Position numbers and translations under genes: made by a program
The notes under the pieces: model-generated
The model's input: the letters and a program-made list of their open reading frames with translations, nothing else
What the model was told of the DNA's origin: nothing
Databases searched by the model: none
Assembly: GCA_947591215.1 (NCBI GenBank)
Contig: CANQCZ010000005.1
Coordinates: 1,630 to 65,629 of the forward strand
Direction of reading: 5' to 3'
Length of the DNA: 64,000 nucleotides
Source of the DNA: an uncultured Bacilli bacterium
GTDB lineage: Bacteria > Bacillota_I > Bacilli_A > RFN20 > CAG-449
Shown here: piece after piece, positions 1 to 64,000 of the stretch
Numbering within the stretch: the stretch's first letter is position 1
How the letters are laid out: every line of letters begins with the position of its first letter

Positions 1-8995: not shown

Positions 8996-9697
8996 CTAGT
9001 TATTAAAATTTGCGCGTACTGTAATAAAATCAATTTTATTAAAATCAAGCTTCTTTAATTCGTTTTTATATTCTTTGCATGCTTGAATTAAATAATTAAA
9101 AAGTGTTTCGTCGTCTTGTAAGTCTCTATTTAAGCGTAATTTTATATTGTTGTATAGATTATTGATATTTTGCGAATTATTAATATAAATTAATAGTTGC
9201 GCCGTGTCATAGCTGTTATAACCGCAACAAAGATTTATTAAATCGTTTTTGATTGGTTCTTTAAAATTAAAATCAAATGAGTTAAAAACTGAATCATAAA
9301 ATCTTATATGTGCATGATCTATTAACTCATACATTATACAATTATTTATAATGCTTCTTTTGTCTTCATCTTTTAAATATTTTAAAAAGTCGCTTTTTTT
9401 GGTGAAATTATTTTTTGTTTCGTTCCAATATGGAAAATTTGCCCAATCTCTACGGCGTTTTTCTGCTTCAAGCGTTTTATAGTGCATTAACTCAAATTCT
9501 TTTATGTTTAGGTCTTTAAGTTTTTCTTCTTTTACACCGTAACCGATTTGATATTGTCTTAAATCATCGCCCATTTTGTACGGTGTTATTATCTTTTCGC
9601 CTCTTATTGCGCTAGCCTGATAAATGAGCCCGTTTTCTAGATCATAATAAATATGACCGTCGTTTGTCCTGTAAAGGTTTTTGCTTAATTGTTTCAT
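8996..9697 (-). CDS. Hypothetical protein, first gene of the leftward operon
   Basis: 233-aa ORF with RBS AGGAGG upstream. No recognisable motif. Confidence 0.4.
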   Translation of the reverse strand: MKQLSKNLYRTNDGHIYYDLENGLIYQASAIRGEKIITPYKMGDDLRQYQIGYGVKEEKLKDLNIKEFELMHYKTLEAEKRRRDWANFPYWNETKNNFTKKSDFLKYLKDEDKRSIINNCIMYELIDHAHIRFYDSVFNSFDFNFKEPIKNDLINLCCGYNSYDTAQLLIYINNSQNINNLYNNIKLRLNRDLQDDETLFNYLIQACKEYKNELKKLDFNKIDFITVRANFNN

Positions 9698-9730
9698 GTT
9701 TTCTTTTTCCTCCTATGATTCACAATTAAA

Positions 9731-9825
9731 TATTACGATTTCGTAATACTACTATTATTATATTACGATTTCGTAATAATTCAACATTTTTTAATATCAA
9801 AATATTACTTTTTCGTAATAATTAT
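9731..9825. promoter_or_regulatory. Operator region with two copies of the 18-bp perfect palindrome TATTACGATTTCGTAATA plus a degenerate third copy. It sits between a leftward operon and a rightward HTH gene.
   Basis: Palindrome copies at about 9733-9750 and 9762-9779. Variant aatattactttttcgtaata at about 9801-9822. A related aaatattacgatataataatattac at about 9998-10015. Confidence 0.55.
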
Positions 9826-10039
9826 TTTGTATGTCAATTCTTTTAAGTTTTGAAATGCTTTTATTTACTGTTTGGCTTGTCTGATTTGGCGGGGTGGTGG
9901 GGGATTTTGGGCACCCTATAGGGTCGGCGGGGTGAGTGCTTTTTCCACCCGAAAATATAAAAAGAGTTATTTTTATTGTTGACAATTCAAAATATTACGA
10001 TATAATAATATTACAAAATAGTAATAAAGGAGTTTATTT

Positions 10040-10294
10040 ATGAACGCTATTGAAGTCGTATTTACCTGTCTAAAAGAAAAGAATACTACACAAGAACAGT
10101 TAGCACATCTTTTAGGTTACAAATCTCAATCAGGGCTCGCTAATCGTTTAAGAGGTAATAGTTTAAGAGTAGATACTTTAGTTAAAATTCTTACAGGTCT
10201 TGGCTATACCTTAGTTGTTAAACCTTATACATTCGCTGATAAAGAAAAAGAAAACTATCATATCATTACTAATGATGAGGTAACCGAAGAATGA
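10040..10294 (+). CDS. Small HTH (XRE/Cro-like) DNA-binding protein
   Basis: QEQLAHLLGYKSQSGLANRL helix-turn-helix pattern. The stop overlaps the recombinase start. Confidence 0.5.
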   Translation: MNAIEVVFTCLKEKNTTQEQLAHLLGYKSQSGLANRLRGNSLRVDTLVKILTGLGYTLVVKPYTFADKEKENYHIITNDEVTEE

Positions 10295-10887
10295 TTTACG
10301 GATATTGTCGAGTTTCTACCAAAGGGCAAGCTTTATATGGAAACTCCCTCGAAGAGCAAAAGCAACAAATACTTTTTCAATATCCTAATGCTGAAATCAT
10401 TGTAGAAGCCTACACCGCTTATAAAGACAAACGACCATTATTTGATGAACTTATCTCTAAAGCGGTTGAGGGTGACATCATTGTTGTTACCAAACTAGAT
10501 CGATTTTGTAGAAGTGTAACTAAAGGTGTTCCAACTTTGAATGAGTTATACTCCAAAGGTGTAAAGCTTCATATCTTAAATATGGGAATTATTGAGAACA
10601 CACCTATTGGTAATTTGCTTTTTAACGTTCTACAGTCTTTCGCTCAATTTGAAAGAGATATGATCGTAGAACGTACCACTAACGGAAAAGAAATTGCTCG
10701 TATGAATCCTAATTACAAAGAGGGTAAACCTAGACTTGAAATTGATAGCGAATTATTTGAAAAGTTATATTATAAATGGAAGTCAAAAAATATTACCGCT
10801 GTTGAAGCAATGTCTCAGTTAGGACTCAAACCAAATACTTTTTATCGTCGTGTAGGTGATTTTGAACGAATGCGAGGTATAATGTAA
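10291..10887 (+). CDS. Small serine recombinase (resolvase/invertase family)
   Basis: N-terminal catalytic motif YGYCRVSTKGQ. Size 198 aa. C-terminal HTH-like tail. Confidence 0.85.
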   Translation: MIYGYCRVSTKGQALYGNSLEEQKQQILFQYPNAEIIVEAYTAYKDKRPLFDELISKAVEGDIIVVTKLDRFCRSVTKGVPTLNELYSKGVKLHILNMGIIENTPIGNLLFNVLQSFAQFERDMIVERTTNGKEIARMNPNYKEGKPRLEIDSELFEKLYYKWKSKNITAVEAMSQLGLKPNTFYRRVGDFERMRGIM

Positions 10888-11052
10888 ATGTTGGATATAA
10901 AGACTTTCAAGAAAAAGTATGATGAGCAGAAGTTCGGTAAGTCAAAACCTGTAGATGTTAAGAAACCACTTAAACCTAAGAAAGAGGATCCAAAGGATAA
11001 AGGTTTAACTTATGAGGAAATAGATAACTTCTCATTATTTGATGACGATTAG
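10888..11052 (+). CDS. Small Lys-rich hypothetical protein (54 aa)
   Basis: ATG overlaps the recombinase stop (ATGTAAATG). Not in the supplied ORF track because it is under 60 aa. Confidence 0.25.
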   Translation: MLDIKTFKKKYDEQKFGKSKPVDVKKPLKPKKEDPKDKGLTYEEIDNFSLFDDD

Positions 11053-11128
11053 ATAAACGGATCTAATTCAGAAGCAAAAGGGCTTATGTAAAAACATAGG
11101 TTCTTTTTTATTTTTGGGAGGTAAACGA

Positions 11129-12805
11129 ATGACAGAAAAAGAAATCTTAGATTATAATTTAGCAATTATTAAAATTTTTATTTTATTAGATCAAGACTTT
11201 TGTGACACAACAAAGTTGATAGAGTGTTATACCTTGATTAAAACTATTATTCCTCATGAAGTAAAGCAAGGACTTTATTATTCTACAAAACTCAAATCAT
11301 ATATAAGTCGAGCTATAAAAAAAGATTATGACGTTATAAACTTAGTAGGATTAAAAGATAAATTATTGTTACTTGAAAGTCACTACTCTTTTGATAGTTA
11401 CATGCAATGCTTGGAATCGAATCGACCACTTAAAGAACGTTTTTATTTACCTAGACGCAAACAATTATTTAGTATTGTAAATGATATTCAAAAACTCGTT
11501 GATGATGAACTAGACGAACTATTTATTAGTATGCCACCTAGAACAGGAAAAACGACTTTAATTTTATTTTTTGTGACATGGATTATTGGTAGATCTAGTG
11601 AACTTTCAAATTTATATAGTGCTTATTCTGATGTAATCACAAGTGCTTTTTATGATGGTATTTTAGAAATCATCAACGATACCTATACCTATAGGTGGCA
11701 CGATATTTTTCCAAGCTCAACTATAGCTAGCAAAGACGCTAAAGATGAAACTATCGACCTCAATCGAAGTAAACGTTATCATAGTGTGACTTGTAGATCG
11801 TTGTATGGAACATTGAATGGTGCTTGTGATTGTAACGGCTTTTTAATCGCTGATGACCTTATTGGATCCATTGAAGAAGCATTGAATCCTGACCGTTTGA
11901 TTAGTGCGTGGCAAAAAGTAGATAACAACCTTATTCCTCGTGCTAAGGAGCAAGCAAAGTTTTTGTGGATTGGTACTCGTTGGTCGGTTGCTGACCCAAT
12001 AGGAAAGAGAATCAACATGCTTTTGAGTGATCCTACTTTTTCTACTCGCCGTTACAAGATAGTCAATAGGTCTGCATTGAACGAAAATAACGAAAGTAAT
12101 TTTGAATATTTATTCGGTGTAGGTTATTCATCAATGTTCTATTTACAAAGAAAAGCGTCATTTGAAAATACAGACGACTTGCCATCATGGGACGCTCAAT
12201 ATATGGGTCAACCTATAGAAAGATCGGGACTGCTATTTAAGAGTGATGAGTTGAAATATTATAACGGAACATTACCTAGTGAAACACCTGATAGAATATT
12301 TACTGCTGTTGACGTAGCGTGGGGTGGGGGCGACTATGTTTCAGCCCCTATTCTTTATCAATTTGGCAAAGATATTTATATTCCCGATGTTGTCTTTAAT
12401 AATGGTGACAAAACTATAACTCGTCCTTTAGTTGTAAATAAAATTATAGAACATAAAATTAACGCTGTTCAAATCGAAAAAAATAATGGCGGTGATGAGT
12501 ACAAAGAGGATATTGAAGAAATGTTAGAAACGTTGGGTTATAAATGTAACATCACAAGTAAACCTGCTGTTACTACTACCAAAAAAGAAATTAGAATATT
12601 TGATCGCGCACCTGAAATACGAAATTTTTACTTTCTCGAAAAAGGAAAACGTCATGCTGAATATAACAAATTTATGGAAAATCTTTGCACGTTTACTATG
12701 GTTGGTAAAAACAAACATGATGACGCACCTGATTCATTATCTCAAGCATGTGACATGATGGATACAGCAAGTGTAAAAGTTGAGGTCATAAAAAGAAAAT
12801 TTTAG
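11129..12805 (+). CDS. Terminase large subunit
   Basis: RBS GGGAGGT, then ATG at 11129. Walker A-like PPRTGKTT. Nuclease-domain acidic motifs (WIGTRWSVADP, VDVAWGGGDY). The supplied ORF starts 15 nt earlier, at 11114. Confidence 0.8.
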   Translation: MTEKEILDYNLAIIKIFILLDQDFCDTTKLIECYTLIKTIIPHEVKQGLYYSTKLKSYISRAIKKDYDVINLVGLKDKLLLLESHYSFDSYMQCLESNRPLKERFYLPRRKQLFSIVNDIQKLVDDELDELFISMPPRTGKTTLILFFVTWIIGRSSELSNLYSAYSDVITSAFYDGILEIINDTYTYRWHDIFPSSTIASKDAKDETIDLNRSKRYHSVTCRSLYGTLNGACDCNGFLIADDLIGSIEEALNPDRLISAWQKVDNNLIPRAKEQAKFLWIGTRWSVADPIGKRINMLLSDPTFSTRRYKIVNRSALNENNESNFEYLFGVGYSSMFYLQRKASFENTDDLPSWDAQYMGQPIERSGLLFKSDELKYYNGTLPSETPDRIFTAVDVAWGGGDYVSAPILYQFGKDIYIPDVVFNNGDKTITRPLVVNKIIEHKINAVQIEKNNGGDEYKEDIEEMLETLGYKCNITSKPAVTTTKKEIRIFDRAPEIRNFYFLEKGKRHAEYNKFMENLCTFTMVGKNKHDDAPDSLSQACDMMDTASVKVEVIKRKF

Positions 12806-12863
12806 AAAAAGTTGGGAGTAAAAATTTTATGGTTTAGAATTTGCTTTAGAAAGGTGTGATTGT

Positions 12864-14312
12864 ATGGCGGAGGACGTTTTAAAAGATAAGTATTATGAAC
12901 GTATGACTTTCGGTAGAAAGCTTCTTTTGTCTGCATACACCTTTTGTGATCGAACAAATATTTTAGAAATTCTTGATAAAGTTAAGGCTACATATTTCAC
13001 AAATAAAACTGAAATTGATTATTTGATGAAGTATTATCGTGGTAAACAACCTATTTTACAACGTGAAAAGCCTGTAAGACCTGAGATTAACAATAAAATT
13101 GTTGTTAATCGCGCCAATGAAATTGTTGCCTTTAAAACAGGTTATTTATTAGGTGAACCGATACAATATATTTCCAAGAATCCTAATCTTAATATTGAAG
13201 ATCTAAGAGTTTTTAATACTTATATGGAGTTTGAAAATAAAGAAGCTATCGACAAACAATTAGCAAACGACATGAGTATTTGTGGTACAAGCTATCGAAT
13301 GATTTTACCTGCCTATAAAGATATAGAGGAATCACCATTCAACATATATCGTTTAGATCCACGATTTACTTTAGTCGTTTATTCTACCGAAATTGGTAAT
13401 AAACCATTGCTTGGCGCGTTATGCAATCTAATAAAAGTAGTTGAAACAAAACCAAACGGAAGAAAAGAAACAAAAACGAAATATCGATATAGTATTTATA
13501 CTGAACATTGTTTCTTCGAGATTGTTGATGGTGCTATAGTACGTGAGATTCCGCATTCGTTAGGATTTATTCCTATTATCGAATATCCAAATAATGAGGC
13601 TAGACTTGGCGATTTTGAAAAGGTTATTCCACTTCTAAATGCTATTAACAAAGTACAAAGTAATCGCGTTGATGGAGTAGAACAATTTATTCAAAGTCTT
13701 ATGGTTCTTAAAAATGTTGATATAGACGAAACAACATTCAAATCACTAATAGATCTCGGAGCTATTAAGATTAAGACCAACGGAACTATTGAAGCCGACA
13801 TTAAATTTTTAACTCAAGAAATGAATCAAGATCAGGTACAAACTCTTATAGATGACCTCTATCAAACCGTTTTAACTCTTTGTGGTATGCCTAATAGAAA
13901 TGGTGGTAGTTCTACGAGTGACACAGGCACAGCTGTTATTATGCGTGATGGTTGGAGTGACGCTGAAGCAAGAGCTAAAGATACTGAGTTGATATTTAAA
14001 GGTAGTGAACGCAAGTTCTTACAAATCGCTCTTAAATGCTCGCGTGATATTAACCACATTGATATAAAATTGCGCGACATTGAAATTAAATTTACTCGTA
14101 AGAATTACGAAAATATTGTCCAAAAAACACAAGTATTAACTCAATTATTAGGCTGTGATAAGGTCGCACCTGAGTTAGCCTTTGCTTATTGTGGTCTATT
14201 CAGTGATCCAACAAGTGCTTATAAAGAAAGTCAAGAGTACATTAAATCACAAGAAGAAAAACAAGCAAAGCAAAATGAAAATCAAGAGTTACCTATTGGA
14301 GGTGATGTTTAA
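12864..14312 (+). CDS. Portal protein
   Basis: 482-aa ORF immediately after terL. Size and position are typical of a portal. Confidence 0.6.
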   Translation: MAEDVLKDKYYERMTFGRKLLLSAYTFCDRTNILEILDKVKATYFTNKTEIDYLMKYYRGKQPILQREKPVRPEINNKIVVNRANEIVAFKTGYLLGEPIQYISKNPNLNIEDLRVFNTYMEFENKEAIDKQLANDMSICGTSYRMILPAYKDIEESPFNIYRLDPRFTLVVYSTEIGNKPLLGALCNLIKVVETKPNGRKETKTKYRYSIYTEHCFFEIVDGAIVREIPHSLGFIPIIEYPNNEARLGDFEKVIPLLNAINKVQSNRVDGVEQFIQSLMVLKNVDIDETTFKSLIDLGAIKIKTNGTIEADIKFLTQEMNQDQVQTLIDDLYQTVLTLCGMPNRNGGSSTSDTGTAVIMRDGWSDAEARAKDTELIFKGSERKFLQIALKCSRDINHIDIKLRDIEIKFTRKNYENIVQKTQVLTQLLGCDKVAPELAFAYCGLFSDPTSAYKESQEYIKSQEEKQAKQNENQELPIGGDV

Positions 14313-14464
14313 TGAAAATAACATCACTCCCACCAAATATAAATCAAGTGATTATAAATATTTTAAATCGGGGAAATCAAGTTGAGATAAAATGTGAAAA
14401 AGAAAAAATTGTCGTGATAGAAATAAGACGGCAAGCAAAAATAAAAGTTACTGCAAATGGGTAG
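14312..14464 (+). CDS. Small hypothetical protein (50 aa)
   Basis: ATG overlaps the portal stop. ORF MKITSLPPNINQVIINILNRGNQVEIKCEKEKIVVIEIRRQAKIKVTANG. Not in the supplied track. Confidence 0.25.
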   Translation: MKITSLPPNINQVIINILNRGNQVEIKCEKEKIVVIEIRRQAKIKVTANG

Positions 14465-14636
14465 TAAATAAGGCTAAATGGGGCTATTAGAAATTTTCTA
14501 GTAGTTCCTTTTTATATTTAGACGATAGAGAAATCGTAAATCGCACTCAGCAGAGAAGCTGATTAAAAACGCAAATATAGTTAGAGAAAACTGAAATCGC
14601 AACAACAGTGAAGTTGTAAAAACACAGGAGGAAAAC

Positions 14637-15209
14637 ATGGAACAAGAAAAGTTGAAGAGTTTATTAGGTGATTCCTACAAAGATGGTATGACCGATGATG
14701 AGGCTATTGAAGTTCTTTCACAGCTTAGAGCTGATGAACTTTCAAAGTACACAAAGGATAAAGCCTCTTTTGATAAAACATCTAAAGAACTTGCCGACCT
14801 AAAGAAAAAGCAAGGCGAAAAGTTAACTGAAGAAGAAAAGCAAAGGGAGGAATTTGAACGTCTAAAAACTGAAAACGAGCGTTTAGTGCGTGAGGGTGAG
14901 ATTCGAGATCTAACTACTCGATATATGTCTCTCGGATATGATTCTAAGTTAGCTCACGAAACAGCAGAAGCTTTTGTGAACAAAGATACTGCAAAAGTTT
15001 TAACAAATCAGGAAAAGTTTAACAAAATCCGTGAGGAAGCTATTAAAGCTGATTTGTTAAAAAAGACACCACGACCTGATCCAAGTAATCCTGATGATAC
15101 AGGAACAGTTACAAAAGAACAATTTGACAGAATGACACTAAGTCAAAGGACGGAACTTTATCAAAAAGATCCTGAGCTATACAAGCAATTAAGAAATGGA
15201 GGTAAATAA
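14637..15209 (+). CDS. Head scaffolding protein
   Basis: Acidic, coiled-coil-rich 190-aa protein between portal and capsid. RBS AGGAGG. Confidence 0.55.
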   Translation: MEQEKLKSLLGDSYKDGMTDDEAIEVLSQLRADELSKYTKDKASFDKTSKELADLKKKQGEKLTEEEKQREEFERLKTENERLVREGEIRDLTTRYMSLGYDSKLAHETAEAFVNKDTAKVLTNQEKFNKIREEAIKADLLKKTPRPDPSNPDDTGTVTKEQFDRMTLSQRTELYQKDPELYKQLRNGGK

Positions 15210-15211
15210 GT

Positions 15212-16084
15212 ATGGCAGACGAAGTTACAAAATCAACCAATGTTTTAGTTCCCGAAGTTTTAGCTGATATGTTAACAGCAAAACTCGAGGCAAAAATTCA
15301 ATTATTAAGATTTGTAGGTCTTGATAATACTTTAATCGGTACAGCAGGAGATACCGTAACATATCCTGCATGGAATTATTCTGGCGACGCAGAAGATGTC
15401 GCGGAGGGTGAGGCTGTTAGTAGCAAAACTTTATCCTATTCAAAAGTCCAAATTAAGATTAAAAAGGTCATGAAATCTATCGACCTTACCGATGAAGCAG
15501 TTTTAACAGGATATGGGCACCCTTATGATGAAGCAGCTTCCCAACTCTTAAAAGGTATTTTATCCAAAATGCAAAAAGATGTATTTGCAACAGCACTTAA
15601 ATCAAAAAACACATTTGATGGAAGCAAAAACATCATTAATTATGATGGTATTGTCGACGCCGTCGATGTTTTCGATGAAGAAATCATCAGTACAAAGGTC
15701 TTGGTTATCAATCCAAAACAATTAACTCAATTAAGACATGATCCTAACTTTTTATCCGCAGACAAATACGGTGAGGGAACAAAGGTTATGTTGACAGGTG
15801 AAGTTGGACGTATTTGTAATTGCATTATTGTTACATCTAAAGTTGCTAAATTAAACGAATCTGTCTATGAAAACGTCATTATTAAATTAGAATCTGATGA
15901 CGAAACAGAACAAGAATTAGCAGGTGTTACTATTTTGATGAAGCGTGATGTCATGATAGAGACTGCCCGCGAAGCGAAGAAAACACTTACTGCAATCGTT
16001 TCTAACGTCTTCTATGGGGTTGGATTAACTAACGAAAGTAAAGTCGTTGTTGCAAAATTTGCAAAAGACGCGTCAGGTGAATAG
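15212..16084 (+). CDS. Major capsid protein
   Basis: 290-aa ORF directly after the scaffold gene. Gene order is canonical. Confidence 0.55.
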   Translation: MADEVTKSTNVLVPEVLADMLTAKLEAKIQLLRFVGLDNTLIGTAGDTVTYPAWNYSGDAEDVAEGEAVSSKTLSYSKVQIKIKKVMKSIDLTDEAVLTGYGHPYDEAASQLLKGILSKMQKDVFATALKSKNTFDGSKNIINYDGIVDAVDVFDEEIISTKVLVINPKQLTQLRHDPNFLSADKYGEGTKVMLTGEVGRICNCIIVTSKVAKLNESVYENVIIKLESDDETEQELAGVTILMKRDVMIETAREAKKTLTAIVSNVFYGVGLTNESKVVVAKFAKDASGE

Positions 16085-16115
16085 TAGTATTTAATTTTAC
16101 GAGGGAGGTATTGAT

Positions 16116-16430
16116 ATGGACAACGTAGAAAAGAAAGAACAATTAAAAATCATTCTTAATGATTCAAGTATTGACGACAAGATCTTAGATACCTACCTTC
16201 GTATTTCAAAGCAAAAGATCTTAAATCGTCGTTTCCCATTTGATGAAAAACGCCGACAAGGTGAAGTACCTGACGAATACGAAATGTTGCAACTTGAACT
16301 TGCTTGTACATTAATCAATAAGCGAGGTGCGGAGGGTGAATCAGCACATAATGAAAATGGTGTAAGTCGTAATTATAGAACTGAAAGTGATATTCTCTTT
16401 GAAATTACACCTTTAGTTGGGGTGATATGA
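16116..16430 (+). CDS. Head-tail connector (gp6-like)
   Basis: 104-aa protein after the capsid gene. Helical adaptor sequence pattern. Confidence 0.45.
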   Translation: MDNVEKKEQLKIILNDSSIDDKILDTYLRISKQKILNRRFPFDEKRRQGEVPDEYEMLQLELACTLINKRGAEGESAHNENGVSRNYRTESDILFEITPLVGVI

Positions 16431-16801
16431 TGAGATTATTAGAAAGAAACAAAACACCCTTTAAATATTTGTCGTTAATTACTAAGACCGATGTTGTTGA
16501 TGAGTTCGGCAACATTACGGGTGAAAAGCGACTTATTTATAGTCAACCTGTAGATCTTAGAGGTCATATTTCTAAAGCCGGTGGTAAGACAAGTGTCGAA
16601 ATGTTTGGCACTAATATTAATTACGATAAAACAATTTTATTAGATATCAACGACGCGCGCGATATTGACGAAAATACAATTTTATTCATAGACAAACCTG
16701 TTGAGTATGATTCTAACAATGTTCCTTTATACGATTATAAAGTGGTAAAGATTGCTACCACTTTGAATATCACAGCTATCGCAGTTGAAAAAATACGATG
16801 A
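16427..16801 (+). CDS. Head-tail joining / head closure protein
   Basis: Overlapping small gene in the connector block. Confidence 0.4.
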   Translation: MMRLLERNKTPFKYLSLITKTDVVDEFGNITGEKRLIYSQPVDLRGHISKAGGKTSVEMFGTNINYDKTILLDINDARDIDENTILFIDKPVEYDSNNVPLYDYKVVKIATTLNITAIAVEKIR

Positions 16802-17301
16802 TAAAAATTAGTAATATTAATCGAATTATAAAGAAAATTGAATTGTTACCGAACATAAATAATCAGCAGGTAAAAACCTTTTTAGCAAAATTAGCCGAGC
16901 TTGGCGTAGATGTTGCTAGTGTAACATTTTCAACCGCGCAATATGATGGTGTGAATGACGTCGAAGTGATAAGTCAATGGATAGACGATAATACTATTCA
17001 AGTTGTGGCAAAAGGAAAAGCAGTGACATTCATTGAATTTGGTACAGGTATAACTTTTACTGAACAACACCCACTAGCAACAAAATTAGGTGCTATACGT
17101 GGTGAATATGGTAAAAAGAAAGGAAGTAAACCTAGTTGGACTTATTATGGTGAACAAGGTACTAATGGACATTTTATTCGTGAAAGTGTTAAGGGTGCCG
17201 TTTATCGAACTAAAGGTAATCCACCTGCTAGGGCAATGTATCAAGCAAGTAAAGAAATTAAAAATCAGATTTTAAAACTAAGTAGGGAGGTATTTAAATG
17301 A
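16798..17301 (+). CDS. Head-tail joining protein (gp10-like)
   Basis: Position in the connector block. Confidence 0.4.
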   Translation: MIKISNINRIIKKIELLPNINNQQVKTFLAKLAELGVDVASVTFSTAQYDGVNDVEVISQWIDDNTIQVVAKGKAVTFIEFGTGITFTEQHPLATKLGAIRGEYGKKKGSKPSWTYYGEQGTNGHFIRESVKGAVYRTKGNPPARAMYQASKEIKNQILKLSREVFK

Positions 17302-17699
17302 TTGATGTTGAAAATGAAATCTTCTCAAAGGTTGTTTCTGATTTAAAGTTAAAATATCCCAATGTTAGCTATGCAAGTGTTTTTACAAATTCCCCACCGA
17401 ATTATCCGTTTGTAAGTATTGAAGAAATAGATAACTTTATTTATGAAAGAAGTGAAGATAGTTCTAGCAATGAAAATCATGTGAGAGTTACTTATGAAAT
17501 CAATATCTATGTAAAAGATAATTCAATGAAAAAAACAGAGGCAAAAAACATTTTAAACATAGTTGATAGTTCGTTGTTAGGACTTGGTTTCTCTAGAATT
17601 AGCAAGATACCTAGTCAAGGTGATGATGAAACAATATATCGTGTTGTATTGCGATACTCGGGGGTTGTCTCAAAAAATTACGAAATATTTAGGAGGTAA
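17298..17699 (+). CDS. Tail completion / tail terminator protein
   Basis: Position immediately before the major tail gene. Confidence 0.4.
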   Translation: MIDVENEIFSKVVSDLKLKYPNVSYASVFTNSPPNYPFVSIEEIDNFIYERSEDSSSNENHVRVTYEINIYVKDNSMKKTEAKNILNIVDSSLLGLGFSRISKIPSQGDDETIYRVVLRYSGVVSKNYEIFRR

Positions 17700-17703
17700 T
17701 AAA

Positions 17704-18120
17704 ATGAATAGTTCGTCAAAACACACTTATTTATATGTTAGTGAAGATAAAACTACATGGAAAAAACTCTTTGATATCAAAGATTATCCTGATCAAGGAA
17801 ATGATCCTGAGCAATTAGAAACAACTACTTTATCTGATACTGCTCATACATATATCGAGGGTTTAGAAGCTAACGAATCTAAAGAATTTACATTAAATTA
17901 TGATCTTGAATCCTATAAATCAATTACTGAACTCAAGGGAAAAGAAATCTCTGTATGCTTGTCTTTTGGCGAAAACGGCGAGTTAGGTCAGTTTGTCTGC
18001 ACAGGTTACTTAACAGTTGGTTTCATAGGAAAAGGTGTCAATGAGGTTCGCGAAATGAAAGTAACTTTAACACCTACATCTCAGTTTGAATTGCACGAAG
18101 AAATTATTACGGTTTCTTAG
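17704..18120 (+). CDS. Major tail protein
   Basis: RBS AGGAGG, then ATG at 17704. Position before the chaperone pair. Confidence 0.45.
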   Translation: MNSSSKHTYLYVSEDKTTWKKLFDIKDYPDQGNDPEQLETTTLSDTAHTYIEGLEANESKEFTLNYDLESYKSITELKGKEISVCLSFGENGELGQFVCTGYLTVGFIGKGVNEVREMKVTLTPTSQFELHEEIITVS

Positions 18121-18146
18121 TTTTTAATCATAGGAGGATTATAGAA

Positions 18147-18479
18147 ATGGCTATAAAAATAAAACACAACGATAAAGAATATCTCTTAGAATTTAATCGC
18201 AATGCTATCGTAAAACTTGAAAGAGATGGCTTCAATATCTCACAGGTCGAAGAAAGACCTTTATCATCAATTTTGTATTTATTTAATGGAGCATTTATTA
18301 TGCACCACCCAAAAGCAACAGAAAAAGAAATTGACGAAATCTTTAGTAATATTCCCGAAGATCAACGCCCCGCATTAATGCAAGCATTGATTACGGAATA
18401 TTCAAAACCAATAGATACTTTATTTAAACCTGTAGGTGATAACACGGGAAACGTAACTTGGGAAGTCGTGAAAAAGTAG
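18147..18479 (+). CDS. Tail assembly chaperone (G-like)
   Basis: Position between the major tail and tape measure genes. It ends ...VVKK* at a slippery site. Confidence 0.6.
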   Translation: MAIKIKHNDKEYLLEFNRNAIVKLERDGFNISQVEERPLSSILYLFNGAFIMHHPKATEKEIDEIFSNIPEDQRPALMQALITEYSKPIDTLFKPVGDNTGNVTWEVVKK

Positions 18480-18850
18480 ACAAAACGACTTCCACAGAAA
18501 CAAGTTACGAGGAAATGTTTGAAACAGTATTACCTTACTATTTAAGTATTGGTATGACATGTCAACAATTTTATGAAGAGAATCCTAAGTTAGCGGTTAT
18601 ATTCCGTGAAGCTGAAAAGATAAGAACTGATAATCAAAACGAATTTTTATGGCTACAAGGCATTTATGTTCGAGACGCCTTAGCAGAAGTTTTAAATAAA
18701 TGTCTAGGTGGTAAGAAAAATATTAAATATCCGAATAAGCCTTATCCATTGACAAAAGAAGATATGGAAAAGCAAGAGGAAGAAGAACAAGCACAACGAT
18801 TAGAGAATTTTCGACAGTCGTTATTAAAACAACAGAAAGGAGGGCGTTAA
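18147..18850 (+). CDS. Tail assembly chaperone frameshift fusion (G-T-like), made by a -1 shift at 18470-18476
   Basis: ORF 18458-18850 is in the -1 frame relative to 18147-18479 and has no start codon of its own. Confidence 0.6.
18470..18476 (+). promoter_or_regulatory. Slippery heptamer G_AAA_AAG for a programmed -1 ribosomal frameshift
   Basis: GTG AAA AAG TAG in frame 0. The -1 frame continues open to 18850 as KVDKTTSTETS... Confidence 0.7.
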
Positions 18851-18853
18851 ATC

Positions 18854-21220
18854 ATGGAAGAAACTATTGAGAGATTAAAAATCGATATTGTTAGTGATAC
18901 TAAAAACGCTTCTACTGATATTAAAAAATTAGCGTCCGCCTTTCGTGTTCTTAAAAAAGCCACTGAGGATATTAGTACCCTTAAAAGTGTTTATAATACA
19001 TTAAAGAAAATTGACGCTTTAAGTTTCAAAAATCCTATTAAAGGTTTAAATAGCATTGTGACTGCTTTTAAGGCTATTAACACTAAGAAACTATCTGCTC
19101 CAATCCTTGATGAAAAACCGGTAGATTTAACACCGAAAACAGGTTCTACTAGCATGACAAACTCTGCTATGGCTAGTAGTGATATTGAATCTACCAAACT
19201 TGACCTTGAGCAATTTAAAAAACTAGGTGAAATGTTTAATTTGGACTCTAGTTTTATAGATAAATTGTCTACAGGAAAAGCTGTAGCTGATGATCTCTTA
19301 AAATCATTTAAAGCAAATGGTGACGAATTACAACGAGAAAGACAACAAATCGAAGATTTAACAGCTCGTATTAATGAACTTCCAAAAGTAAAAAATATTT
19401 TTGGTGAAGATAAGTTATCTAGTGAAGCTAGTAAATTAAGTGGAATAAGAGATCAATTATTATCAATATATCAAGCAAAAGAAGAAGTAGCTAATACTGC
19501 TACCAATATTATGGGTAATCTTAATTCTTCTATTTTAGCAAATGATACGGCAGAGGCTACTACTCAATTACAAAATTTACAAAATGAATTATCAAAATTA
19601 TCAAAGTACAAATCTTCTTTCGATTCTTTAGGTAATAGCGCTAATTCTATGATTGAAAAACTAAATAAAGGAACTAGTAAAGTATCTAAATTTGTTGCGT
19701 CATTAGGACGAATTGCTTTATATAGAGCAATACGATCAATATTAAAATCGTTTACTGAGGGACTACAAGATCTTGCTAAATTTGATTCAAAATTTAATGA
19801 ATCGATGAGCGAAATTAAAAGTGATATGACTTATATTCGCAATTCATTAATTTCTTTAGTGGCGCCTATTATAGAAGTTTTAACACCAATCTTTACAGCT
19901 CTTACCGATGTTATTGTATCACTTATCGACAAACTAACATTAATGTTCAATGTTTTAGCAGGTAATACTACTTATACTAAAGCAACTAAAACGGTAGAAG
20001 ATTATGCAAATGCATTAAAACAAGCTCAATCTCAAGCAACAGGATTTGATGAAATTAACGTCTTAAAAACTGATGACAATACTTCTATTGACGATATGTT
20101 TGCAACCGTCGAAATTGATTCGTCACAAATAAATGAAGCGATAGCATTAGCAACTACTTTAGGTACGATTTTAGTTGGGCTTTCTATCGTAAAAGTTGTC
20201 GAGGGTGCTACTGATTTAGTAAAATTGTTTAAAAATGTAAAGAGTGCTCTTACTGCAATTAAAACATTACTTTCAACAGGTGGAATTATGGGTCTATTAA
20301 AGAAAATAGGACCATTAGTATTAGGTATATCAGGAACTCTAATGATTGTTTATGGATTTGTTGATGGCATTGTTAACGGTTTTAATTGGCAAAACGTTCT
20401 TATTATTCTCGGCGGTATAGCTGCACTTTGTGTTTCAATCGGCTTATCTATTGGGTGGATTCCTGCCTTAATTGTCGCAATTATTGCGGTTGTAGCGTTG
20501 CTTGTAGCGGTAGTTATTCAATATTGGGAAGATATAAAAGCGTTTTTTATAAATTTATGGACTTCAATTTCCAATTTCTTTGTTGACTTATGGAACGATA
20601 TCGTTGCCGTTTGGGAAAATGTGAGTAATTGGTTTGTGGATCTCTTTACTTCTGCATGGGAGGGAATAAAAAATGCATGGAGCGCTGTAACAGACTTTTT
20701 TTCAAATATTTGGACATCAATTAAAATAGGTTTTTTTAATGCTATTAATGGAGTAATCTCAGGGTTTGAAAGTTTTATAAACTTTTTTGTCAAGGGTATA
20801 AACACTATTATAAAAGGAATTAATAGTATTCATATTGATATACCTGATTGGTTAGGTGGTGGATATATAGGATTTAATATTTCTTATATTTCTGAAGTTA
20901 AATTAGGACGAATTTCTGGTTATGAAGTTGGTGGATTTCCTAAATCAGGCGAGTTGTATATGGCTAGAGAAAATGGAATAAGTGAAATGGTTGGTCGATT
21001 TGGTTCGCGTGCTACAGTCGCAAATAATGACCAAATTATAGAGGGTATTAAACGTGGTGTTTATGAGGCAATGATGGAATCAAAATCTAATACTGATAAC
21101 GATAATATTGTTATTCAAATTTTAGATCGTAACGGACGTATCCAATCTGAACAAATTATATCTAGTGCTGAACGACGTAATCGACGCGACGGCAAAAAAA
21201 TAATTGCTGTAGGTGTATAA
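18854..21220 (+). CDS. Tail tape measure protein
   Basis: 788 aa. N-terminal coiled coil, central hydrophobic segments, and W-x-x-I/FF tandem repeats (NFFVDLWNDIVAVWENVSNWFVDLF...). Confidence 0.8.
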   Translation: MEETIERLKIDIVSDTKNASTDIKKLASAFRVLKKATEDISTLKSVYNTLKKIDALSFKNPIKGLNSIVTAFKAINTKKLSAPILDEKPVDLTPKTGSTSMTNSAMASSDIESTKLDLEQFKKLGEMFNLDSSFIDKLSTGKAVADDLLKSFKANGDELQRERQQIEDLTARINELPKVKNIFGEDKLSSEASKLSGIRDQLLSIYQAKEEVANTATNIMGNLNSSILANDTAEATTQLQNLQNELSKLSKYKSSFDSLGNSANSMIEKLNKGTSKVSKFVASLGRIALYRAIRSILKSFTEGLQDLAKFDSKFNESMSEIKSDMTYIRNSLISLVAPIIEVLTPIFTALTDVIVSLIDKLTLMFNVLAGNTTYTKATKTVEDYANALKQAQSQATGFDEINVLKTDDNTSIDDMFATVEIDSSQINEAIALATTLGTILVGLSIVKVVEGATDLVKLFKNVKSALTAIKTLLSTGGIMGLLKKIGPLVLGISGTLMIVYGFVDGIVNGFNWQNVLIILGGIAALCVSIGLSIGWIPALIVAIIAVVALLVAVVIQYWEDIKAFFINLWTSISNFFVDLWNDIVAVWENVSNWFVDLFTSAWEGIKNAWSAVTDFFSNIWTSIKIGFFNAINGVISGFESFINFFVKGINTIIKGINSIHIDIPDWLGGGYIGFNISYISEVKLGRISGYEVGGFPKSGELYMARENGISEMVGRFGSRATVANNDQIIEGIKRGVYEAMMESKSNTDNDNIVIQILDRNGRIQSEQIISSAERRNRRDGKKIIAVGV

Positions 21221-21233
21221 AGGAGGTTCATTT

Positions 21234-21626
21234 ATGGCTGAATATAATAAATATAATCCTATAAGATCCATAGACGGACTTCGTGTACCTTGCCCATCTT
21301 CTTATCAATGGTCATTAGAAGATTTATCCGCAAATGACGCAGGAAGAACCGAAGATACAAGAATGGATAAAAAACGTATTGGACAAGTCGTTAAATTAAA
21401 TTTAGAATGGGTTAACGTTCCTATAAAAGACGCCTCAGAGCTTTTAAAAATTTTTAACCCTGAATATATCTCAGTATGTTATTTAGACGCCATGACGGGC
21501 GAATACGTAACATCTGAGTTCTATGTTGGGAATCGTACAGCACCATTATATAATGCTAGAGTTAATCGTTGGACAAAGATTTCATTTAATCTTATCGAAC
21601 GTTCGGGGGTGAAAGAAGATGTATAA
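21234..21626 (+). CDS. Tail protein (possible distal tail component)
   Basis: RBS AGGAGG, then ATG at 21234. Position after the tape measure gene. Confidence 0.35.
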   Translation: MAEYNKYNPIRSIDGLRVPCPSSYQWSLEDLSANDAGRTEDTRMDKKRIGQVVKLNLEWVNVPIKDASELLKIFNPEYISVCYLDAMTGEYVTSEFYVGNRTAPLYNARVNRWTKISFNLIERSGVKEDV

Positions 21627-24171
21627 ACTTTCGGACGATGTTATTGAATTATTTAAAAAGAATTATAGACAAATTGTGTCAATAACTTTTCGAGGTCTTA
21701 CCAAAACTATAGAATTAACTGAATCCGATATTATGGAGGGCGGATTATCGGTTGACCGTTATTGTACATCGGGAAGCAAAATTGAAATAGGTTCTGCCAT
21801 ATCTGCTGAATTAACTCTCGATTTAGATAATAGAGACGGGAAATTTGATGATGTTAGATTTGAGGGTGCTGAATTATTTGTGCAAATCGGTATTAAAAAG
21901 TGGGACGCTGTAGCATGGGAAAATGCTGTTATACATTGGATCCCTATAGGGTATTTCACCGTTGATGAAACACCACGAAAACTTAGCACTATAAATTTGA
22001 CAGCATTAGATAGAATGGTTCTATTTGATAAAGAAATAGATCGTAATAGATTATTTGAGGGTATGAATGTTAAGGATCTTATTTCTATATGTTGTGAAGC
22101 GTGTAGCGTTCCATTATCAACGGATTTATCCAATACAGTAGGAAAGTTTCTAGATTTAATCGTTTCAGAAATTCCGACACCATCAAATAATGAATTTACT
22201 TATAGACAACTTATTCAGTGGATAGCCGAATTATCGGGTACTTGTGCTTATATCGATTGGAACGGAAGCTTGTGTTTTGGTTGGTATAATGATTTATACT
22301 TTGAATTAGATCCATCTACTCGTTATACTTCTGATTTATACGAAAACGATATTACAATTACAGGAGTTCAAGTAAGTGCTGATGACGACAATGTTTATAT
22401 CGTTGGAAATACTGATTATGCGTTTAATATTGAGGGAAATTATTTAATTATTGGAAAAGAACAAGAAATAGCAAATATGCTAGGTGATAAATTAATTGGA
22501 TTTACTTATCGCCCGTATTCATGTACTTTTAAATCCGCACCATTTCTTTATCCTTTAGATAGTGTTGTGTTTATTGATAAAAAGGGAATAAAGCATAAGA
22601 GCATAATTACTCATATAAATTATAAAATTAACCGTTCAACGGAAATTAGCGGTAAGGGAGAAACTCCTACCAAGAATGGTTATGCTTCGTTAAATCCTTT
22701 AACAAAGCAAGAATCAATTATCATGGAAAAAATAAAGAATGAGTTTAATCAGGATTTAACTATTCAAGAGCAAAATACATTGCGAATGAATGAAATTATA
22801 TCCAATTCATTCGGTTTATATATAACTGCTATTAAACAACCCGATGGAACAAATGTTTACTACTATCACGATAAAGAAAAAGTTGAAGATAGTAAAATAA
22901 TTTACACATTCGGAAACGGAGGCTTTGCGTGGACTAATGATTGGAACAAAGGCAATCCTGTTTGGCAATATGGTTTTACTAAAGAGGGAAATGCTGTTTT
23001 TAATATTTTATCTACTTATAAAATATCTGCTGAATATATTGACGCTAGCAATTTAAAAATCAGTGCTGATAATGTTACGGGTTTAAACGTCTATGTCAAA
23101 AAAGACGAAAACGATCAAGTTGTCAGTATGCTTAATGCGTCATTAGATGTTATTTCGCTAAAATCTAATAGACTCTCGATTGATAGTGATAATTTTAAAT
23201 TAAGCACTGATGGTAAAATTATTGCAATAGGTGGAACAATTGGAGGATTTGAAATCGGTAAAACATCATTATGGAGCAACATTTCTTCAATGACTACCAC
23301 TGATAAAGAGGGAGTATATCTCGGTCACGATGGAATCAATTTAGGAGGAAATTTTATTGTCACTAAGTCAGGTGATGTGTCTATCACAAAAGGTAGTATT
23401 CGTTTAGGTGAAAAGCTTAATAATTATTCGTATATTGTCAATGTTACTAATAGTGGTTTTTCTTATGATAGTGGCACAAAAAATAGTGATCGTTATATTC
23501 ATATGAATTTAGATTATAATGGACTAACATTGAAAAATTATTGGCCTGACGTGGGTGCGGATAATTATATGTTTATTGGATCACAGGGTGATATTTACGG
23601 ATATGGGGCTTCTCCTTATAATGCTATTAAAACATATCCGTCGTTATTTATTTCCGCTCAAGATACAGAAAATGATTTTACATATCTGAATGTAGCTTAT
23701 ATCGATTTAGAAACTTCTTCTTCCAAAAATCTATCAACATTAAGTACATTTGCAACGAATACAACGCTTTCTACTGTCGTTTCTGGCAAATTAAGTGGAA
23801 CTTGGGTAAATGATAGTGGAAGCGCAATTACTTCTGATAGAACACTTAAACATGATATTGAGGATCTTGAAGACGCTTATTCTACTTTCTTTGATAAGTT
23901 AAAACCAATCAAATACAAATATAATAACGGAACTTCAAATCGATTTCATACAGGATTCATTGCTCAAGATGTAGAGGTAGCTATTAAGGAAGCAGGGTTA
24001 TCGACTGATGACTTTGCCGGTTATCTTTTAATCCACGATCTTGATGATAAAAAAAATGAAATAACCTATTTAGCACTTCGCTATAGTGAATTTGTTGCAT
24101 TATGTGTAAATGAAATTCAAAAATTAAAAAAACGTATCAGTAATTTAGAAAAAGGAGGTATAACATCATGA
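21619..24171 (+). CDS. Tail fiber / tail-associated protein with a C-terminal S74-type intramolecular chaperone domain
   Basis: C-terminal DRTLKHDIEDLEDAYSTFFDKLKPIKYKY...HTGFIAQDVE matches the auto-cleaving chaperone domain of tail fibers and endosialidases. Confidence 0.65.
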   Translation: MYKLSDDVIELFKKNYRQIVSITFRGLTKTIELTESDIMEGGLSVDRYCTSGSKIEIGSAISAELTLDLDNRDGKFDDVRFEGAELFVQIGIKKWDAVAWENAVIHWIPIGYFTVDETPRKLSTINLTALDRMVLFDKEIDRNRLFEGMNVKDLISICCEACSVPLSTDLSNTVGKFLDLIVSEIPTPSNNEFTYRQLIQWIAELSGTCAYIDWNGSLCFGWYNDLYFELDPSTRYTSDLYENDITITGVQVSADDDNVYIVGNTDYAFNIEGNYLIIGKEQEIANMLGDKLIGFTYRPYSCTFKSAPFLYPLDSVVFIDKKGIKHKSIITHINYKINRSTEISGKGETPTKNGYASLNPLTKQESIIMEKIKNEFNQDLTIQEQNTLRMNEIISNSFGLYITAIKQPDGTNVYYYHDKEKVEDSKIIYTFGNGGFAWTNDWNKGNPVWQYGFTKEGNAVFNILSTYKISAEYIDASNLKISADNVTGLNVYVKKDENDQVVSMLNASLDVISLKSNRLSIDSDNFKLSTDGKIIAIGGTIGGFEIGKTSLWSNISSMTTTDKEGVYLGHDGINLGGNFIVTKSGDVSITKGSIRLGEKLNNYSYIVNVTNSGFSYDSGTKNSDRYIHMNLDYNGLTLKNYWPDVGADNYMFIGSQGDIYGYGASPYNAIKTYPSLFISAQDTENDFTYLNVAYIDLETSSSKNLSTLSTFATNTTLSTVVSGKLSGTWVNDSGSAITSDRTLKHDIEDLEDAYSTFFDKLKPIKYKYNNGTSNRFHTGFIAQDVEVAIKEAGLSTDDFAGYLLIHDLDDKKNEITYLALRYSEFVALCVNEIQKLKKRISNLEKGGITS

Positions 24172-24404
24172 AAACTGATAATAACGTAGAAAGACCATTT
24201 TGTCTAGAATTAGACGACGCTAAACGCGAGATCTACGATTCAATCACGGAAATTTCTCGTAAGCGAAAAATCCCTTACTACATGCTCGAATTTATCTTAA
24301 ATGAAGCATTAGTACAAGTTAACATAGGGGCAAATCGAGAACGAGAAATGTCCAAAATCAATTACGAAAGACAACTATCAGAAATCTCTAAAGAAAAGAA
24401 ATAA
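24168..24404 (+). CDS. Hypothetical small tail-region protein
   Basis: 78-aa ORF overlapping neighbouring genes. Confidence 0.3.
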   Translation: MKTDNNVERPFCLELDDAKREIYDSITEISRKRKIPYYMLEFILNEALVQVNIGANREREMSKINYERQLSEISKEKK

Positions 24405-24418
24405 GGAGGATTACTATT

Positions 24419-26014
24419 ATGAATGATATTATTAGAGAACTTACAATAGACGTATCAAAAGAAAATATTTTCTCAGCTATCTTAGCTAAACAATATGATA
24501 AAAATACTCGTTATATTTTAGCTACAATTACTAATCTAGGTAAAAAAATTGACGTGGATAGAAATAGTACAGTTATTATTAATTTTAGACGTCCTGATAA
24601 AGAATCTCATTCGTTTATCGGATCTGTTGAAGAAGATGGAAGAGTAAAAGTTCCTATTCCATATTGGGCGCTCGAAATAAATGGAGCAGTAACTGCGGAT
24701 ATTTCAATGTGTATGGCAGACGAAAGATTAACTACATTAAGGTTTATTATTCAAGTTGAAGAGGCGACGTTTAATGGGGCTACACCTATTATTACAACTT
24801 CAAAAATATATGGTGTTTCAGGTATCGGCAATGAAAATCCTGTTTTAACACGTACTAATGACGCTGTAGGTGTTTCTTTATCAGTTACGGAACGTGATAT
24901 TTACAAAGAGTGTGTTGCCAATGATGTTGATTTTCAAAAATTTTTCGACTTTCCACAATACACCGATGAATTAGGCAATGTTTTCATCACAATTACACCA
25001 AAGTCATTTAAGATTGATTTCACTAATGACGGGGAAATTACTGCTATTAGCGTTAAAGAGTATGAACGTGGCGATGAAAATCTTGGTTTCTTTGTTCACC
25101 CATTCTTTAAAAAATGGACATCTGAAACTACATATAATGGTGTTGTATCGAGAGATATTGCTAAATATTTGTCATCGGCTTACGACAAAGTCAATGGCGA
25201 GGTATTTGAGGGTAGTATTAGTGAATCAAATAAAAATAATATAGTAGTTAGATCCGTACCAAATGAAGATTATACTAAATCTTCTGCTTCTTGGGAGCTT
25301 GGAAGAGAAGTTATTAAAAACACGAACGAATCATACGGAATTATGTCATGGTTATTTATTGATTTGTTTAGAACATTATGTCTCATTTATTTTGCAAGAA
25401 CCGATTTAAATAATTTATTTCATATTGAATTTGAATATAGTGATGACGAATACTCGAGACAGTACGATCCTCTTGAACACGGAACTACAACGGGTGCAAC
25501 AGATGATATCGATTCTCACACAGGATATAATACTGAAACACACCAATTTAAAATTTTTAATATTGATGACGCACTTGCCTGTATAACAGTAGATGGTTGC
25601 TACCAAACAAAAGATGGATTTTATTATTCATATTTATTTGATTTTGACGCTTCTAAAGATGTTGGAGCACATAAATCAATGTTATCAACAAAAGTAACAA
25701 GTTATGATGGCGAATACGATATTATTACTAAAATGAGTTATGACATCGACGAACCCGCATTTAAAGTTGCGACAGCTATGCGTCATGCAACCAACACTAA
25801 TCCTGTTGATAGTGTGCAAAATATTTACTATTCTGCTAAACACAAACTTTACATAATAGAAGACGATTCACGCGGACAGTTATATTCTTTTGCTTGGTCT
25901 AACTATGACGTATACCCTGATTGGGGGGTCTTCTTCTCGTTTTGGGATAGCGGGTTCGTCTACTGTTGGGACAACGACAGCAACGCCGTCCGCCTTTGCA
26001 AATCACCTTTTTAA
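24419..26014 (+). CDS. DGR target protein 1: distal tail fiber / receptor-binding protein with a C-terminal variable C-type-lectin-like region
   Basis: C-terminus ...DWGVFFSFWDSGFVYCWDNDSNAVRLCKSPF. The 3' 80 nt make up VR1, which matches TR. Confidence 0.7.
   Translation: MNDIIRELTIDVSKENIFSAILAKQYDKNTRYILATITNLGKKIDVDRNSTVIINFRRPDKESHSFIGSVEEDGRVKVPIPYWALEINGAVTADISMCMADERLTTLRFIIQVEEATFNGATPIITTSKIYGVSGIGNENPVLTRTNDAVGVSLSVTERDIYKECVANDVDFQKFFDFPQYTDELGNVFITITPKSFKIDFTNDGEITAISVKEYERGDENLGFFVHPFFKKWTSETTYNGVVSRDIAKYLSSAYDKVNGEVFEGSISESNKNNIVVRSVPNEDYTKSSASWELGREVIKNTNESYGIMSWLFIDLFRTLCLIYFARTDLNNLFHIEFEYSDDEYSRQYDPLEHGTTTGATDDIDSHTGYNTETHQFKIFNIDDALACITVDGCYQTKDGFYYSYLFDFDASKDVGAHKSMLSTKVTSYDGEYDIITKMSYDIDEPAFKVATAMRHATNTNPVDSVQNIYYSAKHKLYIIEDDSRGQLYSFAWSNYDVYPDWGVFFSFWDSGFVYCWDNDSNAVRLCKSPF
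25924..26003 (+). repeat. DGR variable repeat VR1
   Basis: Aligns base-for-base with 26121-26200. About 10 mismatches, all where TR has A. The 3' end ctttgcaaa is shared with VR2 and differs from TR (atctgctaa), consistent with IMH versus IMH*. A GC hairpin taaggggtgtcccctta lies at 26024-26040. Confidence 0.8.
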
Positions 26015-26120
26015 CGGGGTTGGTAAGGGGTGTCCCCTTACTATTACAAAACCCGTAGGGTCGCGCTATAATAAAAATAGGGATTATATTGCCCTGACGT
26101 GTGGTTTGGCTCTGTTTCTC

Positions 26121-26200
26121 TTGGGTCTTCTTCTCGAATTGGAATAACAGGTTCAACAACTGTTGGAACAACGACAACAACGCCGTCCGCATCTGCTAAT
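26121..26200 (+). repeat. DGR template repeat (TR)
   Basis: Non-coding copy of the VR sequence, rich in adenines, between the target gene and the RT. Confidence 0.8.
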
Positions 26201-26322
26201 AGATGTATTAAAAATTATGCAATATAATTCCTTACCTCTTGGTAAAAAGTAAATTCATAAAAGGCGTTGGCTAGTAGTGAAATATCGAACATCAACGAAG
26301 AATTAGCAAAGGAGTTGAAGTA

Positions 26323-27342
26323 ATGAAAACAATTAAAAACCTTTATAGTAATTTACTCTCAAAAGAGAAAATAAAATTAATTCTTTTAAAGAGTATCAAA
26401 GGCAAACCGTATGCTTTGAAAATTCAAAACAATGTTGACGAATATGTTAACCTTACTTATGAACATTTAGTAAATGAAACATACGACTTAAAGCCTGTAA
26501 AAAAAGTTATAATTCATGATAGAAAAAAAGATCGTGAAATAACGAAAAGTCCTTATTATCCTAATAAAATTTTTGATTATTTAATTGTCAGTCAATTAGA
26601 AAGCATGATAACAAAATCAATGTTTCATTGGTGTATTGGTAATGTTAAAGGACGTGGAAAAGATATCGGGCTATCTTACTTAGAAAAACACATGAAAAAT
26701 TACAAGTATGCTTTAAAACTCGATATTAAAAAATTCTATGATAACATAGATAAAAAAATCTTACTGAATCTTTTGTCAAAAAGAGTTCATGACAAAAAAT
26801 TTCTCAATTTTTATAGTAAGGTCGTCGGTCAAGATGGAAAAGGACTTGACTTAGGGCTTAATTCAAGTCAATGGCTTTCCAATTTTTATCTTCAAGGATT
26901 AGATTATTATATCAAACAAACATTAAAAGCTAAAATATACGTCCGATATGTAGACGATATGATAATTTTAGGAAACAACAAGCGCCGTCTTCATTATTAT
27001 ATAAGAGCGATTCAAGATTATTTATACAAAAATTTAGGATTACGGCTAAAAGAGAATTATCAGCTGTTAAACCTCACTAAAAACGATCAAATAGAATTTT
27101 TAGGATATAAGTTAACACCAAAAGAAACCACTCTTATTAAGCCATTGTTTTATCGTTTCGTGAGGTTATATAAGAGAATGGGTGATAAGTCTAAAAGACG
27201 TGCTAAAACTCTTGTATCATTGTGGGGTTGGTTTAAACGATCTACTTATTCTTATGTTTATTATAAAAAGTATCTTGAGCCAATTATACCATTTAAAAAT
27301 ATAAGAATGTTATTACAAAAAAGGAGGAAAAAATTAGCATGA
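26323..27342 (+). CDS. DGR reverse transcriptase
   Basis: RT motifs, including YVRYVDDMIILG (YxDD box). Size 339 aa. Immediately downstream of TR. Confidence 0.85.
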   Translation: MKTIKNLYSNLLSKEKIKLILLKSIKGKPYALKIQNNVDEYVNLTYEHLVNETYDLKPVKKVIIHDRKKDREITKSPYYPNKIFDYLIVSQLESMITKSMFHWCIGNVKGRGKDIGLSYLEKHMKNYKYALKLDIKKFYDNIDKKILLNLLSKRVHDKKFLNFYSKVVGQDGKGLDLGLNSSQWLSNFYLQGLDYYIKQTLKAKIYVRYVDDMIILGNNKRRLHYYIRAIQDYLYKNLGLRLKENYQLLNLTKNDQIEFLGYKLTPKETTLIKPLFYRFVRLYKRMGDKSKRRAKTLVSLWGWFKRSTYSYVYYKKYLEPIIPFKNIRMLLQKRRKKLA

Positions 27343-27956
27343 AAATAAATGATGTTATTACACAAAGTTTTAAAAAACAATTAATCGAAAATCTTAATAA
27401 AATTGGTATTACTACTTCTAGTATTGAATGTATTTTGCTTGAGGGAAGTGCGTTATATCTACAACAACCGAACGATATTGATTTTAAAGTAATACTAAAA
27501 CGTTATTTCAATAAAGCAGAGATGAGAAGATGTTTTTTCATCAATGGTTATACGGTTGAATGCGTTTATTACACATTTGATGATTGGGCGAATGTAACTA
27601 AATATAAGTCAAACGCTCAATATATCGTTGAAAGTAAAGACATGATTTGTATTTATGGTAACGATTCAAAATTTTTTAGATATGATGTTGTTACTAATAA
27701 AGAATTGCAAAGCTATATTATAAATGTCTATGATAAACTTTTTTTCAATTATAAAGAAAACGATAAAACTAATAAAATGAGCGACAAGCGGTTATGGAAT
27801 TTTCTATTATTTGCATTCAAATTACAAAATAATGACGATAATTTATCAGACGAGCAATTAGAATTGTTACAAAAAGCACATGATTTGGAATTAAACAAGG
27901 AAGATTATTTACCTTTATTTAATGAATTAAAAGAAAGAATTTTAATTACATCATAA
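27339..27956 (+). CDS. Nucleotidyltransferase-fold protein, translationally coupled to the RT. Possible DGR accessory or moron gene.
   Basis: The ATG overlaps the RT stop (ATGA). Minimal NTase motif LEGSALYLQQPNDIDFKV (GS-x9-DxD). Confidence 0.4.
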   Translation: MKINDVITQSFKKQLIENLNKIGITTSSIECILLEGSALYLQQPNDIDFKVILKRYFNKAEMRRCFFINGYTVECVYYTFDDWANVTKYKSNAQYIVESKDMICIYGNDSKFFRYDVVTNKELQSYIINVYDKLFFNYKENDKTNKMSDKRLWNFLLFAFKLQNNDDNLSDEQLELLQKAHDLELNKEDYLPLFNELKERILITS

Positions 27957-27969
27957 TAAGGAGGAATAA

Positions 27970-28296
27970 TTGGTGTCGAAATTATCATCAACACCTGTTT
28001 CAGATCATGACAGCATAATTCAACTCGATGGTGAAATTAAATCGATTAAACGACGTGTAAGTGCGATAGAAAAACAAATAGCCGTAACTCAAGACTTAAC
28101 ATTATCAGTCAATAAACTTGCCACTAATATGGATAATATGCTTAAAGAACAAGTAAAACAGGGTGAACGGTTAGATAAAATGGAACGTGCACCAATAGAA
28201 GAGGCAAAATATTACAAACGACAAATTATCAGTTGTATTATTACATCAATCGTTGGAGCGATTGTCGGGGCAATCTTATGTTTAATTTTAAAATAA
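27970..28296 (+). CDS. XhlA-like lysis-associated membrane protein
   Basis: N-terminal coiled coil plus a single C-terminal TM segment (IISCIITSIVGAIVGAILCLIL). RBS AGGAGG. Confidence 0.4.
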   Translation: MVSKLSSTPVSDHDSIIQLDGEIKSIKRRVSAIEKQIAVTQDLTLSVNKLATNMDNMLKEQVKQGERLDKMERAPIEEAKYYKRQIISCIITSIVGAIVGAILCLILK

Positions 28297-28308
28297 GGAG
28301 GAACCCAC

Positions 28309-28695
28309 ATGAAAGAAATATTATTATATATTGTCGAGGGATTAATTTCTGTTTTATTAACCGTCATTACAGCTTATCTCATTCCATACTTAATAAATAA
28401 GTATTCAAATGATAAAAACAAAAAAATGCTTCTTGCACTTAATGATGTTATATCAAATGGTGTAAAAAATATTTATCAAACGTTTGTTCAAGAAATAAAA
28501 GGAACAGATAAATGGACTAAAGAAACGCAAGAAGAAGCGTTAAAAAAATGCTATTTATTTATTCAAGAGAATTTAACAGAAGATCTAAAAAATTGGTTGA
28601 ACAAATACTCTAACGACATAGAAGCATTTATCAAAGGTCTTATTGAAGCAGAAATTTATTCTCTTAAAGCAATTAATTCAAAGACTGTAGCTTAG
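28309..28695 (+). CDS. Holin
   Basis: 128 aa with an N-terminal TM (LLYIVEGLISVLLTVITAYLIPYLI) and a charged C-terminus. RBS AGGAGG. Sits at the end of the phage late operon. Confidence 0.5.
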   Translation: MKEILLYIVEGLISVLLTVITAYLIPYLINKYSNDKNKKMLLALNDVISNGVKNIYQTFVQEIKGTDKWTKETQEEALKKCYLFIQENLTEDLKNWLNKYSNDIEAFIKGLIEAEIYSLKAINSKTVA

Positions 28696-29483
28696 CGACG
28701 AATTATTATTCCTAATGTTAAATACTTAAAAATATAAAGGGGTTCGTATAAATTATCAAATGCCCCGCCAGGAAATAGAATCTCGTTCTATTATAAGAAA
28801 TAATAGAGCGATTTTTTATTTTTATAGCACTTTCGTGGTAGTTCGTTAACTTTGTAGACCATAGAATTTTTTGGGAATTTATCAAATTAATAATTTTAAA
28901 GTTTTTTAATTAAAAAAATAGGCTTTGTTTTTGTAAAGTGATAGTTTAGGGTCATATAGAGTTTGAACCCTATCGTGTATTATGGGTTTGAACTTTTTAA
29001 GATAAAAAATATCTACCAAAATTGAACTTTGATAGATGATTTTTTCTATTTAAGCATGAATGACAATCCTAAATTCACATGTAAATATTGTGGCTCTTTC
29101 CTTATAAGTAATTGTTCCTTTAAATAAAGATATGTTTGTTTCGTTTAACAGGTATCATTTTAGAAAATAGATCTCGAAAAGAAATGTCGAACAAATCATT
29201 AATATTTTTGCTTTGTTTAATGATAGAAACATATGTCGAGGGGTTATCTATTATAGAAGAATTAACGTTTTGTGTTTGGATTTTTGATAATTCTCTCATT
29301 AGTTCTTTAACTTTAAGGATGATGCTTTATTTTATTACTAAAGAAAATACACTTGTGTGTTCTTCCAATATTATACTTTTTAATATGTTCAAGAGGTTCT
29401 TTGAGTTTTATTGACAAATTTAACGTATATGTTAATATTTTTAGCGGTACTAAAAATCAAATTATCGGATGGAGGGTTTTGGT

Positions 29484-30923
29484 ATGAGAATTGATTTAAA
29501 AAATTATGATAAGGAAACTGAATTTAAAGAAATAATTGATGAGTATATTTTTCCATTATTAGGAATGAAAGGAGATAATATTCAAAAAATTCCTGATAAA
29601 GATAGTTTCTTTAAAAATACGCATAATGAAATTATTTTTTTTGAGAAACAAAAAATTTATTTTTTACCATATAAAAATTCGAAATGGGGATATTTTATTG
29701 ATACAGTGAAATGTATGAATAATTTTAATTTTACATTATGCAGGAAAGTATTAGCAAAATTAGTTTCGGTTGCCAATAATAATTTAAAGATTGGCACTCA
29801 AAAAAATTTTAAGTATATAAACGAGCAGCAGTGCATTTCTAGCTATGAAGTTGCGGTTCAAACTTCAATATGTGAATACTTAACAAACAATAATTCAGCT
29901 GATAAAAATGATACTATGAAAACTTTGCTGAATTTATTAGACAAATTACAAAAGTGGGCTTTAAAAACATATGAAGGAAAAAAAGTTCCTTTTGGTTTTG
30001 TAATTGATATGAAGGAAATCTCTAAAACAAAATTAAACTATTTGGAATTTTTGGGCGATGAATTTTCGGCTACTATTTCTGATGGTATTTCTTCAGTAGT
30101 AGTTATTGATAAATATGGTAATTATCTTGATTATAAATCTATTGTAGAAAATAATAAAATTAAAGCTTGTCAGTTGAATAATTGTTTGCCTATTCGTTTT
30201 GCTCAAATAATAAATGAAAATGTAAGCGAAAATTCATTAAGAATAGGTGTTTTTCTTTTGACAGGCGGAGATATTTTCATCGCAAAAAATGGCAAAATAG
30301 ATTTAATAAAACGTAATGGTAGGTGGGCTAATTTTTCTTACCAAAGCTTTTTAAATGTTATGGAAAGATATAATAATACTGAGGATATTGATAAACAAAT
30401 TTTGATGGAAGTTTTTTCGAGTGCTATTGATGTATCATTATCTCATTGTGGTGGAATTATCGCGATAGTAAAGGATGGAATGGAATTGAAGAATTCAGAA
30501 ATGGAATCGAAGGATGCAGAAAAAGAAAATATTCTTAGCGAGTGTGATAATCTTCTTGTTTCTAAGAATGATGATGAGCTTAAAGATGCACTTAGCAAAA
30601 AAGAAAATGAATATAATATTAATAAACGGCTTTATAAAAGAAATATGATTAAAAATTTATTAAATGGTAAGAAATTATTTATAAATATAGATAGAAAATT
30701 GAGAGCTGAATTAATTGGTTTAGATGGTGCAACAATTATTCAAAAAGATGGTTCGGTTGTTGCGTTCGGTGCTATTATTCAAAATGAAAAAGGATCAACC
30801 GGTGGAGGAAGAGGAGCGGCAGCTAAATTGTTATCTAGATATGGCGGTTTTGCAATCAAAATTTCAACAGATGGTTACATTGAAGTATATATGAATAGGG
30901 AATTGAAATATTATATTAAATGA
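29484..30923 (+). CDS. Uncharacterised 479-aa protein whose C-terminal region has degenerate DAC (DisA_N)-like motifs
   Basis: RBS GGAGGG 7 nt before the ATG at 29484. C-terminal GLDGATIIQKDGSVVAFGAII...GSTGGGRGAAAKLL resembles the DGA...GTRHRAA core of diadenylate cyclases, but the RHR motif is not conserved. Two upstream degenerate copies of the DG-x-hhI-x-DG hairpin motif. Confidence 0.3.
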   Translation: MRIDLKNYDKETEFKEIIDEYIFPLLGMKGDNIQKIPDKDSFFKNTHNEIIFFEKQKIYFLPYKNSKWGYFIDTVKCMNNFNFTLCRKVLAKLVSVANNNLKIGTQKNFKYINEQQCISSYEVAVQTSICEYLTNNNSADKNDTMKTLLNLLDKLQKWALKTYEGKKVPFGFVIDMKEISKTKLNYLEFLGDEFSATISDGISSVVVIDKYGNYLDYKSIVENNKIKACQLNNCLPIRFAQIINENVSENSLRIGVFLLTGGDIFIAKNGKIDLIKRNGRWANFSYQSFLNVMERYNNTEDIDKQILMEVFSSAIDVSLSHCGGIIAIVKDGMELKNSEMESKDAEKENILSECDNLLVSKNDDELKDALSKKENEYNINKRLYKRNMIKNLLNGKKLFINIDRKLRAELIGLDGATIIQKDGSVVAFGAIIQNEKGSTGGGRGAAAKLLSRYGGFAIKISTDGYIEVYMNRELKYYIK

Positions 30924-30976
30924 AAACACACATGTATTGCTTTGTAATATATTGCATATAATATTGATGAAAACAT

Positions 30977-31005
30977 TTGACGTATATCTTTATTTGTGCT
31001 ACAAT
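30977..31005 (+). promoter_or_regulatory. Sigma-A-type promoter: TTGACG, 17-nt spacer, TACAAT
   Basis: Hexamers read directly at 30977-30982 and 31000-31005. No ORF downstream. Confidence 0.5.
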
Positions 31006-31011
31006 GTTTTC

Positions 31012-31140
31012 ACTTGAAAGGTGATATAACATCGCGTGTTAATATCAGATTAGCTGTTAATCGTTTGATTAATAGTTAAGTACAACAAATAAGTATTATT
31101 TGTTAAAAAGCCCGGGTCCAATTGGAACTTGGCTTTTTTT
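31012..31140 (+). ncRNA. Candidate small non-coding RNA, about 130 nt, between the promoter and a T-rich terminator
   Basis: Promoter at 30977-31005. Imperfect hairpin aagcccgggtccaattggaacttggctt, then T7 at 31134-31140. No ORF longer than 6 codons. Confidence 0.3.
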
Positions 31141-31527
31141 ATTGCGCGATTTGTGTAAAATATTTTTTGTAATTCTTGCGATGATTTTGAAAAAAGAATA
31201 GAAAAAGTATCCAAAAAATTAGCACAACAAGAATTTGATGCTATTAAAATGCCGATTATAAGGAAAGTCTCACTGGAAATATTGTAAACAATACATTGAG
31301 AGTAGATGGTAAAAGGATGCGTAATTCAAACATATTTGATTTATTAAAACAAAAAAATAAAAAATATCCATTGGCTTTTAAATTGCAACCCTAGACTCTT
31401 GATGAAATTATAGAATAGCAACTTATTATTGGTAAAGGCAAGTTGTTATGTAATGAATCTAAATGATGAACCATTTGGAATGATAAAAAAGAGAGACATT
31501 GAAGCATTTGAGATTGATAAGAAAAAA

Positions 31528-32523
31528 TTATTTAACAGAAATTTTATTATATGCTTTATTGGCAAAGTAATAATAATTCTTTAATGAATTAATTATTTTA
31601 TTTGGAGATAGTACGATTGCGTGTTCGCCAAAACGTCTAAAGTATTGTTCTACTTGAGCGTATGAGCAAGAGAAGTAATAAATATCTCCCTCGATTTTAG
31701 AACATTGAGGACGATATAAATATATTCTTTTAAACAGTTCTTTTCCTGTTGGAGTTAGTTGTACTTTTATTTCTTCGTTTTCATAAGGTTTAATTGAATA
31801 TTGAATTCCATATTTTATTTGCTTATTAAATATCTCTTCTTGATGAGGTAAAATTTCTCTTTTACTTGTAAGCAAAATGACATCTTTTATTTTGGCTAAA
31901 CGAACTGTATGTAATATTCCGTTTTCAGCGACAAAAAGACCATAGTTAAATAATTCATCTTTAGATGAAGAAATCGTGTAAAGAGAAGCTTCATTAATTA
32001 CTGCTCCAGAAGTTAAAGATAAATATACTTTCACATTACTATCTATTGATTTAGATAATAATGCATAGTTTTGTTTAAAGATTATCCTTTCTCTTTCTGG
32101 TTGGACTTTAGAAGCGTATGAAGTGAATAATCTTCTAAAGTAAGAAGAGATTGATTCGGTTTTTACAAAGTTATTTAAAATAAAATAAATTGCTTTTGAT
32201 GAGATCTTTGTTGGCTTAAATAAGAAAGAAACCGATTTATTACTTTGATCAACAGATGAATTCTTTTTATCAATTACTTTTACTAGTTTATGATATACTT
32301 CTTCCTTTTCTTCATCAGAAATATTTTTTATCACGCTAAAAACATCTAATCTAAATTTATCATCGAGTGCGGAGAACTCTTCATAATAATTATTTATTAA
32401 TGTGTTAATGAATAAGTTTCTATTAAGATTATTTTCTCCCTTATAAAATAAAAAGTTTTCACAGTCTTTTAATAAAATATTGTATGTGTTTAAATCTAAA
32501 GTTACTTTAATTTTTTCTTCCAT
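31528..32523 (-). CDS. Putative WYL/WCX-domain regulator (BrxR/CapW-like C-terminal half)
   Basis: C-terminal GDIYYFSCSYAQVEQYFRRFGEHAIVLSPNKI resembles the WCX domain. The preceding ENGILHTVRLAKIKDVILL region resembles a WYL-type barrel. No clear N-terminal HTH. Confidence 0.35.
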   Translation of the reverse strand: MEEKIKVTLDLNTYNILLKDCENFLFYKGENNLNRNLFINTLINNYYEEFSALDDKFRLDVFSVIKNISDEEKEEVYHKLVKVIDKKNSSVDQSNKSVSFLFKPTKISSKAIYFILNNFVKTESISSYFRRLFTSYASKVQPERERIIFKQNYALLSKSIDSNVKVYLSLTSGAVINEASLYTISSSKDELFNYGLFVAENGILHTVRLAKIKDVILLTSKREILPHQEEIFNKQIKYGIQYSIKPYENEEIKVQLTPTGKELFKRIYLYRPQCSKIEGDIYYFSCSYAQVEQYFRRFGEHAIVLSPNKIINSLKNYYYFANKAYNKISVK

Positions 32524-32686
32524 AGTGTTAATCCTTATGAAAAGTGTATCAAAAAAGGGTACAAAAATTCAACGGAAATACATATATATTTAACTAGTTA
32601 TTTTTAGGGGTACGAAAAAAAATAAAAATTTGCTATCTATTATTAATAAAGTAACCCATTTATAATTTTGTTGTAAGGGCGAAGAG

Positions 32687-34861
32687 GTGAGCAAAATGAA
32701 AAAAGAGTTATTAATGAAATTATTATCAAAAGATTATTTGGTCTTAAATTTTTCTTCTAAAGTAAATTTTAATAGCCAATTAAATATTGATTTAATCAGT
32801 GCGATTGATCATTCTTTTAAATCGTTAGGTTTTAAGATTAAAGATGAAGAATTAATTAAATTAATATCTATATCTCGAGATGATTTAACATCTTTTTATC
32901 ATGATAACTATAAGTTATTATCTTCGTTTGTTGGAAATAGTGTTAAACATAAGATTTTCTACGCTAATTTTCCTGAGATATCCAATATACCAGAGAAAGA
33001 AATGTATACTCGTGCTTTTTTACATTATTTAACTGCATCGGAAAATGATGATGGTTTTATGTCTCAAGATATAAATGATTTTGAACGTGAAGAAGTTCAT
33101 TCTGATAACAAAGTAATCTTAAAACTTATTAACGAACAAGAAGCAAACAAAATCCTTATTGATTTAGTAAGGGATATGTTTGAATCGAAACAAGCGATAT
33201 CTTGTGATGAAACAAACTTTATCTTATCTTGCTTTCAAAATCTTTTTGATAAGGAAAGTTTATATTATTTGATTGATGATATTCCTTTTAAAGAGAATAT
33301 TGCTATCTATGTAAATACAATAAGAAAGCTATATCCTAATGAAACTAAATTGGGTGACATTTTCAATGAAAAAATTCTTTCTTTTATTAAAACTCCAACT
33401 GATTTACTAAGAGTGTATGCGATTATTTCAAATGGTGATTATACTTTAAATGATAATAGTATATTTATCTCACTTGATAGAAAGTGTCGTCGATTATTTT
33501 TAGCAATATTAAACAATATGTGCGCTAATAAAGATTATGTCTACGATGACTTTTCAAGACATGATTTTTTATGGAAAAAAGCATTTGAAAAACTTCATGT
33601 TGGTGAATATGAAAAACAATATCCTCATATCTATTTAGTATGTAAAAATATTAGAGAGGATAATTATTCTACATATTATTCGATGCTTGAAAAGAATAAG
33701 AATAATCAAGTGGGTTTGATATCATTATTACGTAAAAGACCAGGAGAATTTGCTCGTAGATTAGATATGCTTTTACGCAATGCATCTTTTGAAACTGAAT
33801 ATACACTTCAAGAGTTTGAAAAAATTGCTGATCAAGTATCCTCTAATGTTTTGTTACAATTATATACATTCTTTCAAAATAGAAATCTTTATTCTACTCG
33901 TATTTTTTGTATCAAAAAATTATACTATAACAGTTATATTGAAGTAGAGGATAAAAGAGATGATATTCCGGACTATACTATTGAAAGAATATGTGCAATA
34001 ATTCTTAATGCATTGAAAAATATTTATTCATCTTATCCTAGAATAGAAAATGTCTATTTAGACGAATCGATGAAAAATTATGCAATGCCTATGAATTCAC
34101 GTAATAAATCAACAGGAAATAAGACGCTTACTTTTGGTACGAGAATAAAATTAGATGAAGAAGACGGATCATTTATTCGTTTCTTTACTCATTGGAAAAA
34201 TATGAATGAAGGAAATGGTAAACGTGTTGATATTGATTTATCGGTTGAACTTGTAAATGAAGATTTTACATCTACAAGAAGTGTATCATGGCACGATTTA
34301 TTTGGTGGTAGAAAATTTGATACATACCATTCAGGTGATATTGTTACTGCACCAAATGGAGCAAGTGAATTCGTTGATTTAGATTACATTAGTGCAAGTA
34401 AATATTATCGTTATGGTGTGATTTGTAATTACGTTTTCACGGGACAAAATTTTTGTGATATACCAGAATGCTTTTCTGGCGTTATGTTTATGAAAAAGAA
34501 AGGGAAAAGAGGTGTAGTTTTTAATCCGGAATTTGTTAAGTATAAGTATGACTTAACCCAATATGGATCAAGTGAGAATATTGCTTTGGCAATCGATTTT
34601 AAAACTCGTGAACTTATTTGGATGGATATACCTCGTTCAAGTGGTAGAATGTATCAAATTGCAAGTGGTGATAGCGGAGTAGTTATTGCATTAAAAAATG
34701 CTTTAAAAAAGCAAATGAATATGTATGAATTTATTAAACTACATTCATCTCATTTAACCTTTGTAGATGATATATCACAAAGTGAGTTTATTATCTCTGA
34801 CAAAGAGAATGCGACATTGAAACCATATGATGTAGAAAAAATAACTGCATCATGGTTATAA
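32687..34861 (+). CDS. Large uncharacterised protein (724 aa) with a C-terminal TerD-like domain
   Basis: Residues from about 480 to 610 align block-wise with TerD (IRFFTHWKN / GKRVDIDLSVELV / VSWHDLFGG..YHSGDIVTAPNGASEFVDLDY / YRYGVICNYVFTG). The Ca-binding GDGDDE motif is degenerate (PNGASE). Confidence 0.45.
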   Translation: MSKMKKELLMKLLSKDYLVLNFSSKVNFNSQLNIDLISAIDHSFKSLGFKIKDEELIKLISISRDDLTSFYHDNYKLLSSFVGNSVKHKIFYANFPEISNIPEKEMYTRAFLHYLTASENDDGFMSQDINDFEREEVHSDNKVILKLINEQEANKILIDLVRDMFESKQAISCDETNFILSCFQNLFDKESLYYLIDDIPFKENIAIYVNTIRKLYPNETKLGDIFNEKILSFIKTPTDLLRVYAIISNGDYTLNDNSIFISLDRKCRRLFLAILNNMCANKDYVYDDFSRHDFLWKKAFEKLHVGEYEKQYPHIYLVCKNIREDNYSTYYSMLEKNKNNQVGLISLLRKRPGEFARRLDMLLRNASFETEYTLQEFEKIADQVSSNVLLQLYTFFQNRNLYSTRIFCIKKLYYNSYIEVEDKRDDIPDYTIERICAIILNALKNIYSSYPRIENVYLDESMKNYAMPMNSRNKSTGNKTLTFGTRIKLDEEDGSFIRFFTHWKNMNEGNGKRVDIDLSVELVNEDFTSTRSVSWHDLFGGRKFDTYHSGDIVTAPNGASEFVDLDYISASKYYRYGVICNYVFTGQNFCDIPECFSGVMFMKKKGKRGVVFNPEFVKYKYDLTQYGSSENIALAIDFKTRELIWMDIPRSSGRMYQIASGDSGVVIALKNALKKQMNMYEFIKLHSSHLTFVDDISQSEFIISDKENATLKPYDVEKITASWL

Positions 34862-35077
34862 AAAGCATTCAGGCTTAATGATCACTTACTTCTAATAAGC
34901 GAGAAAGCGAGAAATTAGTGACAAACTTTCCTGAATGCTTATAAACAAGGCTTATTATTACATACTTCTAGATTAACAAGAATGTCGAGCATTAGCTCGA
35001 CGCAGAATTGTAATAGACTTTCCTTGTTTTCTAATCACATTTTCTATTTTTTAGTGAACATATCGCTTGTTCATGCC

Positions 35078-35103
35078 GAGGAGCTACACTCCTCATTTTT
35101 TTT
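35078..35103 (+). terminator. Rho-independent terminator
   Basis: Stem gaggag, loop ctaca, stem ctcctc, then a T8 run. Confidence 0.65.
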
Positions 35104-35214
35104 AAAGTAATTTTTCAATCTATGTTTATACATAAACTAGTGGGACAAATTTAAATAACAAGCATTTTAAATATAGTAATTTAAGGTACATAGACAAAAT
35201 TTCTTTAATTGTTA

Positions 35215-35260
35215 AAAAAATTAACATCTTATTTGCAAAATTAACATTAGAATTGAAAAT
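35215..35260 (+). promoter_or_regulatory. Direct repeats AAAAATTAACAT-(N10)-AAATTAACATT upstream of the XRE-TM paralog
   Basis: The same repeat pair recurs at 38075-38120 at the same distance (about 83 nt) from the start of the paralogous gene. Confidence 0.45.
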
Positions 35261-35301
35261 ATATGAATTATAATTTGATTGAGATTGGGGGTGATCTTTA
35301 A

Positions 35302-36021
35302 ATGAAGTTTAATGAAAGGCTAAAAGCATTAAGAAAAACGCATAATTTAACACAAGTTGAACTTGCGAAAAGATTATATGTTAGTCGTTCACTGGTTGCA
35401 AGATGGGAATATGGCGATATTTATCCAACAATTGCTAATCTTAATAAAATTTCCGATTTTTTTAACATTCCCATGAGCGATATTTTGAGTGAAGATGAAA
35501 AAACCGAAATAATAGTTCGTCAGGCAAACTTAGAGAAAAAAATAAAAAATGGATTAAGAATCACTATGAATTTTGTTAATTTCGCTTTGTCTTTGCTTAT
35601 TTTATCAATCTTTTTTCCATTATTGCCGATATGGGGATACACTCATGAAATAATTACGAGCACGGAACCTTTATTAAAGATTACAATTACTGAACAAGAT
35701 TTATTTAGGGTTTTAAATGATACTTTTTATAATACTGGATTAAAAACAGCATACGTCTTTATCATGATTTTAGAAATTATTTCATTAATAATTTCTTTAT
35801 TTTCATTAGTAGTTTCATTCTTAAGAAAGAAACAAAAATTGAGTTGTTTTATATTTATGATAAGTTGTTCTATTAACATTATTCTTTCTTTGCTTATTTT
35901 TTCAAGTTTTATTGCAAAAAGGCCTTTAAATATTATTGGTGGTTTTTTCCTATTCTTATTAGTGTTATTAGCAATCATATCATCTATTTTTATTGCAAAA
36001 CAAAGGAAAGGAAATTTATAA
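35302..36021 (+). CDS. Membrane-anchored XRE-family HTH regulator (paralog 1)
   Basis: N-terminal HTH_3 pattern LKALRKTHNLTQVELAKRLYVSRSLVARWEYGD, then 4-5 hydrophobic TM segments. Confidence 0.6.
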   Translation: MKFNERLKALRKTHNLTQVELAKRLYVSRSLVARWEYGDIYPTIANLNKISDFFNIPMSDILSEDEKTEIIVRQANLEKKIKNGLRITMNFVNFALSLLILSIFFPLLPIWGYTHEIITSTEPLLKITITEQDLFRVLNDTFYNTGLKTAYVFIMILEIISLIISLFSLVVSFLRKKQKLSCFIFMISCSINIILSLLIFSSFIAKRPLNIIGGFFLFLLVLLAIISSIFIAKQRKGNL

Positions 36022-36400
36022 AGAATGCATAAAACAAATTTTTGTAAACTAATAATATATTAAAGCCGTTTTGAATTGTGTATTATTTGCGTTCTAGTTT
36101 TGGAAAATTGTTGTTATTCGCGTTCTTGTAAGACAGGAAAATTAGTTCGTTTAATTATTAAAAGTAGTAGAACGTTTTTTATTAAACATGAATGAAATTT
36201 AAACATTTTTGCTTGTTTTTAAAAGAAGGTAAGCTTTATGTAAAAAAGACAAAGAGGGTTAATGAAATTTTAATAATATTATGCATAAAATATTAATATA
36301 TCAATATCAAGATTCATATTATATTATAAATATTTTTATATAAATATTGATATTTATTTTAAAAATTAGTAAAATTCTTTTAGATAAAGGAGATAATTAT

Positions 36401-37855
36401 ATGTCATTGATTACAGAAGAAAATATATTAAATTTATTATATTCGTACAATTCATGGTGGAGAACAGGAATTGTACAAAAAGAATTTGATAAACCTATTA
36501 AAAGAATTTCTTTTTATGAGGCTCAAAAAAATTTTTGTAACAATGAAATCAGAAGAACAATTTTATTAAGTGGTGCTAGAAGAACTGGAAAAACAACAAT
36601 TATGTACCAAACAATTTCATCTTTAATTACAAAAGGAGTATCACCTAAAAATATTTTATTTATTTCATTTGACCATCAATTGTTAAAAATGTGCAGCATT
36701 CAAGATGTTTTAAATGTTTATGTTTCTAATGTTTCAACAGATAAAGAATTATATTGTTTTTTTGATGAAATACAATATTCTGATAATTGGAATAGTTGGC
36801 TCAAAATTTTATATGATACCAATCCAAATATAAAGATAATGGCTACTGGTTCCGCTAGCCCAATTTTGGAAGATAAAGTAAAAGAAAGTGGATTGGGTAG
36901 ATGGATAACGATACAAGTCCCTACACTATCTTTTTTCGAATATTGTGAATTATTGCACATTGAAAACCCAGAATTACCCAAAGGGATGAAACCTACTCAA
37001 TTATATTTGCTTACGCAACAAGAACAAACGGATATAATGAAAAAATTATCATTTCTACAATCTCATTTTATAAGATATTTACAAGTAGGTGGTTTCCCAG
37101 AACTTGCTTTATCAAGCGATGATATTTATGCTCAAAGAATACTTAGAGAAGATATTGTCGATAAAGCAATAAAAAGAGATTTGCCTGCAATTTATTCGAT
37201 AAGAAACATTAATGATATTGAAAAAGTATTTTTATATCTATGTTATAATTCATCTAATATTATAAATATTCAAGCGATTTGCAAAGAATTAGAGGTTAAT
37301 AGGATAACATTAGAAAAATACATAAAATATTTAGAAAGTGCAAATCTCATTTATATCAGTAAATTAATCAATATGAGTTCAAAACAAATACTAAAATCGC
37401 AGAATAAGATCTATATAGCCGATGCTGCGATAAGAAATGCAGTTTTAATGAAAGATGATATCACTAATGATCCTACTGAATTAGGAATTGTGGCAGAAAC
37501 TGCGGTTTACAAACATGTAAAAGCATTCAGTTATGATGGATTAGCGAATGTTGGATACTTTAGAGGTGGCGAAAAAAATAAAGAAATTGATATTGTTGTT
37601 AAATACCATCAAGCATTAACTCCTATTATGATTGAGGTTAAATATAGAGAAGATTCAAAAATCACAGATAAAGATTTAATTGTGGAATTTTCTGATGTTA
37701 AATTGCCAAATCTTGTAGTTACAAAGAAAATTGATGATTTTGGATTATTTAAATATAAAAACGGAAAGTCAATATATAAGATTCCCGCACCAGTATTTTT
37801 ATATCTTTTAGGTTATGTTGAAAGTAACAAGTTAAAAGAAAGCATGCATTTTTAA
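36401..37855 (+). CDS. AAA+ ATPase of the AAA_14/DUF4143 (COG1373) family
   Basis: RBS AGGAG, then ATG at 36401. Walker A LLSGARRTGKTT. Walker B CFFDEIQY. Confidence 0.7.
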   Translation: MSLITEENILNLLYSYNSWWRTGIVQKEFDKPIKRISFYEAQKNFCNNEIRRTILLSGARRTGKTTIMYQTISSLITKGVSPKNILFISFDHQLLKMCSIQDVLNVYVSNVSTDKELYCFFDEIQYSDNWNSWLKILYDTNPNIKIMATGSASPILEDKVKESGLGRWITIQVPTLSFFEYCELLHIENPELPKGMKPTQLYLLTQQEQTDIMKKLSFLQSHFIRYLQVGGFPELALSSDDIYAQRILREDIVDKAIKRDLPAIYSIRNINDIEKVFLYLCYNSSNIINIQAICKELEVNRITLEKYIKYLESANLIYISKLINMSSKQILKSQNKIYIADAAIRNAVLMKDDITNDPTELGIVAETAVYKHVKAFSYDGLANVGYFRGGEKNKEIDIVVKYHQALTPIMIEVKYREDSKITDKDLIVEFSDVKLPNLVVTKKIDDFGLFKYKNGKSIYKIPAPVFLYLLGYVESNKLKESMHF

Positions 37856-38074
37856 TAAAAAATGAAAGAAATTATGAAACTAAATAAGTTAAACGAATTG
37901 ACTTAATTCACAGATAGAATTAGAAAAATTTAGAAGTTATGCTTTAAATTTTGTTGCCAAAAATTTTAGCAAGTTTTACTTCAATTAACTTATGGCGATT
38001 TAAACTTTTTTGGTTAATGATTTTTAAAATTTAGCACTTTCGTGATAAATGAATTGAAATTTTTAATTGCCGAT

Positions 38075-38120
38075 AAAAAATTAACATTTAACTTCATAAA
38101 TTAACATTCTAGTATTAGGA
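38075..38120 (+). promoter_or_regulatory. Direct repeats AAAAATTAACAT-(N10)-AAATTAACATT, second copy
   Basis: Same motif pair as at 35215-35260. Confidence 0.45.
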
Positions 38121-38153
38121 TTAAGATTTATAATTTTCTTGTAAAAGGAGAGG

Positions 38154-38792
38154 TTGGCAATGAAGTTTAATGAAAAATTAAAATCATTAAGAAAAGAACA
38201 TAATCTTACTCAAGTTGAACTGGCGGAAAGTTTATATGTCAGTCGGTCACTGGTCGCAAGATGGGAATATGGCGATATTTATCCCACGATAGAGAATCTT
38301 AATAAAATATCATCTTATTTTGATATTCCGATAGGCAATCTATTATGCGAAGATGAAAAAACAGAAATAATAGTTCATCAAGTAAACTTGGAAAGAAAAA
38401 TAAAGAAAGTATTGAGAATATCATTGCTAACATTGATTATAGTTTATTCAATTGTCATGCCAATAGTATATTGTTTAAAGGTATTTTCCATTACCGGATT
38501 TGGCTATTTAGGAAACAATTATACAAGTAGCGAGATAGATTTTAATGTTTTTCATTATTCAGTTGTAGATTGTATTTTGCCTGAAGATTCATGGTTATTA
38601 GTCGTCTCACCATTGACAAATTTAGTATTAATTATTTTGGCTATTTTAGCTTTTAGTTTAAAAAGAAAAAGAATAAAAAATATTTTAATATTTGTTACCA
38701 CTATTTTATTTATTGTTTCATTGGTTTTTGTCATTTTGACATTTGTGCTTGGCACAAAGCATCCGATTGGAATTCTTCCAAAATTCATGTAA
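38154..38792 (+). CDS. Membrane-anchored XRE-family HTH regulator (paralog 2)
   Basis: The N-terminal 75 aa are about 80% identical to paralog 1. C-terminal TM segments. Confidence 0.6.
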   Translation: MAMKFNEKLKSLRKEHNLTQVELAESLYVSRSLVARWEYGDIYPTIENLNKISSYFDIPIGNLLCEDEKTEIIVHQVNLERKIKKVLRISLLTLIIVYSIVMPIVYCLKVFSITGFGYLGNNYTSSEIDFNVFHYSVVDCILPEDSWLLVVSPLTNLVLIILAILAFSLKRKRIKNILIFVTTILFIVSLVFVILTFVLGTKHPIGILPKFM

Positions 38793-39178
38793 GTAACAAG
38801 GAAAGTGATATTTATTTTTGAAGAAATAACTGAAAATAAATTAAAAAAGTTAAGTACATTATAAGTGAAATTGATGAGCAAACTTATATTTCCGTTAGTC
38901 CAAAGAATGTTATATATTAAGTTTTAACTTATACTTTTTAGTCACTTTAACAAGTTTTTTTAAATTAATCAGATAAAATTTATATAAATAAAACAAGTTG
39001 TCAAAATTCTTTATGATTAAAATTAAGGAAATTCAACACTTTGTTATTATCGTAAATAAAGAATTAACAATGTTACTGAAGCTTTAACGATGCTTTATCT
39101 TTGCTTATTGATATAATATTGACAAGAAAAATAACTGCGACATTTTTCTAAATATTATTAAAGGAAGGAGTAGCAAAG

Positions 39179-39787
39179 ATGAAATTTCCGGACAAATTAA
39201 AAAATTTACGAAAAGAGAAGGGATTGACACAAGAAGAATTGGCTTCTAAAATATTTGTCTCAAGAAGTCTAATTGCTAGGTACGAAAATGGAAGTGTTGT
39301 GCCGTCTAAAGAAAATCTAGAAAAATTATCTTTATTCTTTGATTTAAGACTTTCTGATTTCATCGATAAAGAAGATATTGTTGGATTAACATTATCACAA
39401 AATAAGACAGCTTTGATTATGGAAAGATTTTTTTCCATTTTAATCATCATAGTTAATGGATTATTTAGTTTTATATCATTGTTGCCGATTTTTAAACTTA
39501 AAAGATATTATTATTATGAAGGTAACTTAGTTCCGAATTTAGAGACAAAATTTTTTAGTTTTGTTCAAATAACGCTTCTAAATAACAATTCAATTGTCTT
39601 AATAACGATTATTTTTTGTGCAATAAACCTATGTCTAAGTATTGCATGCCTAGTAAAGCAGAATTTTAAACATCGAATTTGGATTAAAATGATTAATTAT
39701 GTATTGTTTGTTTTAATTTTATTTTTAATTTTCTTTTCTATAGTTTTTTCAGTAATATACCTAAATAACAATATTTATGATTATTAA
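39179..39787 (+). CDS. Membrane-anchored XRE-family HTH regulator (paralog 3, more divergent)
   Basis: LKNLRKEKGLTQEELASKIFVSRSLIARYENG HTH plus TM segments. Confidence 0.55.
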   Translation: MKFPDKLKNLRKEKGLTQEELASKIFVSRSLIARYENGSVVPSKENLEKLSLFFDLRLSDFIDKEDIVGLTLSQNKTALIMERFFSILIIIVNGLFSFISLLPIFKLKRYYYYEGNLVPNLETKFFSFVQITLLNNNSIVLITIIFCAINLCLSIACLVKQNFKHRIWIKMINYVLFVLILFLIFFSIVFSVIYLNNNIYDY

Positions 39788-40011
39788 CGATTTCATATAA
39801 AATGTAGAATATAACCGGAAATATTGTCGTTATATTCAAAATTTATCGGAGTATAACTCGATAAACTTCTTGATTATATGATTATTAAACAATAATAAGG
39901 ATTCGTAAAAAAGACTAAGAAACTTCTTTTAAAATTGCCTATATTTTAAACGATAAATAAGCTATCTAGTAAAAATTCTTTAACGATGATATAATCATTA
40001 ATGGTGAGAAA

Positions 40012-40530
40012 ATGAAAGAATTATTGATTGTCGTCGATTTTCAAAATGATTTTGTTGACGGGGCGTTAGGATTTCCTAAAGCCAGCGAAATCGAAGATTA
40101 CATTTTAGCTAGAATCAAAAAAGCGAGGGATGTTAAAGAAGATATTATCTTTACTTTGGATACACACGACAAAGATTATTTAAATACCGAAGAGGGAAAA
40201 AATCTTCCGTGTCCTCATTGCTTAAAAAACAGTAAAGGTCATGAATTATACGGAAAAGTTAAAGAGGTTCAAGATTTCGGTTTGGTATTTGAAAAAGATA
40301 CTTTTGGATCAAGAAAGCTTCTGGAATATTTGATTGAGCACCCATACGATAAAATTACGCTTTTGGGATTGGTTTCCAATATGTGTGTCTTTTCAAATGC
40401 GGTAATCGCCAAAACCGCGTGCCCCAATGCCCACATCTTGATTGATTCAAAAGGGAGTCGCTCTTTTGATGAAGACTTAGAAAATAAATGTTATGAAGTT
40501 GCCAAAGGTCTTCAAATTGAGATTATTTAA
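40012..40530 (+). CDS. Isochorismatase-family cysteine hydrolase (nicotinamidase PncA-like)
   Basis: VVDFQNDF N-terminal motif. Catalytic Cys context LLGLVSNMCVF. Confidence 0.7.
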   Translation: MKELLIVVDFQNDFVDGALGFPKASEIEDYILARIKKARDVKEDIIFTLDTHDKDYLNTEEGKNLPCPHCLKNSKGHELYGKVKEVQDFGLVFEKDTFGSRKLLEYLIEHPYDKITLLGLVSNMCVFSNAVIAKTACPNAHILIDSKGSRSFDEDLENKCYEVAKGLQIEII

Positions 40531-40929
40531 ATGAAAGAATTTAAGCCGTTATTAATCAAAGTGACAGTTGTTGACTTAGGATTATTCATACTTAGTTCTT
40601 TCTGCTTCTTTATCGGTCGTATGGAAATACCATTAGGTTTCTTGTTGGGAGCGACGATTGGACTATTAAATTTCTTGTTGATGTATTTCCAATTTAAGAT
40701 ACTTATCGTACCGCAACAGGAAAAAAGAATCAGATTAAAATCGGGATTAAGTTTTATAACTCGTTTCATCATTTACGGACTAGGTTTGGCACTTGCGTTG
40801 CTTCTTGAAAAGAATGGTTATAAAATCTTTGCGTGGTATACAGTTTTCATAGGTTATTTGATGCTTAAAATAGTAATGTTAGTCGACAATTATTTACAAA
40901 CAAGAAAAGATCGTAAATCAAAAGGATAA
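40531..40929 (+). CDS. atpI: ATP synthase protein I
   Basis: Small polytopic membrane protein heading the atp operon. Confidence 0.55.
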   Translation: MKEFKPLLIKVTVVDLGLFILSSFCFFIGRMEIPLGFLLGATIGLLNFLLMYFQFKILIVPQQEKRIRLKSGLSFITRFIIYGLGLALALLLEKNGYKIFAWYTVFIGYLMLKIVMLVDNYLQTRKDRKSKG

Positions 40930-40948
40930 GAAAGAGAGGAAATACAAT

Positions 40949-41479
40949 ATGAATATCTGGCATGACATCAATCCCGAAAGAGTGACTAAAGAGAAGTTTG
41001 TCGCTTGTGTTGAAATTTCATTAGGAAGCAAAAACAAATATGAACTCGATAAAGAAACGGGGTTATTGAGATTAGATCGAATTCTTTATACTTCGACTCA
41101 TTATCCAGCTAATTATGGCTTTATTCCGCATACTTATGCCGGTGATAATGACCCGTTAGATGTGCTTGTGATTTGTAACGAACCTTTAGTACCGATGACT
41201 TTAGTAGAATGTTATCCAATCGGAGTGATCAAAATGATGGACCAAGGCGAAGTCGATGAAAAAATCATCGCGATTTGTGCTCACGATCCGCTTTATTCTA
41301 ACTTTCACTCGATGGAAGAATTACCTAAGCACATTTTCGATGAGATAATGCACTTTTTTAAAGTATATAAAACCCTTGAAAATAAGGAAACTTCTGTCAA
41401 ATCATGCGATGATAAAGAAGAAGCGATGAAAGTCATAGATTTGGCCATAAAAAATTACAATCGAGTTTTCAGAAAATAA
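40949..41479 (+). CDS. ppa: Inorganic pyrophosphatase (family I)
   Basis: Motifs ERVTKEKFVACVEISLGSKNKYE, YPANYGFIP and DGDNDPLDVLV. Confidence 0.85.
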   Translation: MNIWHDINPERVTKEKFVACVEISLGSKNKYELDKETGLLRLDRILYTSTHYPANYGFIPHTYAGDNDPLDVLVICNEPLVPMTLVECYPIGVIKMMDQGEVDEKIIAICAHDPLYSNFHSMEELPKHIFDEIMHFFKVYKTLENKETSVKSCDDKEEAMKVIDLAIKNYNRVFRK

Positions 41480-41551
41480 TGTTTTTATAGTGTAAAAAAC
41501 GAGAACTTTTGGTAAAATTAACCTAGATTTAAAATAGAAAAGAGCGAGCAC

Positions 41552-42283
41552 ATGACTTTATTCAGTTTACCGCAATCGACAGTAGTAGGATTACCGGGTG
41601 AGATTTATACAAGTTTACTCATCTGTTTGGTTTTGCTCGTATTTTGTTTGGTGGTAAAAATTAAATCAAGAAAGGTCGATCCTTTAAAAAGACCGAAAGG
41701 GATTATGCTCCTTGCCGAAATGGCAGTTACCAAAGTCGATAAAATGGTCACTGAAAATATGGGGCGACAATTTCTTTGGGCGGCACCATATATCGCTTTT
41801 GTGATGGCATTTTTATTTTTGTCTTTTACTAGCGGCTTATTTGGGTTGCCTTCGCCGGTTGGATATTATATGATCCCGTTAAGTTTTGCACTCATCACTT
41901 TTATCGCCATTCACGTCACCAGTATCGTCTATACCAAAAAAAATTATTATAAACGCTATTTAGAACCATTCTTTTTCTTTTTACCTATCAATTTAATCTC
42001 GATGTGGGCACCGCTTTTATCGTTGTCTTTACGTTTGTTCGGCAACGCTTTGGCCGGTTGGGTTTTGATGAGTCTTGTCTACAATGTATTTTATGAATTA
42101 AGTGTCAGCCTTGTCGGACTACCATTACCGATCGCCTCGGTTGTCACACCGTTTTTACACGCTTATTTTGATGTGTTTGCCGGTTTTATTCAGGCACTTG
42201 TGTTTACAATGCTGACGATGCTTTTGATTTCAAGCGAAGTTCCTGATGAATTTAAAATGCAAGAAAAAACAAGTTTACAATAG
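41552..42283 (+). CDS. atpB: F0F1 ATP synthase subunit a
   Basis: Polytopic membrane protein with the conserved LSLRLFGN motif. Confidence 0.85.
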   Translation: MTLFSLPQSTVVGLPGEIYTSLLICLVLLVFCLVVKIKSRKVDPLKRPKGIMLLAEMAVTKVDKMVTENMGRQFLWAAPYIAFVMAFLFLSFTSGLFGLPSPVGYYMIPLSFALITFIAIHVTSIVYTKKNYYKRYLEPFFFFLPINLISMWAPLLSLSLRLFGNALAGWVLMSLVYNVFYELSVSLVGLPLPIASVVTPFLHAYFDVFAGFIQALVFTMLTMLLISSEVPDEFKMQEKTSLQ

Positions 42284-42301
42284 TTAAAAGGAGGAAACTA
42301 T

Positions 42302-42592
42302 ATGATACAAGCATTAACCGAAGTTGTAGAAGCAACAGTTGCCGGAGGTTACAACGAATTCTTCGTGCAAGGAATGGGTGCTCTAGCGGCTGGAATTGCG
42401 ATTTTAGCCGGCCTTGGTCCTGGTATTTCCGAAGGTATCGCGGCTAAAGGCGCAGTTGAAGGAGTAGCTAGAAACCCGGAAGCTGCCGGACAAATAAGAA
42501 GCATGCTCATGTTAGGCTGTGCTTTGACTGAAACGACGGCTATTTATGGTTTATTGATCTCGATGCTTTTACTTTTCTTGGTTGCGATGTAA
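42302..42592 (+). CDS. atpE: F0F1 ATP synthase subunit c
   Basis: Two-helix proteolipid with GLGPGISEG and an ALTETTAIYGL-type carboxylate helix. Confidence 0.85.
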   Translation: MIQALTEVVEATVAGGYNEFFVQGMGALAAGIAILAGLGPGISEGIAAKGAVEGVARNPEAAGQIRSMLMLGCALTETTAIYGLLISMLLLFLVAM

Positions 42593-42598
42593 TCGTTT

Positions 42599-43141
42599 AT
42601 GATCACTTTTTTTGATATTAGCAACATTGCGCCGGATCCTAGCGACATTATCAATAAATTGTTCCCTAATGGGTGGCAGCCTTTAGTTATTCAACTTGTT
42701 GCCACTTTGGTAATGTTCCTTATTGCTAGCAAATTGTTATTTAAGCCGGTACGCGAGATTTTGAAAAAACGCGCCGATTATGTTGAAAATAACATCAAAG
42801 AAGCGGAAAAATCTGCACTTGAGGCTAGCAATAAAAATAAAGAAGCTGATCAAAATATTCTAGAGGCTAAAGCTCAAGCTTCTTTAATTCTTGAAAATGC
42901 TAAAAACGACGCTTTGGTCGTTAAAGAGCAATTAGTTGCGGATGCTCATCAAGAAGTTTCATTGTTAAAAGATAAAGCATATAAAGAGATCGAACAAGAA
43001 AAGCAAAAAGCTCGCGAAGAAATCAATCGTGAAATTGTCGATGTTGCACTTTTGGCTTCAAATAAAATTTTAAAGCGAGAAGTTAACGATTCAGACAACA
43101 AGCGTTTAGTTGAAGATTTTATAAAGGATGTCGTTAACTGA
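42599..43141 (+). CDS. atpF: F0F1 ATP synthase subunit b
   Basis: N-terminal TM plus a long charged helix. Position in the operon. Confidence 0.8.
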   Translation: MITFFDISNIAPDPSDIINKLFPNGWQPLVIQLVATLVMFLIASKLLFKPVREILKKRADYVENNIKEAEKSALEASNKNKEADQNILEAKAQASLILENAKNDALVVKEQLVADAHQEVSLLKDKAYKEIEQEKQKAREEINREIVDVALLASNKILKREVNDSDNKRLVEDFIKDVVN

Positions 43142-43683
43142 TGGATAGCTTATTAAAACGTTATGCATCGGCTCTTTTGAGCATTGCAAAAGAGGAGCAT
43201 AAAAACGACGAATATCGCGAATATGTAAAAGGAATGATTGTCGCTCTTGAAGAAAATTTAGAATTCATCACGATTCTCAGTTCGGAATTTATCGATAAGA
43301 ACGAAAAGATTGCCTTAGTTGACAAAGTATTTGCGGATTGTCCGTATGAGAACCTCTTGAATTTCATCAAAGTGACGATTGATAATCGCCGCGAAAAGTT
43401 GTTAATCGGCTTTTTAAAAGAATTTGTAAGTCTTTCTAACGAAGCCTCACAAATTGCCGAAGGCTATGTCTATTCGACAGTTAAACTATCAAAGTCACAA
43501 ATGGATGATTTAGAAAAAGCTATCGGGCAGAGACTACAAATTCAAGTTTCTTTGATTAATAAGATTGATGAAGAACTTATCGGTGGCGTCAAAGTAATAA
43601 TTAAAGATTATGTTTTTGATGGTTCCTTGAAAAACAAATTAGAATTATTGAAGAACGATCTTCTAGAAAGGAATGTGGATTAA
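43141..43683 (+). CDS. atpH: F0F1 ATP synthase subunit delta
   Basis: Position and size (180 aa). OSCP-like. Confidence 0.75.
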
Positions 43684-45191
43684 TGAATATTAAGCCTAAT
43701 GAAATCTCGGCGCTTATTAAAGAGCAAATTAAAAATTACTCTCATCGCGTCGAATCTAAAGACGTCGGTTCCGTTGTCACCATCGGTGATGGAATCGCTT
43801 TGGTTTATGGACTTGATAAAGCGATGCTTGGGGAACTGGTAGAATTTCCTAAGCAAATTTATGGAATGGTCTTGAGCCTTGAAGAAGATCATGTCGGAGT
43901 GGTCATGCTTGGTGATGACAAAGAAATCAAAGAAGGAGATTTGGTCAAACGGACGGGACGAGTGATCGAAGTACCAGTCGGCGATAATATGCTAGGACGA
44001 GTGGTTAACGCTTTAGGACAACCGATCGATGGACTTGGCGAAATCAAATGCCAAAAATATCGTCCGATTGAGCGGATTGCACCCGGTGTAATGACACGTA
44101 AATCAGTCGATACCCCACTTCAAACCGGAATCAAAGCCATCGATGCCATGATTCCGATTGGAAGAGGTCAACGTGAACTGATCATCGGCGATCGTCAAAC
44201 CGGTAAAACGGCGATTGCTATCGACACCATCATCAATCAAAAAGATAAGGGCGTCTTATGTATTTACGTGGCTATCGGACAAAAAAATTCAACCGTCGCT
44301 CAAATTGTCGAGAAGTTAAAAAACAAAGGAGCGATGGACTATACTTGTGTCGTTTCCGCGACCGCTTCAGAATTATCGCCATTACAATATATCGCTCCCT
44401 ATGCCGGTGTTTCAATCGCCGAAGAATGGATGGAACAAGGCAAGGATGTTTTAATTGTCTACGACGATCTTTCGAAACATGCGGTTGCCTATCGTACGAT
44501 GGCCTTGCTTTTAAAAAGAGCACCGGGTCGGGAAGCTTATCCGGGCGATGTTTTCTATCTTCACTCGAGATTATTGGAAAGAGCTTGTAAACTTGATAAA
44601 GAATACGGAGGTGGTTCGATCACCGCGCTTCCGATTATTGAAACGCAAGCCGGTGACATCTCGGCGTATATTCCAACCAACGTGATTTCGATTACCGATG
44701 GCCAGATTTTCTTGATGAGTGAACTCTTTAATGCCGGACAACGGCCAGCGGTCGACTCCGGTTTATCGGTATCACGCGTCGGTTCTGCGGCCCAAATCAA
44801 AGCGATGAAACAAGTCGCGGGTTCTTTAAAAATCGAATTGGCCAATTATGGTGAATTGCAAGCATTTTCACAGTTTGGTTCCGACCTTGACGAGGATACT
44901 AAAAAAGTTTTAAATCACGGCGATCGTCTGCTTGAAGTTTTAAAACAAGAGCAGTACGCACCCTTTTCGCTCAATCGGCAGATAATCGAGCTTTTTGCGG
45001 CTAAGTATCGTTTTTTAGAAGAATTGCCACTCAATGAAGTGAGACCTTTTTTAGATAAACTGTATCGGGACATCGAACTTCGTCATCACGATATTCTCGA
45101 TCGCTTAGACAATCAAAAATGCTTTGATCAGGCGTTAGAAGATCACTTAAAAGAAGTAATTCAAGAAACGCTTGACATTTATAAAAAATAA
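43683..45191 (+). CDS. atpA: F0F1 ATP synthase subunit alpha
   Basis: GDRQTGKT P-loop and [27 protein letters not shown]-type block. Confidence 0.95.
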
Positions 45192-45222
45192 TTAAAAATC
45201 ACTTTAAAGGAGGTGAGCGGCA

Positions 45223-47462
<2,240 letters not shown>

Positions 47463-47464
47463 TT

Positions 47465-47869
47465 ATGGATACTTTTAAATTACATATTGTGACGCCCGAA
47501 GGAGATTTTTTTAACGGTGATGTTCAATCGCTTAATATTAAAGCTGATCAAGGCTATTTGACCATCCTAGCAAAACACATGCCACTTGTAACTACGTTAG
47601 AACCTGATGTGGCAACGATTATTTTAGCTGATGGTAAAAAAGAGCAAATCGCCGTTTCAACCGGGATTTTAAATGTCACTAAAGAAGAGACGTTACTTAT
47701 CGTTGATGCGGTTGAATATAAAAATCAAATCGATATCGAAAGAGCAAAGAGAGCTCTTGAAAGAGCTAAAAGACGTCTTGCAAGTAAAGCCGATGATATC
47801 GATTTAAAAAGAGCTCAAGTTTCTTTAAAAAGAGCGATTGCACGTATTAAACTTTATGAATTAAAGTAA
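47465..47869 (+). CDS. atpC: F0F1 ATP synthase subunit epsilon
   Basis: Size and position. LHIVTPEG start. Confidence 0.85.
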   Translation: MDTFKLHIVTPEGDFFNGDVQSLNIKADQGYLTILAKHMPLVTTLEPDVATIILADGKKEQIAVSTGILNVTKEETLLIVDAVEYKNQIDIERAKRALERAKRRLASKADDIDLKRAQVSLKRAIARIKLYELK

Positions 47870-47950
47870 CAAAAGTCATCGGTTAGATTCGATGGGTTTA
47901 AAGTATATCTCGGACTTAAGAGCAAGCAAAAACAGGCTTTATAATGTTAA

Positions 47951-47976
47951 AAACGGCTGAAAACAGCCGCTTTTTG
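47951..47976 (+). terminator. Rho-independent terminator of the atp operon
   Basis: Stem cggctg, loop aaaa, stem cagccg, then TTTTT. Confidence 0.8.
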
Positions 47977-48159
47977 TGCTTTGAACACTTTTTATGCCCT
48001 CGTTGTGATTGGTTGGTTCGAATAATCATTGCCGATAACGGCAAAATGGAGTACTCCATCATGGCTGGAAAAATCGTTGCTCGCGGCGATAAAGCCATTG
48101 AGTGATCAGTATTGTTCCTACACTATCTAAAGAACAGATTAAATAAGATAAACTTTATT

Positions 48160-48193
48160 AAAAAAGTCGGGAATAAAACTACCGACTTTTTTT
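48160..48193. terminator. Bidirectional terminator downstream of thrS
   Basis: aaaaagtcgg, loop, ccgactttttt. Confidence 0.7.
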
Positions 48194-48261
48194 AACTTGC
48201 CTAAAATTGTATACCAATATAAAATAATAGGATTCTTTTATATTTTGTATATTATTTGCAT

Positions 48262-50166
48262 TTATTTATTAAAACTTTTATTATCAATTTCTTCTTTTAA
48301 AAGAGCGATGAACTCTTGGAGGGAAACCGTCGTTTGTTCTTTTTTACCATAAGCTCTATACGTGACGCTGCCATTATGGCATTCATTATCGCCAATGACG
48401 AGTGAATAAGGTACTTTTTGAACTTGGGCTTCACGGAGTCGATAACCGAGTTTTTCTTCACGATCATCGATAACCACGCGGATATTTTCTTTTTCTAAGG
48501 CTTCCTTAACTTCATTTGCATAATTTCCGTGAACTTGTGGAGAAACAGGAAGAATATTGATTTGAACCGGGGCTAGCCAAGTCGGGAAAGCACCGGCAAA
48601 GTTTTCTGTGATAATGGCAATGAAACGTTCGATGGAACCAAAACATGCGCGATGAATCATCACCGGCGTCACTTTTTGTCCGTTTTCATCGATGTAAGTA
48701 CAATCAAAACGACCCGGCAACTGCATGTCTAATTGAATCGTTCCGCATTGCCAGATTCGATTCATCGAATCGCGAAGTTTAAAATCAAGTTTAGGACCAT
48801 AGAAGGCTCCGTCTCCGGGATTGATTTTAAATTCTTTTCCCGTCGCTTTGCAAACCCGAATTAAATCTTGTTCCGCTCGATCCCAGACAGCGATGTCACC
48901 GATATAATTATCTTCGGGACGAGTTGACAATTCGATATGATAATTGAGACCGAAAATCGAATATACGTAGTCATAAATCTTAATGATTCGTTCGATTTCG
49001 TCTCCGATTTGATTTTCGGTCAATAAAATATGGGCATCATCTTGAGTGAAAGTGCGAACGCGGAAAAGTCCGTTTAAAGCACCAGAAGCTTCGTAACGGT
49101 GAACATGACCTAATTCGGCGATTCTTAAAGGAAGATCCTTATAAGAATGCAAACTGTTTTTATAGACTAAAATCGCTCCGGGGCAATTCATCGGTTTGAT
49201 GGCATATTCCTTTTCATCGGCGTTGGTGATAAACATATCTTCTTTGTAGTGATCCCAGTGACCGGAAATTTCCCATAATTCTTTAGAAAGCATGATCGGT
49301 GTTTCGACGACGACATAGCCGTTTTTACGATGTAGATCAAGCCAGAAATCCTCTAAAGTGCGGCGCAATTGATAACCTTTAGGAAGCCAAAAGGGAAGTC
49401 CGGGACCAAAATCGGAGAGCATGAAAAGTTCCAATTCTTTTCCGAGTTTACGATGATCGCGCATTTTTCTTTCTTCAAGAATCGTCAAGTGTTTTTCTAG
49501 TTCGTCTTTTGAGAAAAAACTCGTTCCGTAAATTCTTGTCAATTGTTTATTTTTGACATCGCCGCGCCAATAAGCACCGGCCAAAGACAATAATTTGAAA
49601 TTTTTGATTTGACCGGTTCTTTGAACGTGGGGACCGGCACACAAATCGAAAAAGTCACCTTGGCGATAGATCGTGATTTCACCATCTATTCCTTCAATCA
49701 ACTCGATTTTATAAGGATTATCTTTAAATAATTCCTTGGCTTGTTCCTTAGAAAGGATTTCGCGAACAATCGGATAATTTTGTTGGGAAAGGCGCTGCAT
49801 TTCTTGTTCGATTTTTGAAAAATCTTGCTCTGAAATAGGATTTTGAAAATCGATGTCGTAATAAAATCCTTCTTCGATGGCAGGACCAAACCCAAATTTA
49901 GCCTCAGGATACAAATGATGGATAGCTTGGGCCAACAAATGACTGGTTGAATGATTTAACACGTCGTAACTTTCTTTATCGCCAATCAAAATTAAGTTAA
50001 ATTTTCCGCTTTTTTCAATCGGACGAGACAAGTCGTACACTTCATCGCCTAATTTATAAGCGATCGCCTTTTTGGCAAGCGATAAAGAGATTCCTTTTGC
50101 AATGTCTTCTCCGCTTGTTCCTTGAGCTACTTCCATTTCTTTCCCATCGGGTAAAACAATTTTCAT
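48262..50166 (-). CDS. thrS: Threonyl-tRNA synthetase
   Basis: TGS/editing/class II core motifs and the C-terminal anticodon-binding domain. 634 aa. Confidence 0.95.
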   Translation of the reverse strand: MKIVLPDGKEMEVAQGTSGEDIAKGISLSLAKKAIAYKLGDEVYDLSRPIEKSGKFNLILIGDKESYDVLNHSTSHLLAQAIHHLYPEAKFGFGPAIEEGFYYDIDFQNPISEQDFSKIEQEMQRLSQQNYPIVREILSKEQAKELFKDNPYKIELIEGIDGEITIYRQGDFFDLCAGPHVQRTGQIKNFKLLSLAGAYWRGDVKNKQLTRIYGTSFFSKDELEKHLTILEERKMRDHRKLGKELELFMLSDFGPGLPFWLPKGYQLRRTLEDFWLDLHRKNGYVVVETPIMLSKELWEISGHWDHYKEDMFITNADEKEYAIKPMNCPGAILVYKNSLHSYKDLPLRIAELGHVHRYEASGALNGLFRVRTFTQDDAHILLTENQIGDEIERIIKIYDYVYSIFGLNYHIELSTRPEDNYIGDIAVWDRAEQDLIRVCKATGKEFKINPGDGAFYGPKLDFKLRDSMNRIWQCGTIQLDMQLPGRFDCTYIDENGQKVTPVMIHRACFGSIERFIAIITENFAGAFPTWLAPVQINILPVSPQVHGNYANEVKEALEKENIRVVIDDREEKLGYRLREAQVQKVPYSLVIGDNECHNGSVTYRAYGKKEQTTVSLQEFIALLKEEIDNKSFNK

Positions 50167-50420
50167 AGTATTTTCCTCCTTAAAATAAAAAAGGTCGCAC
50201 CTAAGGGCGCATGAAGCGCGGTACCACCTTAATTTATCTCTTTAATTTACCGATAACGCCGGTTGCGTCTGATTGCTCAGAAAGCTCAGAAGTGGTACCG
50301 TTAGTTTTGTCGCTTTCTTGCACCAAGTGAAAGCGTCTCTAAAAGTTTTCTAACGACATGTCTTCATCATCGCTTATTAGTATTATTATCCGTAAAATCG
50401 CAAATTGCAATAAATTTACG
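50167..50420 (-). promoter_or_regulatory. T-box riboswitch leader of thrS
   Basis: Minus-strand sequence AATTAAGGTGGTACCGCG (plus strand 50217-50234) matches the T-box consensus AAUUAGGGUGGUACCGCG. A T-run terminator precedes the RBS. Confidence 0.75.
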
Positions 50421-50421
50421 C

Positions 50422-51309
50422 TTAAACAGCAAGATCACTTAAGAAAAGATGTCCATCGATTTTAGGAGCGACACCGATTCCGATCGTTCCCGGTCCGGCA
50501 TGAGCGCAGACATTGATGGAAAGGGGTGAAAGATAAGCTTTGGCTTCGGGAATCATCTCTTTAACCAATTGCTGCAAACCATCGACCAATCCTTGGTTGG
50601 TGTCGAAACAGACGATGATAAAATCATATTTTTCGGAAGAATAATTTTCTTTTAACAATTTGACTTTTTCTTCCAATACTTGCTTTACTTTTCTGGTAGT
50701 TCCGTCTTTTTCGATTTTACCATCTTTGAAGATTAACACCGGTTTTAAACCGATAAAGTTGCCGATTGTGGCTACAGCCGGGGACACGCGACCGCCTTTT
50801 TTCAAAGCGTTGAGGTTTTCAGGGATAAAGTAAATGATTCCTTCATTAGCTCGCGCTTTGCAAGTTGCAACGATTTCTTCAACGCTCGCCCCTCTTTTAC
50901 ACATCTCCAAAGCGGTCAAGACATTAGAAAGCATTAAAGAACAGACGGAAAGTGAATCGATGACGATAACCTTGTCTCCGTATTTTTCTTGACACTGAGT
51001 GGTAAACAAAGTAAACATGCTCGATAGGTGACTAGAAATCGTAAAGTGAATGATTTTTTCATAACCTAAGGCGAAAATTTGATTGAAGTATTGTTCGATC
51101 TCATACGGAGTCGGGGTCGAAGTTTTAATGTCGCTGTTGGCTCTCATTTTTTTAGCAAGTTCATCGACTGAAATGTCGATTCCGTCGTGATATTCAACGC
51201 CGTCGACAATCACGTTCAAAGGCAATAAAAAGAGACCCAATTTTTGGGCTATATTGCGGTCTAAGGCGCAAGTTGTATCAGAACTGATTGCAATTTTACT
51301 ATTATTCAT
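50422..51309 (-). CDS. DegV-family fatty-acid-binding protein
   Basis: DegV fold sequence pattern. 295 aa. Confidence 0.8.
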   Translation of the reverse strand: MNNSKIAISSDTTCALDRNIAQKLGLFLLPLNVIVDGVEYHDGIDISVDELAKKMRANSDIKTSTPTPYEIEQYFNQIFALGYEKIIHFTISSHLSSMFTLFTTQCQEKYGDKVIVIDSLSVCSLMLSNVLTALEMCKRGASVEEIVATCKARANEGIIYFIPENLNALKKGGRVSPAVATIGNFIGLKPVLIFKDGKIEKDGTTRKVKQVLEEKVKLLKENYSSEKYDFIIVCFDTNQGLVDGLQQLVKEMIPEAKAYLSPLSINVCAHAGPGTIGIGVAPKIDGHLFLSDLAV

Positions 51310-51348
51310 AAAAACCTCCTCTTAAATAGTAGTTAAGTTGCAGATATT

Positions 51349-52800
51349 TTACATATCGACTTCTTTTACGGAATTAACCGTCACAATTTTCATAAAGTTG
51401 GTTTTGCTAGCTCCAGTAGGAGTACCTCCGGTTAAAATAATCGGAGAACCGGGTTCAATTCCCAATTGACGAGCCTTCATCAAAGCCAGAACTTCCATCT
51501 CTTCGATAAATTGAGGCATCGAAGGAATTAAAATCGGATAAACTCCCCAGTTTAAACAAGAAGCAAGACAAATCTGGCGTTTATTGGAAACGACAAGAAT
51601 TGGACAAATCGGTCGCGCTTTAGAAATGCGGGTGGGAGTTTCTCCGGTTTCCGATAACACCACGATAAGTTTAGCACCGATCAATAAAGCCGTATTGGCA
51701 ACGGAGTTAGAGATCGCGTCATTGTTATTTTTCATAGAAGTATCATAAGCTTCTTTGGCAAGTTTTTCATAATCCAAGTAATGCTCCATCTTTGAAGCGA
51801 TTTTGGCTTGCATTTCTGTAGCTAAAACCGGATATTCTCCAGAGGCGGATTCAGCGGAAAGCATCACCGCGTCAGAACTTTCAAGGACGGCATTAGCAAC
51901 ATCGCTCACTTCCGCGCGAGTCGGATTAGGATTGGATTTCATGGAATCGAGCATTTGTGTCGCGGTGATTACCGGTTTGCCGGCGATGCGGCATTTATTA
52001 ATCAATTCTTTTTGAATGACCGGCACTTCTTCCGCGGGAACTTCAACACCGAGATCGCCCCGAGCAACCATAATGCCGTCGCTAACTTTGATTATTTCAT
52101 CCATGCACTTTACGGCATTTGGATTTTCGATTTTTGAGATTATTTTAATGTCGGGACGATTGTGATCGGTAATGATTTTTCGAATCGCTTTTACATCGCT
52201 TGCATCGCGGACAAAACTTGCGGCGATGAAAGTAACGTTATGTTCACAACCCCAAACGATATCATCGTGATCTTTTTTGGAGATGTAGGGCATGGAAACA
52301 TTGGTATCGGGACAATTGACACCACGGCGATCTTTAATGACGTGATGGTTGACCGCTTTGGTGACTAACTCACGATTTTTCGAATCTTTTTCGATAACCA
52401 CTAAAGTCAAATTGCCATCATCCAACTTGATGCGATCACCGATTTTCACATCATCGTAAAGTCCTTCAAAAGTCACTGAGAAACGTTCGGCATTTCCGAG
52501 TATTTCTTTCATTGCAATGCGGACGATCTGATCGGTTTTAATCGAGGCGCTGCCGCCTTCAAAAAGATGAGTACGAATTTCAGGGCCTTTGGTATCTAAC
52601 ATGATTGGAATCAAGATTCCTTCTTTTTCTTCTAATTGTTTGGCAATTTCGATCTTTTTTAAATGATCTTCATAATTTCCGTGAGAAAAATTGATGCGCA
52701 TTACCGTCATTCCGGCATTATAGAGCTCTTTACATTTTTCGTAAGTGTCGGAAGCAGGACCGATGGTACAAACAATTTTCGTCTTCTTAGAAATATTCAT
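51349..52800 (-). CDS. pyk: Pyruvate kinase
   Basis: MNISKKTKIVCTIGPAS start with RBS AAGGAG. The supplied ORF is extended 12 codons upstream. Confidence 0.9.
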   Translation of the reverse strand: MNISKKTKIVCTIGPASDTYEKCKELYNAGMTVMRINFSHGNYEDHLKKIEIAKQLEEKEGILIPIMLDTKGPEIRTHLFEGGSASIKTDQIVRIAMKEILGNAERFSVTFEGLYDDVKIGDRIKLDDGNLTLVVIEKDSKNRELVTKAVNHHVIKDRRGVNCPDTNVSMPYISKKDHDDIVWGCEHNVTFIAASFVRDASDVKAIRKIITDHNRPDIKIISKIENPNAVKCMDEIIKVSDGIMVARGDLGVEVPAEEVPVIQKELINKCRIAGKPVITATQMLDSMKSNPNPTRAEVSDVANAVLESSDAVMLSAESASGEYPVLATEMQAKIASKMEHYLDYEKLAKEAYDTSMKNNNDAISNSVANTALLIGAKLIVVLSETGETPTRISKARPICPILVVSNKRQICLASCLNWGVYPILIPSMPQFIEEMEVLALMKARQLGIEPGSPIILTGGTPTGASKTNFMKIVTVNSVKEVDM

Positions 52801-52817
52801 ATGGCTCTCCTTATTTA

Positions 52818-53777
52818 TTATTTTATGGCGGTGCAAATGTTCAATAACTCGAGATTATCTTTTCGCTTCATTTTTAAAGCGACTTCAATTGGGGTAGCAG
52901 TTACTTTATTGTCGATGATGCCGATACAAAGTCCCCCATTTCCGTTAGCAAGTTGATTGATCGCTTCATAACCTAATCGCGCGGCTAAAATACGATCCGA
53001 AGCACTGGGTCTACCACCGCGTTGGATTCTTCCGAGCACTTCGGATTTACTTTCGATTCCGCATTCGTTTTGAATTTCGCGAGCGAATTCTTCGACATTG
53101 CAAATCTTCTCGGTGATGAGAACCATGACATGGTGTTTGCCTTCTTGAATTTGTTTTTTAATCGATTCAATAATCTCTTGTTTAGGAGTGGGGTGTTCGC
53201 TAGTGACGACGATTTCCGCTCCGCAGGCGATGCCGGCATAGACAGCGAGATCACCGCAATAACGTCCCATAACTTCAATTACCGAACAGCGTTGGTGGGA
53301 AGAAGACGTGTCGCGAAGTTTATCGACACAATCGACGATGGTATTTAAGGCAGTATCGAAACCGATGGTGTAATCACTGGAAGCGATATCGTTATCGATG
53401 GTTCCCGGTAATCCGACACAAGGAATACCTTTGCGCGAAAGAGCTAAAGCACCACTATAAGTGCCGTCACCACCGATAGTGACAAGAGCGTCGATACCGA
53501 ATTCTTTAAGAATTTCAACAGCTTTATTTTGTACGGCGTCTTCAACAAATTCCGGAAGGCGAGCAGTTCCGATGATGGTTCCGCCACGATTGATAATTTC
53601 GGAAACAAAATGACGATCGACTTTTTCTATGCGCTTTTCGATGATACCTTTATAACCATCGTAAATCACATACATTTCTAAGCCGCGGTCGATACCGGTT
53701 CTAATTACCGCTCGTAAAGCGGCGTTCATACCGGGAGCATCGCCACCTGATGTTAAAACACCGATTTTTTTGATCAT
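52818..53777 (-). CDS. pfkA: ATP-dependent 6-phosphofructokinase
   Basis: IGVLTSGGDAPGMNAA and GGDGS motifs. Confidence 0.95.
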   Translation of the reverse strand: MIKKIGVLTSGGDAPGMNAALRAVIRTGIDRGLEMYVIYDGYKGIIEKRIEKVDRHFVSEIINRGGTIIGTARLPEFVEDAVQNKAVEILKEFGIDALVTIGGDGTYSGALALSRKGIPCVGLPGTIDNDIASSDYTIGFDTALNTIVDCVDKLRDTSSSHQRCSVIEVMGRYCGDLAVYAGIACGAEIVVTSEHPTPKQEIIESIKKQIQEGKHHVMVLITEKICNVEEFAREIQNECGIESKSEVLGRIQRGGRPSASDRILAARLGYEAINQLANGNGGLCIGIIDNKVTATPIEVALKMKRKDNLELLNICTAIK

Positions 53778-53953
53778 AACAACTATACCTCCAAATTAAT
53801 AATTATATTTCCGTTGCTGCGGACTACTATCCTTATTTTAACATAGTAATTATTTATAAAGTTATACAATTATTTTAAAAAATGAAAATTGATAAAACCA
53901 AAATGGTAGAAATAGAATAATGGCTAATGATATAATAAATCACGAGGTTCATC

Positions 53954-55183
53954 GTGATGGATTTATTAAAAAAAGAAGACTACATGGAGATTTATTTGGG
54001 TTCGATGTTAGCCAGCTATGACTACGATACTTTAATATTACTTTATCAACCGATTGTCGGTTACCAAGCAATTTCTATTTATCTTACTATGTGGTCACAA
54101 TATAAAATGAAAAGTATCACCGAAACGCTATCGCATGAAGATTTTTTGAAATTAACCTCGATTACACTCACCGATTTTGAAAATGCAAGAGGAAAACTTG
54201 AAGCGATCGGACTAATGAAAACATATCGTAAAAAAGAAGCCAATGTTGTAACATATTGTTATAAATTGTACGCGCCTAAAACACCGGGAGATTTTTTTAA
54301 CGATCCGTTGTTTTGCAATCTTTACAAGTTGAACATTCCCGAAAGAATTTTTATGCGCAATAAAATGTACTTTGAAAAAGTAGAGCCGAATCTTGAAGGT
54401 TATATTGAAATGACTAAAACATTTCCGAAAATTTTCGGCGATTCAATTACAAAAGCTAATCCGAATTTGGTTCATTATAATTCTTTGAAAAATCGAAAGA
54501 TTCGTGATATTTCAAAAGGATTTGACTTTGCATCTTTTAATGAGGAACTGAAAATAAATTATCAGATCAATCCCGACTCGCTTCAAAATGAGGCCCATCA
54601 AGAGATTGAAAGAATCGCTTTGCTTTTTGGCCTTGATGAAAAAGTGATGGCGGATTTAGTCTCTCGTTCATATAATATCAATCAAATTCCGCACCTAGAC
54701 AATGAAAAATTATTATGGCTTGCGCAAAATGAAGGAATGATTCCGGTACGTAAGACGAAACGGAATGGAGTGGAACAATATGATGAATCTACGATTTTGG
54801 GACAAAAAATACAATTGATGTCGACTACTTCGGCATTTGATTATCTGAAATTGAAACAAAACAATACGATGCCTTCGACCGCGGATATCGATCTTATCAA
54901 TAAATTGAGCCGCAATCAAGGTTTGAATTCATCGGTCATCAACGCTTTGATCGATTACGTTTTAGAAACTCAAAATAACACTTTACCGCGTAAATACACG
55001 GAAAAAATCGCGGCATCATTGCAACGTGAAAAGATCGATAACTCTTTGGATGCCATGAACTATCTTTATGCCATCAGAAAAAAACAAAAAAAGGTGGTTA
55101 ATCATGCTGAAGAATCTTCCAATAGGGAAGAAGTTAGCGATAACGAAGTCGAAAATCTTAAAAAAATTCTAGAGGATGTGTAG
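53954..55183 (+). CDS. Replication initiation and membrane attachment protein (DnaD-domain, B. subtilis DnaB-like)
   Basis: DnaD-like repeats. Position upstream of dnaI. Confidence 0.65.
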   Translation: MMDLLKKEDYMEIYLGSMLASYDYDTLILLYQPIVGYQAISIYLTMWSQYKMKSITETLSHEDFLKLTSITLTDFENARGKLEAIGLMKTYRKKEANVVTYCYKLYAPKTPGDFFNDPLFCNLYKLNIPERIFMRNKMYFEKVEPNLEGYIEMTKTFPKIFGDSITKANPNLVHYNSLKNRKIRDISKGFDFASFNEELKINYQINPDSLQNEAHQEIERIALLFGLDEKVMADLVSRSYNINQIPHLDNEKLLWLAQNEGMIPVRKTKRNGVEQYDESTILGQKIQLMSTTSAFDYLKLKQNNTMPSTADIDLINKLSRNQGLNSSVINALIDYVLETQNNTLPRKYTEKIAASLQREKIDNSLDAMNYLYAIRKKQKKVVNHAEESSNREEVSDNEVENLKKILEDV

Positions 55184-56093
55184 TATGGATTATTCAAAGT
55201 TAATCAAAACGGATCAACATAAAATCGAAAATCTTAAAGAAGAAGCGTTAAGCAAAATCAAAGCCAGCCATCGTTTTGATATTTTTATCGCCGAAAATAA
55301 TCTTACCGATCAAGAAATCAAAGATAATGCGTCTAAATTTTTGACGTTGCTCAATAGTGAAGAGAATTGTAAATTCTGTAAATCTTTGAATGAATGTAAG
55401 AATCGCATTCCTCAAATTGTCCTCGACTTATCGTTTGATAAAGATACGCGAATGATTGATTTTGTCTATCATGTATGCGATAAAAAACGACGCTTTGAAC
55501 TTTTGGATGATGCTTTTTTGATTCGTGATTTTCCTAATCAAATGTTTGATTACAAGTTAAAAGATACGATACTTGTAAATGCTAAAATGAGAACCAAACT
55601 TGTTTCTTTTTTATCAAGTTGTCTTTTAAATGACGATATAAAATCATGTTATGTTCACGGTAATATGCGGATTGGCAAAACGTTTATTATGTCCTGCTTT
55701 GCTGTTGAATTGGCCAATCGCCATAAAACCAATATCGCGTTTATCAACTTTCCGAAATTTTGCGCTTCCTTAATCGATTTAGTATATAATGATAAAAATG
55801 CTTTTTACGAAGAACTTGAAAATGTCAAAAAAGCGTCGTTTCTTTTTATCGATAATTTTGGCAATGAATCCCGGACCGATTTTGTTAAAGACAGCATTAT
55901 CTATCCGCTGATTTTTGAAAGATTTTCAAATAATCTTCCGACATTTTACACATCAAATTACACATTAGAAGAAATTCAAACGATGCATAGTACCTCTAAA
56001 GCCGCATCTCCGCGTGCCAGAATGATGGTTGAAACGATTAGAAGTGATGCTAAACAATTCTATTTAGAAGGGTTACCGTATTACGCTAAATAA
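55176..56093 (+). CDS. dnaI: Primosomal protein DnaI (helicase loader)
   Basis: Zn-binding N-terminus with CKFCK. AAA+ Walker A HGNMRIGKTF. Walker B LFIDNFG. Confidence 0.8.
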   Translation: MCSMDYSKLIKTDQHKIENLKEEALSKIKASHRFDIFIAENNLTDQEIKDNASKFLTLLNSEENCKFCKSLNECKNRIPQIVLDLSFDKDTRMIDFVYHVCDKKRRFELLDDAFLIRDFPNQMFDYKLKDTILVNAKMRTKLVSFLSSCLLNDDIKSCYVHGNMRIGKTFIMSCFAVELANRHKTNIAFINFPKFCASLIDLVYNDKNAFYEELENVKKASFLFIDNFGNESRTDFVKDSIIYPLIFERFSNNLPTFYTSNYTLEEIQTMHSTSKAASPRARMMVETIRSDAKQFYLEGLPYYAK

Positions 56094-56136
56094 CATTATT
56101 TAATGGCTAGTGTCATAAAATTAACATGGTGATGCC

Positions 56137-56337
56137 ATGTTTTTTTATGAAAAAGGTGAGTTAATCGCGATGAAATTTATTTCCATTCCGATTTTGACCA
56201 ATGAAAAAATTGTGATTATTTATAAAGACTTTCGCCTAGTGATTACCGGTGAACATTTTTTGGCATCACTTTTTAGAAAAGAAGAAATTCACTTAAAAGG
56301 GAATTTTAAAACGTTGGAAATAAAATATGAAGAATAA
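56137..56337 (+). CDS. Hypothetical small protein
   Basis: 66-aa ORF; its stop overlaps the next gene's start. Confidence 0.3.
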   Translation: MFFYEKGELIAMKFISIPILTNEKIVIIYKDFRLVITGEHFLASLFRKEEIHLKGNFKTLEIKYEE

Positions 56338-57268
56338 ATATTTATATCGCTCAACAATTAAGTTTAAAGCAAAAGTATATTCTGCTAAAGTGTTGTTTGA
56401 ATATGCCAAAAATGAAAATATTGAATTGATTGACATGGTGCAGCTTGATGAATATCAGTATTCATTTGAAGTGCGATATCGTGATTTCAAAAAAATTCAA
56501 AAGAAATTCGTCGACTTAGAAATCATTGAATATCATGGACCAAGATTTATATTAAATCATCTTCTAAAACGAAAAACTTCGTTGATTGCTCTTGTGATTT
56601 CATTGCTGTTCTTTTATTATTTGACAACGTTAATCATCGGTATCAATATTAATGGCACTAGTGAAAAACTCAATCAGCAACTATTGATATCATTGAATGA
56701 AAAGGGGATCAATCGTTATGCCCAATTGCCGTCTGTCGAAACTTTAAAAACACTTCAAAAAGAATTATACAGTGAGTATCATGAAGCAATCGAACAGTTA
56801 GAAATCACCAAAAGCGGAAATTTTATCAATGTCACTTATGTGAGACGGCGAACTTACGATCCGCTTGAAGAGCGGCATGGCAAAATGTATGCCAAAAAAG
56901 ATGGCATGATCGATAAAATCGAAATTGGTTCGGGAGTGGTTTTAGTTACTCCAAATCAATATGTGACGAAAGGGACCTTATTAGTCGAAGATACCATATC
57001 CTTAAACGACAATCACTATGTGATCGGTACTTATGGTAAAATTTACGCCTACACCTGGAGTATCGTAACTGTGGAATATCATCATCATTTTGAAGAAGAA
57101 AGCGAAGTGATGAGTTATCTTATAAACTGCGCGCAATATGAAGTCAGCAAAGATTTTACCGATGAAGAAAGAATTGATGTTCAAGAAATTCTTTTCTTTC
57201 ACAATCAAAATTATCAAGCGACGCTTAAGGTACACTTTACTTTATACGAAAATATTATTATATTTTGA
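56327..57268 (+). CDS. Hypothetical membrane-anchored protein
   Basis: One TM segment (LIALVISLLFFYYLTTLIIGI), then a beta-rich domain. Confidence 0.4.
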   Translation: MKNKYLYRSTIKFKAKVYSAKVLFEYAKNENIELIDMVQLDEYQYSFEVRYRDFKKIQKKFVDLEIIEYHGPRFILNHLLKRKTSLIALVISLLFFYYLTTLIIGININGTSEKLNQQLLISLNEKGINRYAQLPSVETLKTLQKELYSEYHEAIEQLEITKSGNFINVTYVRRRTYDPLEERHGKMYAKKDGMIDKIEIGSGVVLVTPNQYVTKGTLLVEDTISLNDNHYVIGTYGKIYAYTWSIVTVEYHHHFEEESEVMSYLINCAQYEVSKDFTDEERIDVQEILFFHNQNYQATLKVHFTLYENIIIF

Positions 57269-57303
57269 TGATTTTTTGCCTATTGATAAATAGGTGATTA
57301 AAG

Positions 57304-58446
57304 GTGAAATATTGCCTACAATTAAATGAAGATGATTGCGGATTTTGTTGCCTTAAAAATCTGCTTTATCGATTAAGTCACGATAAGCGTTATCTTAGAT
57401 TATCGCAGGATTTAAAAAAAGGAGCTTATTCTTTTTTGGATCTTGTGACTCTATCAAAAAGTGAGGGTCTAGAATTAGAAGGCTATGAAGCAACCATCAA
57501 CGATTTACAAAAAAACGACATCGCATTAATTAAAGTTCAAAAAACGACACATTATATTTTGATCTTAAAATTAAGCAAGCGTAAAGTCACTTATTTTGAC
57601 CCGAAATACGGAATATTGAAAAATGATCTTGTATGGTTAAAAGAGCGATATTTAAACAGATTTTTAAGAGAAACAAATTATCATAAACAATTAAAGTTTG
57701 AAGAACGTCCGTATCATTTTAACTATTATATCTGCGTCTTGTTGTATTTGGAATTGATGGTTTTGATGAGCGCTTTGATTTATAGTGAACAAACAGTCGC
57801 CTTTATAGTTCACCTATTTTTTATTTTGAGTTTAGAGTTATTAAAAAGGTGTCTCTTAAAAAAAGAGATGAAACGAATCGATCAAACGATTATTACACCC
57901 TTTATTGAAAAGGTTGAAATTTCTAAAAGAGTCGACTTGATTTCATTGAAGAGTAACCTTATTAAAGAACGGTTAAAAAAACATTATGGCATCATCACGT
58001 TTATGGCTTTGACTTTCATTTTAATTATCAATGATTTAATGTATCTCGTTTTCCTTTTTATGTTTTTGACTTGGAGTTTAGTCTATTTTCATTTGATGAA
58101 ACGGATCAATCATGAAAAAATCGCTTTAAGTGAACTTGAAACACAGTTTTATCGAGATGTAGCTATCTTAAATGGTTATTTAAAAGCAACGGAAATCGCC
58201 GATAAAATCGAACGCAAGATGTTTGTTTACAATGGATTAAAATATCTCATCATTTTTTGTTTAACTTTAATCTATGCCTTTATTAAAAATAATCTGACGT
58301 TGAATTTCATCTTATTCAATTTTGGAATCTTCGCTTTTTTTATTGAAAACGCCAATTCTTTACTTATAAGTTTTGATAATGAGCATCAACTATTTCAAAG
58401 CGAAGCTCTTATCAATTCTTTTATTAAAACTTACCACAATATCTAG
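57304..58446 (+). CDS. C39-peptidase-domain polytopic membrane protein (no ABC ATPase domain)
   Basis: Q-x4-DCG (LQLNEDDCGFCCL), HYILIL and FDP match the Gln/Cys/His/Asp of C39 peptidases. Multiple C-terminal TM segments follow. Confidence 0.5.
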   Translation: MKYCLQLNEDDCGFCCLKNLLYRLSHDKRYLRLSQDLKKGAYSFLDLVTLSKSEGLELEGYEATINDLQKNDIALIKVQKTTHYILILKLSKRKVTYFDPKYGILKNDLVWLKERYLNRFLRETNYHKQLKFEERPYHFNYYICVLLYLELMVLMSALIYSEQTVAFIVHLFFILSLELLKRCLLKKEMKRIDQTIITPFIEKVEISKRVDLISLKSNLIKERLKKHYGIITFMALTFILIINDLMYLVFLFMFLTWSLVYFHLMKRINHEKIALSELETQFYRDVAILNGYLKATEIADKIERKMFVYNGLKYLIIFCLTLIYAFIKNNLTLNFILFNFGIFAFFIENANSLLISFDNEHQLFQSEALINSFIKTYHNI

Positions 58447-58476
58447 AGGAATATGGTATACTGAAAAAGGAGGAAC

Positions 58477-58893
58477 TTGCCGATGAATTTGTTATTTTTT
58501 TTGACGATGAAAAAAGATAGTGCTTATCTTTACGATGACGATACTTTAAGACAGACGCTTGAAAAAATGGACTATCATCGTTATTCGGTGTTACCAATCA
58601 TCACTCATGAAGGAGAATTTGTCGGAACTGTCTCCGAAGGTGATATTCTTAAATACATCAAAGATCAGGGACGCTTTTCGCTTCAAAAGGCCGAACAAAT
58701 CCATTTGATGGACATTGCCCGTTATCGTGAATACAAAGCGATTTCAATCAATTCCGAAATTGAAGATTTGGTGATTATGTCGCTTGATCAAAACTTCATT
58801 CCGATTGTCGATGATCGTAACATCTATATGGGAATGGTAAAGAGGCGCGCTATTATCGAATATTTTTATAAAAAAGCGATGAGCAATACATAA
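58477..58893 (+). CDS. CBS-domain protein
   Basis: CBS-pair pattern (VLPIITHEGEFVGTVSEGDIL and FIPIVDDRNIYMGMV). Confidence 0.7.
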   Translation: MPMNLLFFLTMKKDSAYLYDDDTLRQTLEKMDYHRYSVLPIITHEGEFVGTVSEGDILKYIKDQGRFSLQKAEQIHLMDIARYREYKAISINSEIEDLVIMSLDQNFIPIVDDRNIYMGMVKRRAIIEYFYKKAMSNT

Positions 58894-58987
58894 AGACGTA
58901 AAAATTCAAAAAATTTTTGAATAATTTTCTCCAAAATTATCTTTTTAAGTAATTTTATGCTATAATAACTGAGCAAAGAAACAAATT

Positions 58988-59929
58988 ATGAATGATATAA
59001 TAGATAAATTAATAAATAAGTTAAACAATGCAGAAATAAACATTTACTTGGTTAAGTTTAATGCAAAAAGCGAAAAAAATAACAATGCAGTATTGTTGCC
59101 AGGTGATATTAATGCTGCATTGATAAAAGATTATGAGCGATATTTACATGAATTTATTGATACAGAAACAAAAACTTATAATCCTAATGGAAATAGCAAT
59201 GATGTTTTGCCTCAGTTAATGTTATGTGCAATAGAAAAAAGATGGAAATTTATTTACAACGCGATTAACAAAACCGGTAATCTATCACAAAAAGATGTCG
59301 ATGCTTTAAATAATCAAGAAAAATTATCATATAACAATGGAGAGTTAAACTTATATGTTACAGAGATTAAAGACACAAGAGATAATAAATATTGCTATTT
59401 TGTGTCTAAATATCAAAATATTCAAAAAGTTTTAAAATTTAAAAAACTTTTTTTAGAAGAAAATGGTCAACTTAAGGAAAAGGAATCAAGGAAGGCTTTA
59501 ATTATAAATTGGAATGTGGATGTAATTATTTTGGATGATTATGTGTATCTTTTAAACGAAACTGAATTTAATAGTATTTTTAATTATGATGAAAACTTAA
59601 AAGAAATTGCCATGAAAACTGCGAAAGAACACATATCAAAATGGAAAATTTTTTATAGTAATGAAAAATTTTGCAATTTGCTCAATTACAAATACGGCTA
59701 TAGAGGTATTGCAAAAATTAGCGAAGATAATCACTATTTAACTGCTATTGAATCGTTTGATCCAAAAACTTTAAAATCTCGTATTTTAGAAAAATGCGGT
59801 GATGTTTTTAGCGAGGAAGATTTTAAAGATGATTTATTAAATGTAACAAAAAACAATGGTAAGAAGATTATTAATCTAATTTCGAAAGAATTGAAATACA
59901 ATATATTTGAAGATAAGGCAGAAAAATGA
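58988..59929 (+). CDS. Hypothetical soluble protein in the AT-rich islet
   Basis: 313 aa, very AT-rich. Its stop overlaps the downstream start (ATGA). Confidence 0.4.
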   Translation: MNDIIDKLINKLNNAEINIYLVKFNAKSEKNNNAVLLPGDINAALIKDYERYLHEFIDTETKTYNPNGNSNDVLPQLMLCAIEKRWKFIYNAINKTGNLSQKDVDALNNQEKLSYNNGELNLYVTEIKDTRDNKYCYFVSKYQNIQKVLKFKKLFLEENGQLKEKESRKALIINWNVDVIILDDYVYLLNETEFNSIFNYDENLKEIAMKTAKEHISKWKIFYSNEKFCNLLNYKYGYRGIAKISEDNHYLTAIESFDPKTLKSRILEKCGDVFSEEDFKDDLLNVTKNNGKKIINLISKELKYNIFEDKAEK

Positions 59930-60522
59930 AAAATATGATATATAAGGTTTTTTATTATTTAATGGCAGTTTGTTTTATGAATATTATATTCTTGATAAGA
60001 ATGTTCCCAAAATATATACTGAATCTTGAATATAGTATGGACATATGTTCTTGGGTCTGTTTTGGGCTAGTGGTTGCCTTAACATTAATTGGAATTATCG
60101 CATCAATTTTAATTGCTGCTACACCTTTAAAATTCAAGAAGAATACTCATGGTATTGAATTTAAAATAACTGATTTCAAAAACCAAACTGGCGAACAATA
60201 CTTTACTTACTTTTCTTTATTGGTTCTCACAGCATTTGCAATACCATATACGCAAATACTTTTTGATGTAATATTCATATTTTTGATACATACATTATTG
60301 TGTTTTATTTATATACAAGAAAATTTATTCTATATTAACCCGGTACTCATTTTGTTGAAATATAGGATATATGAATGTAAATGTATCAATGTAAAAACTA
60401 ATGATCCGAAATCAATTTATGTGTTTGCTAAAAATATACAATTAGAAATAAATAGGATTTTAAAATTAAAATCGTTAAATACAGACATAATAAGAATTAA
60501 AGAGAAAAAGACGACTAAATAA
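59926..60522 (+). CDS. Hypothetical 4-TM membrane protein, translationally coupled to the upstream gene
   Basis: Four hydrophobic segments. ATGA overlap with 58988-59929. Confidence 0.4.
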   Translation: MKNMIYKVFYYLMAVCFMNIIFLIRMFPKYILNLEYSMDICSWVCFGLVVALTLIGIIASILIAATPLKFKKNTHGIEFKITDFKNQTGEQYFTYFSLLVLTAFAIPYTQILFDVIFIFLIHTLLCFIYIQENLFYINPVLILLKYRIYECKCINVKTNDPKSIYVFAKNIQLEINRILKLKSLNTDIIRIKEKKTTK

Positions 60523-60702
60523 GCCGTCTTTTTTGTTATTGTGCACTTGCTCCTTTCTTATTGCACCAGTTTTTTGGCCCAAATTTTGGGAGCAAGTGCA
60601 TTGCAATTGGTCAATCGAGCAGATTTGAACTGCTGACCTATCGCTTAGGAGCAATCAAAAGGCTGTTTTTTTGCTTTTCAAAGAGTAAGCGAGGTATTTT
60701 TA

Positions 60703-62433
60703 TCAGTTATGATTGTTTTTTTGGGACAACAATCTTTTGTTCCTTGATGATACATGTCTTTTTACGATTTGATAGATAAAGAAAGTCAAAATAATGCCGG
60801 CGGAAACACCGAGAATCACATAATAAGGAACCATATTGGTGTAGGCACGAATTTGACCCCACATGATGACGACGTCATTGTTGGCATCTTCAAAATCGTT
60901 CATCACAGCGCATCGAGCGATCGTCTCTTCATCGGGATACTGAGTCATCAATCCATTTTGAGATTCTTGTAAAGGATAGATGATTCCGTTGCGCTCGGGG
61001 CTTATATGTCCTTCAAATAAGAACTTTAAGTCGTAAGGTTCTTCAAAGACATATTCTTCAGGATCGACTTCTTCAAAGTATTCTTCATCGGTCGGAAGAT
61101 GATTTATCGAATCCTTGATACAAACGTAAAATTTATCATCGTAATGAACTAAGGTCGGATCGACTTCGATTTCATTACCATCTTCGTCGACGTCAACTGA
61201 ATCGTAATATTCGCGTCCTTCAAAATAATCGGCACAACCATACCAATCAGAAGCCATGTTGAAAACTTCTTCACTGGTAATAAACGGAGTATAACCGGTA
61301 TAATCCATATTTTGCGAAGCGTTGTAAGGATCGGAGATAAAATCGACAAAGGCGCAAGCGAGTTCTTTATCGCAACCTTTTGGAAAAACCCAGCCATCGT
61401 ACCAAATGTTGCTACCTTCTTCCGGAACGTAATATTCAAGAACTTTTTCTTGTTGTTCCATCGCCACGTCAATCGAATATACCGCATCTCCCGACCACGC
61501 TAAATTCATCTTGATTTTACCGGTGACGATATCGTTTTTTCCTGAATCAACTTCAAATCCGAAGATGTTCTTTTTAAGTTCAATCAATTCGTGATTGACG
61601 ACATCGATAATATCTTCATAGTTTTCTTCGGTGATCACTAAATCAAGGATTCCTTGGACGACTTCGTTGTATTCAGCTCTTAAAGTATCGATTTCTTCTT
61701 GACTCGAGGCATTTTTAAGTTTATTTAAATACTCTTCTCGAGCCGGGTTTAAAATATCTTCAGTATTTGAAAAGTCGCTTCCGCTATAAGCGTGGATTAA
61801 TCCGACCGTAAACGTATCGCGCATCGAATTTTTAATCGAAATCAAATTACGATAAGTCGGATCCCAAAAAACATCCCATGATTTGACATCTTCCTTGATG
61901 GTATCGCTGCAATAAGGATCGTAAATGATACCTAAAGTTCCCCACATATAGCCGGCCGCGTAAGAATCTAACGAAGTGTCCTTAATGCCGTCGTTATCGG
62001 TATCCGCGAACATCGACTTTAATTTACCGCGGACGATATTGGAAGCGTAAGTATCATAAATAGGGCATTCTTTAGCGATATCGACGGATTCTAAAAGTCC
62101 TTCGCGAATCATTCTTTGAATCATATAATCTGAAGTGCAGACCAAATCGTATGTTCCTTCGGGTTGTAAGGTAAATTGATTGTACATCGTTTCATTGGTG
62201 TCGAAAGTATAGTAATTTACTTTCGCGCCGGTTTCTTCTTCAAAAGCGTCGATTAAATCTTCATTGATATAGTCAAAGCTATTGTAGATTGTTAAAGTTT
62301 TGCCACTATAATCCGCTTGATCAAGATGTTGTTTTACATGCAAAGTATTTTTCAAAGAAGCAGAAGGAACATTCACCCCTGAAGCAAGTGCGGTAACAAA
62401 GAGCGAGATTAATAGCATCAATGATTGTTTCAT
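60703..62433 (-). CDS. potD: Spermidine/putrescine ABC transporter substrate-binding protein (extended, 576 aa)
   Basis: N-terminal signal peptide and a PotD-like core with acidic insertions. Upstream of potC and potB. Confidence 0.7.
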   Translation of the reverse strand: MKQSLMLLISLFVTALASGVNVPSASLKNTLHVKQHLDQADYSGKTLTIYNSFDYINEDLIDAFEEETGAKVNYYTFDTNETMYNQFTLQPEGTYDLVCTSDYMIQRMIREGLLESVDIAKECPIYDTYASNIVRGKLKSMFADTDNDGIKDTSLDSYAAGYMWGTLGIIYDPYCSDTIKEDVKSWDVFWDPTYRNLISIKNSMRDTFTVGLIHAYSGSDFSNTEDILNPAREEYLNKLKNASSQEEIDTLRAEYNEVVQGILDLVITEENYEDIIDVVNHELIELKKNIFGFEVDSGKNDIVTGKIKMNLAWSGDAVYSIDVAMEQQEKVLEYYVPEEGSNIWYDGWVFPKGCDKELACAFVDFISDPYNASQNMDYTGYTPFITSEEVFNMASDWYGCADYFEGREYYDSVDVDEDGNEIEVDPTLVHYDDKFYVCIKDSINHLPTDEEYFEEVDPEEYVFEEPYDLKFLFEGHISPERNGIIYPLQESQNGLMTQYPDEETIARCAVMNDFEDANNDVVIMWGQIRAYTNMVPYYVILGVSAGIILTFFIYQIVKRHVSSRNKRLLSQKNNHN

Positions 62434-62434
62434 T

Positions 62435-63241
62435 CTATAATCCTCCTTTTTTACGTTTGGCGATTACTTTTGCCTTGTGATTGCTGTAGATTGTTTTGCC
62501 GACCACAGAAACTAAGACGATGACGAAAATCAAAGTAGCTAAGGCTCTTACTTCCGGTGGAATCGGGTGTTTGGCAATGATTTTTTGAATATAGGTGGAA
62601 ATGGTTTCAAAAGAGGGTTCTTTTAAATATTGGGTGATTACAAAATCATCCAGTGATAACGTAATGGAAATCATAAATCCAGAAAGAATTCCCGGTAAAA
62701 TTTCCGGTAAAATCACTTTGTAAAGGGCATAACGCGGTTTGGCCCCAAGGTCAAGTGCTGCTTCATAGGTGTTAGGATCCATTTGCATTAACTTCGGTTT
62801 TACATTTAAATAGACGAAAGCTACGGTCAAAACGACGTGCCCAATAAGCAATGTGAAAAAGGTGAATTTCCAAGAAAGAGCGACCACCAACACCGCTAAA
62901 GAGAGGGCCATCACGATTTCGGCGTTGACCACCGGAAGTTGGGTCATGGTTTCAATCGCTTTTTTGGCTCTTGAAGACGAATAGTAGGCTCCAATCGCAC
63001 CGAGAGTTCCAATAATCGTCGAGACGACAGCGCTGCATATTGCGATGATAAAGGTGTTTTTGACCGCGTCCATCAAATCGTGATTGTTGAATAAATCAGC
63101 GTAGAGTTGCAAAGAAAATCCGGTCCAAACCCCGATTTGATCGCTGACGGTAAAGGAATAGACAACTAAAATCAAAATCGGAAGATACATCAATAAAAGC
63201 ATTAAATAAATAAAGCATCGCGCTAAAATTTTTCTTACCAT
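62435..63241 (-). CDS. potC: Spermidine/putrescine ABC transporter permease
   Basis: Six-TM permease with the EAA-like loop ALDLGAKPRYALYKVILP. Confidence 0.8.
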   Translation of the reverse strand: MVRKILARCFIYLMLLLMYLPILILVVYSFTVSDQIGVWTGFSLQLYADLFNNHDLMDAVKNTFIIAICSAVVSTIIGTLGAIGAYYSSSRAKKAIETMTQLPVVNAEIVMALSLAVLVVALSWKFTFFTLLIGHVVLTVAFVYLNVKPKLMQMDPNTYEAALDLGAKPRYALYKVILPEILPGILSGFMISITLSLDDFVITQYLKEPSFETISTYIQKIIAKHPIPPEVRALATLIFVIVLVSVVGKTIYSNHKAKVIAKRKKGGL

Positions 63242-63972
63242 ATAGATCTCCTTCCGCTATCTTCATCACCGGCAAATTTTCTGGTAACAAAGACGCTTAT
63301 AAGAATCAAAACCAACATGATTAACGCCATGAAGGAGCCGAAATTCCAATCGGATTGATTGAAATATAGATCGATATAACTTCCGAATAAAACGACATTG
63401 TACTCTGATAGAATGTCGGAAATGACATAAGAAGAAAGCGTCGGCATAAACACCATCGTCGCTCCTGAAACGATGCCGGGCATCGTCATTGGAATGATTA
63501 CTTTAAAAAAGTTTTTAAAAGGGTTAGCGCCAAGATCCATACCCGCTTCAATCTGATTGCGGTCCATCTTAAGCATCGTAGAATACAAAGGCAAAATCGT
63601 GAATGGTAAATAGTTATAAACAAGACCGATGAGCGTCGCTAATTCCGGATAGGAACCTCCCGATAGACCGATCCAAGTCAATAGATCGCGTGTCGCACCG
63701 GTTCTGATTACGAAATTAATCCACATCGGCATAATAAAGAGGGTGACAAGAACCGCGGAACGATTGATTTTACGATCGGCTAAAAAATACGCGATCGGAT
63801 AACCGATTAAAAGACATAACACCGTGTTTATCAATCCATAGCAAAGGGAAATCAATAAAACGTTGATGTTAGTTGAATCGGAAAAAAACTTTACGACATT
63901 GTCGAAAGAAAAATTGCCGGTAGTTTTATTGGTAAAAGCATAGAAGACAATCAAAACGACCGGAGCGATCAC
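63235..63972 (-). CDS. potB: Spermidine/putrescine ABC transporter permease. Probably 5'-truncated by the window edge.
   Basis: Permease with an EAA-like loop (GMDLGANPFKNFFKVIIP). The ORF reaches within 28 nt of the window end. Confidence 0.7.
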   Translation of the reverse strand: MIAPVVLIVFYAFTNKTTGNFSFDNVVKFFSDSTNINVLLISLCYGLINTVLCLLIGYPIAYFLADRKINRSAVLVTLFIMPMWINFVIRTGATRDLLTWIGLSGGSYPELATLIGLVYNYLPFTILPLYSTMLKMDRNQIEAGMDLGANPFKNFFKVIIPMTMPGIVSGATMVFMPTLSSYVISDILSEYNVVLFGSYIDLYFNQSDWNFGSFMALIMLVLILISVFVTRKFAGDEDSGRRSIW

Positions 63973-64000
63973 AAAGAAAAGGAAAAAGAGAATGTAAGGA

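Follow-up and report, generated by a model that had tools for sequence, protein, structure and literature searches.

Introduction

The paradigm of diversity-generating retroelements (DGRs) is the mtd-avd-TR-brt element of Bordetella phage BPP-1. There, adenine-specific TR-to-VR transfer acts from a TR of 134 nt on a VR at the 3' end of a receptor-binding gene with a C-type-lectin (CLec) fold; the element also has an IMH/IMH* pair, and a GC-rich hairpin follows VR. Avd is essential in this system and is found in most, but not all, DGRs. The BPP-1 spacer is RT-10, and a long-range duplex between a strand upstream of TR, located inside avd, and the spacer is followed by a short stem-loop and adenosines; this 'cPRT Stop' was predicted in 207 of the 278 Avd-containing DGRs examined (10.1101/2023.10.23.563531).

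Avd-less DGRs are on record as well, including Architecture A elements without accessory genes (PMC5758913). Among the RT motifs, Weinberg et al. (2017) linked only RT-10 to DGRs and speculated on a DGR role for the others (PMC5737381).

Here we describe a locus in a window of 64,000 nt (the whole stretch of DNA analyzed; coordinates refer to it, and the features lie on the + strand). We are highly confident that it is a genuine DGR with an Avd-less 'target-VR / TR / RT' layout, carried by a siphovirus-like prophage of a low-GC (33%) uncultured bacterium. The first-pass annotation had called a phage-borne DGR here, a claim borne out by the RT, a non-coding TR, adenine-only differences, an IMH/IMH* pair, a hairpin and a CLec target.

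Results

A repeat search paired VR1 (25926-26003) with TR (26123-26200) over 78 nt, at an offset of 197 and with 83% identity. The near-copy had been annotated as 80 nt long; the repeat itself stands, but its proposed starts, 26121 and 25924, are 2 nt too early, TT at 26121-26122 facing GG on the VR side beyond the repeat. Within TR 26123-26192, 11 mismatches to VR1 were counted, all on TR adenines and every one at codon position 1 or 2 of ORF 24419-26014. The mismatch at 26191, where C is shared by both VRs and by related loci, was counted as part of the fixed IMH/IMH* difference. In the templating part (26123-26190; 25926-25993 in VR1), which comprises 68 positions with 20 A, the remaining 10 of 10 differences fall on A (hypergeometric p = 6.4e-7), in agreement with the roughly 10 adenine-only mismatches first reported. 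The sole non-A mismatches, at 26193 and 26197, both lie within the 3' fixed end. The ORF list of the window holds no real ORF over TR, which is thus non-coding; translated in the VR frame, it reads WVFFSNWNNRFNNCWNNDNNAVRIC with two stops immediately after, AAY codons being abundant and the N-rich stretch reading NWNNRFNNCWNNDNN.

Scanning the window with the TR pattern, with N at every A, returned 3 matches against 0.00 expected by chance and located a second VR. VR2 (5931-6008) forms the end of a 278-aa gene 20 kb upstream of the element, carries the same fixed end as VR1, GCCTTTGCAAAC, and differs from TR at 13 positions, all of them TR adenines (13 of 13; 68 positions with 20 A, p = 2.5e-9). 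For the two VRs together, 23 of 23 differences in the templating part are at TR adenines. Of the 16 A sites at which one or both VRs depart from TR, 12 distinguish VR1 from VR2, implying independent events. This VR goes beyond what had been listed at first: the element has two targets, not one, unlike BPP-1. A non-adjacent second target in the same prophage, less than 50 kb off, is also known from the phage-associated DGRs of Wu et al. (PMC5758913).

The 3' ends of the repeats differ in a constant manner. Both VRs end in CGCCTTTGCAAA, whereas TR ends in CGCATCTGCTAA; the last 12 nt of VR1 (25992-26003) read GCCTTTGCAAAT and those of TR (26189-26200) GCATCTGCTAAT, with GCCTTTGCAAA(T/C) common to both VRs. 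This contrast, earlier read as an IMH/IMH* pair, recurs in related loci. A GGGG/CCCC hairpin, likewise noted before, follows VR1 at 26023-26041 (GTAAGGGG-TGT-CCCCTTAC in the DNA fold) behind a conserved GGGGTTGGT (26016-26024) and has no counterpart after TR. The hairpin on the VR2 side, TAAGGGG-TGT-CCCCTTA at 6031-6047, has an identical core, and GGGGTTGGTAAGGGG-loop-CCCCTTA is kept 3' of VR in the related loci L014, L095, L013 and L006 as well as after VR2. Judged by sequence, these ends and the downstream hairpins appear to be the IMH/IMH* arrangement of DGRs, as in BPP-1. Pairing of GGTAAGG downstream of VR with CCTTACC in the spacer hairpin was considered as a means of target recognition and dropped as a probable coincidence, because the register varies among loci and both are palindromic hairpins sharing TTGG(T/C)AA.

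The RT gene (26323-27342) encodes 339 aa. The YVRYVDDM motif on which the first call rested was found, with YVDD at residues 209-212 (DNA 26947-26958), and LGLNSSQ at residues 177-183 supplies the motif 4 signature [LIV]GxxxSQ that, together with the YxDD box, marks DGR-type RTs. The protein matched Pfam RVT_1 (E = 1.9e-15) and PHROG 1423 (E = 1.9e-66). Its best PDB sequence match was 8ub7 (E = 8.5e-18; local phmmer, query residues 53-279), which we identify as the Bordetella phage bRT because the numbering of I181, G182, Q187, D215 and D216 fits the residues named in the bRT preprint. LGLNSSQ aligns to I181-Q187 of bRT and YVDD to D215/D216; the window RT shares G182, Q187, D215 and D216 and has Leu as a conservative replacement for I181. 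Identity to bRT is low.

Upstream of TR, a candidate promoter (ATTACA-18-TATAAT, 26043-26072), which headed the list as one of three sites with a score of 10 of 12, would start a TR RNA at about 26078. Promoter-like sites in the region were fewer than in shuffles, the scan thus showing no enrichment; a TATAAT-like box was seen by eye at the equivalent place in related loci. Inverted repeat I17 (14 nt, 93% complementary) forms a helix that brackets TR in the MFE fold, with its 5' arm AGGGATTATATTGC at 26079-26092 and its 3' arm GCAATATAATTCCT at 26219-26232. In related loci the arms take the equivalent position with other sequences, and in 45 of 67 loci no more than 5% of shuffles gave a more stable duplex between the upstream-TR strand and the spacer (median z = -2.7). 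By position and pairing, this 14-bp helix appears to correspond to the duplex of the Bordetella cPRT Stop, except that its upstream strand is intergenic.

The 3' arm directly abuts an RT-18 spacer RNA (RF03021; 26233-26314), detected over the full-length model (1-84) at 43.3 bits, above the gathering threshold of 41.3 (E = 1.4e-6), where BPP-1 has RT-10. It comprises a short hairpin, an A-run and a covarying stem with a UAGUAG...CGAA loop, and extends to the ribosome-binding site of the RT gene; in 13 of 18 related loci, too, the motif lies just in front of that gene. Going beyond Weinberg et al. (PMC5737381), RT-18 lies between TR and a DGR RT in the window and its relatives, continuous with the TR-bracketing helix. 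The TR 3' end (26189-26195) can pair with 26200-26206 just downstream, a possible pairing of TR end and spacer, as in BPP-1. Helix and RT-18 together provide structured RNA flanking TR, as needed for Bordetella cDNA synthesis. The whole TR-spacer RNA folds little better than shuffles (z = -1.5) and isolated post-VR hairpins gave modest z-scores; it is thus their conservation across loci that supports these structures.

Target gene 1 (24419-26014, 531 aa) had been described as a distal tail fiber. A phage target with a C-terminal VR was confirmed, but the wording was not: the protein combines an N-terminal BppU-type baseplate anchor (BppU_N) with a C-terminal TaqVP-like CLec variable domain, and is more aptly called a baseplate-anchored receptor-binding protein. 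The CLec fold suggested for its C-terminus is thus present, giving the locus the variable protein with a C-type-lectin (or Ig) fold that is typical of DGRs. Sequence identity of this domain to TaqVP (Thermus aquaticus, 5vf4) and TvpA (Treponema, 2y3c) is about 10%, and, unlike in those proteins, the CLec domain carries a fused BppU N-terminal baseplate domain in target 1, a short N-terminal segment taking that place in target 2; BPP-1, in turn, has the Mtd trimer architecture. Target 1 had no exact match in the contig index.

Target gene 2 (5180-6016, 278 aa) belongs to the early region and precedes the small terminase gene. It gave no family hit, and its N-terminal segment looks helical by eye; by hhalign (probability 98%), it is a compact protein paralogous to the variable domain of target 1. 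A homologue with 83% identity occupies the early/replication module of a related locus, L175. Target 2 is a second, non-structural CLec protein.

A 205-aa gene (27339-27956), inside the interval annotated at first and left uninterpreted there, overlaps the RT stop with its start (ATGA). Its product had no sequence match in Pfam, PHROG, NCBIfam, PADLOC or PDB, and fold search alone was informative: it has a nucleotidyltransferase fold of the Pol-beta type, with hG[GS] followed by DxD on the core sheet. The GS...DxD signature is invariant in 32 homologues.

We found no Avd: the element has no intergenic ORF for it, and the 29 ORFs scanned (window 20-30923) contain no Avd-type Pfam family. Two relatives, L015 and L044, likewise lack Avd, an absence that extends across the RT clade, where 67 of 72 related loci share the layout of the window. 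Missing Avd is not disqualifying, because Architecture A DGRs without accessory genes are known (PMC5758913). The locus resembles Architecture A1 (target-TR-RT) and the Avd-less lineages of Wu et al. (2018) in its core TR-RT without avd, HRDC, MSL or CH1, a likeness of architecture; unlike their DGRs, it has a tightly linked nucleotidyltransferase-fold gene, absent from the accessory genes they name (PMC5758913).

Megablast found no match to the locus in deposited phages. The closest RTs in deposited phage genomes, those of Butyrivibrio phage Arawn, Butyrivibrio phage Idris and Lactobacillus phage LBR48, are 31-32% identical. The Arawn RT sits between the tail genes and the lysis genes that follow, and RT-18 at that locus is below the gathering score; no nucleotidyltransferase homologue was found at the Arawn and LBR48 loci.

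Natural variation was evident among homologues of both targets. In four of five clusters at 90% identity, 9-10 of the last 35 columns show at least 4 residue states, against 0-1 such columns elsewhere in the same clusters; the fifth cluster is distorted by one frameshifted member. A search of metagenome and viral contigs with the TR pattern (N at A sites) returned 0 other alleles of the exact TR/VR.

Discussion

The adenine-only pattern in both VRs, their common fixed ends and hairpins, the RT signature, the CLec fold, the RNA motif and the helix are seen at the locus itself. To these, a route can be added by analogy with the Bordetella phage system, from which we infer where cDNA synthesis is primed, where it starts and which way it runs, as well as present activity. 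A transcript from about 26078 would carry TR and the spacer, and pairing of 26079-26092 with the spacer start (26219-26232) would close TR in a loop. This pairing, the short hairpin of RT-18 and the A-run would together be the equivalent of the Bordetella 'cPRT Stop', and 26189-26195 paired with 26200-26206 may serve as a template:primer-like duplex. RT would copy TR from about 26188 toward the TR 5' end, misincorporating only opposite adenines, and the cDNA would replace the VR of either target gene; the fixed end CGCCTTTGCAAA and the hairpin element GGGGTTGGTAAGGGG...CCCC that follows both VRs would presumably direct homing. The predicted outcome is diversification of about 10 AAY-templated codons, which would sit in the ligand-binding face of the baseplate receptor-binding protein (host range) and of the second CLec protein.

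Might the RT instead be that of a different kind of retroelement (retron, group II intron or defence RT, for example), with TR/VR an unrelated duplication of the gene 3' end? Group II, Drt3a and retron RT models in NCBIfam and PADLOC did match weakly and under threshold, as expected of any RT domain, but the NCBIfam bits are far below the curated cut-offs (group II, 88 vs 300; Drt3a, 74 vs 200; retron St85, 62 vs 235), and the closest solved relative by sequence is a DGR RT, bRT. An Rfam scan of 25800-26450 with E up to 10 detected RNA families of neither group II introns nor retrons. An unrelated duplication fails when mismatches are tabulated by base, as they are confined to adenines in VR1 (p = 6e-7) and, separately, in VR2 (p = 2.5e-9), and the TR/VR/RT layout is repeated in 67 of 72 related loci; we give this reading virtually no weight. 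That the element is a fossil, with all parts kept, diversification ended and the VR/TR differences mere relics, is also improbable, though less remote. It would fit the failure to retrieve population variants of the exact VR from metagenome and viral collections, and near relatives have indeed decayed: L174 has lost TR and about 90% of its RT, and VR and TR have collapsed in L094. Against it, the RT ORF is intact with its catalytic YVDD and LGxxxSQ motif, TR still holds 20 A in AAY codons, and the IMH, hairpins, RT-18 and bracketing helix are all intact. Moreover, the non-A positions of both VRs are all identical to TR over 68 nt, where drift would be expected if homing had long stopped.

Whether the 205-aa gene is part of the DGR is uncertain. 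The ATGA overlap, the invariance of GS...DxD over the 32 homologues and the presence of a homologue directly after every RT at least 50% identical (L003, L006-8, L013, L014, L094, L095 and the window) would suit a functional accessory of this Avd-less subclade, for example in RNA/cDNA processing, as opposed to an unrelated phage gene. Some homologues nevertheless have no RT in the vicinity: the one in L009 immediately follows a target homologue that lacks an RT, and those in L011 and L012 are accompanied by neither target nor RT; L174 keeps the gene despite its deletion; and RTs of the RT-18 clade at 32-36% identity have no homologue. Wu et al. cautioned that genes common to a few related phage DGRs may be mere phage genes, which weighs against an accessory role (PMC5758913). 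A literature search for a DGR-linked nucleotidyltransferase accessory gave nothing relevant. We therefore consider such a role unlikely, and we dropped the gene as a defining DGR part, as it is found in RT-less contexts and survives the RT deletion in L174. That this translationally coupled nucleotidyltransferase functionally replaces the essential Avd in the RT subclade is more doubtful still; if true, it would be a new DGR accessory protein acting on template RNA or cDNA, e.g., by tailing or priming.

Avd-less gut-phage DGRs are a kind already described and well populated, and the element reported here is a clear, ordinary member of it. The RT-18 tie, the second target and the nucleotidyltransferase-fold gene leave the picture of what a DGR is unchanged. 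What the locus offers is an Avd-less phage DGR fully annotated and mapped to the base, from the candidate promoter through two VRs with matching recognition elements. It ties an orphan Rfam motif, RT-18, to DGR spacers, and places a probable 'cPRT Stop'-type upstream:spacer duplex in an Avd-less clade, where the earlier survey of this duplex covered Avd-containing DGRs only. A conserved nucleotidyltransferase-fold gene travels with the RT subclade. Finally, a single template is shared by the baseplate receptor-binding protein and a further CLec protein, which is non-structural. In both phages examined, the family of the latter is found in the early/replication module, and its diversification may therefore serve something other than adsorption.

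Adenine-specific differences between a template repeat and two variable repeats

The locus is a genuine diversity-generating retroelement (DGR) with two targets. A repeat search returned a 78-nt direct repeat (83% identity, 197-nt offset) comprising a variable repeat, VR1 (25926-26003), at the 3' end of the target 1 gene (ORF 24419-26014) and the template repeat (TR, 26123-26200). In a mismatch table, TR 26123-26192 and VR1 differed at 11 positions, 11/11 on TR adenines and 11/11 at codon position 1 or 2 of the target ORF; the two differences at non-adenine positions, 26193 and 26197, lie within the final 8 nt. Because the difference at 26191 (A in TR, C in VR) is common to both VRs and to related loci, it was counted as part of the fixed IMH/IMH* difference between VR and TR 3' ends and not as mutagenesis. 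Without it, 10/10 differences in the templating part fall on adenines, over 68 positions that include 20 adenines (hypergeometric p = 6.4e-7). Translated in the VR frame, the TR reads WVFFSNWNNRFNNCWNNDNNAVRIC and then runs into stops; such an AAY-rich, non-coding TR is the type of template expected for a DGR.

When the whole window was scanned with the TR carrying N at every adenine, a third TR copy was detected at 5931-5998, with zero mismatches at non-A positions and 0.00 chance matches expected. This copy, VR2, forms the 3' end of a second target gene (ORF 5180-6016, 278 aa) that precedes the TR by 20 kb, and all 13 of its differences from the templating part are at adenines (13/13, p = 2.5e-9). 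Of the 16 A sites at which one or both VRs depart from the TR, 12 also distinguish VR1 from VR2; the two were therefore written independently. At the A sites of 25926-25993 and 5931-5998, substitutions were strongly biased to G (A>G in 16 of 23, A>T in 6 and A>C in 1). Both VRs have the 3' end CGCCTTTGCAAA as compared to CGCATCTGCTAA in the TR, and 3' of both lies GGGGTTG(G/T)TAAGGGG-TGT-CCCCTTA, with hairpins at 26023-26041 for VR1 and at 6031-6047 for VR2, a GGGGTTGGTAAGGGG...CCCC element standing after VR2 as it does after VR1; these hairpins have no counterpart at the TR.

The reverse transcriptase and RNA structures around the template repeat

The reverse transcriptase (RT) ORF (26323-27342, 339 aa) matched RVT_1 (E = 1.9e-15) and PHROG 1423 (E = 1.9e-66). 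Its closest solved structure by sequence is 8ub7 (E = 8.5e-18), in which the numbering of I181, G182, Q187, D215, and D216 agrees with the residues named for Bordetella phage bRT (10.1101/2023.10.23.563531); at the positions of I181-Q187 and D215/D216, the window RT has LGLNSSQ and YVDD. Identity as a group II, retron, or defence RT was rejected, with model matches far under the cut-offs. The first-pass annotation of a phage-borne DGR with RT, TR, and VR is supported, including its RT with a YxDD motif (YVDD), its assignment of the differences to TR adenines, its reading of the unlike 3' ends as an IMH/IMH* pair, and its GGGG/CCCC hairpin after VR but not after TR.

The TR-to-RT spacer contains a match to the Rfam RNA motif RT-18 (26233-26314; 43.3 bits versus a gathering threshold of 41.3), which was found directly upstream of the RT in 13/18 related loci. 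RT-10 is the sole RT motif that Weinberg et al. tied to DGRs, a role for the other RT motifs being speculation (PMC5737381). Abutting the 5' side of RT-18 is GCAATATAATTCCT (26219-26232), the 3' arm of a helix that pairs with a 5' arm, AGGGATTATATTGC (26079-26092), 30 nt upstream of the TR. Equivalent arms occur at the same position in related loci with differing sequences, and the stability of the upstream:spacer duplex was at or above that of 95% of shuffles in 45/67 non-redundant loci (median z -2.7), many of which are close relatives and not independent. The arrangement of a duplex, then a short stem-loop, then adenosines is that of the cPRT Stop of the Bordetella RNP, an element predicted for 207 of the 278 DGRs examined that contain Avd, the accessory variability determinant of canonical DGRs (10.1101/2023.10.23.563531). 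In the predicted fold, the TR 3' end (26189-26195) is able to pair with 26200-26206, which would account for the non-transfer of the final 10-12 nt of the TR, and a promoter-like site at 26043-26072 would place the RNA start at the helix 5' arm.

The post-VR GGTAAGG (26016-26041) and the CCTTACC of the first spacer RNA hairpin (26228-26249) are complementary; the two elements have TTGG(T/C)AA in common, and related loci show similar complementarity in another register. Chance is the probable explanation, both hairpins being palindromic.

Target proteins

Target 1 (531 aa) contains a BppU_N domain (Pfam), and its N terminus matches TP901-1 ORF48, the BppU protein of that phage, and baseplate fibre proteins of phage 80alpha. 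Because its gene comes after the tape measure gene (18854-21220) and that of a large tail protein (21619-24171) and before the holin gene, target 1 is a baseplate-anchored receptor-binding protein, a description preferred here to the earlier one of a distal tail fiber. Target 2 had no match in family scans. Its family profile and that of target 1 could be aligned past the VR (hhalign probability 98%); target 2 is a compact paralogue of the target 1 variable domain. The target 2 gene has DNA-modification genes on one side and the small terminase gene on the other, and an 83% identical homologue is encoded in the early replication/recombination region of a related prophage (L175), shortly after an SSB gene and shortly before a RusA gene.

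The 205-aa gene downstream of the RT

An ORF at 27339-27956, overlapping the RT stop codon (ATGA), encodes a 205-aa protein of nucleotidyltransferase fold with no match to sequence families in Pfam, PHROG, NCBIfam, PADLOC, or PDB by sequence; GS...DxD is invariant in 32 homologues. A homologue stands immediately 3' of the RT in all loci whose RT shares 50% identity or more with that of the window, an association that would fit an accessory factor. Homologues without an RT, however, were found in L009 and L011/12, and RT-18-clade DGRs more distant from the window are without the gene. In L174 (6575-6700), the locus of the closest target 1 relative (77% identical), a clean deletion between two GGGGTTGGT copies has removed the TR and about 90% of the RT gene and left the 205-aa gene in place; in the window this 9-mer has exactly 2 copies (0.1 expected), at 26016-26024 after VR1 and at 27224-27232 in the RT 3' end. 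In view of the RT-less homologues, the distant DGRs without the gene, and its retention in L174, we regard it as a phage gene specific to this lineage and consider a true DGR accessory factor improbable.

In L009 (4719-6618), a target 1 homologue (41% identical) keeps the VR framework ...W...F...AVRLCKSPF, with the 205-aa homologue 13 nt after it and no TR, RT, or hairpin within the available 12.6 kb; this points to loss of the cassette or to an RT in another part of the 54-kb contig.

Other genes in the window

An apparent insertion (7348-10887) separates the small (6750-7307) from the large (11114-12805) terminase gene. It carries a 401-aa FtsK/HerA-type ATPase on the minus strand (PADLOC SspH C-terminal region, E = 6e-53; NCBIfam FtsK, E = 5e-53, under cut-off), a serine recombinase/invertase (Resolvase, E = 5e-31), and a 233-aa ORF that has no Pfam or NCBIfam family and matches only a PHROG of unknown function, weakly. 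Just beyond the prophage lysis end, two genes (31528-34861) encode a 331-aa protein on the minus strand, for which PADLOC gave a WYL-type match (E = 1e-5), and a 724-aa protein that matches the MXAN_6230/SCO0854 RING-domain family (E = 1e-76, under cut-off); they may form a defence or regulatory island. In the early region, a PAPS-reductase-like protein (1073-1639) and a 520-aa cytosine-5 DNA methyltransferase (2055-3617) suggest a DNA-modification module.

Natural variation and related loci

A search of metagenome and viral collections with the TR carrying N at A sites found no further alleles of the exact VR; the DGR may still be active today. In clusters of 90%-identical homologues from both target families, hypervariable columns were concentrated in the last 35 residues, with 9-10 there versus 0-1 elsewhere in 4/5 clusters examined, the fifth being distorted by a single frameshifted member; residue repertoires at these columns fit AAY or AGG template codons. 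VR length varies by one to three codons inside single clusters (those of homologues P0038, P0041, and P0080), in the asparagine-templated run, which suggests slippage or template variation beside base substitution. In L094 (3790-4003) and for the homologues P0163, P0152, and P0160, the target gene is continuous with a TR-type end (AVRIC...) and spacer, so that VR and TR are one copy; this could reflect real VR/TR recombination or assembly repeat collapse.

RT-based scans yielded 160 loci. Of the 72 non-redundant loci whose RT shares 30% identity or more, 67 contain a TR and a VR that differ at adenines only. Order and spacing are the same in these loci, as are the CGCCTTTGC versus CGCATTT ends, and hairpins follow the VR. 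There is no room for an Avd ORF between target and RT in the window, L015, or L044, and none of the 29 ORFs scanned at window positions 20-30923 matched a Pfam family of Avd type. Wu et al. (PMC5758913) have described DGRs without accessory genes (Architecture A), lineages that lack Avd, and non-adjacent targets within one prophage. Altogether, the DGR belongs to an already known Avd-less, RT-18-associated clade of gut-phage DGRs.

Follow-up and report, generated by a model that had tools for sequence, protein, structure and literature searches.

A predicted DAC-fold protein family of gut Bacillota and the structured small RNA encoded beside its gene

What does a protein do that matches no described family, and with what does it work? 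The question is raised by a gene in a 64,000-nucleotide stretch of DNA from an uncultured Bacilli bacterium (hereafter, the window), where it sits in a low-GC accessory block beside a prophage. The gene occupies positions 29484..30923 on the + strand, stop codon included; the other parts of the locus described below lie on the same strand. Its open reading frame translates to 479 aa, the length given in an earlier sequence-only reading, and the three peptides quoted there are all present (residues 199-215, 260-275, and 412-461). We place the start at ATG 29484, which has a GGAGG ribosome-binding site 8 nt upstream; the other candidate ATG, at 29469, is not preceded by one. A predicted promoter (TTGACA-16-TAATAT with TG, 29411..29438) was found by a consensus scan and is a consensus match only. 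Direct searches of Pfam, NCBIfam, PADLOC, and PHROGs returned no family for the protein, and phmmer and hmmsearch found no match among PDB sequences.

The sequence-only reading had pointed to the diadenylate cyclases (DACs). These enzymes make c-di-AMP from two ATP molecules and need a head-to-head dimer that forms one active site. They were long regarded purely as housekeeping c-di-AMP synthases, and reports of DACs in phage defence date only from 2025-2026 (CBASS-DAC and Panoptoo/PanDA).

A C-terminal domain with a predicted DAC fold

The AF2 model of the 479-aa protein has a pLDDT of 90 and a pTM of 0.88. When this model was compared with the PDB by Foldseek, ranks 1-14 were all DisA chains (probability 1.00, E values of 9.7e-4 to 2.8e-2), with alignments of 171-188 columns for 13 chains and 89 for 7y0d_A and an identity of ~14-15% in the structural alignment; the next match came at E=1.0, and none other fell below 1. 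The DisA match vanished when residues 1-300 alone were used as the query. Profile comparison by hhalign against DisA/CdaA gave P=1.7e-4 over 95 columns and P=7.4e-5 over 87 columns, with probabilities of 49-62% in runs without the secondary-structure term, and set DGA on DGA, GGR on the G-T-R of GTRHR, and S461 on the conserved Ser. From the predicted structure and these alignments, we conclude that residues 296-479, the ~185 C-terminal residues (30369..30920), are a DAC fold. The DAC likeness of the C terminus is thus borne out far above chance, and both kinds of computational check that the sequence-only reading had proposed, by structure (AF2 and Foldseek) and by profile (hhalign), led to a DAC match and not to an unrelated fold.

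The domain is divergent. Pfam DAC (PF02457) did not match the window protein at E≤1, and among its relatives the model gave sub-threshold matches only, in 3 of 51 close relatives (best E, 1.6e-4) and 13 of 55 distant ones (best E, 1.2e-5); it was nonetheless the sole recurrent Pfam match, its gathering score never being reached. The domain also carries an insertion of ~50-70 residues, at about residues 330-400, which holds a conserved basic pair, K385-R386.

Three motifs stand out in the hhalign register. The first, L413-D414-G415-A416 (30720..30731), is the equivalent of the catalytic DGA motif (D75-G-A) of Thermotoga maritima DisA; [LM]DGA occurs in 118 of 120 relatives, and D414-G-A is invariant in the alignment A1. 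The second is a Gly-rich loop, G437-S-T-G-G441-G442-R443-G-A-A446 (30792..30821), in place of G-T-R-H-R-T, and GS.GGGRGAA or a near variant of it is found in ~110 of the 120. The third, I460-S461-T-D463-G-Y465 (30861..30878), has the form [IV]STDGY in 115/120; the conserved Ser of the DisA and CdaA motif VS(R/E)... is matched by S461, and D463, at Ser+2, stands where the VSEETG of CdaA (sequence verified in PDB 6hvl) has its second Glu, a residue that we take to bind metal in CdaA structures. A set of 55 relatives with 25-45% identity retains all three motifs as well, and the most conserved positions of the family are D414, G415, A416, S438, G441, G442, R443, S461, and D463.

The sequence-only reading had stated that the invariant RHR of DACs is replaced, and so it is: G441-G442-R443-G444-A445 stands in its place, with only the first Arg kept, and RHR was present in none of the 120 relatives. 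By equivalence with T. maritima DisA (G442=T107, R443=R108, G444=H109, A445=R110, A446=T111), His and the second Arg have become Gly and Ala and the preceding Thr has become Gly, so phosphate binding must differ from that in DisA and CdaA.

Does the loss of RHR mean loss of activity? A helpful precedent is PanS, the minimal DAC of the Panoptoo/PanDA anti-phage systems described in preprints of August 2026 (10.64898/2026.08.10.743927, 10.64898/2026.08.10.743972). Its cyclase activity was shown experimentally, and mutants of its "DGF" and "GGR" motifs lose the product; in EcPanS, where G104, R105, and A108 correspond to T107, R108, and T111 of DisA, the D68A and R105A variants are inactive (10.64898/2026.08.10.743927, 10.64898/2026.08.10.743972). 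Since an active enzyme has the same GGR signature, the missing RHR is no proof of inactivity. The sequence-only reading had called the protein a divergent or inactive DAC; divergence stands, and inactivity is weakened both by PanS and by the fact that the residues equivalent to the active site are the most conserved ones. We conclude, on conservation and analogy, that the C-terminal domain is probably a remodelled, putatively active DAC-fold nucleotidyltransferase.

The domain could instead be a catalytically dead sensor of c-di-AMP or another nucleotide, with the output residing in the N-terminal modules. The incomplete RHR (R-G-A), the Gly at the Thr position, and the sub-threshold Pfam matches would all fit such a sensor, and degenerate DAC-related domains exist, the DACNH domain of CdaG having been described as without catalytic residues. 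Against a sensor, the DGA Asp, the Arg, the Ser, and the acidic residue at Ser+2 show little or no variation throughout a very large family, and PanS demonstrates that a site with DG(x) and GGR is enough for cyclase activity. We consider a dead sensor quite unlikely.

N-terminal and middle modules

Two modules precede the DAC-fold domain. The N-terminal one (residues 1-160; 29484..29963) is, by its secondary structure, an α/β module with two long helices; it found no fold match in the PDB or BFVD, and an invariant W158 ... T162-Y-E-G165 motif lies around its end. The middle module (residues 161-295; 29964..30368) holds two hairpins in the AF2 model and has conserved positions at P236-x-R238-F239 and G262-D263.

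The sequence-only reading had counted three degenerate DAC-like hairpins, two of them upstream of the C-terminal domain. The AF2 model does fold the upstream pair as β-hairpins (strands 204-208/213-219 and 264-268/271-277), but their likeness to DACs is not above chance. A separate AF2 model of residues 1-300 matched neither a DAC nor any other PDB fold (best E, 0.89), and hhalign comparisons among the N-terminal, middle, and C-terminal sub-profiles and DAC in the close family gave P=0.03-0.65. With broad-family profiles, the middle domain aligned weakly with its own C-terminal domain (P=0.013; 80 columns, colinear) and with DAC at P=0.16; in the former alignment, the second upstream hairpin pairs with the STDGY hairpin and not with the DGA hairpin. 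The middle module could conceivably be a second, degenerate version of the DAC-like domain left by an internal duplication.

As its other option, the sequence-only reading had offered an unrecognised nucleotide-binding repeat fold, here of three DG-hairpin units. The model does contain three DG-containing β-hairpins, and the colinear similarity of the middle and C-terminal domains, weak as it is, points the same way. Neither the sub-profile comparisons nor the fold search with residues 1-300 lends support to such a fold, though: the C-terminal unit sits inside a complete DAC fold and is not a free-standing repeat, and the pairing in the sole alignment obtained is not that of DGA with DGA. Close-family self-comparisons stayed at chance (P=0.03-0.34) and the residues 1-300 model had no fold match, and a demonstrated three-repeat architecture was rejected on these grounds. 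A repeat fold appears extremely improbable to us, and we retain the reading of a single DAC-fold domain preceded by two modules.

The protein family and its linked small RNA

The window protein is one member of a large family without annotation, which comprises 1,178 or more clusters at 50% identity and has no Pfam, NCBIfam, PADLOC, or PHROG model; none of 291 same-length homologues had a Pfam domain. The hosts are Bacillota, and the family is common in those of the human gut and rumen. No cultured representative of these gut and rumen hosts is within the data set. Only one deposited phage record carries the protein gene.

To look for partners, we clustered all ORFs against all in 44 loci (about 34 distinct after removal of duplicates). 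No neighbour family occurred in more than 6 of the 44, and those that did were from same-species duplicates. A Pfam/PADLOC census of 150 neighbours likewise gave no recurrent partner, and the neighbours in the window itself (a reverse transcriptase [RT], a 205-aa protein, a WYL-like protein, and a 724-aa protein) did not recur beside homologues. The adjacent RT was considered as a partner of the defence-associated DRT kind and rejected, as it belongs to a phage DGR. Defence genes are found beside other members of the family (Gabija, Lamassu LmuB, SoFic, ThsA, PDC-S04/S46, and DRT-type RTs), as are restriction-modification systems, a TIR protein, and integrases. In two unrelated loci of distant branches, a SLATT_5 membrane protein adjoins the gene.

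The partner that does recur is an RNA. No terminator was found between the protein gene and a second predicted promoter (TTGACG-17-TACAAT with TG, 30977..31005; consensus scan), which begins 54 nt past the stop codon; in most related loci, a near-consensus TTGACA/TATAAT pair occupies the matching position. Behind the promoter in the window comes a small structured RNA of class I (31014..31139), with an intrinsic terminator at its 3' end (about 31105-31140). This gene-linked RNA lies outside the coordinates covered by the sequence-only reading. Across loci, the RNA is ~105-135 nt long and consists of hairpins P1/P2, P3, and P4 and then the terminator, with conserved single-stranded linkers AAAGG, AGATT, and AAGYAC...ACAAAA. 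The window copy scores 88.7 bits against covariance model (CM) R1 (E, 7.9e-18), the only full-length match in the 64 kb, and its minimum free energy (MFE) fold equals the consensus structure (z=-4.47). That consensus (RNAalifold on a MAFFT alignment) has 34 pairs, 25 of them with compensatory changes, in four covarying helices; in the model-fitted alignment, 94.8% of cells were paired, against 71% in shuffled and 37-48% in slid controls. Rfam release 15, searched at permissive thresholds, yielded no family, the best overlaps reaching 9.5-19 bits against gathering scores of 40-100.

Of the ~34 distinct loci, 25 have a strong CM match (R1 at E<1e-6, or R2 for two loci) 3' of the gene, with the primary copy in every case on the strand of the gene and 40-137 nt past the stop codon. 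By CM, class-I RNA is absent at 8-9 core-family loci, R1 and R2 have no match in the distant branches (L045, L046, L048, L049, and L054-L056), and no small RNA was detected at the SLATT_5-linked loci. In these distant branches, the long gap that follows P0326 has the sequence signature of RNase P RNA. Within the clade of the window protein, the linkage between gene and RNA is tight.

These data also bear on whether the protein is simply an ordinary c-di-AMP cyclase paralogue, housekeeping or regulatory, of gut Bacillota and Mollicutes, next to an unrelated small RNA or a 3'-UTR or terminator element. Many family loci do sit among ordinary housekeeping genes, several of them between genes such as rplS, Mur ligase, efp, and ackA, and c-di-AMP signalling is well known in Bacillota, the phylum of the hosts. 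The distribution argues otherwise: it is patchy, with 29 loci among 185,579 species genomes for the patterns used, the position of the gene differs in almost every species, and the neighbours are frequently defence genes or mobile genetic elements. Nor does the RNA behave as a stray 3' element: a consensus promoter of its own precedes it, it comprises three covarying hairpins in addition to the terminator, it recurs at this position in 25 loci, and it is found elsewhere at full length only in orphans, one in a phage and one at a housekeeping site, both without the gene. We therefore regard an ordinary paralogue as very unlikely.

The phage orphan was met twice, at L050 and L053, which are one phage (73-kb contigs from IMG/VR and a metagenome). 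It carries the full RNA (88 bits; L050:917-1032) and no DAC-like gene; over 121 nt, this RNA is 97.5% identical to that of the bacterial locus L011, whereas the sequences on either side show no relationship. The RNA had no blastn match in deposited phage genomes, and nothing was found in IMG/VR with the pattern of a second RNA subclade. Phage mimicry of an RNA antitoxin is established for ToxIN: phage ΦTE carries a pseudo-ToxI (PMC3475682).

A proposed two-part module and its relation to known systems

What might the protein and the RNA do together? Our leading reading, favoured over the others but held tentatively and at somewhat less than even confidence, is that protein and RNA form a two-part module, in which a small RNA controls a three-domain DAC-type protein, and that the module probably serves in defence or in a toxin-antitoxin-like manner. 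Like PanS, DisA, and CdaA, the enzyme would condense nucleoside triphosphates, its product being c-di-AMP or some related nucleotide, cyclic or linear, and its unrestrained activity would be harmful or growth arresting. The small RNA, if abundant, could bind the protein and restrain it, perhaps by contacts with the basic insertion or with the N-terminal modules. A phage that shuts off host transcription or degrades RNA would then release the enzyme and the infection would abort, and phages with a small RNA of their own would escape. The direction of the RNA effect, as inhibitor, cofactor, or substrate, is purely inferred.

The RNA could also be imagined as a cofactor or substrate instead of an inhibitor, with the DAC domain applying its 3'-OH-on-α-phosphate chemistry to the RNA, for instance by nucleotidylating or extending it, or with the RNA as the scaffold or specificity element of an RNA-dependent effector. 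Strict gene-RNA linkage and a strong, independent predicted promoter would suit such a role; the conserved single-stranded AAAGG, AGATT, and AAGCA-GGCA could be protein contacts or reactive sites; the phosphate-binding loop is remodelled, with a conserved basic insertion beside the active site; and some loci (L011, L042, and L051) have two RNA copies. On the other side, a phage has no obvious gain from carrying the cofactor of a host effector, and the RNA has no variable "guide" segment, its 3' end being an intrinsic terminator of the usual kind. We know of no DAC-fold enzyme that acts on a polynucleotide. On balance, we think a cofactor or substrate role unlikely and keep the controlling RNA as the preferred reading.

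A bolder form of the preferred reading would see in these loci a new class of RNA-controlled abortive-infection or toxin-antitoxin systems, with a GGR-type DAC cyclase as the toxin, the small RNA as the antitoxin, copies of that RNA captured by phages as a counter-defence, and a SLATT effector replacing the RNA in sister branches; we consider this conceivable but doubtful. The family represents a third and much larger unannotated branch of the DAC superfamily in which a PanS-like GGR site is set in a different architecture. We found no earlier description of a nucleotide-cyclase-fold protein with a dedicated small RNA that is carried alone by a phage. If true, the preferred reading would tie nucleotide signalling to RNA-based control or antagonism, and with two small genes it is directly testable.

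Among known systems, PanS is like the window protein in its DAC fold in a setting of defence and mobile elements and in the combination of DG(x) with GGR, G442, R443, and A446 being placed by the residue equivalences of the paper; the Asp and Arg that are essential in PanS are both kept. They differ in that PanS has DGF and the window protein DGA, and PanS is a DAC domain only (~150 aa), whereas the 479 aa of the window protein include ~300 further residues on the N-terminal side and the insertion of ~50-70. PanS is also paired with a 2TM-β effector, PanE, and is found mostly in Pseudomonadota, often beside CBASS; the window gene is without a protein partner and linked to a small RNA, and its family is found in gut Bacillota.

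With DisA and CdaA (PF02457), the protein shares the fold, DGA, the R108-equivalent Arg, the conserved Ser, and the order of strands and helices around them. Unlike either, it has no RHR (His to Gly, second Arg to Ala, and the preceding Thr to Gly); it also lacks the linker and HhH domains of DisA and the membrane anchor of CdaA, and the genomic context of its family is variable, whereas theirs is a conserved housekeeping one. CdaG, or DS-2C, the ~550-575-aa DAC of CBASS-DAC operons (DefensePredictor DS-2, Liu-DS2), is like the window protein in layout, with a C-terminal DAC domain after two uncharacterised N-terminal domains. Its DACNH is described as very distantly DAC-like, without catalytic residues, and the middle domain of the window protein may be weakly comparable. 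However, neither DACNG nor DACNH of Pfam matches the window protein, and CBASS genes are not among the neighbours of its family, whereas the operons of CdaG also encode a CD-NTase and an effector, either a phospholipase or a 2TM-β protein.

The type III toxin-antitoxin systems (ToxIN, CptIN, and TenpIN) offer the comparison for the RNA. Their toxins are endoribonucleases, and their antitoxins are tandem short repeats located upstream, co-transcribed with the toxin gene and processed by the toxin (PMC5086642, PMC8860590). The window protein, by contrast, has a DAC fold, and searches of Pfam, PADLOC, and NCBIfam did not link it to ToxN/AbiQ/CptN/TenpN; no tandem repeat array was found in the 790 nt upstream of its gene (28696-29483; repeat search of 6000-38500), and its RNA is a single, non-repeated, multihairpin molecule encoded downstream under its own predicted promoter. 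What the two have in common is a protein gene coupled to a dedicated structured non-coding RNA, a location in mobile elements or defence islands, and a phage with its own copy of the RNA, comparable to the pseudo-ToxI of ΦTE.

The C-terminal domain and its putative active site

The DAC-like gene is an intact ORF at 29484-30923 (+) encoding 479 aa; GGAGG lies 8 nt before the ATG at 29484, an in-frame ATG five codons upstream lacks such a site, and a promoter-like consensus match (TTGACA-16-TAATAT) is present at 29411-29438 (+). The window protein was not recognized by Pfam, NCBIfam, PADLOC, or PHROGs, and a search of solved structures by sequence returned no match to it or to its family profile. 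It is nevertheless no orphan: 291 equally long proteins align with it end to end, none with a precomputed Pfam domain. In an alignment of 51 of these homologs (35-59% identical), the invariant residues are W158, T162-Y-E-G165, D200, F239, and G262-D263 in the N-terminal and middle parts and D316-V-S...H321.G323-G324, D414-G-A416, G429-A-I, G437-S438, G441-G-R443, A446, S461, D463-G-Y465, and K479 toward the C terminus.

The sequence-only reading had likened three peptides, which we located at residues 199-215, 260-275, and 412-461, to hairpins of diadenylate cyclases (DACs; DisA and CdaA). For the C terminus, this proposal is borne out by structure prediction. The AlphaFold2 model from the 51-homolog alignment is confident (mean pLDDT 90, pTM 0.88), and DisA chains fill the first 14 ranks among its Foldseek matches in the PDB (probability 1.00, E 9.7e-4 to 2.8e-2); the species are Mycobacterium tuberculosis, M. 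smegmatis, and Thermotoga maritima. Thirteen of these alignments span 171-188 columns at ∼13-15% identity, and 7y0d_A spans only 89 at 20%; the first non-DisA match falls to probability 0.03 (E=1.0). When residues 1-300 were modeled on their own, the result had no match in the PDB or BFVD, and therefore the DisA match belongs to residues beyond 300.

A profile-profile comparison was run with hhalign against a DAC reference profile combining CdaA and DisA segments (checked against PDB 6hvl, 8ogk, 3c1y, 7y0d, and 9y4s) with 120 DisA homologs. The close-family C-terminal profile aligned at P=1.7e-4 (95 columns), and the same profile widened with 55 distant relatives aligned at P=7.4e-5 (87 columns), DGA falling on DGA; for scale, phmmer relates DisA to CdaA at only E=1.6e-4. 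Pfam DAC is the sole family that relatives match recurrently (3 of 51, best E 1.6e-4; 13 of 55, best E 1.2e-5), always below the gathering score. Every DAC alignment has the same register: L413-D-G-A416 matches DisA M-D75-G-A, G441-G442-R443-G444-A445-A446 matches G106-T107-R108-H109-R110-T111, and S461 matches S127. D463, two residues after S461, takes the place of the second Glu of CdaA VSEETG, and an insertion of ∼50-70 residues (about 330-400) carries a conserved K385-R386 pair. We conclude that the C-terminal domain has a predicted DAC fold.

The catalytic RHR is indeed not conserved, R443-G444-A445 standing in its place, as the earlier reading had noted; its option of an inactive protein fares less well. 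PanS proteins, the minimal DACs of Panoptoo/PanDA antiphage systems, have conserved DGF and GGR motifs and make 3′3′-cUA and/or c-di-AMP (10.64898/2026.08.10.743927, 10.64898/2026.08.10.743972). According to these August 2026 preprints, G104, R105, and A108 of EcPanS stand where DisA has T107, R108, and T111, and either D68A or R105A abolishes activity. G442, R443, and A446 of the window protein fall at exactly the EcPanS G104/R105/A108 positions, and D414 is present as well; since PanS is active with GGR, loss of RHR need not mean loss of function. Among 120 relatives, 118 have [LM]DGA, 115 have [IV]STDGY, and about 110 have GS.GGGRGAA or differ from it by one residue; the signature DGA ... 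GS..GGR.AA ... KIS.DG is retained at only 25-45% identity. The alignments show a PanS-like, conserved putative active site on the DAC fold. The domain could instead be a dead nucleotide sensor, as the missing RHR might be read, but the residues equivalent to the active site are the best-conserved part of a very large family, which argues for a working rather than a decayed nucleotide site.

For the two upstream segments, the structural intuition was right in shape, since both are β-hairpins in the model; a likeness to DACs could not be demonstrated for them, as close-family profile self-comparisons with hhalign stay at chance level (P=0.03-0.34) and the 1-300 model resembles nothing in the PDB or BFVD. 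When the widened profile is used, the middle domain (161-295) can be aligned to the C-terminal domain of the same protein (P=0.013, 80 columns) and to DAC (P=0.16). Both alignments are colinear in one register, in which S199-D-G lies opposite the DGA hairpin, P236-x-R-F opposite the start of the GGR helix, and G255...G262-D opposite K-I-S-T-D-G. These comparisons hint, as a lead only, that the middle domain may be a degenerate internal duplicate, a case reported for the DACNH domain of CdaG.

A large, mobile, defense-associated family

A search of 1.84 billion cluster representatives with the C-terminal domain profile gives 1,178 proteins at E≤1e-3, of which 605 have E≤1e-10 and 129 have E≤1e-30. 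Full-length members have 400-600 aa with the domain C-terminal and retain the N-terminal motifs TYEG, AP.RF, and NGEILIF; the named members checked, from 2 of 10 clusters queried, are all "hypothetical protein." The close family occupies 29 loci in GTDB contigs (one genome per species), all from uncultured gut or rumen Bacillota: Anaeroplasmataceae, "Mollicutes"/Acholeplasmatales, Bacilli, Oscillospiraceae, Ruminococcaceae, and Christensenellaceae.

A housekeeping cyclase is one alternative reading of the window protein, and some loci are flanked on both sides by housekeeping genes. The genomic position of the gene is different in almost every locus, and clustering all ORFs of 44 loci revealed no conserved neighbor family beyond same-species duplicates. 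Defense genes are neighbors at some loci: Gabija, a SLFN/AlbA-ATPase gene, and, at another, a TIR protein with an EcoRI-type RM system and a transposase. The 150-neighbor census also holds LmuB, SoFic, ThsA, PDC-S04/S46, DRT-type RTs, and methyltransferases. The family is large, mobile, and defense associated.

In two unrelated distant-branch loci, the immediate neighbor encodes a SLATT_5 (PF18160) membrane protein (L049:64-747 and L056:2226-2882), once upstream and once downstream of the DAC-like gene, the downstream case adjoining an integrase. One of these loci comes from a Pseudomonas MAG, and the L056 SLATT_5 gene adjoins the integrase and an M78/HTH pair. Burroughs et al. reportedly predicted in 2015 that SLATT proteins are effectors of nucleotide-signaling systems; the pairing in sister branches is consistent with the superfamily acting in conflict systems.

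In the window, the gene comes after prophage tail, diversity-generating retroelement (DGR), and holin-like genes, within a block of 25-29% GC (26000-40000); on one side of it are phage structural genes of 32-35% GC and on the other, beyond about 42 kb, core genes of ∼40% GC. The window has no tRNA genes, and none of the direct repeats reported for 6000-38500 was identified as an att repeat. The block resembles a mosaic accessory island that lies at the prophage end or past it. The phage DGR is complete, with a template repeat (26123-26200), a variable repeat (25926-26003; 83% identical to the template, with differences almost confined to template adenines) at the 3′ end of a 531-aa tail-fiber-like ORF, an Rfam RT-18 RNA (26233-26314; 43.3 bits against a gathering score of 41.3), and an RT ORF (26323-27342). 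A second variable repeat lies 20 kb away, at the end of ORF 5180-6016 (about 5930-6010 and 6017-6050), and the same GC hairpin (AAGGGGTGTCCCCTT) follows both repeats. The template and variable repeats and RT-18 RNA assign the RT to the DGR and thereby rule it out as a defense DRT. A 205-aa ORF (27339-27956, +) overlapping the RT stop codon has no match in Pfam, NCBIfam, PADLOC, or PHROGs and does not recur beside homologs of the DAC-like gene; it may be a DGR accessory gene.

Farther along, a 724-aa protein gene (32687-34861, +) matches NCBIfam NF041916 (MXAN_6230/SCO0854 RING-domain family; E 1e-76, below cutoff) and phrog_33734 (2.6e-48). It is divergently oriented to a 331-aa protein gene (31528-32523, −) with a weak WYL-like PADLOC match (1.1e-5), and the pair may be another accessory or defense module of the block. 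Two paralogous HTH-plus-multi-TM protein genes (35302-36021 and 38154-38792) share a 261-nt direct repeat in their 5′ parts. Its two copies lie 2.86 kb apart with 82% identity, and a similar 34-nt element stands upstream of each.

A small RNA beside the gene and on a phage

Comparison of the 450 nt after the stop codon revealed short identity blocks between otherwise unrelated loci; in most loci, a near-consensus promoter (TTGACA-17-TATAAT) lies downstream of the gene, and the sequence after it is similar. A MAFFT alignment of nine diverse copies, folded with RNAalifold, gives four helices with 34 pairs, 25 showing compensatory double changes. From its 5′ end, this class-I RNA runs from an AAAGG leader through the long hairpin P1/P2, AGATT, and hairpin P3, whose length varies, to AAGCA(C/A)GGCA, which opens into hairpin P4; ACAAAA and an intrinsic terminator follow. 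Searching 442 kb of loci with covariance model R1 yields 25 hits (E<1e-6), all but one on the gene's strand, and the primary copy starts 40-137 nt past the stop codon (24 measured loci). A second copy sits beside the first, in tandem or convergent, in three loci: L011 (8509-8624; 8679-8791), L042 (678-785, +; 797-903, −), and L051 (7823-7938; 7682-7768). A second model, R2, adds two loci, bringing the RNA to 25 of about 34 distinct close-family loci. Across 30 aligned hits, 94.8% of cells pair, versus 71% when shuffled and 37-48% with slid partners, and 32 of 34 pairs show double changes; this alignment is model fitted and so favors the structure, but MAFFT with RNAalifold independently gave a result in agreement with it.

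In the window, the promoter (30977-31005, +) precedes the sole full-length hit in 64 kb (31014-31139, +; 88.7 bits), whose MFE fold equals the consensus (z=-4.47). There is no terminator between gene and RNA, and therefore the gene transcript should read through the sRNA too. Rfam 15 has no family matching it, even at E≤10 on short segments. These comparisons show that a dedicated, covarying candidate sRNA with its own predicted promoter accompanies the DAC-like gene. Neither model finds class-I RNA in eight or nine close-family loci, in the distant branches tested, or, among these, at the two SLATT_5 loci. Two pairs of close-family loci without it, L001/L029 and L014/L021, have a strong promoter and pairwise-conserved blocks in the first 150-250 nt after the gene (e.g., L001/L029 share TATAATTGAGTA ... 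GAGATGTGTCATCT, and L014/L021 share a 70-nt block at 91% identity), suggesting that other RNA classes may be linked to the same protein family.

Exact-pattern scans for the window RNA's subclade gave one IMG/VR and three metagenome hits. Metagenome locus L051 is an ordinary gene-plus-RNA locus. L050:917-1032 (IMGVR_UViG_3300045988_173844) and L053:3035-3150 (UMCA01036361.1) represent one ∼73-kb phage. In it, an unrelated 307-aa ORF precedes the full RNA (88 bits), and the 7.5-14 kb of surrounding sequence covered contains no DAC-like gene. Only 121 nt are common to this RNA and that of bacterial locus L011 (97.5% identical), and the flanks are unrelated. A phage-borne copy of the class-I sRNA exists. 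A terminator hairpin lies upstream of it in place of the consensus promoter. The fourth hit (L052:1355-1467, contig ERZ1643246 NODE_356) is an orphan copy (90.9 bits) after genes that by eye are yqeK/rsfS-like housekeeping genes; its contig also bears a DAC-like gene of another subclade with its own divergent RNA. Deposited phage genomes hold no copy of the sRNA and a single fragment bearing a DAC-like gene.

A proposed RNA-restrained enzyme and known systems

The simplest model that uses the DAC fold, the family, the sRNA, and the phage copy together is, we infer, an RNA-restrained enzyme. The sRNA, made from its consensus promoter, would hold a potentially harmful NTP-condensing enzyme inactive; infection would cost the host its transcription and release the enzyme, and a phage supplying the sRNA itself would escape. 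The sRNA could alternatively be a cofactor or substrate of the enzyme.

In the literature, the only DACs in defense that we found are CBASS-DAC/DS-2 and Panoptoo/PanDA, and for DAC-like or DisA-like proteins nothing relevant came up. Within a known superfamily, the window protein represents a branch that is both new and large, and its pairing with an sRNA is undescribed; that the two form a new kind of protein-RNA conflict system is less likely than not, yet well worth reckoning with. For the RNA-restrained enzyme, work on ToxIN and phage ΦTE (PMC3475682) establishes the same logic, an RNA-restrained toxin and phage-supplied RNA, which we propose by analogy for the DAC-like protein and its sRNA. 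Unlike type III systems, the window protein is no RNase, and its RNA is single, downstream, and independently transcribed; these differences are large, and therefore the pair works perhaps like a type III system and is not a member of that group.

What the first reader, a model, noticed from the sequence alone, without database searches (positions are those of the whole stretch)
32687..34861. Large protein with a C-terminal TerD-like domain fused to a 480-aa unknown N-terminal region
Block-wise similarity to TerD is visible by eye: conserved Trp (FTHWKN vs GLGWDA), VDIDLSVELV vs FDLDASAFLL, YHSGDIVTAPNGASEFVDLDY vs THTGDNRTGEGDGDDESLKIKL, and YRYGVICNYVF vs IIFVVTIHD. The canonical Ca-binding GDGDDE is lost. 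TerD domains are normally stand-alone proteins of about 190 aa in ter operons. A TerD-like module on a 724-aa protein, lacking its usual TerB/TerC partners, is unusual.
Basis: inference. Interest (0 to 1): 0.65.

Follow-up and report, generated by a model that had tools for sequence, protein, structure and literature searches.

The report
TerD-like protein with its own RNA
The gene encodes a large, widespread but unstudied protein that does carry a TerD-like domain, and almost everywhere it occurs (bacteria and large phages) it sits beside tandem copies of a previously uncatalogued structured RNA, which suggests a new protein-RNA particle resembling Ro60 with its Y RNAs.

Summary
Window 32696-34861 (+) encodes a 721-aa protein; the true start is the ATG at 32696. 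Residues ~478-655 form a TerD-like beta-sandwich: Foldseek matches TerD structures at probability 1.0, and hhalign against TerZ/A/D/E gives 94%, P 1e-7. The acidic GDGDDE loop (TerD Ca2 site) is lost. The four acidic residues of the TerD Ca1 site (D512, D514, D548, E558) are invariant.

The architecture is common, not unusual: at least 2,300 50%-identity clusters, 276 species genomes, 202 viral contigs, phrog_33734. It is a RING-less sister of NCBIfam NF041916. The N-terminal 398 aa form an alpha-solenoid with one TROVE-like structural hit.

The unexpected result is an RNA. Two tandem copies of a ~75-nt structured RNA motif (34864-34939, 34941-35031) follow the stop codon. Covariance models find this motif beside the gene in ~95% of 151 loci, always on the gene's strand, with strong covariation and no Rfam match. 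Searching viral contigs with the RNA pattern alone returns the protein gene in 22 of 27 matches.

In large phages the gene lies inside tRNA arrays with tRNA-repair enzymes. In this clade a divergent WYL regulator is its conserved partner.

Best reading: a Ro60/Y-RNA-like ribonucleoprotein. Binding and function are untested.

The parts
32696..34861 (+). Coding sequence of the 721-aa protein (stop included). The true start is the ATG at 32696, not the GTG at 32687.
   Evidence: ORF. RBS GAAGAGGTGA at 32681-32690. 100% identical to the 721-aa P0001.
32696..33889 (+). N-terminal alpha-helical solenoid domain (aa 1-398), possibly TROVE-like. Invariant D236, R239, R265, H301, R354, D357, R361, R396. 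Other family members insert a RING finger in the loop at aa ~114-139.
   Evidence: AF2 models (pLDDT 91). PDB Foldseek gives only generic solenoids. A BFVD TROVE-domain protein matches at probability 1.0, E 1e-3, over 370 columns. Invariant residues. RING insert in P0118, L129 and L153 only.
33890..34126 (+). Alpha/beta linker subdomain (aa 399-477).
   Evidence: Secondary structure of the AF2 model.
34127..34660 (+). TerD-like beta-sandwich domain (aa ~478-655).
   Evidence: Foldseek vs PDB: 3ibz E 1e-6, 2qng, 2kxt, 2qz7, and 9a6r_B (the top hit, E 2e-7; from memory a B. subtilis TerD-family protein, not verified), all probability 1.0. hhalign vs TerZ/A/D/E 94%, P 1.2e-7. Stand-alone phage TerD proteins match in BFVD.
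34229..34369 (+). Predicted single metal site: D512 (34229-31), D514 (34235-37), D548 (34337-39), E558 (34367-69). These are equivalent to TerD Ca1 residues D40, D42, D78 and E89. The Ca2 loop (GEGDGDD) is replaced by ITSAPxGAS.
   Evidence: hhalign register, invariant columns, TerD Ca-site residues from PMC8779313.
34661..34861 (+). C-terminal alpha/beta tail (aa 656-721) and stop codon.
   Evidence: AF2 secondary structure. Conserved ...WL C-terminus.
34864..34939 (+). Structured RNA motif, copy 1: an 11-bp closing helix P1, GGCUUA, P2, UUACUUCUA, variable loop, UAG-P2', ACUUUCC, P1'.
   Evidence: CM R1 70.9 bits, E 7e-15. Fold z -3.7 and -6.7. Covariation.
34941..35031 (+). Structured RNA motif, copy 2, with an extra GC-rich hairpin in the variable region.
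   Evidence: CM R1 58.1 bits, E 2e-11. Alignment A3.
35078..35094 (+). Terminator-like hairpin followed by a T-run. It would end a transcript holding the gene and both RNA copies.
   Evidence: Fold.
31528..32523 (-). Divergently transcribed 331-aa WYL-domain protein, the conserved partner and likely regulator in this clade.
   Evidence: PADLOC WYL 1e-5. Family members carry PF13280 or the NCBI name 'WYL domain-containing protein'. Adjacent in 8 of 8 clade loci, in L003 in a different orientation, and in L170 at 42%/37% identity.
32524..32695 (.). Divergent intergenic region with the RBS and a direct repeat GGGTAC(A/G)AAAA at 32557-32567 and 32608-32618 (candidate operator).
   Evidence: No unusual RNA structure (z 0.19).

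Best explanation
The gene encodes a non-enzymatic, Ro60-like RNA-binding scaffold. It has an alpha-helical solenoid (aa 1-398) joined to a TerD-like beta-sandwich (aa ~478-655) that keeps one TerD-type divalent-metal site. In architecture the TerD-like domain takes the place of Ro60's metal-binding vWA domain.

Its proposed partner is the ~75-nt structured RNA encoded in two tandem copies directly after its stop codon. These copies are probably co-transcribed up to the terminator at 35078-35094 and then processed out. I propose that protein and RNA form a ribonucleoprotein that acts on RNA, most likely in tRNA surveillance or repair during stress or phage-host conflict. In this gut-Bacilli clade, expression is probably controlled by the divergently encoded WYL-domain regulator.

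Shown here: the fold, the conserved metal-site residues, the reality of the RNA structure, and the near-universal, strand-specific, reciprocal linkage between the RNA and the gene.

Inferred: physical binding, the role of the metal, control by the WYL protein, and the cellular function.
For: Fold and metal site.

Solenoid with a TROVE-like structural hit: (TROVE-domain phage protein, probability 1.0, E 1e-3, 370 columns; Ro-like Gordonia phage protein weakly).

The RNA is real. The 3' region folds far better than shuffles (z -3.7; -6.7). On 21 copies, 81.7% of cells pair vs 58% in shuffles, covariation score 0.55 vs 0.16 (0/500) and 0.09-0.17 for slid registers, and 13 of 16 pairs have compensatory changes. 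RNAalifold finds the same helices. On 100 distinct bacterial copies, 89% pair vs 64%, score 0.65 vs 0.18.

Linkage. A model built only from this clade finds 272 hits at E<=1, all on the gene's strand. At E<=0.01, 137 of 147 lie within 600 nt of a gene end, a zone that is 7.7% of the sequence searched. A second-generation model recovers 45 of 51 'negative' loci.

Reciprocal test. The RNA pattern alone has 27 matching stretches in 2.9 million viral contigs, and 22 have the gene within 367 nt on the same strand.

Position. The RNA is 5' of the gene in most bacteria, 3' in this clade, and on either or both sides in phages. In L003, L012 and L015 the next gene downstream is on the opposite strand, so the RNA is not simply a leader.

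RNA-repair setting in phages. 19 of 34 lineages on contigs >=100 kb have a tRNA within 2 kb vs ~4 expected (P<5e-6), and 267 of 269 tRNAs are co-oriented with the gene. Neighbours include Thg1, a CCA-adding-type nucleotidyltransferase, cREC and a phosphoesterase. RtcB and a tRNA array flank Weasels2 gp266. YrlA-like tRNA mimics are interleaved with the motif in L159.

Precedent. Bacterial and phage Y RNAs lie near Ro60 genes on the same strand (PMC4201824).
Against: No binding experiment exists.

TROVE homology is not established. Pfam TROVE gives no hit for any of 38 members, no Ro60 structure appears among the top PDB Foldseek hits for the N-terminal model, and the tool does not report which residues align to the BFVD TROVE protein.

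The protein is mildly acidic (pI ~5.9, family median 6.2) and not overtly basic.

In bacterial genomes there is no RNA-repair neighbourhood at all, and tRNAs are near only 3 of 80 loci.

The RNA is not a YrlA-type Y RNA (no Rfam match).

In most bacteria the RNA sits where a cis-regulatory leader would sit.

Alignments A4 and A5 were fitted to the model, which inflates pairing counts.
Confidence: 0.5

Rival explanations
1. The RNA motif is a cis-acting regulatory element of the gene itself and not a stable partner RNA. It could be a tandem leader or trailer bound by the protein for autoregulation, or a riboswitch-like sensor.
For: In most bacterial loci two tandem copies lie on the gene's strand and end ~70-110 nt before the start codon, the classic position of a 5' leader. 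Tandem aptamers are known for some riboswitches (established knowledge).
Against: In 25 loci, including the window, all copies are downstream of the stop codon, and 9 loci have copies on both sides. In L003, L012 and L015 the next downstream gene is on the opposite strand. In the window a terminator separates the RNA from the next gene. In phages the copies sit among tRNA genes and tRNA mimics. Copy number varies from 1 to 5.
Confidence: 0.2
2. It is a WYL-controlled anti-phage defence or stress effector of a mobile island. The TerD-like domain senses a metal or nucleotide-like signal as proposed for Ter systems, and the solenoid recruits protein targets. The RNA would be incidental to this function.
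For: Low-GC island (25-28% vs 32-41%) next to a prophage junction, alongside a PADLOC candidate PDC-S01 ATPase. L003 context has AbiEii, recombinases and a giant helicase. Conserved WYL partner. Ter systems and TerD are discussed as signal sensors in phage resistance (PMC7824862; PMC7159879). Accessory fusions are protein-interaction modules: ankyrin and RING.
Against: No PADLOC model matches the protein. Most bacterial copies sit in ordinary chromosomal contexts with no defence theme. Lytic large phages carry it. An incidental RNA would not explain ~95% linkage plus reciprocity.
Confidence: 0.15
3. It is a conventional member of the tellurite-resistance (Ter) system and works like TerD/TerE.
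For: TerD-like fold and retained Ca1-type residues. One phage homolog is auto-named 'Putative tellurium resistant like protein'.
Against: No TerB, TerC, TelA, TerY or biosynthetic Ter genes in the window or in any collected locus. Pfam TerD is below threshold for all 38 members. The Ca2 loop is lost. The domain makes up only a quarter of the protein.
Confidence: 0.03
4. It is a prokaryotic RING-type E3-like protein of the MXAN_6230/SCO0854 family.
For: NCBIfam NF041916 match, E 1e-76, 258.7 bits. One homolog has Pfam Prok-RING_4.
Against: The score is far below the 600-bit cut-off. The RING insert is absent here and in 277 of 280 collected full-length relatives.
Confidence: 0.02

Closest known systems
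Ro60 (Rsr) with Y RNAs (YrlA/Yrn1) in bacteria and phages
   Same: An alpha-helical repeat scaffold joined to a divalent-metal-binding domain. One or more small structured RNAs are encoded next to the gene on the same strand, often in tandem (PMC4201824; compare). It occurs in large phages among tRNA genes and near RtcB-type RNA repair. One locus has YrlA-like tRNA mimics beside the gene. There is one TROVE-like structural hit.
   Different: No Pfam TROVE signal and no Ro60 among the PDB hits. The second domain is TerD-like, not vWA. The RNA is a different, shorter class (~75 nt, two helices, invariant GGCU / CUUCCUUCU / UAG / CUYUCC) with no Rfam match. Binding has not been shown.
TerD/TerE/TerZ/TerA tellurite-resistance proteins (Pfam PF02342; PDB 2kxt, 3ibz)
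   Same: Beta-sandwich fold. Collinear conserved blocks (W, DxDxS, HSGD, E). Acidic residues retained at the Ca1-site positions.
   Different: The domain is embedded in a 721-aa protein. The Ca2 loop GDGDDE is lost. There is no ter operon. The Pfam model does not reach threshold.
NCBIfam NF041916, MXAN_6230/SCO0854 family RING domain-containing protein (with Pfam PF14447 Prok-RING_4). From memory, the Pfam text, after Burroughs, Iyer and Aravind 2011, describes a RING fused to an alpha-helical domain, ROT/TROVE-like repeats and a C-terminal TerD domain. I could not read that paper.
   Same: The same core (solenoid plus TerD-like domain) aligns at E 1e-76. The rare RING-bearing homologs P0118, L129 and L153 align end to end.
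   Different: No RING insert. Score 258.7 vs the 600 cut-off. The RING-less form is by far the commoner among the relatives collected here. No cognate RNA has been reported for either form, as far as I could find.
phrog_33734 (phage protein family of unknown function)
   Same: Full-length match, E 2.6e-48. Relatives occur in cultured phages Weasels2, LpeD, Xoo-sp13, SCTP-2, RcXuper, WXIN and RpAliso, all labelled hypothetical or 'cytoplasmic'.
   Different: The PHROG entry carries no functional annotation. This copy is bacterial and paired with a WYL regulator.

Membership tests
TerD domain superfamily (PF02342) | TerD-type beta-sandwich fold | tested here: met
   Foldseek vs PDB: 3ibz, 2qng, 2kxt and 2qz7 at probability 1.0, TMt 0.54-0.67. 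Stand-alone phage TerD proteins match in BFVD.
TerD domain superfamily (PF02342) | Significant sequence-profile similarity | tested here: inconclusive
   hhalign vs a TerZ/A/D/E alignment gives 94%, P 1.2e-7 over 137 columns. The Pfam HMM gives no hit for the target and E 0.049 for only 1 of 38 members.
TerD domain superfamily (PF02342) | Acidic residues at the Ca1-site positions (D40, D42, D78, E89 of K. pneumoniae TerD) | tested here: met
   They align with D512, D514, D548 and E558, all invariant. Metal binding itself was not tested.
TerD domain superfamily (PF02342) | Ca2 site / GDN(R/L)TG(E/A)GDGDDE loop | tested here: not met
   Replaced by GDITSAPxGASE. The G82 position is deleted and D88 becomes S/A/C.
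Ter stress-response operon | Neighbouring terB, terC, telA, terY or biosynthetic genes | tested here: not met
   None in the window or in 160 related loci.
NCBIfam NF041916 (MXAN_6230/SCO0854 RING protein) | Score at or above the curated cut-off (600 bits) | tested here: not met
   258.7 bits, E 1e-76.
NCBIfam NF041916 (MXAN_6230/SCO0854 RING protein) | RING / treble-clef Cys-His insert | tested here: not met
   The loop at aa 114-139 has no Cys. The insert is present in only 3 of 280 relatives.
Ro60/TROVE ribonucleoprotein | TROVE (HEAT-like ring) domain | tested here: inconclusive
Ro60/TROVE ribonucleoprotein | C-terminal vWA domain with a MIDAS metal site | tested here: not met
   The corresponding domain is TerD-like.
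Ro60/TROVE ribonucleoprotein | Cognate small RNA encoded nearby on the same strand | tested here: met
   The RNA class differs from YrlA.
Ro60/TROVE ribonucleoprotein | Physical protein-RNA complex | not testable with these tools
   Requires RIP/EMSA or a structure.
Known anti-phage defence systems (PADLOC-DB 2.0) | Match to a defence-protein model | tested here: not met
   0 families for the target. The neighbour at 36347-37855 matches candidate PDC-S01, and the 331-aa neighbour matches WYL.
Rfam families (release 15) | The RNA motif matches a curated covariance model | tested here: not met
   No match at E<=1 in window 28600-40100. None over the motif copies in L038, L052, L171 or L159.

The most novel reading that the evidence does not exclude
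This is a previously undescribed, very widespread ribonucleoprotein system. A Ro60-analogous protein (TROVE-like solenoid plus TerD-like metal domain) binds a new class of small structured RNA encoded beside it in tandem. Large phages deploy it inside their tRNA arrays together with Thg1, CCA-adding, RtcB and cREC repair enzymes, so it acts in tRNA or RNA surveillance during phage-host conflict. Bacteria keep it as a stand-alone, sometimes WYL-regulated, module.
Probability: 0.4. Interest if true: 0.88.

Novelty: new variant of a known kind. Interest (0 to 1): 0.78.

Why it matters
First, it gives a structural identity (solenoid plus TerD-like domain with one retained metal site) to a protein family of more than 2,000 clusters that no Pfam model covers.

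Second, and more important, it reveals a conserved structured RNA that is not in Rfam. The RNA is mutually specific with this protein gene across Bacillota, Pseudomonadota, Bacteroidota, Cyanobacteria, Actinomycetota and many large phages.

If the two form a particle, this would be a second Ro60/Y-RNA-type system in prokaryotes. It would assign the TerD fold a role in an RNP and add a new component to the tRNA-centred arms race between phages and hosts.

It is directly testable in cultured organisms: Paenibacillus, Bacillus, Pseudomonas, Rhodococcus phage Weasels2 and Xanthomonas phage Xoo-sp13.

Tried and rejected
Pfam, PADLOC and PDB sequence searches of the target gave nothing useful. The per-member Pfam scan gave only stray hits.

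I could not read Burroughs 2011, Anantharaman 2012 or Burroughs & Aravind 2016. The supplements of the jumbo-phage paper are not held.

Searches for SCO0854, MXAN_6230 and Ro60+TerD found no relevant paper.

I first took the block to be prophage cargo and rejected that. Related strains (L008, L009) carry the same WYL-gene-RNA-host-gene arrangement without the prophage, sharing only 83 bp at window 29004-29086.

I looked for a protein partner conserved across the whole family and found none. The WYL partner is clade-specific, and L012 and L015 have a different ~320-aa neighbour.

A DUF2828/DUF7788 protein next to a distant WYL homolog is unrelated to the target by hhalign.

The upstream intergenic region has no unusual RNA structure.

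Protein charge gives no support for nucleic-acid binding.

My crude ORF caller over-extended some gene starts, so 20 RNA hits were scored as 'inside' the gene. They lie upstream of the tblastn-defined start.
Full report
**1. The observation**

Window 32687-34861 (+) is an open reading frame. The ATG at 32696 follows it at the proper spacing and gives 721 aa, the length of the identical database protein.

About 200 full-length homologs of ~700 aa were found, down to ~30% identity, and almost none has any Pfam annotation.

**2. Is it TerD-like?**

Yes, by fold and by profile-profile comparison, though not by ordinary HMM searches.

- Pfam and PDB sequence searches found nothing. Only 1 of 38 members has even a marginal Pfam TerD hit.
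- An AlphaFold2 model built from the alignment is confident (pLDDT 88.6, pTM 0.87).
- Its best PDB matches are TerD-family structures 3ibz, 2qng, 2kxt and 2qz7, plus 9a6r_B (the top hit; from memory a B. subtilis TerD-family protein, not verified). All have probability 1.00 and target TM 0.54-0.67.
- I fetched a real ter operon from a Klebsiella plasmid. hhalign of family residues 470-660 against TerZ/TerA/TerD/TerE gave 94% probability and P 1.2e-7 over 137 collinear columns.

In that register the acidic residues at the TerD Ca1-site positions (D40, D42, D78, E89; residue list from PMC8779313 citing Pan et al. 2011) correspond to D512, D514, D548 and E558. All four are invariant, and the motifs are kept in 276 of 280 collected members. 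What is lost is the acidic loop that forms the Ca2 site.

**3. The rest of the protein**

Residues 1-398 model on their own with pLDDT 91 as an all-helical solenoid. PDB Foldseek gives only weak, generic solenoid matches and no Ro60.

Against predicted viral structures, a TROVE domain-containing phage protein aligns over 370 columns at probability 1.00 (E 1e-3), and a Gordonia phage Ro-like protein appears weakly. I treat TROVE-likeness as a lead, not a result.

NCBIfam NF041916 (MXAN_6230/SCO0854 RING protein) matches at E 1e-76 but far below its cut-off. The RING insert that defines it is absent here and in 277 of 280 relatives. The other rare fusions are ankyrin repeats. So the accessory modules are protein-interaction domains, and no enzyme fold was found.

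**4. How common is it?**

An exhaustive HMM search found 2,303 cluster representatives at E<=1e-30 and 4,137 at E<=1e-3. Nearly all are ~700 aa and match end to end. One conserved peptide pattern retrieved 276 species genomes from many phyla and 202 viral contigs.

The family is phrog_33734, function unknown. It occurs in cultured large phages (Weasels2, LpeD, Xoo-sp13, SCTP-2, RcXuper, WXIN, RpAliso), labelled hypothetical or 'cytoplasmic protein'. The architecture is therefore not unusual, only unannotated.

**5. Context in the window**

Upstream lies a prophage: terminase, portal, capsid, tail fibre, a DGR and holins. Host genes begin at ~40 kb. The target lies in a low-GC block.

Related strains carry the same block next to the same host genes without the prophage. 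It is therefore a chromosomal island at the prophage junction.

The divergent 331-aa gene belongs to a WYL-domain family. It is adjacent to the target's homolog in every clade locus with enough flank, in L003 in a different orientation, and in L170 at 42%/37% identity. More distant relatives lack it. No protein neighbour is shared family-wide.

**6. Phage context**

In viral contigs the gene is embedded in tRNA arrays.

- 47 of 80 loci have tRNAs within 8 kb, and 36 have one within 2 kb.
- After collapsing to 51 lineages, 19 of the 34 on contigs >=100 kb have a tRNA within 2 kb. About 4 would be expected even if every phage had a 15-kb array (P<5e-6).
- 267 of 269 tRNAs are co-oriented with the gene.
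- In bacterial genomes the figure is 3 of 80 loci.
- Recurrent neighbours are Thg1-like, CCA-adding-type nucleotidyltransferase, cREC, phosphoesterase, NAD-salvage enzymes, UvrD helicases and homing endonucleases.
- In Weasels2 the gene lies between tRNAs and near RtcB.

**7. The RNA**

The 440 nt after the stop codon fold much better than shuffles (z -3.7; -6.7 for the first 240 nt). The upstream region does not.

Homologous loci show the same ~75-nt motif in 2-4 tandem copies. Its layout is closing helix P1 ending in GG:CC, GGCUUA, helix P2, CUUMCUUCUA, a variable region, UAG-P2', ACUYUCC, P1'.

Covariation is strong.
- On 21 copies: 81.7% of cells pair vs 58% in shuffles; score 0.55 vs 0.16 (0/500) and 0.09-0.17 for slid registers; 13 of 16 pairs have double changes.
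- RNAalifold independently predicts both helices.
- On 100 distinct bacterial copies: 89% vs 64%, score 0.65 vs 0.18. This alignment was fitted to the model, which inflates the counts.

A covariance model built only from this clade found 272 hits at E<=1 in 2.6 Mb, all on the gene's strand. At E<=0.01, 137 of 147 hits lie within 600 nt of a gene end, a zone that is 7.7% of the sequence searched. A second-generation model recovered 45 of 51 'negative' loci, including Pseudomonas, Achromobacter, Lysobacter and many phages.

In the other direction, the RNA pattern alone has 27 matching stretches in all viral contigs. 22 of these have the family gene within 367 nt, always on the same strand.

Rfam 15 has no matching family. 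In one phage locus, sub-threshold YrlA-like tRNA mimics are interleaved with the motif.

**8. Interpretation**

A protein gene and a structured RNA are mutually specific, co-oriented and adjacent. The RNA may lie 5' or 3' of the gene, or on both sides. This is the pattern that led to bacterial Y RNAs being assigned to Ro60 (PMC4201824).

Combined with the solenoid-plus-metal-domain architecture and the tRNA-repair setting in phages, the best-supported explanation is a Ro60-like ribonucleoprotein. The TerD-like domain would replace vWA, and the new motif would replace the Y RNA.

The fold, the metal-site residues, the RNA structure and the linkage are shown. Binding, the role of the metal, WYL control and the biological function are inferred.

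The main rival is that the motif is a cis-regulatory site for the gene. Its 3' location in this clade, and the opposite-strand genes downstream of it in L003, L012 and L015, argue against that but do not exclude autoregulatory binding.

**9. Novelty**

From memory, the protein architecture (with RING) was noted by Burroughs, Iyer and Aravind in 2011 as RING + ROT/TROVE-like + TerD, with a suggested RNA-processing role. I could not read that paper.

I found no description of the RING-less majority, its retained Ca1-type site, its residence in phage tRNA arrays, its WYL partner in gut Bacilli, or the cognate RNA (Rfam).

I rate it a new variant of a known kind (a Ro60/Y-RNA-type system), with interest 0.78.

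Noticed in passing
window 24419-27342: A diversity-generating retroelement in the prophage. The variable repeat (25926-26003) lies at the 3' end of a BppU_N tail-protein gene (24419-26014). The template repeat (26123-26200) is 83% identical, and the differences appear to fall at template adenines. It is followed by an Rfam RT-18 RNA (26233-26314) and the reverse transcriptase gene (26323-27342).
   Followed up: partly
window 36347-37855: An AAA_14 + DUF4143 ATPase matches the PADLOC candidate defence family PDC-S01 (E 3e-62). It sits in the same low-GC island, two genes downstream of the target.
   Followed up: no
window 35302-36021, 38154-38792, 39179-39787: Three paralogous proteins, each with an N-terminal HTH_3 (Cro/C1-type) domain and a hydrophobic C-terminal half that looks membrane-spanning. 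They are interspersed in the island.
   Followed up: no
window 29004-31519: An 83-bp segment (29004-29086) is the only sequence upstream of the WYL gene shared with related strains L008 and L009, and it probably marks the prophage/host junction. The 484-aa ORF at 29469-30923 is strain-specific and has no Pfam, PHROG, PADLOC or NCBIfam hit. No endolysin was recognised after the two holin-like ORFs (27970-28695).
   Followed up: partly
window 32557-32567 and 32608-32618: The direct repeat GGGTAC(A/G)AAAA occurs twice, 51 nt apart, in the divergent promoter region between the WYL gene and the target. It is a candidate operator.
   Followed up: no
L028 3666-12368 (Pseudomonas sp. 286; also L033, L034, L061, L066): In Pseudomonas the family gene is flanked on both sides by ~1,030-1,050-aa proteins with a dermonecrotic-toxin N-terminal domain (ToxA_N, E 1e-55).
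   Followed up: no
L169 3191-6026: A distant homolog (35%) of the WYL partner sits divergently beside a 486-aa DUF2828 + DUF7788 protein instead of a TerD-fusion gene. hhalign shows no similarity to the target family.
   Followed up: partly
L159 10151-10782: In this viral locus the gene is followed by an alternating array of the new motif (10151-10236, 10240-10328, 10560-10650) and YrlA-like tRNA mimics (10364-10470; 10680-10782 at 51 bits, below Rfam's gathering score of 69).
   Followed up: partly
RNA motif consensus (alignments A4, A5): The invariant loop CUUCCUUCUA resembles the pyrimidine-rich 3' tail of Bacillota 16S rRNA (...CACCUCCUUUCUA, quoted from memory). This is untested and may be coincidence.
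   Followed up: no
window 1-26000: The prophage also carries a C5 cytosine methyltransferase (2055-3617) and an FtsK/SpoIIIE-type ATPase on the opposite strand (7348-8553).
   Followed up: no

Follow-up and report, generated by a model that had tools for sequence, protein, structure and literature searches.

The locus described here lies in a 64-kb window (the whole stretch of DNA that was analysed). Between a CBS-domain gene, cbs, and a potD-like solute-binding gene there is a small islet with two adjoining and co-oriented ORFs, named kwaB and kwaA after the protein families to which they are assigned below (Table 1). The two genes are arranged as one operon, and the same layout is found in all related loci. 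Their ORFs share the sequence ATGA at positions 59926-59929 (a 4-nt overlap), by which we infer that kwaA is translationally coupled to kwaB. A previous reading of the window, made without database searches (the sequence-only reading), had reported both the overlapping ORFs, whose coordinates were verified, and a drop in GC content from about 40% to about 26%. The drop is real, with a GC content of 0.26 over positions 58912-60690 (kwaB 0.249, kwaA 0.246), but its starting level on the left side is ~32-37% rather than 40%. The GC content is 0.33 for the window on average, 0.32 for the left flank and 0.39 for the right flank. GC3 is similarly low in the islet genes (kwaB 0.21, kwaA 0.24) compared to 0.31-0.39 in the adjacent genes.

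Table 1. Annotated features of the kwaBA islet and its neighbours (window coordinates)
Feature	Position	Strand	Remarks
cbs (CBS-domain gene)	58477/58507..58893	+	left neighbour of islet
19-bp palindrome ATTCAAAAAATTTTTGAAT	58904-58922	.	9-nt arms, one central base
Left junction	58908..58913	.	A-run; empty-site homology stops at 58911, donor-type homology starts at 58910
Tyrosine-integrase remnant	58910..58924	+	last four codons + stop, AAA ATT TTT GAA TAA (K-I-F-E-stop), AAAATTTTTGAATAA
Putative extended -10 element	58958..58966	+	TGcTATAAT; kwaBA promoter; direct sequence reading
kwaB	58988..59929	+	313 aa, soluble, DUF4868/KwaB domain
kwaA	59926..60522	+	198 aa, four transmembrane helices + cytoplasmic beta-strand domain
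Bidirectional intrinsic terminator	60504..60534	.	fold -10.4 kcal/mol, z = -3.85; listed in minus-strand scan
Window-specific hairpin insert	60542..60603	.	62 nt; absent from L105, L005 and L007
Truncated tRNA-Arg(CCT)	60608..60651	-	3' 44 nt: anticodon loop, variable loop, T arm, 3' acceptor strand, CCA
45-nt segment	60652..60696	.	between tRNA fragment and right junction
potD-like solute-binding gene	60703..62433	-	right neighbour, convergent

The TTTATGYTATAAT block at the putative -10 element is kept in five related loci (L005, L006, L007, L008 and L105). No good -35 element accompanies it, and a simple promoter scan did not list the 58958-58966 site. The ribosome-binding site of kwaB is degenerate (AAAGAAAC vs. 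AAGGAG or AAAGGAG in relatives). Downstream, the terminator at 60504-60534 is common to L005, L007 and L105. This terminator closes kwaA on the plus strand and is the sole terminator-like site found by consensus scan downstream of potD on the minus strand in this strain. Expression of kwaBA would then depend on one extended -10 promoter, ATGA translational coupling and one bidirectional terminator.

Both proteins are assigned to Kiwa families. KwaB has the conserved domain PF16162 (DUF4868; 39.6 bits vs. a gathering score of 26.3, residues 122-274) and is matched by three PADLOC KwaB models (5.5e-9, 4e-8 and 1e-4) that cover residues 4-252. KwaA is matched by ten PADLOC KwaA models (best match: 3.8e-14), which places it in the KwaA sequence family. 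Identical public proteins carry precomputed assignments to PF16162 (KwaB) and PF28043 (KwaA). A profile built from homologues of KwaA reaches the KwaA structure 9mrg in the PDB (E = 3.8e-4, residues 4-170). The match of KwaA to the NCBIfam equivalog NF041622 is under the cut-off (42.4 bits vs. 100), and so the protein can be classified as a member of a divergent subfamily and not as an equivalog of the E. coli protein. KwaB has no match in the NCBIfam search, and no KwaB in the PDB was reached by sequence-profile searches with two subfamily KwaB alignments. Because of these profile and NCBIfam results, the pair is considered to be a divergent Kiwa.

The AF2 model of KwaA (pLDDT 68.5) has four helices (residues 2-31, 40-65, 89-105 and 111-131), a strand at 77-87 in the intracellular loop that joins helices 2 and 3, and four strands towards the C-terminus across residues 146-192. 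Three regions are hydrophobic by hydropathy analysis (4-32, 36-70 and 95-135); the third is long enough for the two adjoining helices of the model. In a Foldseek search, the KwaA model is most similar to 9mrx_A (TM 0.68, E = 1.2e-6); the top seven matches are all KwaA proteins and the next has an E-value of 0.7. Solved KwaB combines a Rossmann-like domain at the N-terminus with a DUF4868 domain at the C-terminus. The model of KwaB is weak (mean pLDDT 58.5), with residues 205-300 alone being confident. Its top five Foldseek matches are all solved KwaB proteins (E-values 4e-6 to 3e-4, probability 1.0, full-length; next E = 0.7), with TM-scores of just 0.30-0.35 and a pLDDT of <50 in the N-terminal half of the model. 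The sequence-only reading had likened the pair to Kiwa-type two-gene systems, suggested a check against the DUF4868/KwaB family and described the second protein as a 4-TM membrane partner. All of this is borne out by Pfam (above the PF16162 gathering score) and PADLOC for KwaB, by PADLOC, profile and Foldseek evidence for KwaA and by the four helices of the KwaA model.

An exhaustive HMMER search recovered only 62 cluster representatives at E-values of 1e-3 or below. A metagenome scan added one locus only, a tblastn search of plasmids with KwaB gave no match, no relative was found in a scan of viral contigs, and an additional alignment-based word-index search for homologues yielded nothing further.

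Species-representative genomes were scanned with PotD, which led to two rabbit-gut MAGs labelled "uncultured Bacilli" whose PotD proteins are 99-100% identical to that of the window: L010 (Lapin-012 bin92) and L020 (Lapin-002 bin95). In both of these genomes cbs lies directly beside potD and Kiwa is absent. Blastn against either one gives identical break points (58911/58912 and 60696/60697) and 94-98% nucleotide identity in the flanks, such that 1785 bp of the window (58912-60696) stand in place of 447 bp in L010 and 209 bp in L020. By direct reading, the native cbs-potD spacer contains terminator-like hairpins belonging to both genes. In L010 the spacer also holds an ORF for a truncated RelB antitoxin (3e-8 to Pfam RelB, covering positions 24-81 of the 82 in the profile), and in L020 more of this ORF is deleted. 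The cbs-potD spot is therefore a variable one, a small hotspot. Four or five other, independent assemblies share the Kiwa-bearing arrangement, with identical proteins. Beyond the close genomes the cbs-potD synteny is lost, and searches for identical CBS and PotD proteins recovered the same strain alone.

By this genome comparison, the kwaBA operon is proven to be a strain-specific acquisition between cbs and potD in a rabbit-gut Bacilli species. The sequence-only reading had proposed an insertion between core genes and a comparison of the cbs-potD interval among relatives; the two near-identical Kiwa-free genomes, with their shared break points, confirm the former and supply the latter. A housekeeping role for the pair was also considered and is ruled out by the empty sites and by the different neighbours in every related lineage. 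At the base-pair level, the empty sites prove that strains of this uncultured gut Bacilli species are polymorphic for the defence operon.

At the left junction, blastn homology between the window and L010/L020 ends at 58911, whereas homology to L005/L105 begins at 58910. At the right junction, homology to L010/L020 resumes at 60697. The palindrome at the left end had been taken as a flank of the islet. It does exist, one base away from the position first given, but it occurs at chance level: three such palindromes are observed in the window vs. 3.0 expected from Markov simulations, and its fold is not significant (z-score -0.9). Its left arm is native sequence downstream of cbs (present in L020 and with one mismatch in L010), and its right arm is the tail of an integrase gene from the incoming DNA. 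Because donor homology starts with that tail at 58910, the palindrome straddles the junction. Read against these alignments, it arose by accident at the junction and is no boundary signal of an element. A role as a terminator or operator was rejected on the same grounds (chance frequency, insignificant fold and division by the junction).

The 12-bp inverted repeat that had been noted on the right side is real and is part of the hairpin insert. It forms 12 Watson-Crick pairs (60542-60553 with 60589-60600), or 14 pairs when G-U pairs are included. The hairpin has a free energy of -29 kcal/mol (z = -4.8) and does not recur in the window. The 4-nt sequence ATTG is directly repeated, once just 5' of the insert (60538-60541) and once as the last four bases of the insert (60600-60603).

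The likely source of the islet can be read from related loci. The closest relative, L105, shows 87% amino-acid identity and 91% nucleotide identity over positions 58910-60541. Its gene order is a frameshifted tyrosine-integrase remnant, kwaB, kwaA, the same terminator and a complete tRNA-Arg(CCT) on the opposite strand. L005 (77%) and L007 (72%) carry the same type of module, with an integrase, kwaB, kwaA and a convergent tRNA-Arg(CCT). The integrase ORF is open in both (complete in L007, running to the contig end in L005), and both integrases have the Pfam domain Phage_integrase (5e-19 and 4e-19, respectively). In the window, the last 15 nt of this ORF are all that remain of the integrase gene. 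This 15-mer (58910-58924) is identical to L105 positions 295-309 and corresponds to the end of the L005 and L007 integrase ORFs.

The other end of the module is also preserved in part. A complete tRNA-Arg(CCT) gene follows kwaA in L005, L007 and L105, and the window retains the 3' 44 nt of this gene at the corresponding place. The "tRNA-T-arm-like segment" of the sequence-only reading is therefore real. The fragment is 92% identical to the complete tRNA of L105, as given by a 52-nt alignment to that locus. It begins with the anticodon loop (CUCCUAA) and stops exactly at CTTAGGAG, the reverse complement of that loop. ARAGORN called no tRNA in the window, and Rfam searches at permissive thresholds returned chance-level matches only (the best being MicX, E = 0.06, far under the gathering score), because the gene is truncated; the fragment was recognised solely through comparison with related loci. 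Further copies of the octamer, as (T)ACTTAGGAG, are found 170-350 nt past the tRNA in L105, in L007 and, as two copies, in L005. Their presence suggests an att core at the anticodon loop in islands of the L105/L005/L007 type. In the window, the first 8 nt of the segment beyond the tRNA fragment (CAATCAAA) resemble the sequence after the second CTTAGGAG copy in L105. The junction CTTAGGAG/CAATCAAA matches L105 2208-2223 at 15 of 16 positions, a resemblance that is not significant alone (E = 0.18).

The window element does not have direct att repeats at both ends with one in an intact tRNA gene. A second copy of CTTAGGAG is absent from the 64-kb window, no further att-like copy of this part of the tRNA was found in the 8 kb examined of L007, and there is no tRNA gene at the target in the empty sites L010 and L020. 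As the window lacks the integrase, a second att copy and a tRNA target, the cassette is a stranded fragment, and with only four integrase codons and the tRNA 3' 44 nt left it is now immobile on its own. Its entry probably occurred via illegitimate or homology-facilitated recombination, rather than site-specific integration. In this way the locus shows how part of a tRNA-Arg integrative island, here a defence cassette, can be left behind where there is no att site. Overall, the islet is very probably a two-gene Kiwa anti-phage operon of a Bacillota-type subfamily, with kwaB before kwaA, that represents a stranded piece of an integrase/tRNA-Arg island.

The mode of action of the pair can be modelled on E. 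coli Kiwa (strain O55:H7 RM12579 and ECOR strains; structures 9mrg, 9mrr, 9mrx, 9mtn and 9nyu; Zhang, Todeschini et al., PMC11785009). In that system, KwaA tetramers in the membrane hold KwaB dimers, and activation follows when phage attachment, DNA ejection or conjugation disturbs the membrane (PMC11785009). KwaB binds incoming DNA via DUF4868 and stalls replication and late transcription, and infected cells stay viable at an MOI of 10 (PMC11785009). The model proposed by analogy, in which a mechanism characterised in a Gram-negative host is applied to an uncultured lineage of Bacilli, has the following steps. KwaA, with its four helices and cytoplasmic beta-barrel, would tetramerise in the membrane and hold KwaB dimers. 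Phage adsorption, DNA ejection or conjugation would disturb the membrane, and KwaB would be released or activated. The DUF4868 domain of KwaB would then bind the incoming DNA, such that replication and late transcription are blocked, and the host cell would be expected to survive.

The state of the two genes bears on whether such a system could still operate. Both kwaB and kwaA are full length and without frameshift, and all subfamily-invariant residues are kept in the window proteins. As estimated from related loci, the two genes are shown to be under purifying selection (dN/dS for both: 0.11-0.14 vs. L005/L007 and 0.35 vs. L105). The higher of these values could mean relaxed constraint, and the operon might then be a decaying relic, i.e., Kiwa by descent that is no longer expressed or protective and was stranded after integrase loss. 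The change of the kwaB ribosome-binding site from AAGGAG/AAAGGAG to AAAGAAAC, the want of a good -35 element, the integrase gene that is frameshifted in L105 and deleted in the window, and the truncation of the adjoining tRNA would all fit with decay. However, a raised dN/dS on a short branch is expected even without loss of function, the -10 element and terminator are conserved, and several independent assemblies carry identical copies. Together with the intact ORFs and their retained invariant residues, these observations make a relic distinctly unlikely, and the reading as a Kiwa operon is preferred.

Two further explanations concern what the cassette does and whether it moves. Abortive-infection systems often combine a soluble protein with a small polytopic membrane protein, and a truncated RelB antitoxin gene occupies the corresponding spot in the sister genome L010, so that the pair might be an abortive-infection or toxin-antitoxin-like module whose membrane protein kills the infected cell. 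This is very improbable given that both proteins fall in Kiwa families and that neither PADLOC nor Pfam has a better-scoring Abi or toxin model for them. The abortive-infection label of the sequence-only reading is also a misfit in that the protection given by E. coli Kiwa does not kill the infected cell (PMC11785009); survival of the cell is incompatible with abortive infection. It is scarcely credible, in turn, that the cassette is still mobile, with an integrase encoded elsewhere acting on the CTTAGGAG core at 60644-60651 to move kwaBA. The exact truncation of the tRNA at the anticodon-loop octamer, the recurrence of that octamer as (T)ACTTAGGAG in L105, L005 and L007, and the L105-like junction CTTAGGAG/CAATCAAA would be in keeping with mobility, but the octamer occurs in a single copy in the 64-kb window, the match of the junction is of the insignificant quality given above, and the empty sites contain no target tRNA gene. 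Moreover, the left junction lies inside the integrase 3' end and is without a repeat, showing at most a short A-run microhomology. An immobile Kiwa cassette thus remains the preferred interpretation.

The sequence-only reading had stated that the gene order is reversed relative to kwaA-kwaB. This holds when the window is compared with annotated kwaA-then-kwaB operons in Emticicia and Salmonella plasmid records. The canonical order with kwaA upstream is not found here; order is a descriptive property and was not required by PADLOC for a call in S. thermophilus. Within the subfamily, kwaB is first at every locus in which both genes are readable, from 87% down to 26% identity (L105, L005, L007, L089-L095, L096, L097/L099 and L100). 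Judged from these loci, kwaB-first is the normal arrangement in this Kiwa subfamily, and it has already been published (PMC11514479).

Elsewhere the pair is found beside a serine recombinase or within type I R-M operons, a sign of its mobility; in the R-M operons, distant KwaB-subfamily members lie between hsdM and hsdS/hsdR. It is conceivable, though unlikely, that the Bacillota kwaB-kwaA lineage is a functionally distinct branch of Kiwa that differs in effector action, envelope-adapted sensing or R-M cooperation. Two observations prompt the idea: KwaB is too diverged for a sequence match to the solved E. coli KwaB, and subfamily members are recurrently nested between hsdM and hsdS/hsdR or joined to recombinase-bearing islands. 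If the lineage is distinct, the window pair would be a minimal stand-alone representative suited to testing. To our knowledge, structural and mechanistic work on Kiwa to date has dealt with Gram-negative kwaA-first systems only. At 1.6 kb, its own putative promoter and terminator included, the pair is in any case a compact member of a little-studied kwaB-first Kiwa subfamily.

Compared to E. coli Kiwa, the window pair has the same two-gene composition, with a KwaA of ~195-200 aa and a KwaB of ~313-315 aa with a C-terminal DUF4868. In its predicted fold, KwaA shares with its E. coli counterpart four transmembrane helices and a beta-barrel made up of the intracellular loop and the C-terminus (TM 0.68). 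In both cases the genes lie side by side in one orientation and are horizontally mobile. Unlike the E. coli system, the window pair has kwaB before kwaA, an aligned identity of only ~14-15% and a low-GC uncultured Bacilli lineage as host. A second parallel is the Kiwa system of S. thermophilus 90730, listed as "(kwaB, kwaA)" 0688, 0689 (St90730_0688/0689; 673224-674776, forward strand), which gives 4-5 logs of protection against lactococcal phages (PMC11514479). Compared by description, it is likewise kwaB-first and of similar size (1553 bp there vs. 1535 bp here), its host is also a member of the Bacillota, and it too sits in a variable region, one of defence genes. That region is a CRISPR-associated island, whereas the window pair is in the cbs-potD spacer.

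The relatives of the cassette resemble tRNA-targeting integrative islands, with an integrase, kwaBA cargo, tRNA-Arg(CCT) and nearby octamer copies in L005, L007 and L105, and the window keeps the 3' part of the tRNA starting at the anticodon loop. Unlike such islands, the window element has lost its integrase, has one att-like copy and occupies a non-tRNA site; it is a fragment of an island and no island itself. Defence genes can also be nested in type I R-M operons, an example being PrrC in the prr locus. The distant KwaB-subfamily members between hsdM and hsdS/hsdR are similarly placed, but the window copy is without R-M neighbours.

As PADLOC and Pfam already recognise the pair, general knowledge of Kiwa is unchanged. 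The added value of the locus lies in the exact empty-site evidence, in its being traced to an integrase/tRNA-Arg island and in the account of its small repeats. Set beside these known systems, the window pair belongs to a known defence family and has a gene order that is already published, and it is a clear but ordinary example of its kind.

The spacer between cbs and potD, which holds the kwaB-kwaA Kiwa pair in the window, is a recurrently used landing place for accessory genes. In L010, one of two near-identical rabbit-gut genomes whose spacer is empty of Kiwa, it contains a truncated RelB/DinJ-type antitoxin ORF (L010 9838-10065; Pfam RelB 3e-8) from which the N-terminal 23 positions of the RelB profile are absent. 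The second such genome, L020, has the same ORF in a more deleted form. The start of the CBS gene to the left of the pair (window 58477-58893) is ambiguous: public gene calls give a protein of 128 or 136 aa, the ORF listing of the window gives 138 aa from a TTG start, and that of L010 gives 171 aa. Between this gene and a YqfD-like sporulation gene lies a gene (window 57304-58446) for a 380-aa protein that has a C39 peptidase domain at its N terminus (4e-15) and is hydrophobic in its C-terminal part. No ABC ATPase domain was detected in this protein, which is kept in both L010 and L020.

The closest related Kiwa loci (L105, L005 and L007) carry additional copies of (T)ACTTAGGAG, the anticodon-loop octamer of tRNA-Arg(CCT), upstream of that tRNA gene. 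As one of the L005 copies runs on into a degenerate 5' half of tRNA-Arg, these copies suggest either that elements have integrated repeatedly at the anticodon loop or that the islands bring their own replacement tRNA. The integrase gene adjoining the pair in L105, the closest relative (L105 1-309), is already a pseudogene, a frameshifting deletion having taken out the '...ARAGHSKAS...' segment that is kept in L005 and L007; the integrase therefore decayed before it was lost completely in the window.

In the window, a 62-nt insert (60542-60603) with a 12-bp perfect inverted repeat (-29 kcal/mol) separates the kwaA terminator from the tRNA fragment. The sequence ATTG precedes it (60538-60541) and recurs as its final 4 bases (60600-60603). 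The insert is not found in L105, L005 or L007, and neither the window nor any of the loci compared contains a second copy. This hairpin could be a miniature palindromic insertion.

Coordinates of octamer copies and of distant KwaB-subfamily loci
Feature	Locus	Coordinates	Remark
(T)ACTTAGGAG copies	L005	2467-2520 and 2640	
(T)ACTTAGGAG copies	L007	9762	
(T)ACTTAGGAG copies	L105	2208	
R-M operon or DpnII/MboI setting	L096	2910-6502	
R-M operon or DpnII/MboI setting	L097	2020-5625	
R-M operon or DpnII/MboI setting	L100	2303-8945	
R-M operon or DpnII/MboI setting	L101	2162-4608	kwaB only, up to contig end

A kwaA gene is also annotated on small mobilisable enterobacterial plasmids (L103, E. coli Nissle 1917 pMUT2, and similar 5-kb plasmids), where the replication-initiator gene ends within an overlap with it. 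The stretch up to the record end has no annotated kwaB.

Among distant members of the KwaB subfamily (23-40% identity), kwaB-kwaA lies inside type I R-M operons, as in the order hsdM-kwaB-kwaA-hsdS-...-hsdR, or adjoins a DpnII/MboI enzyme. A literature search found no report of linkage between Kiwa and type I R-M. In the 57%-identity clade (L089-L095, e.g. L089 4601-11028), the first 4 nt of a gene for a large serine recombinase overlap with kwaA. Genes for an MmeI/Eco57I-type methyltransferase, an HTH protein and an AAA_14/DUF4143 ATPase lie 5' of the pair, and this neighbourhood looks like a mobile defence island.
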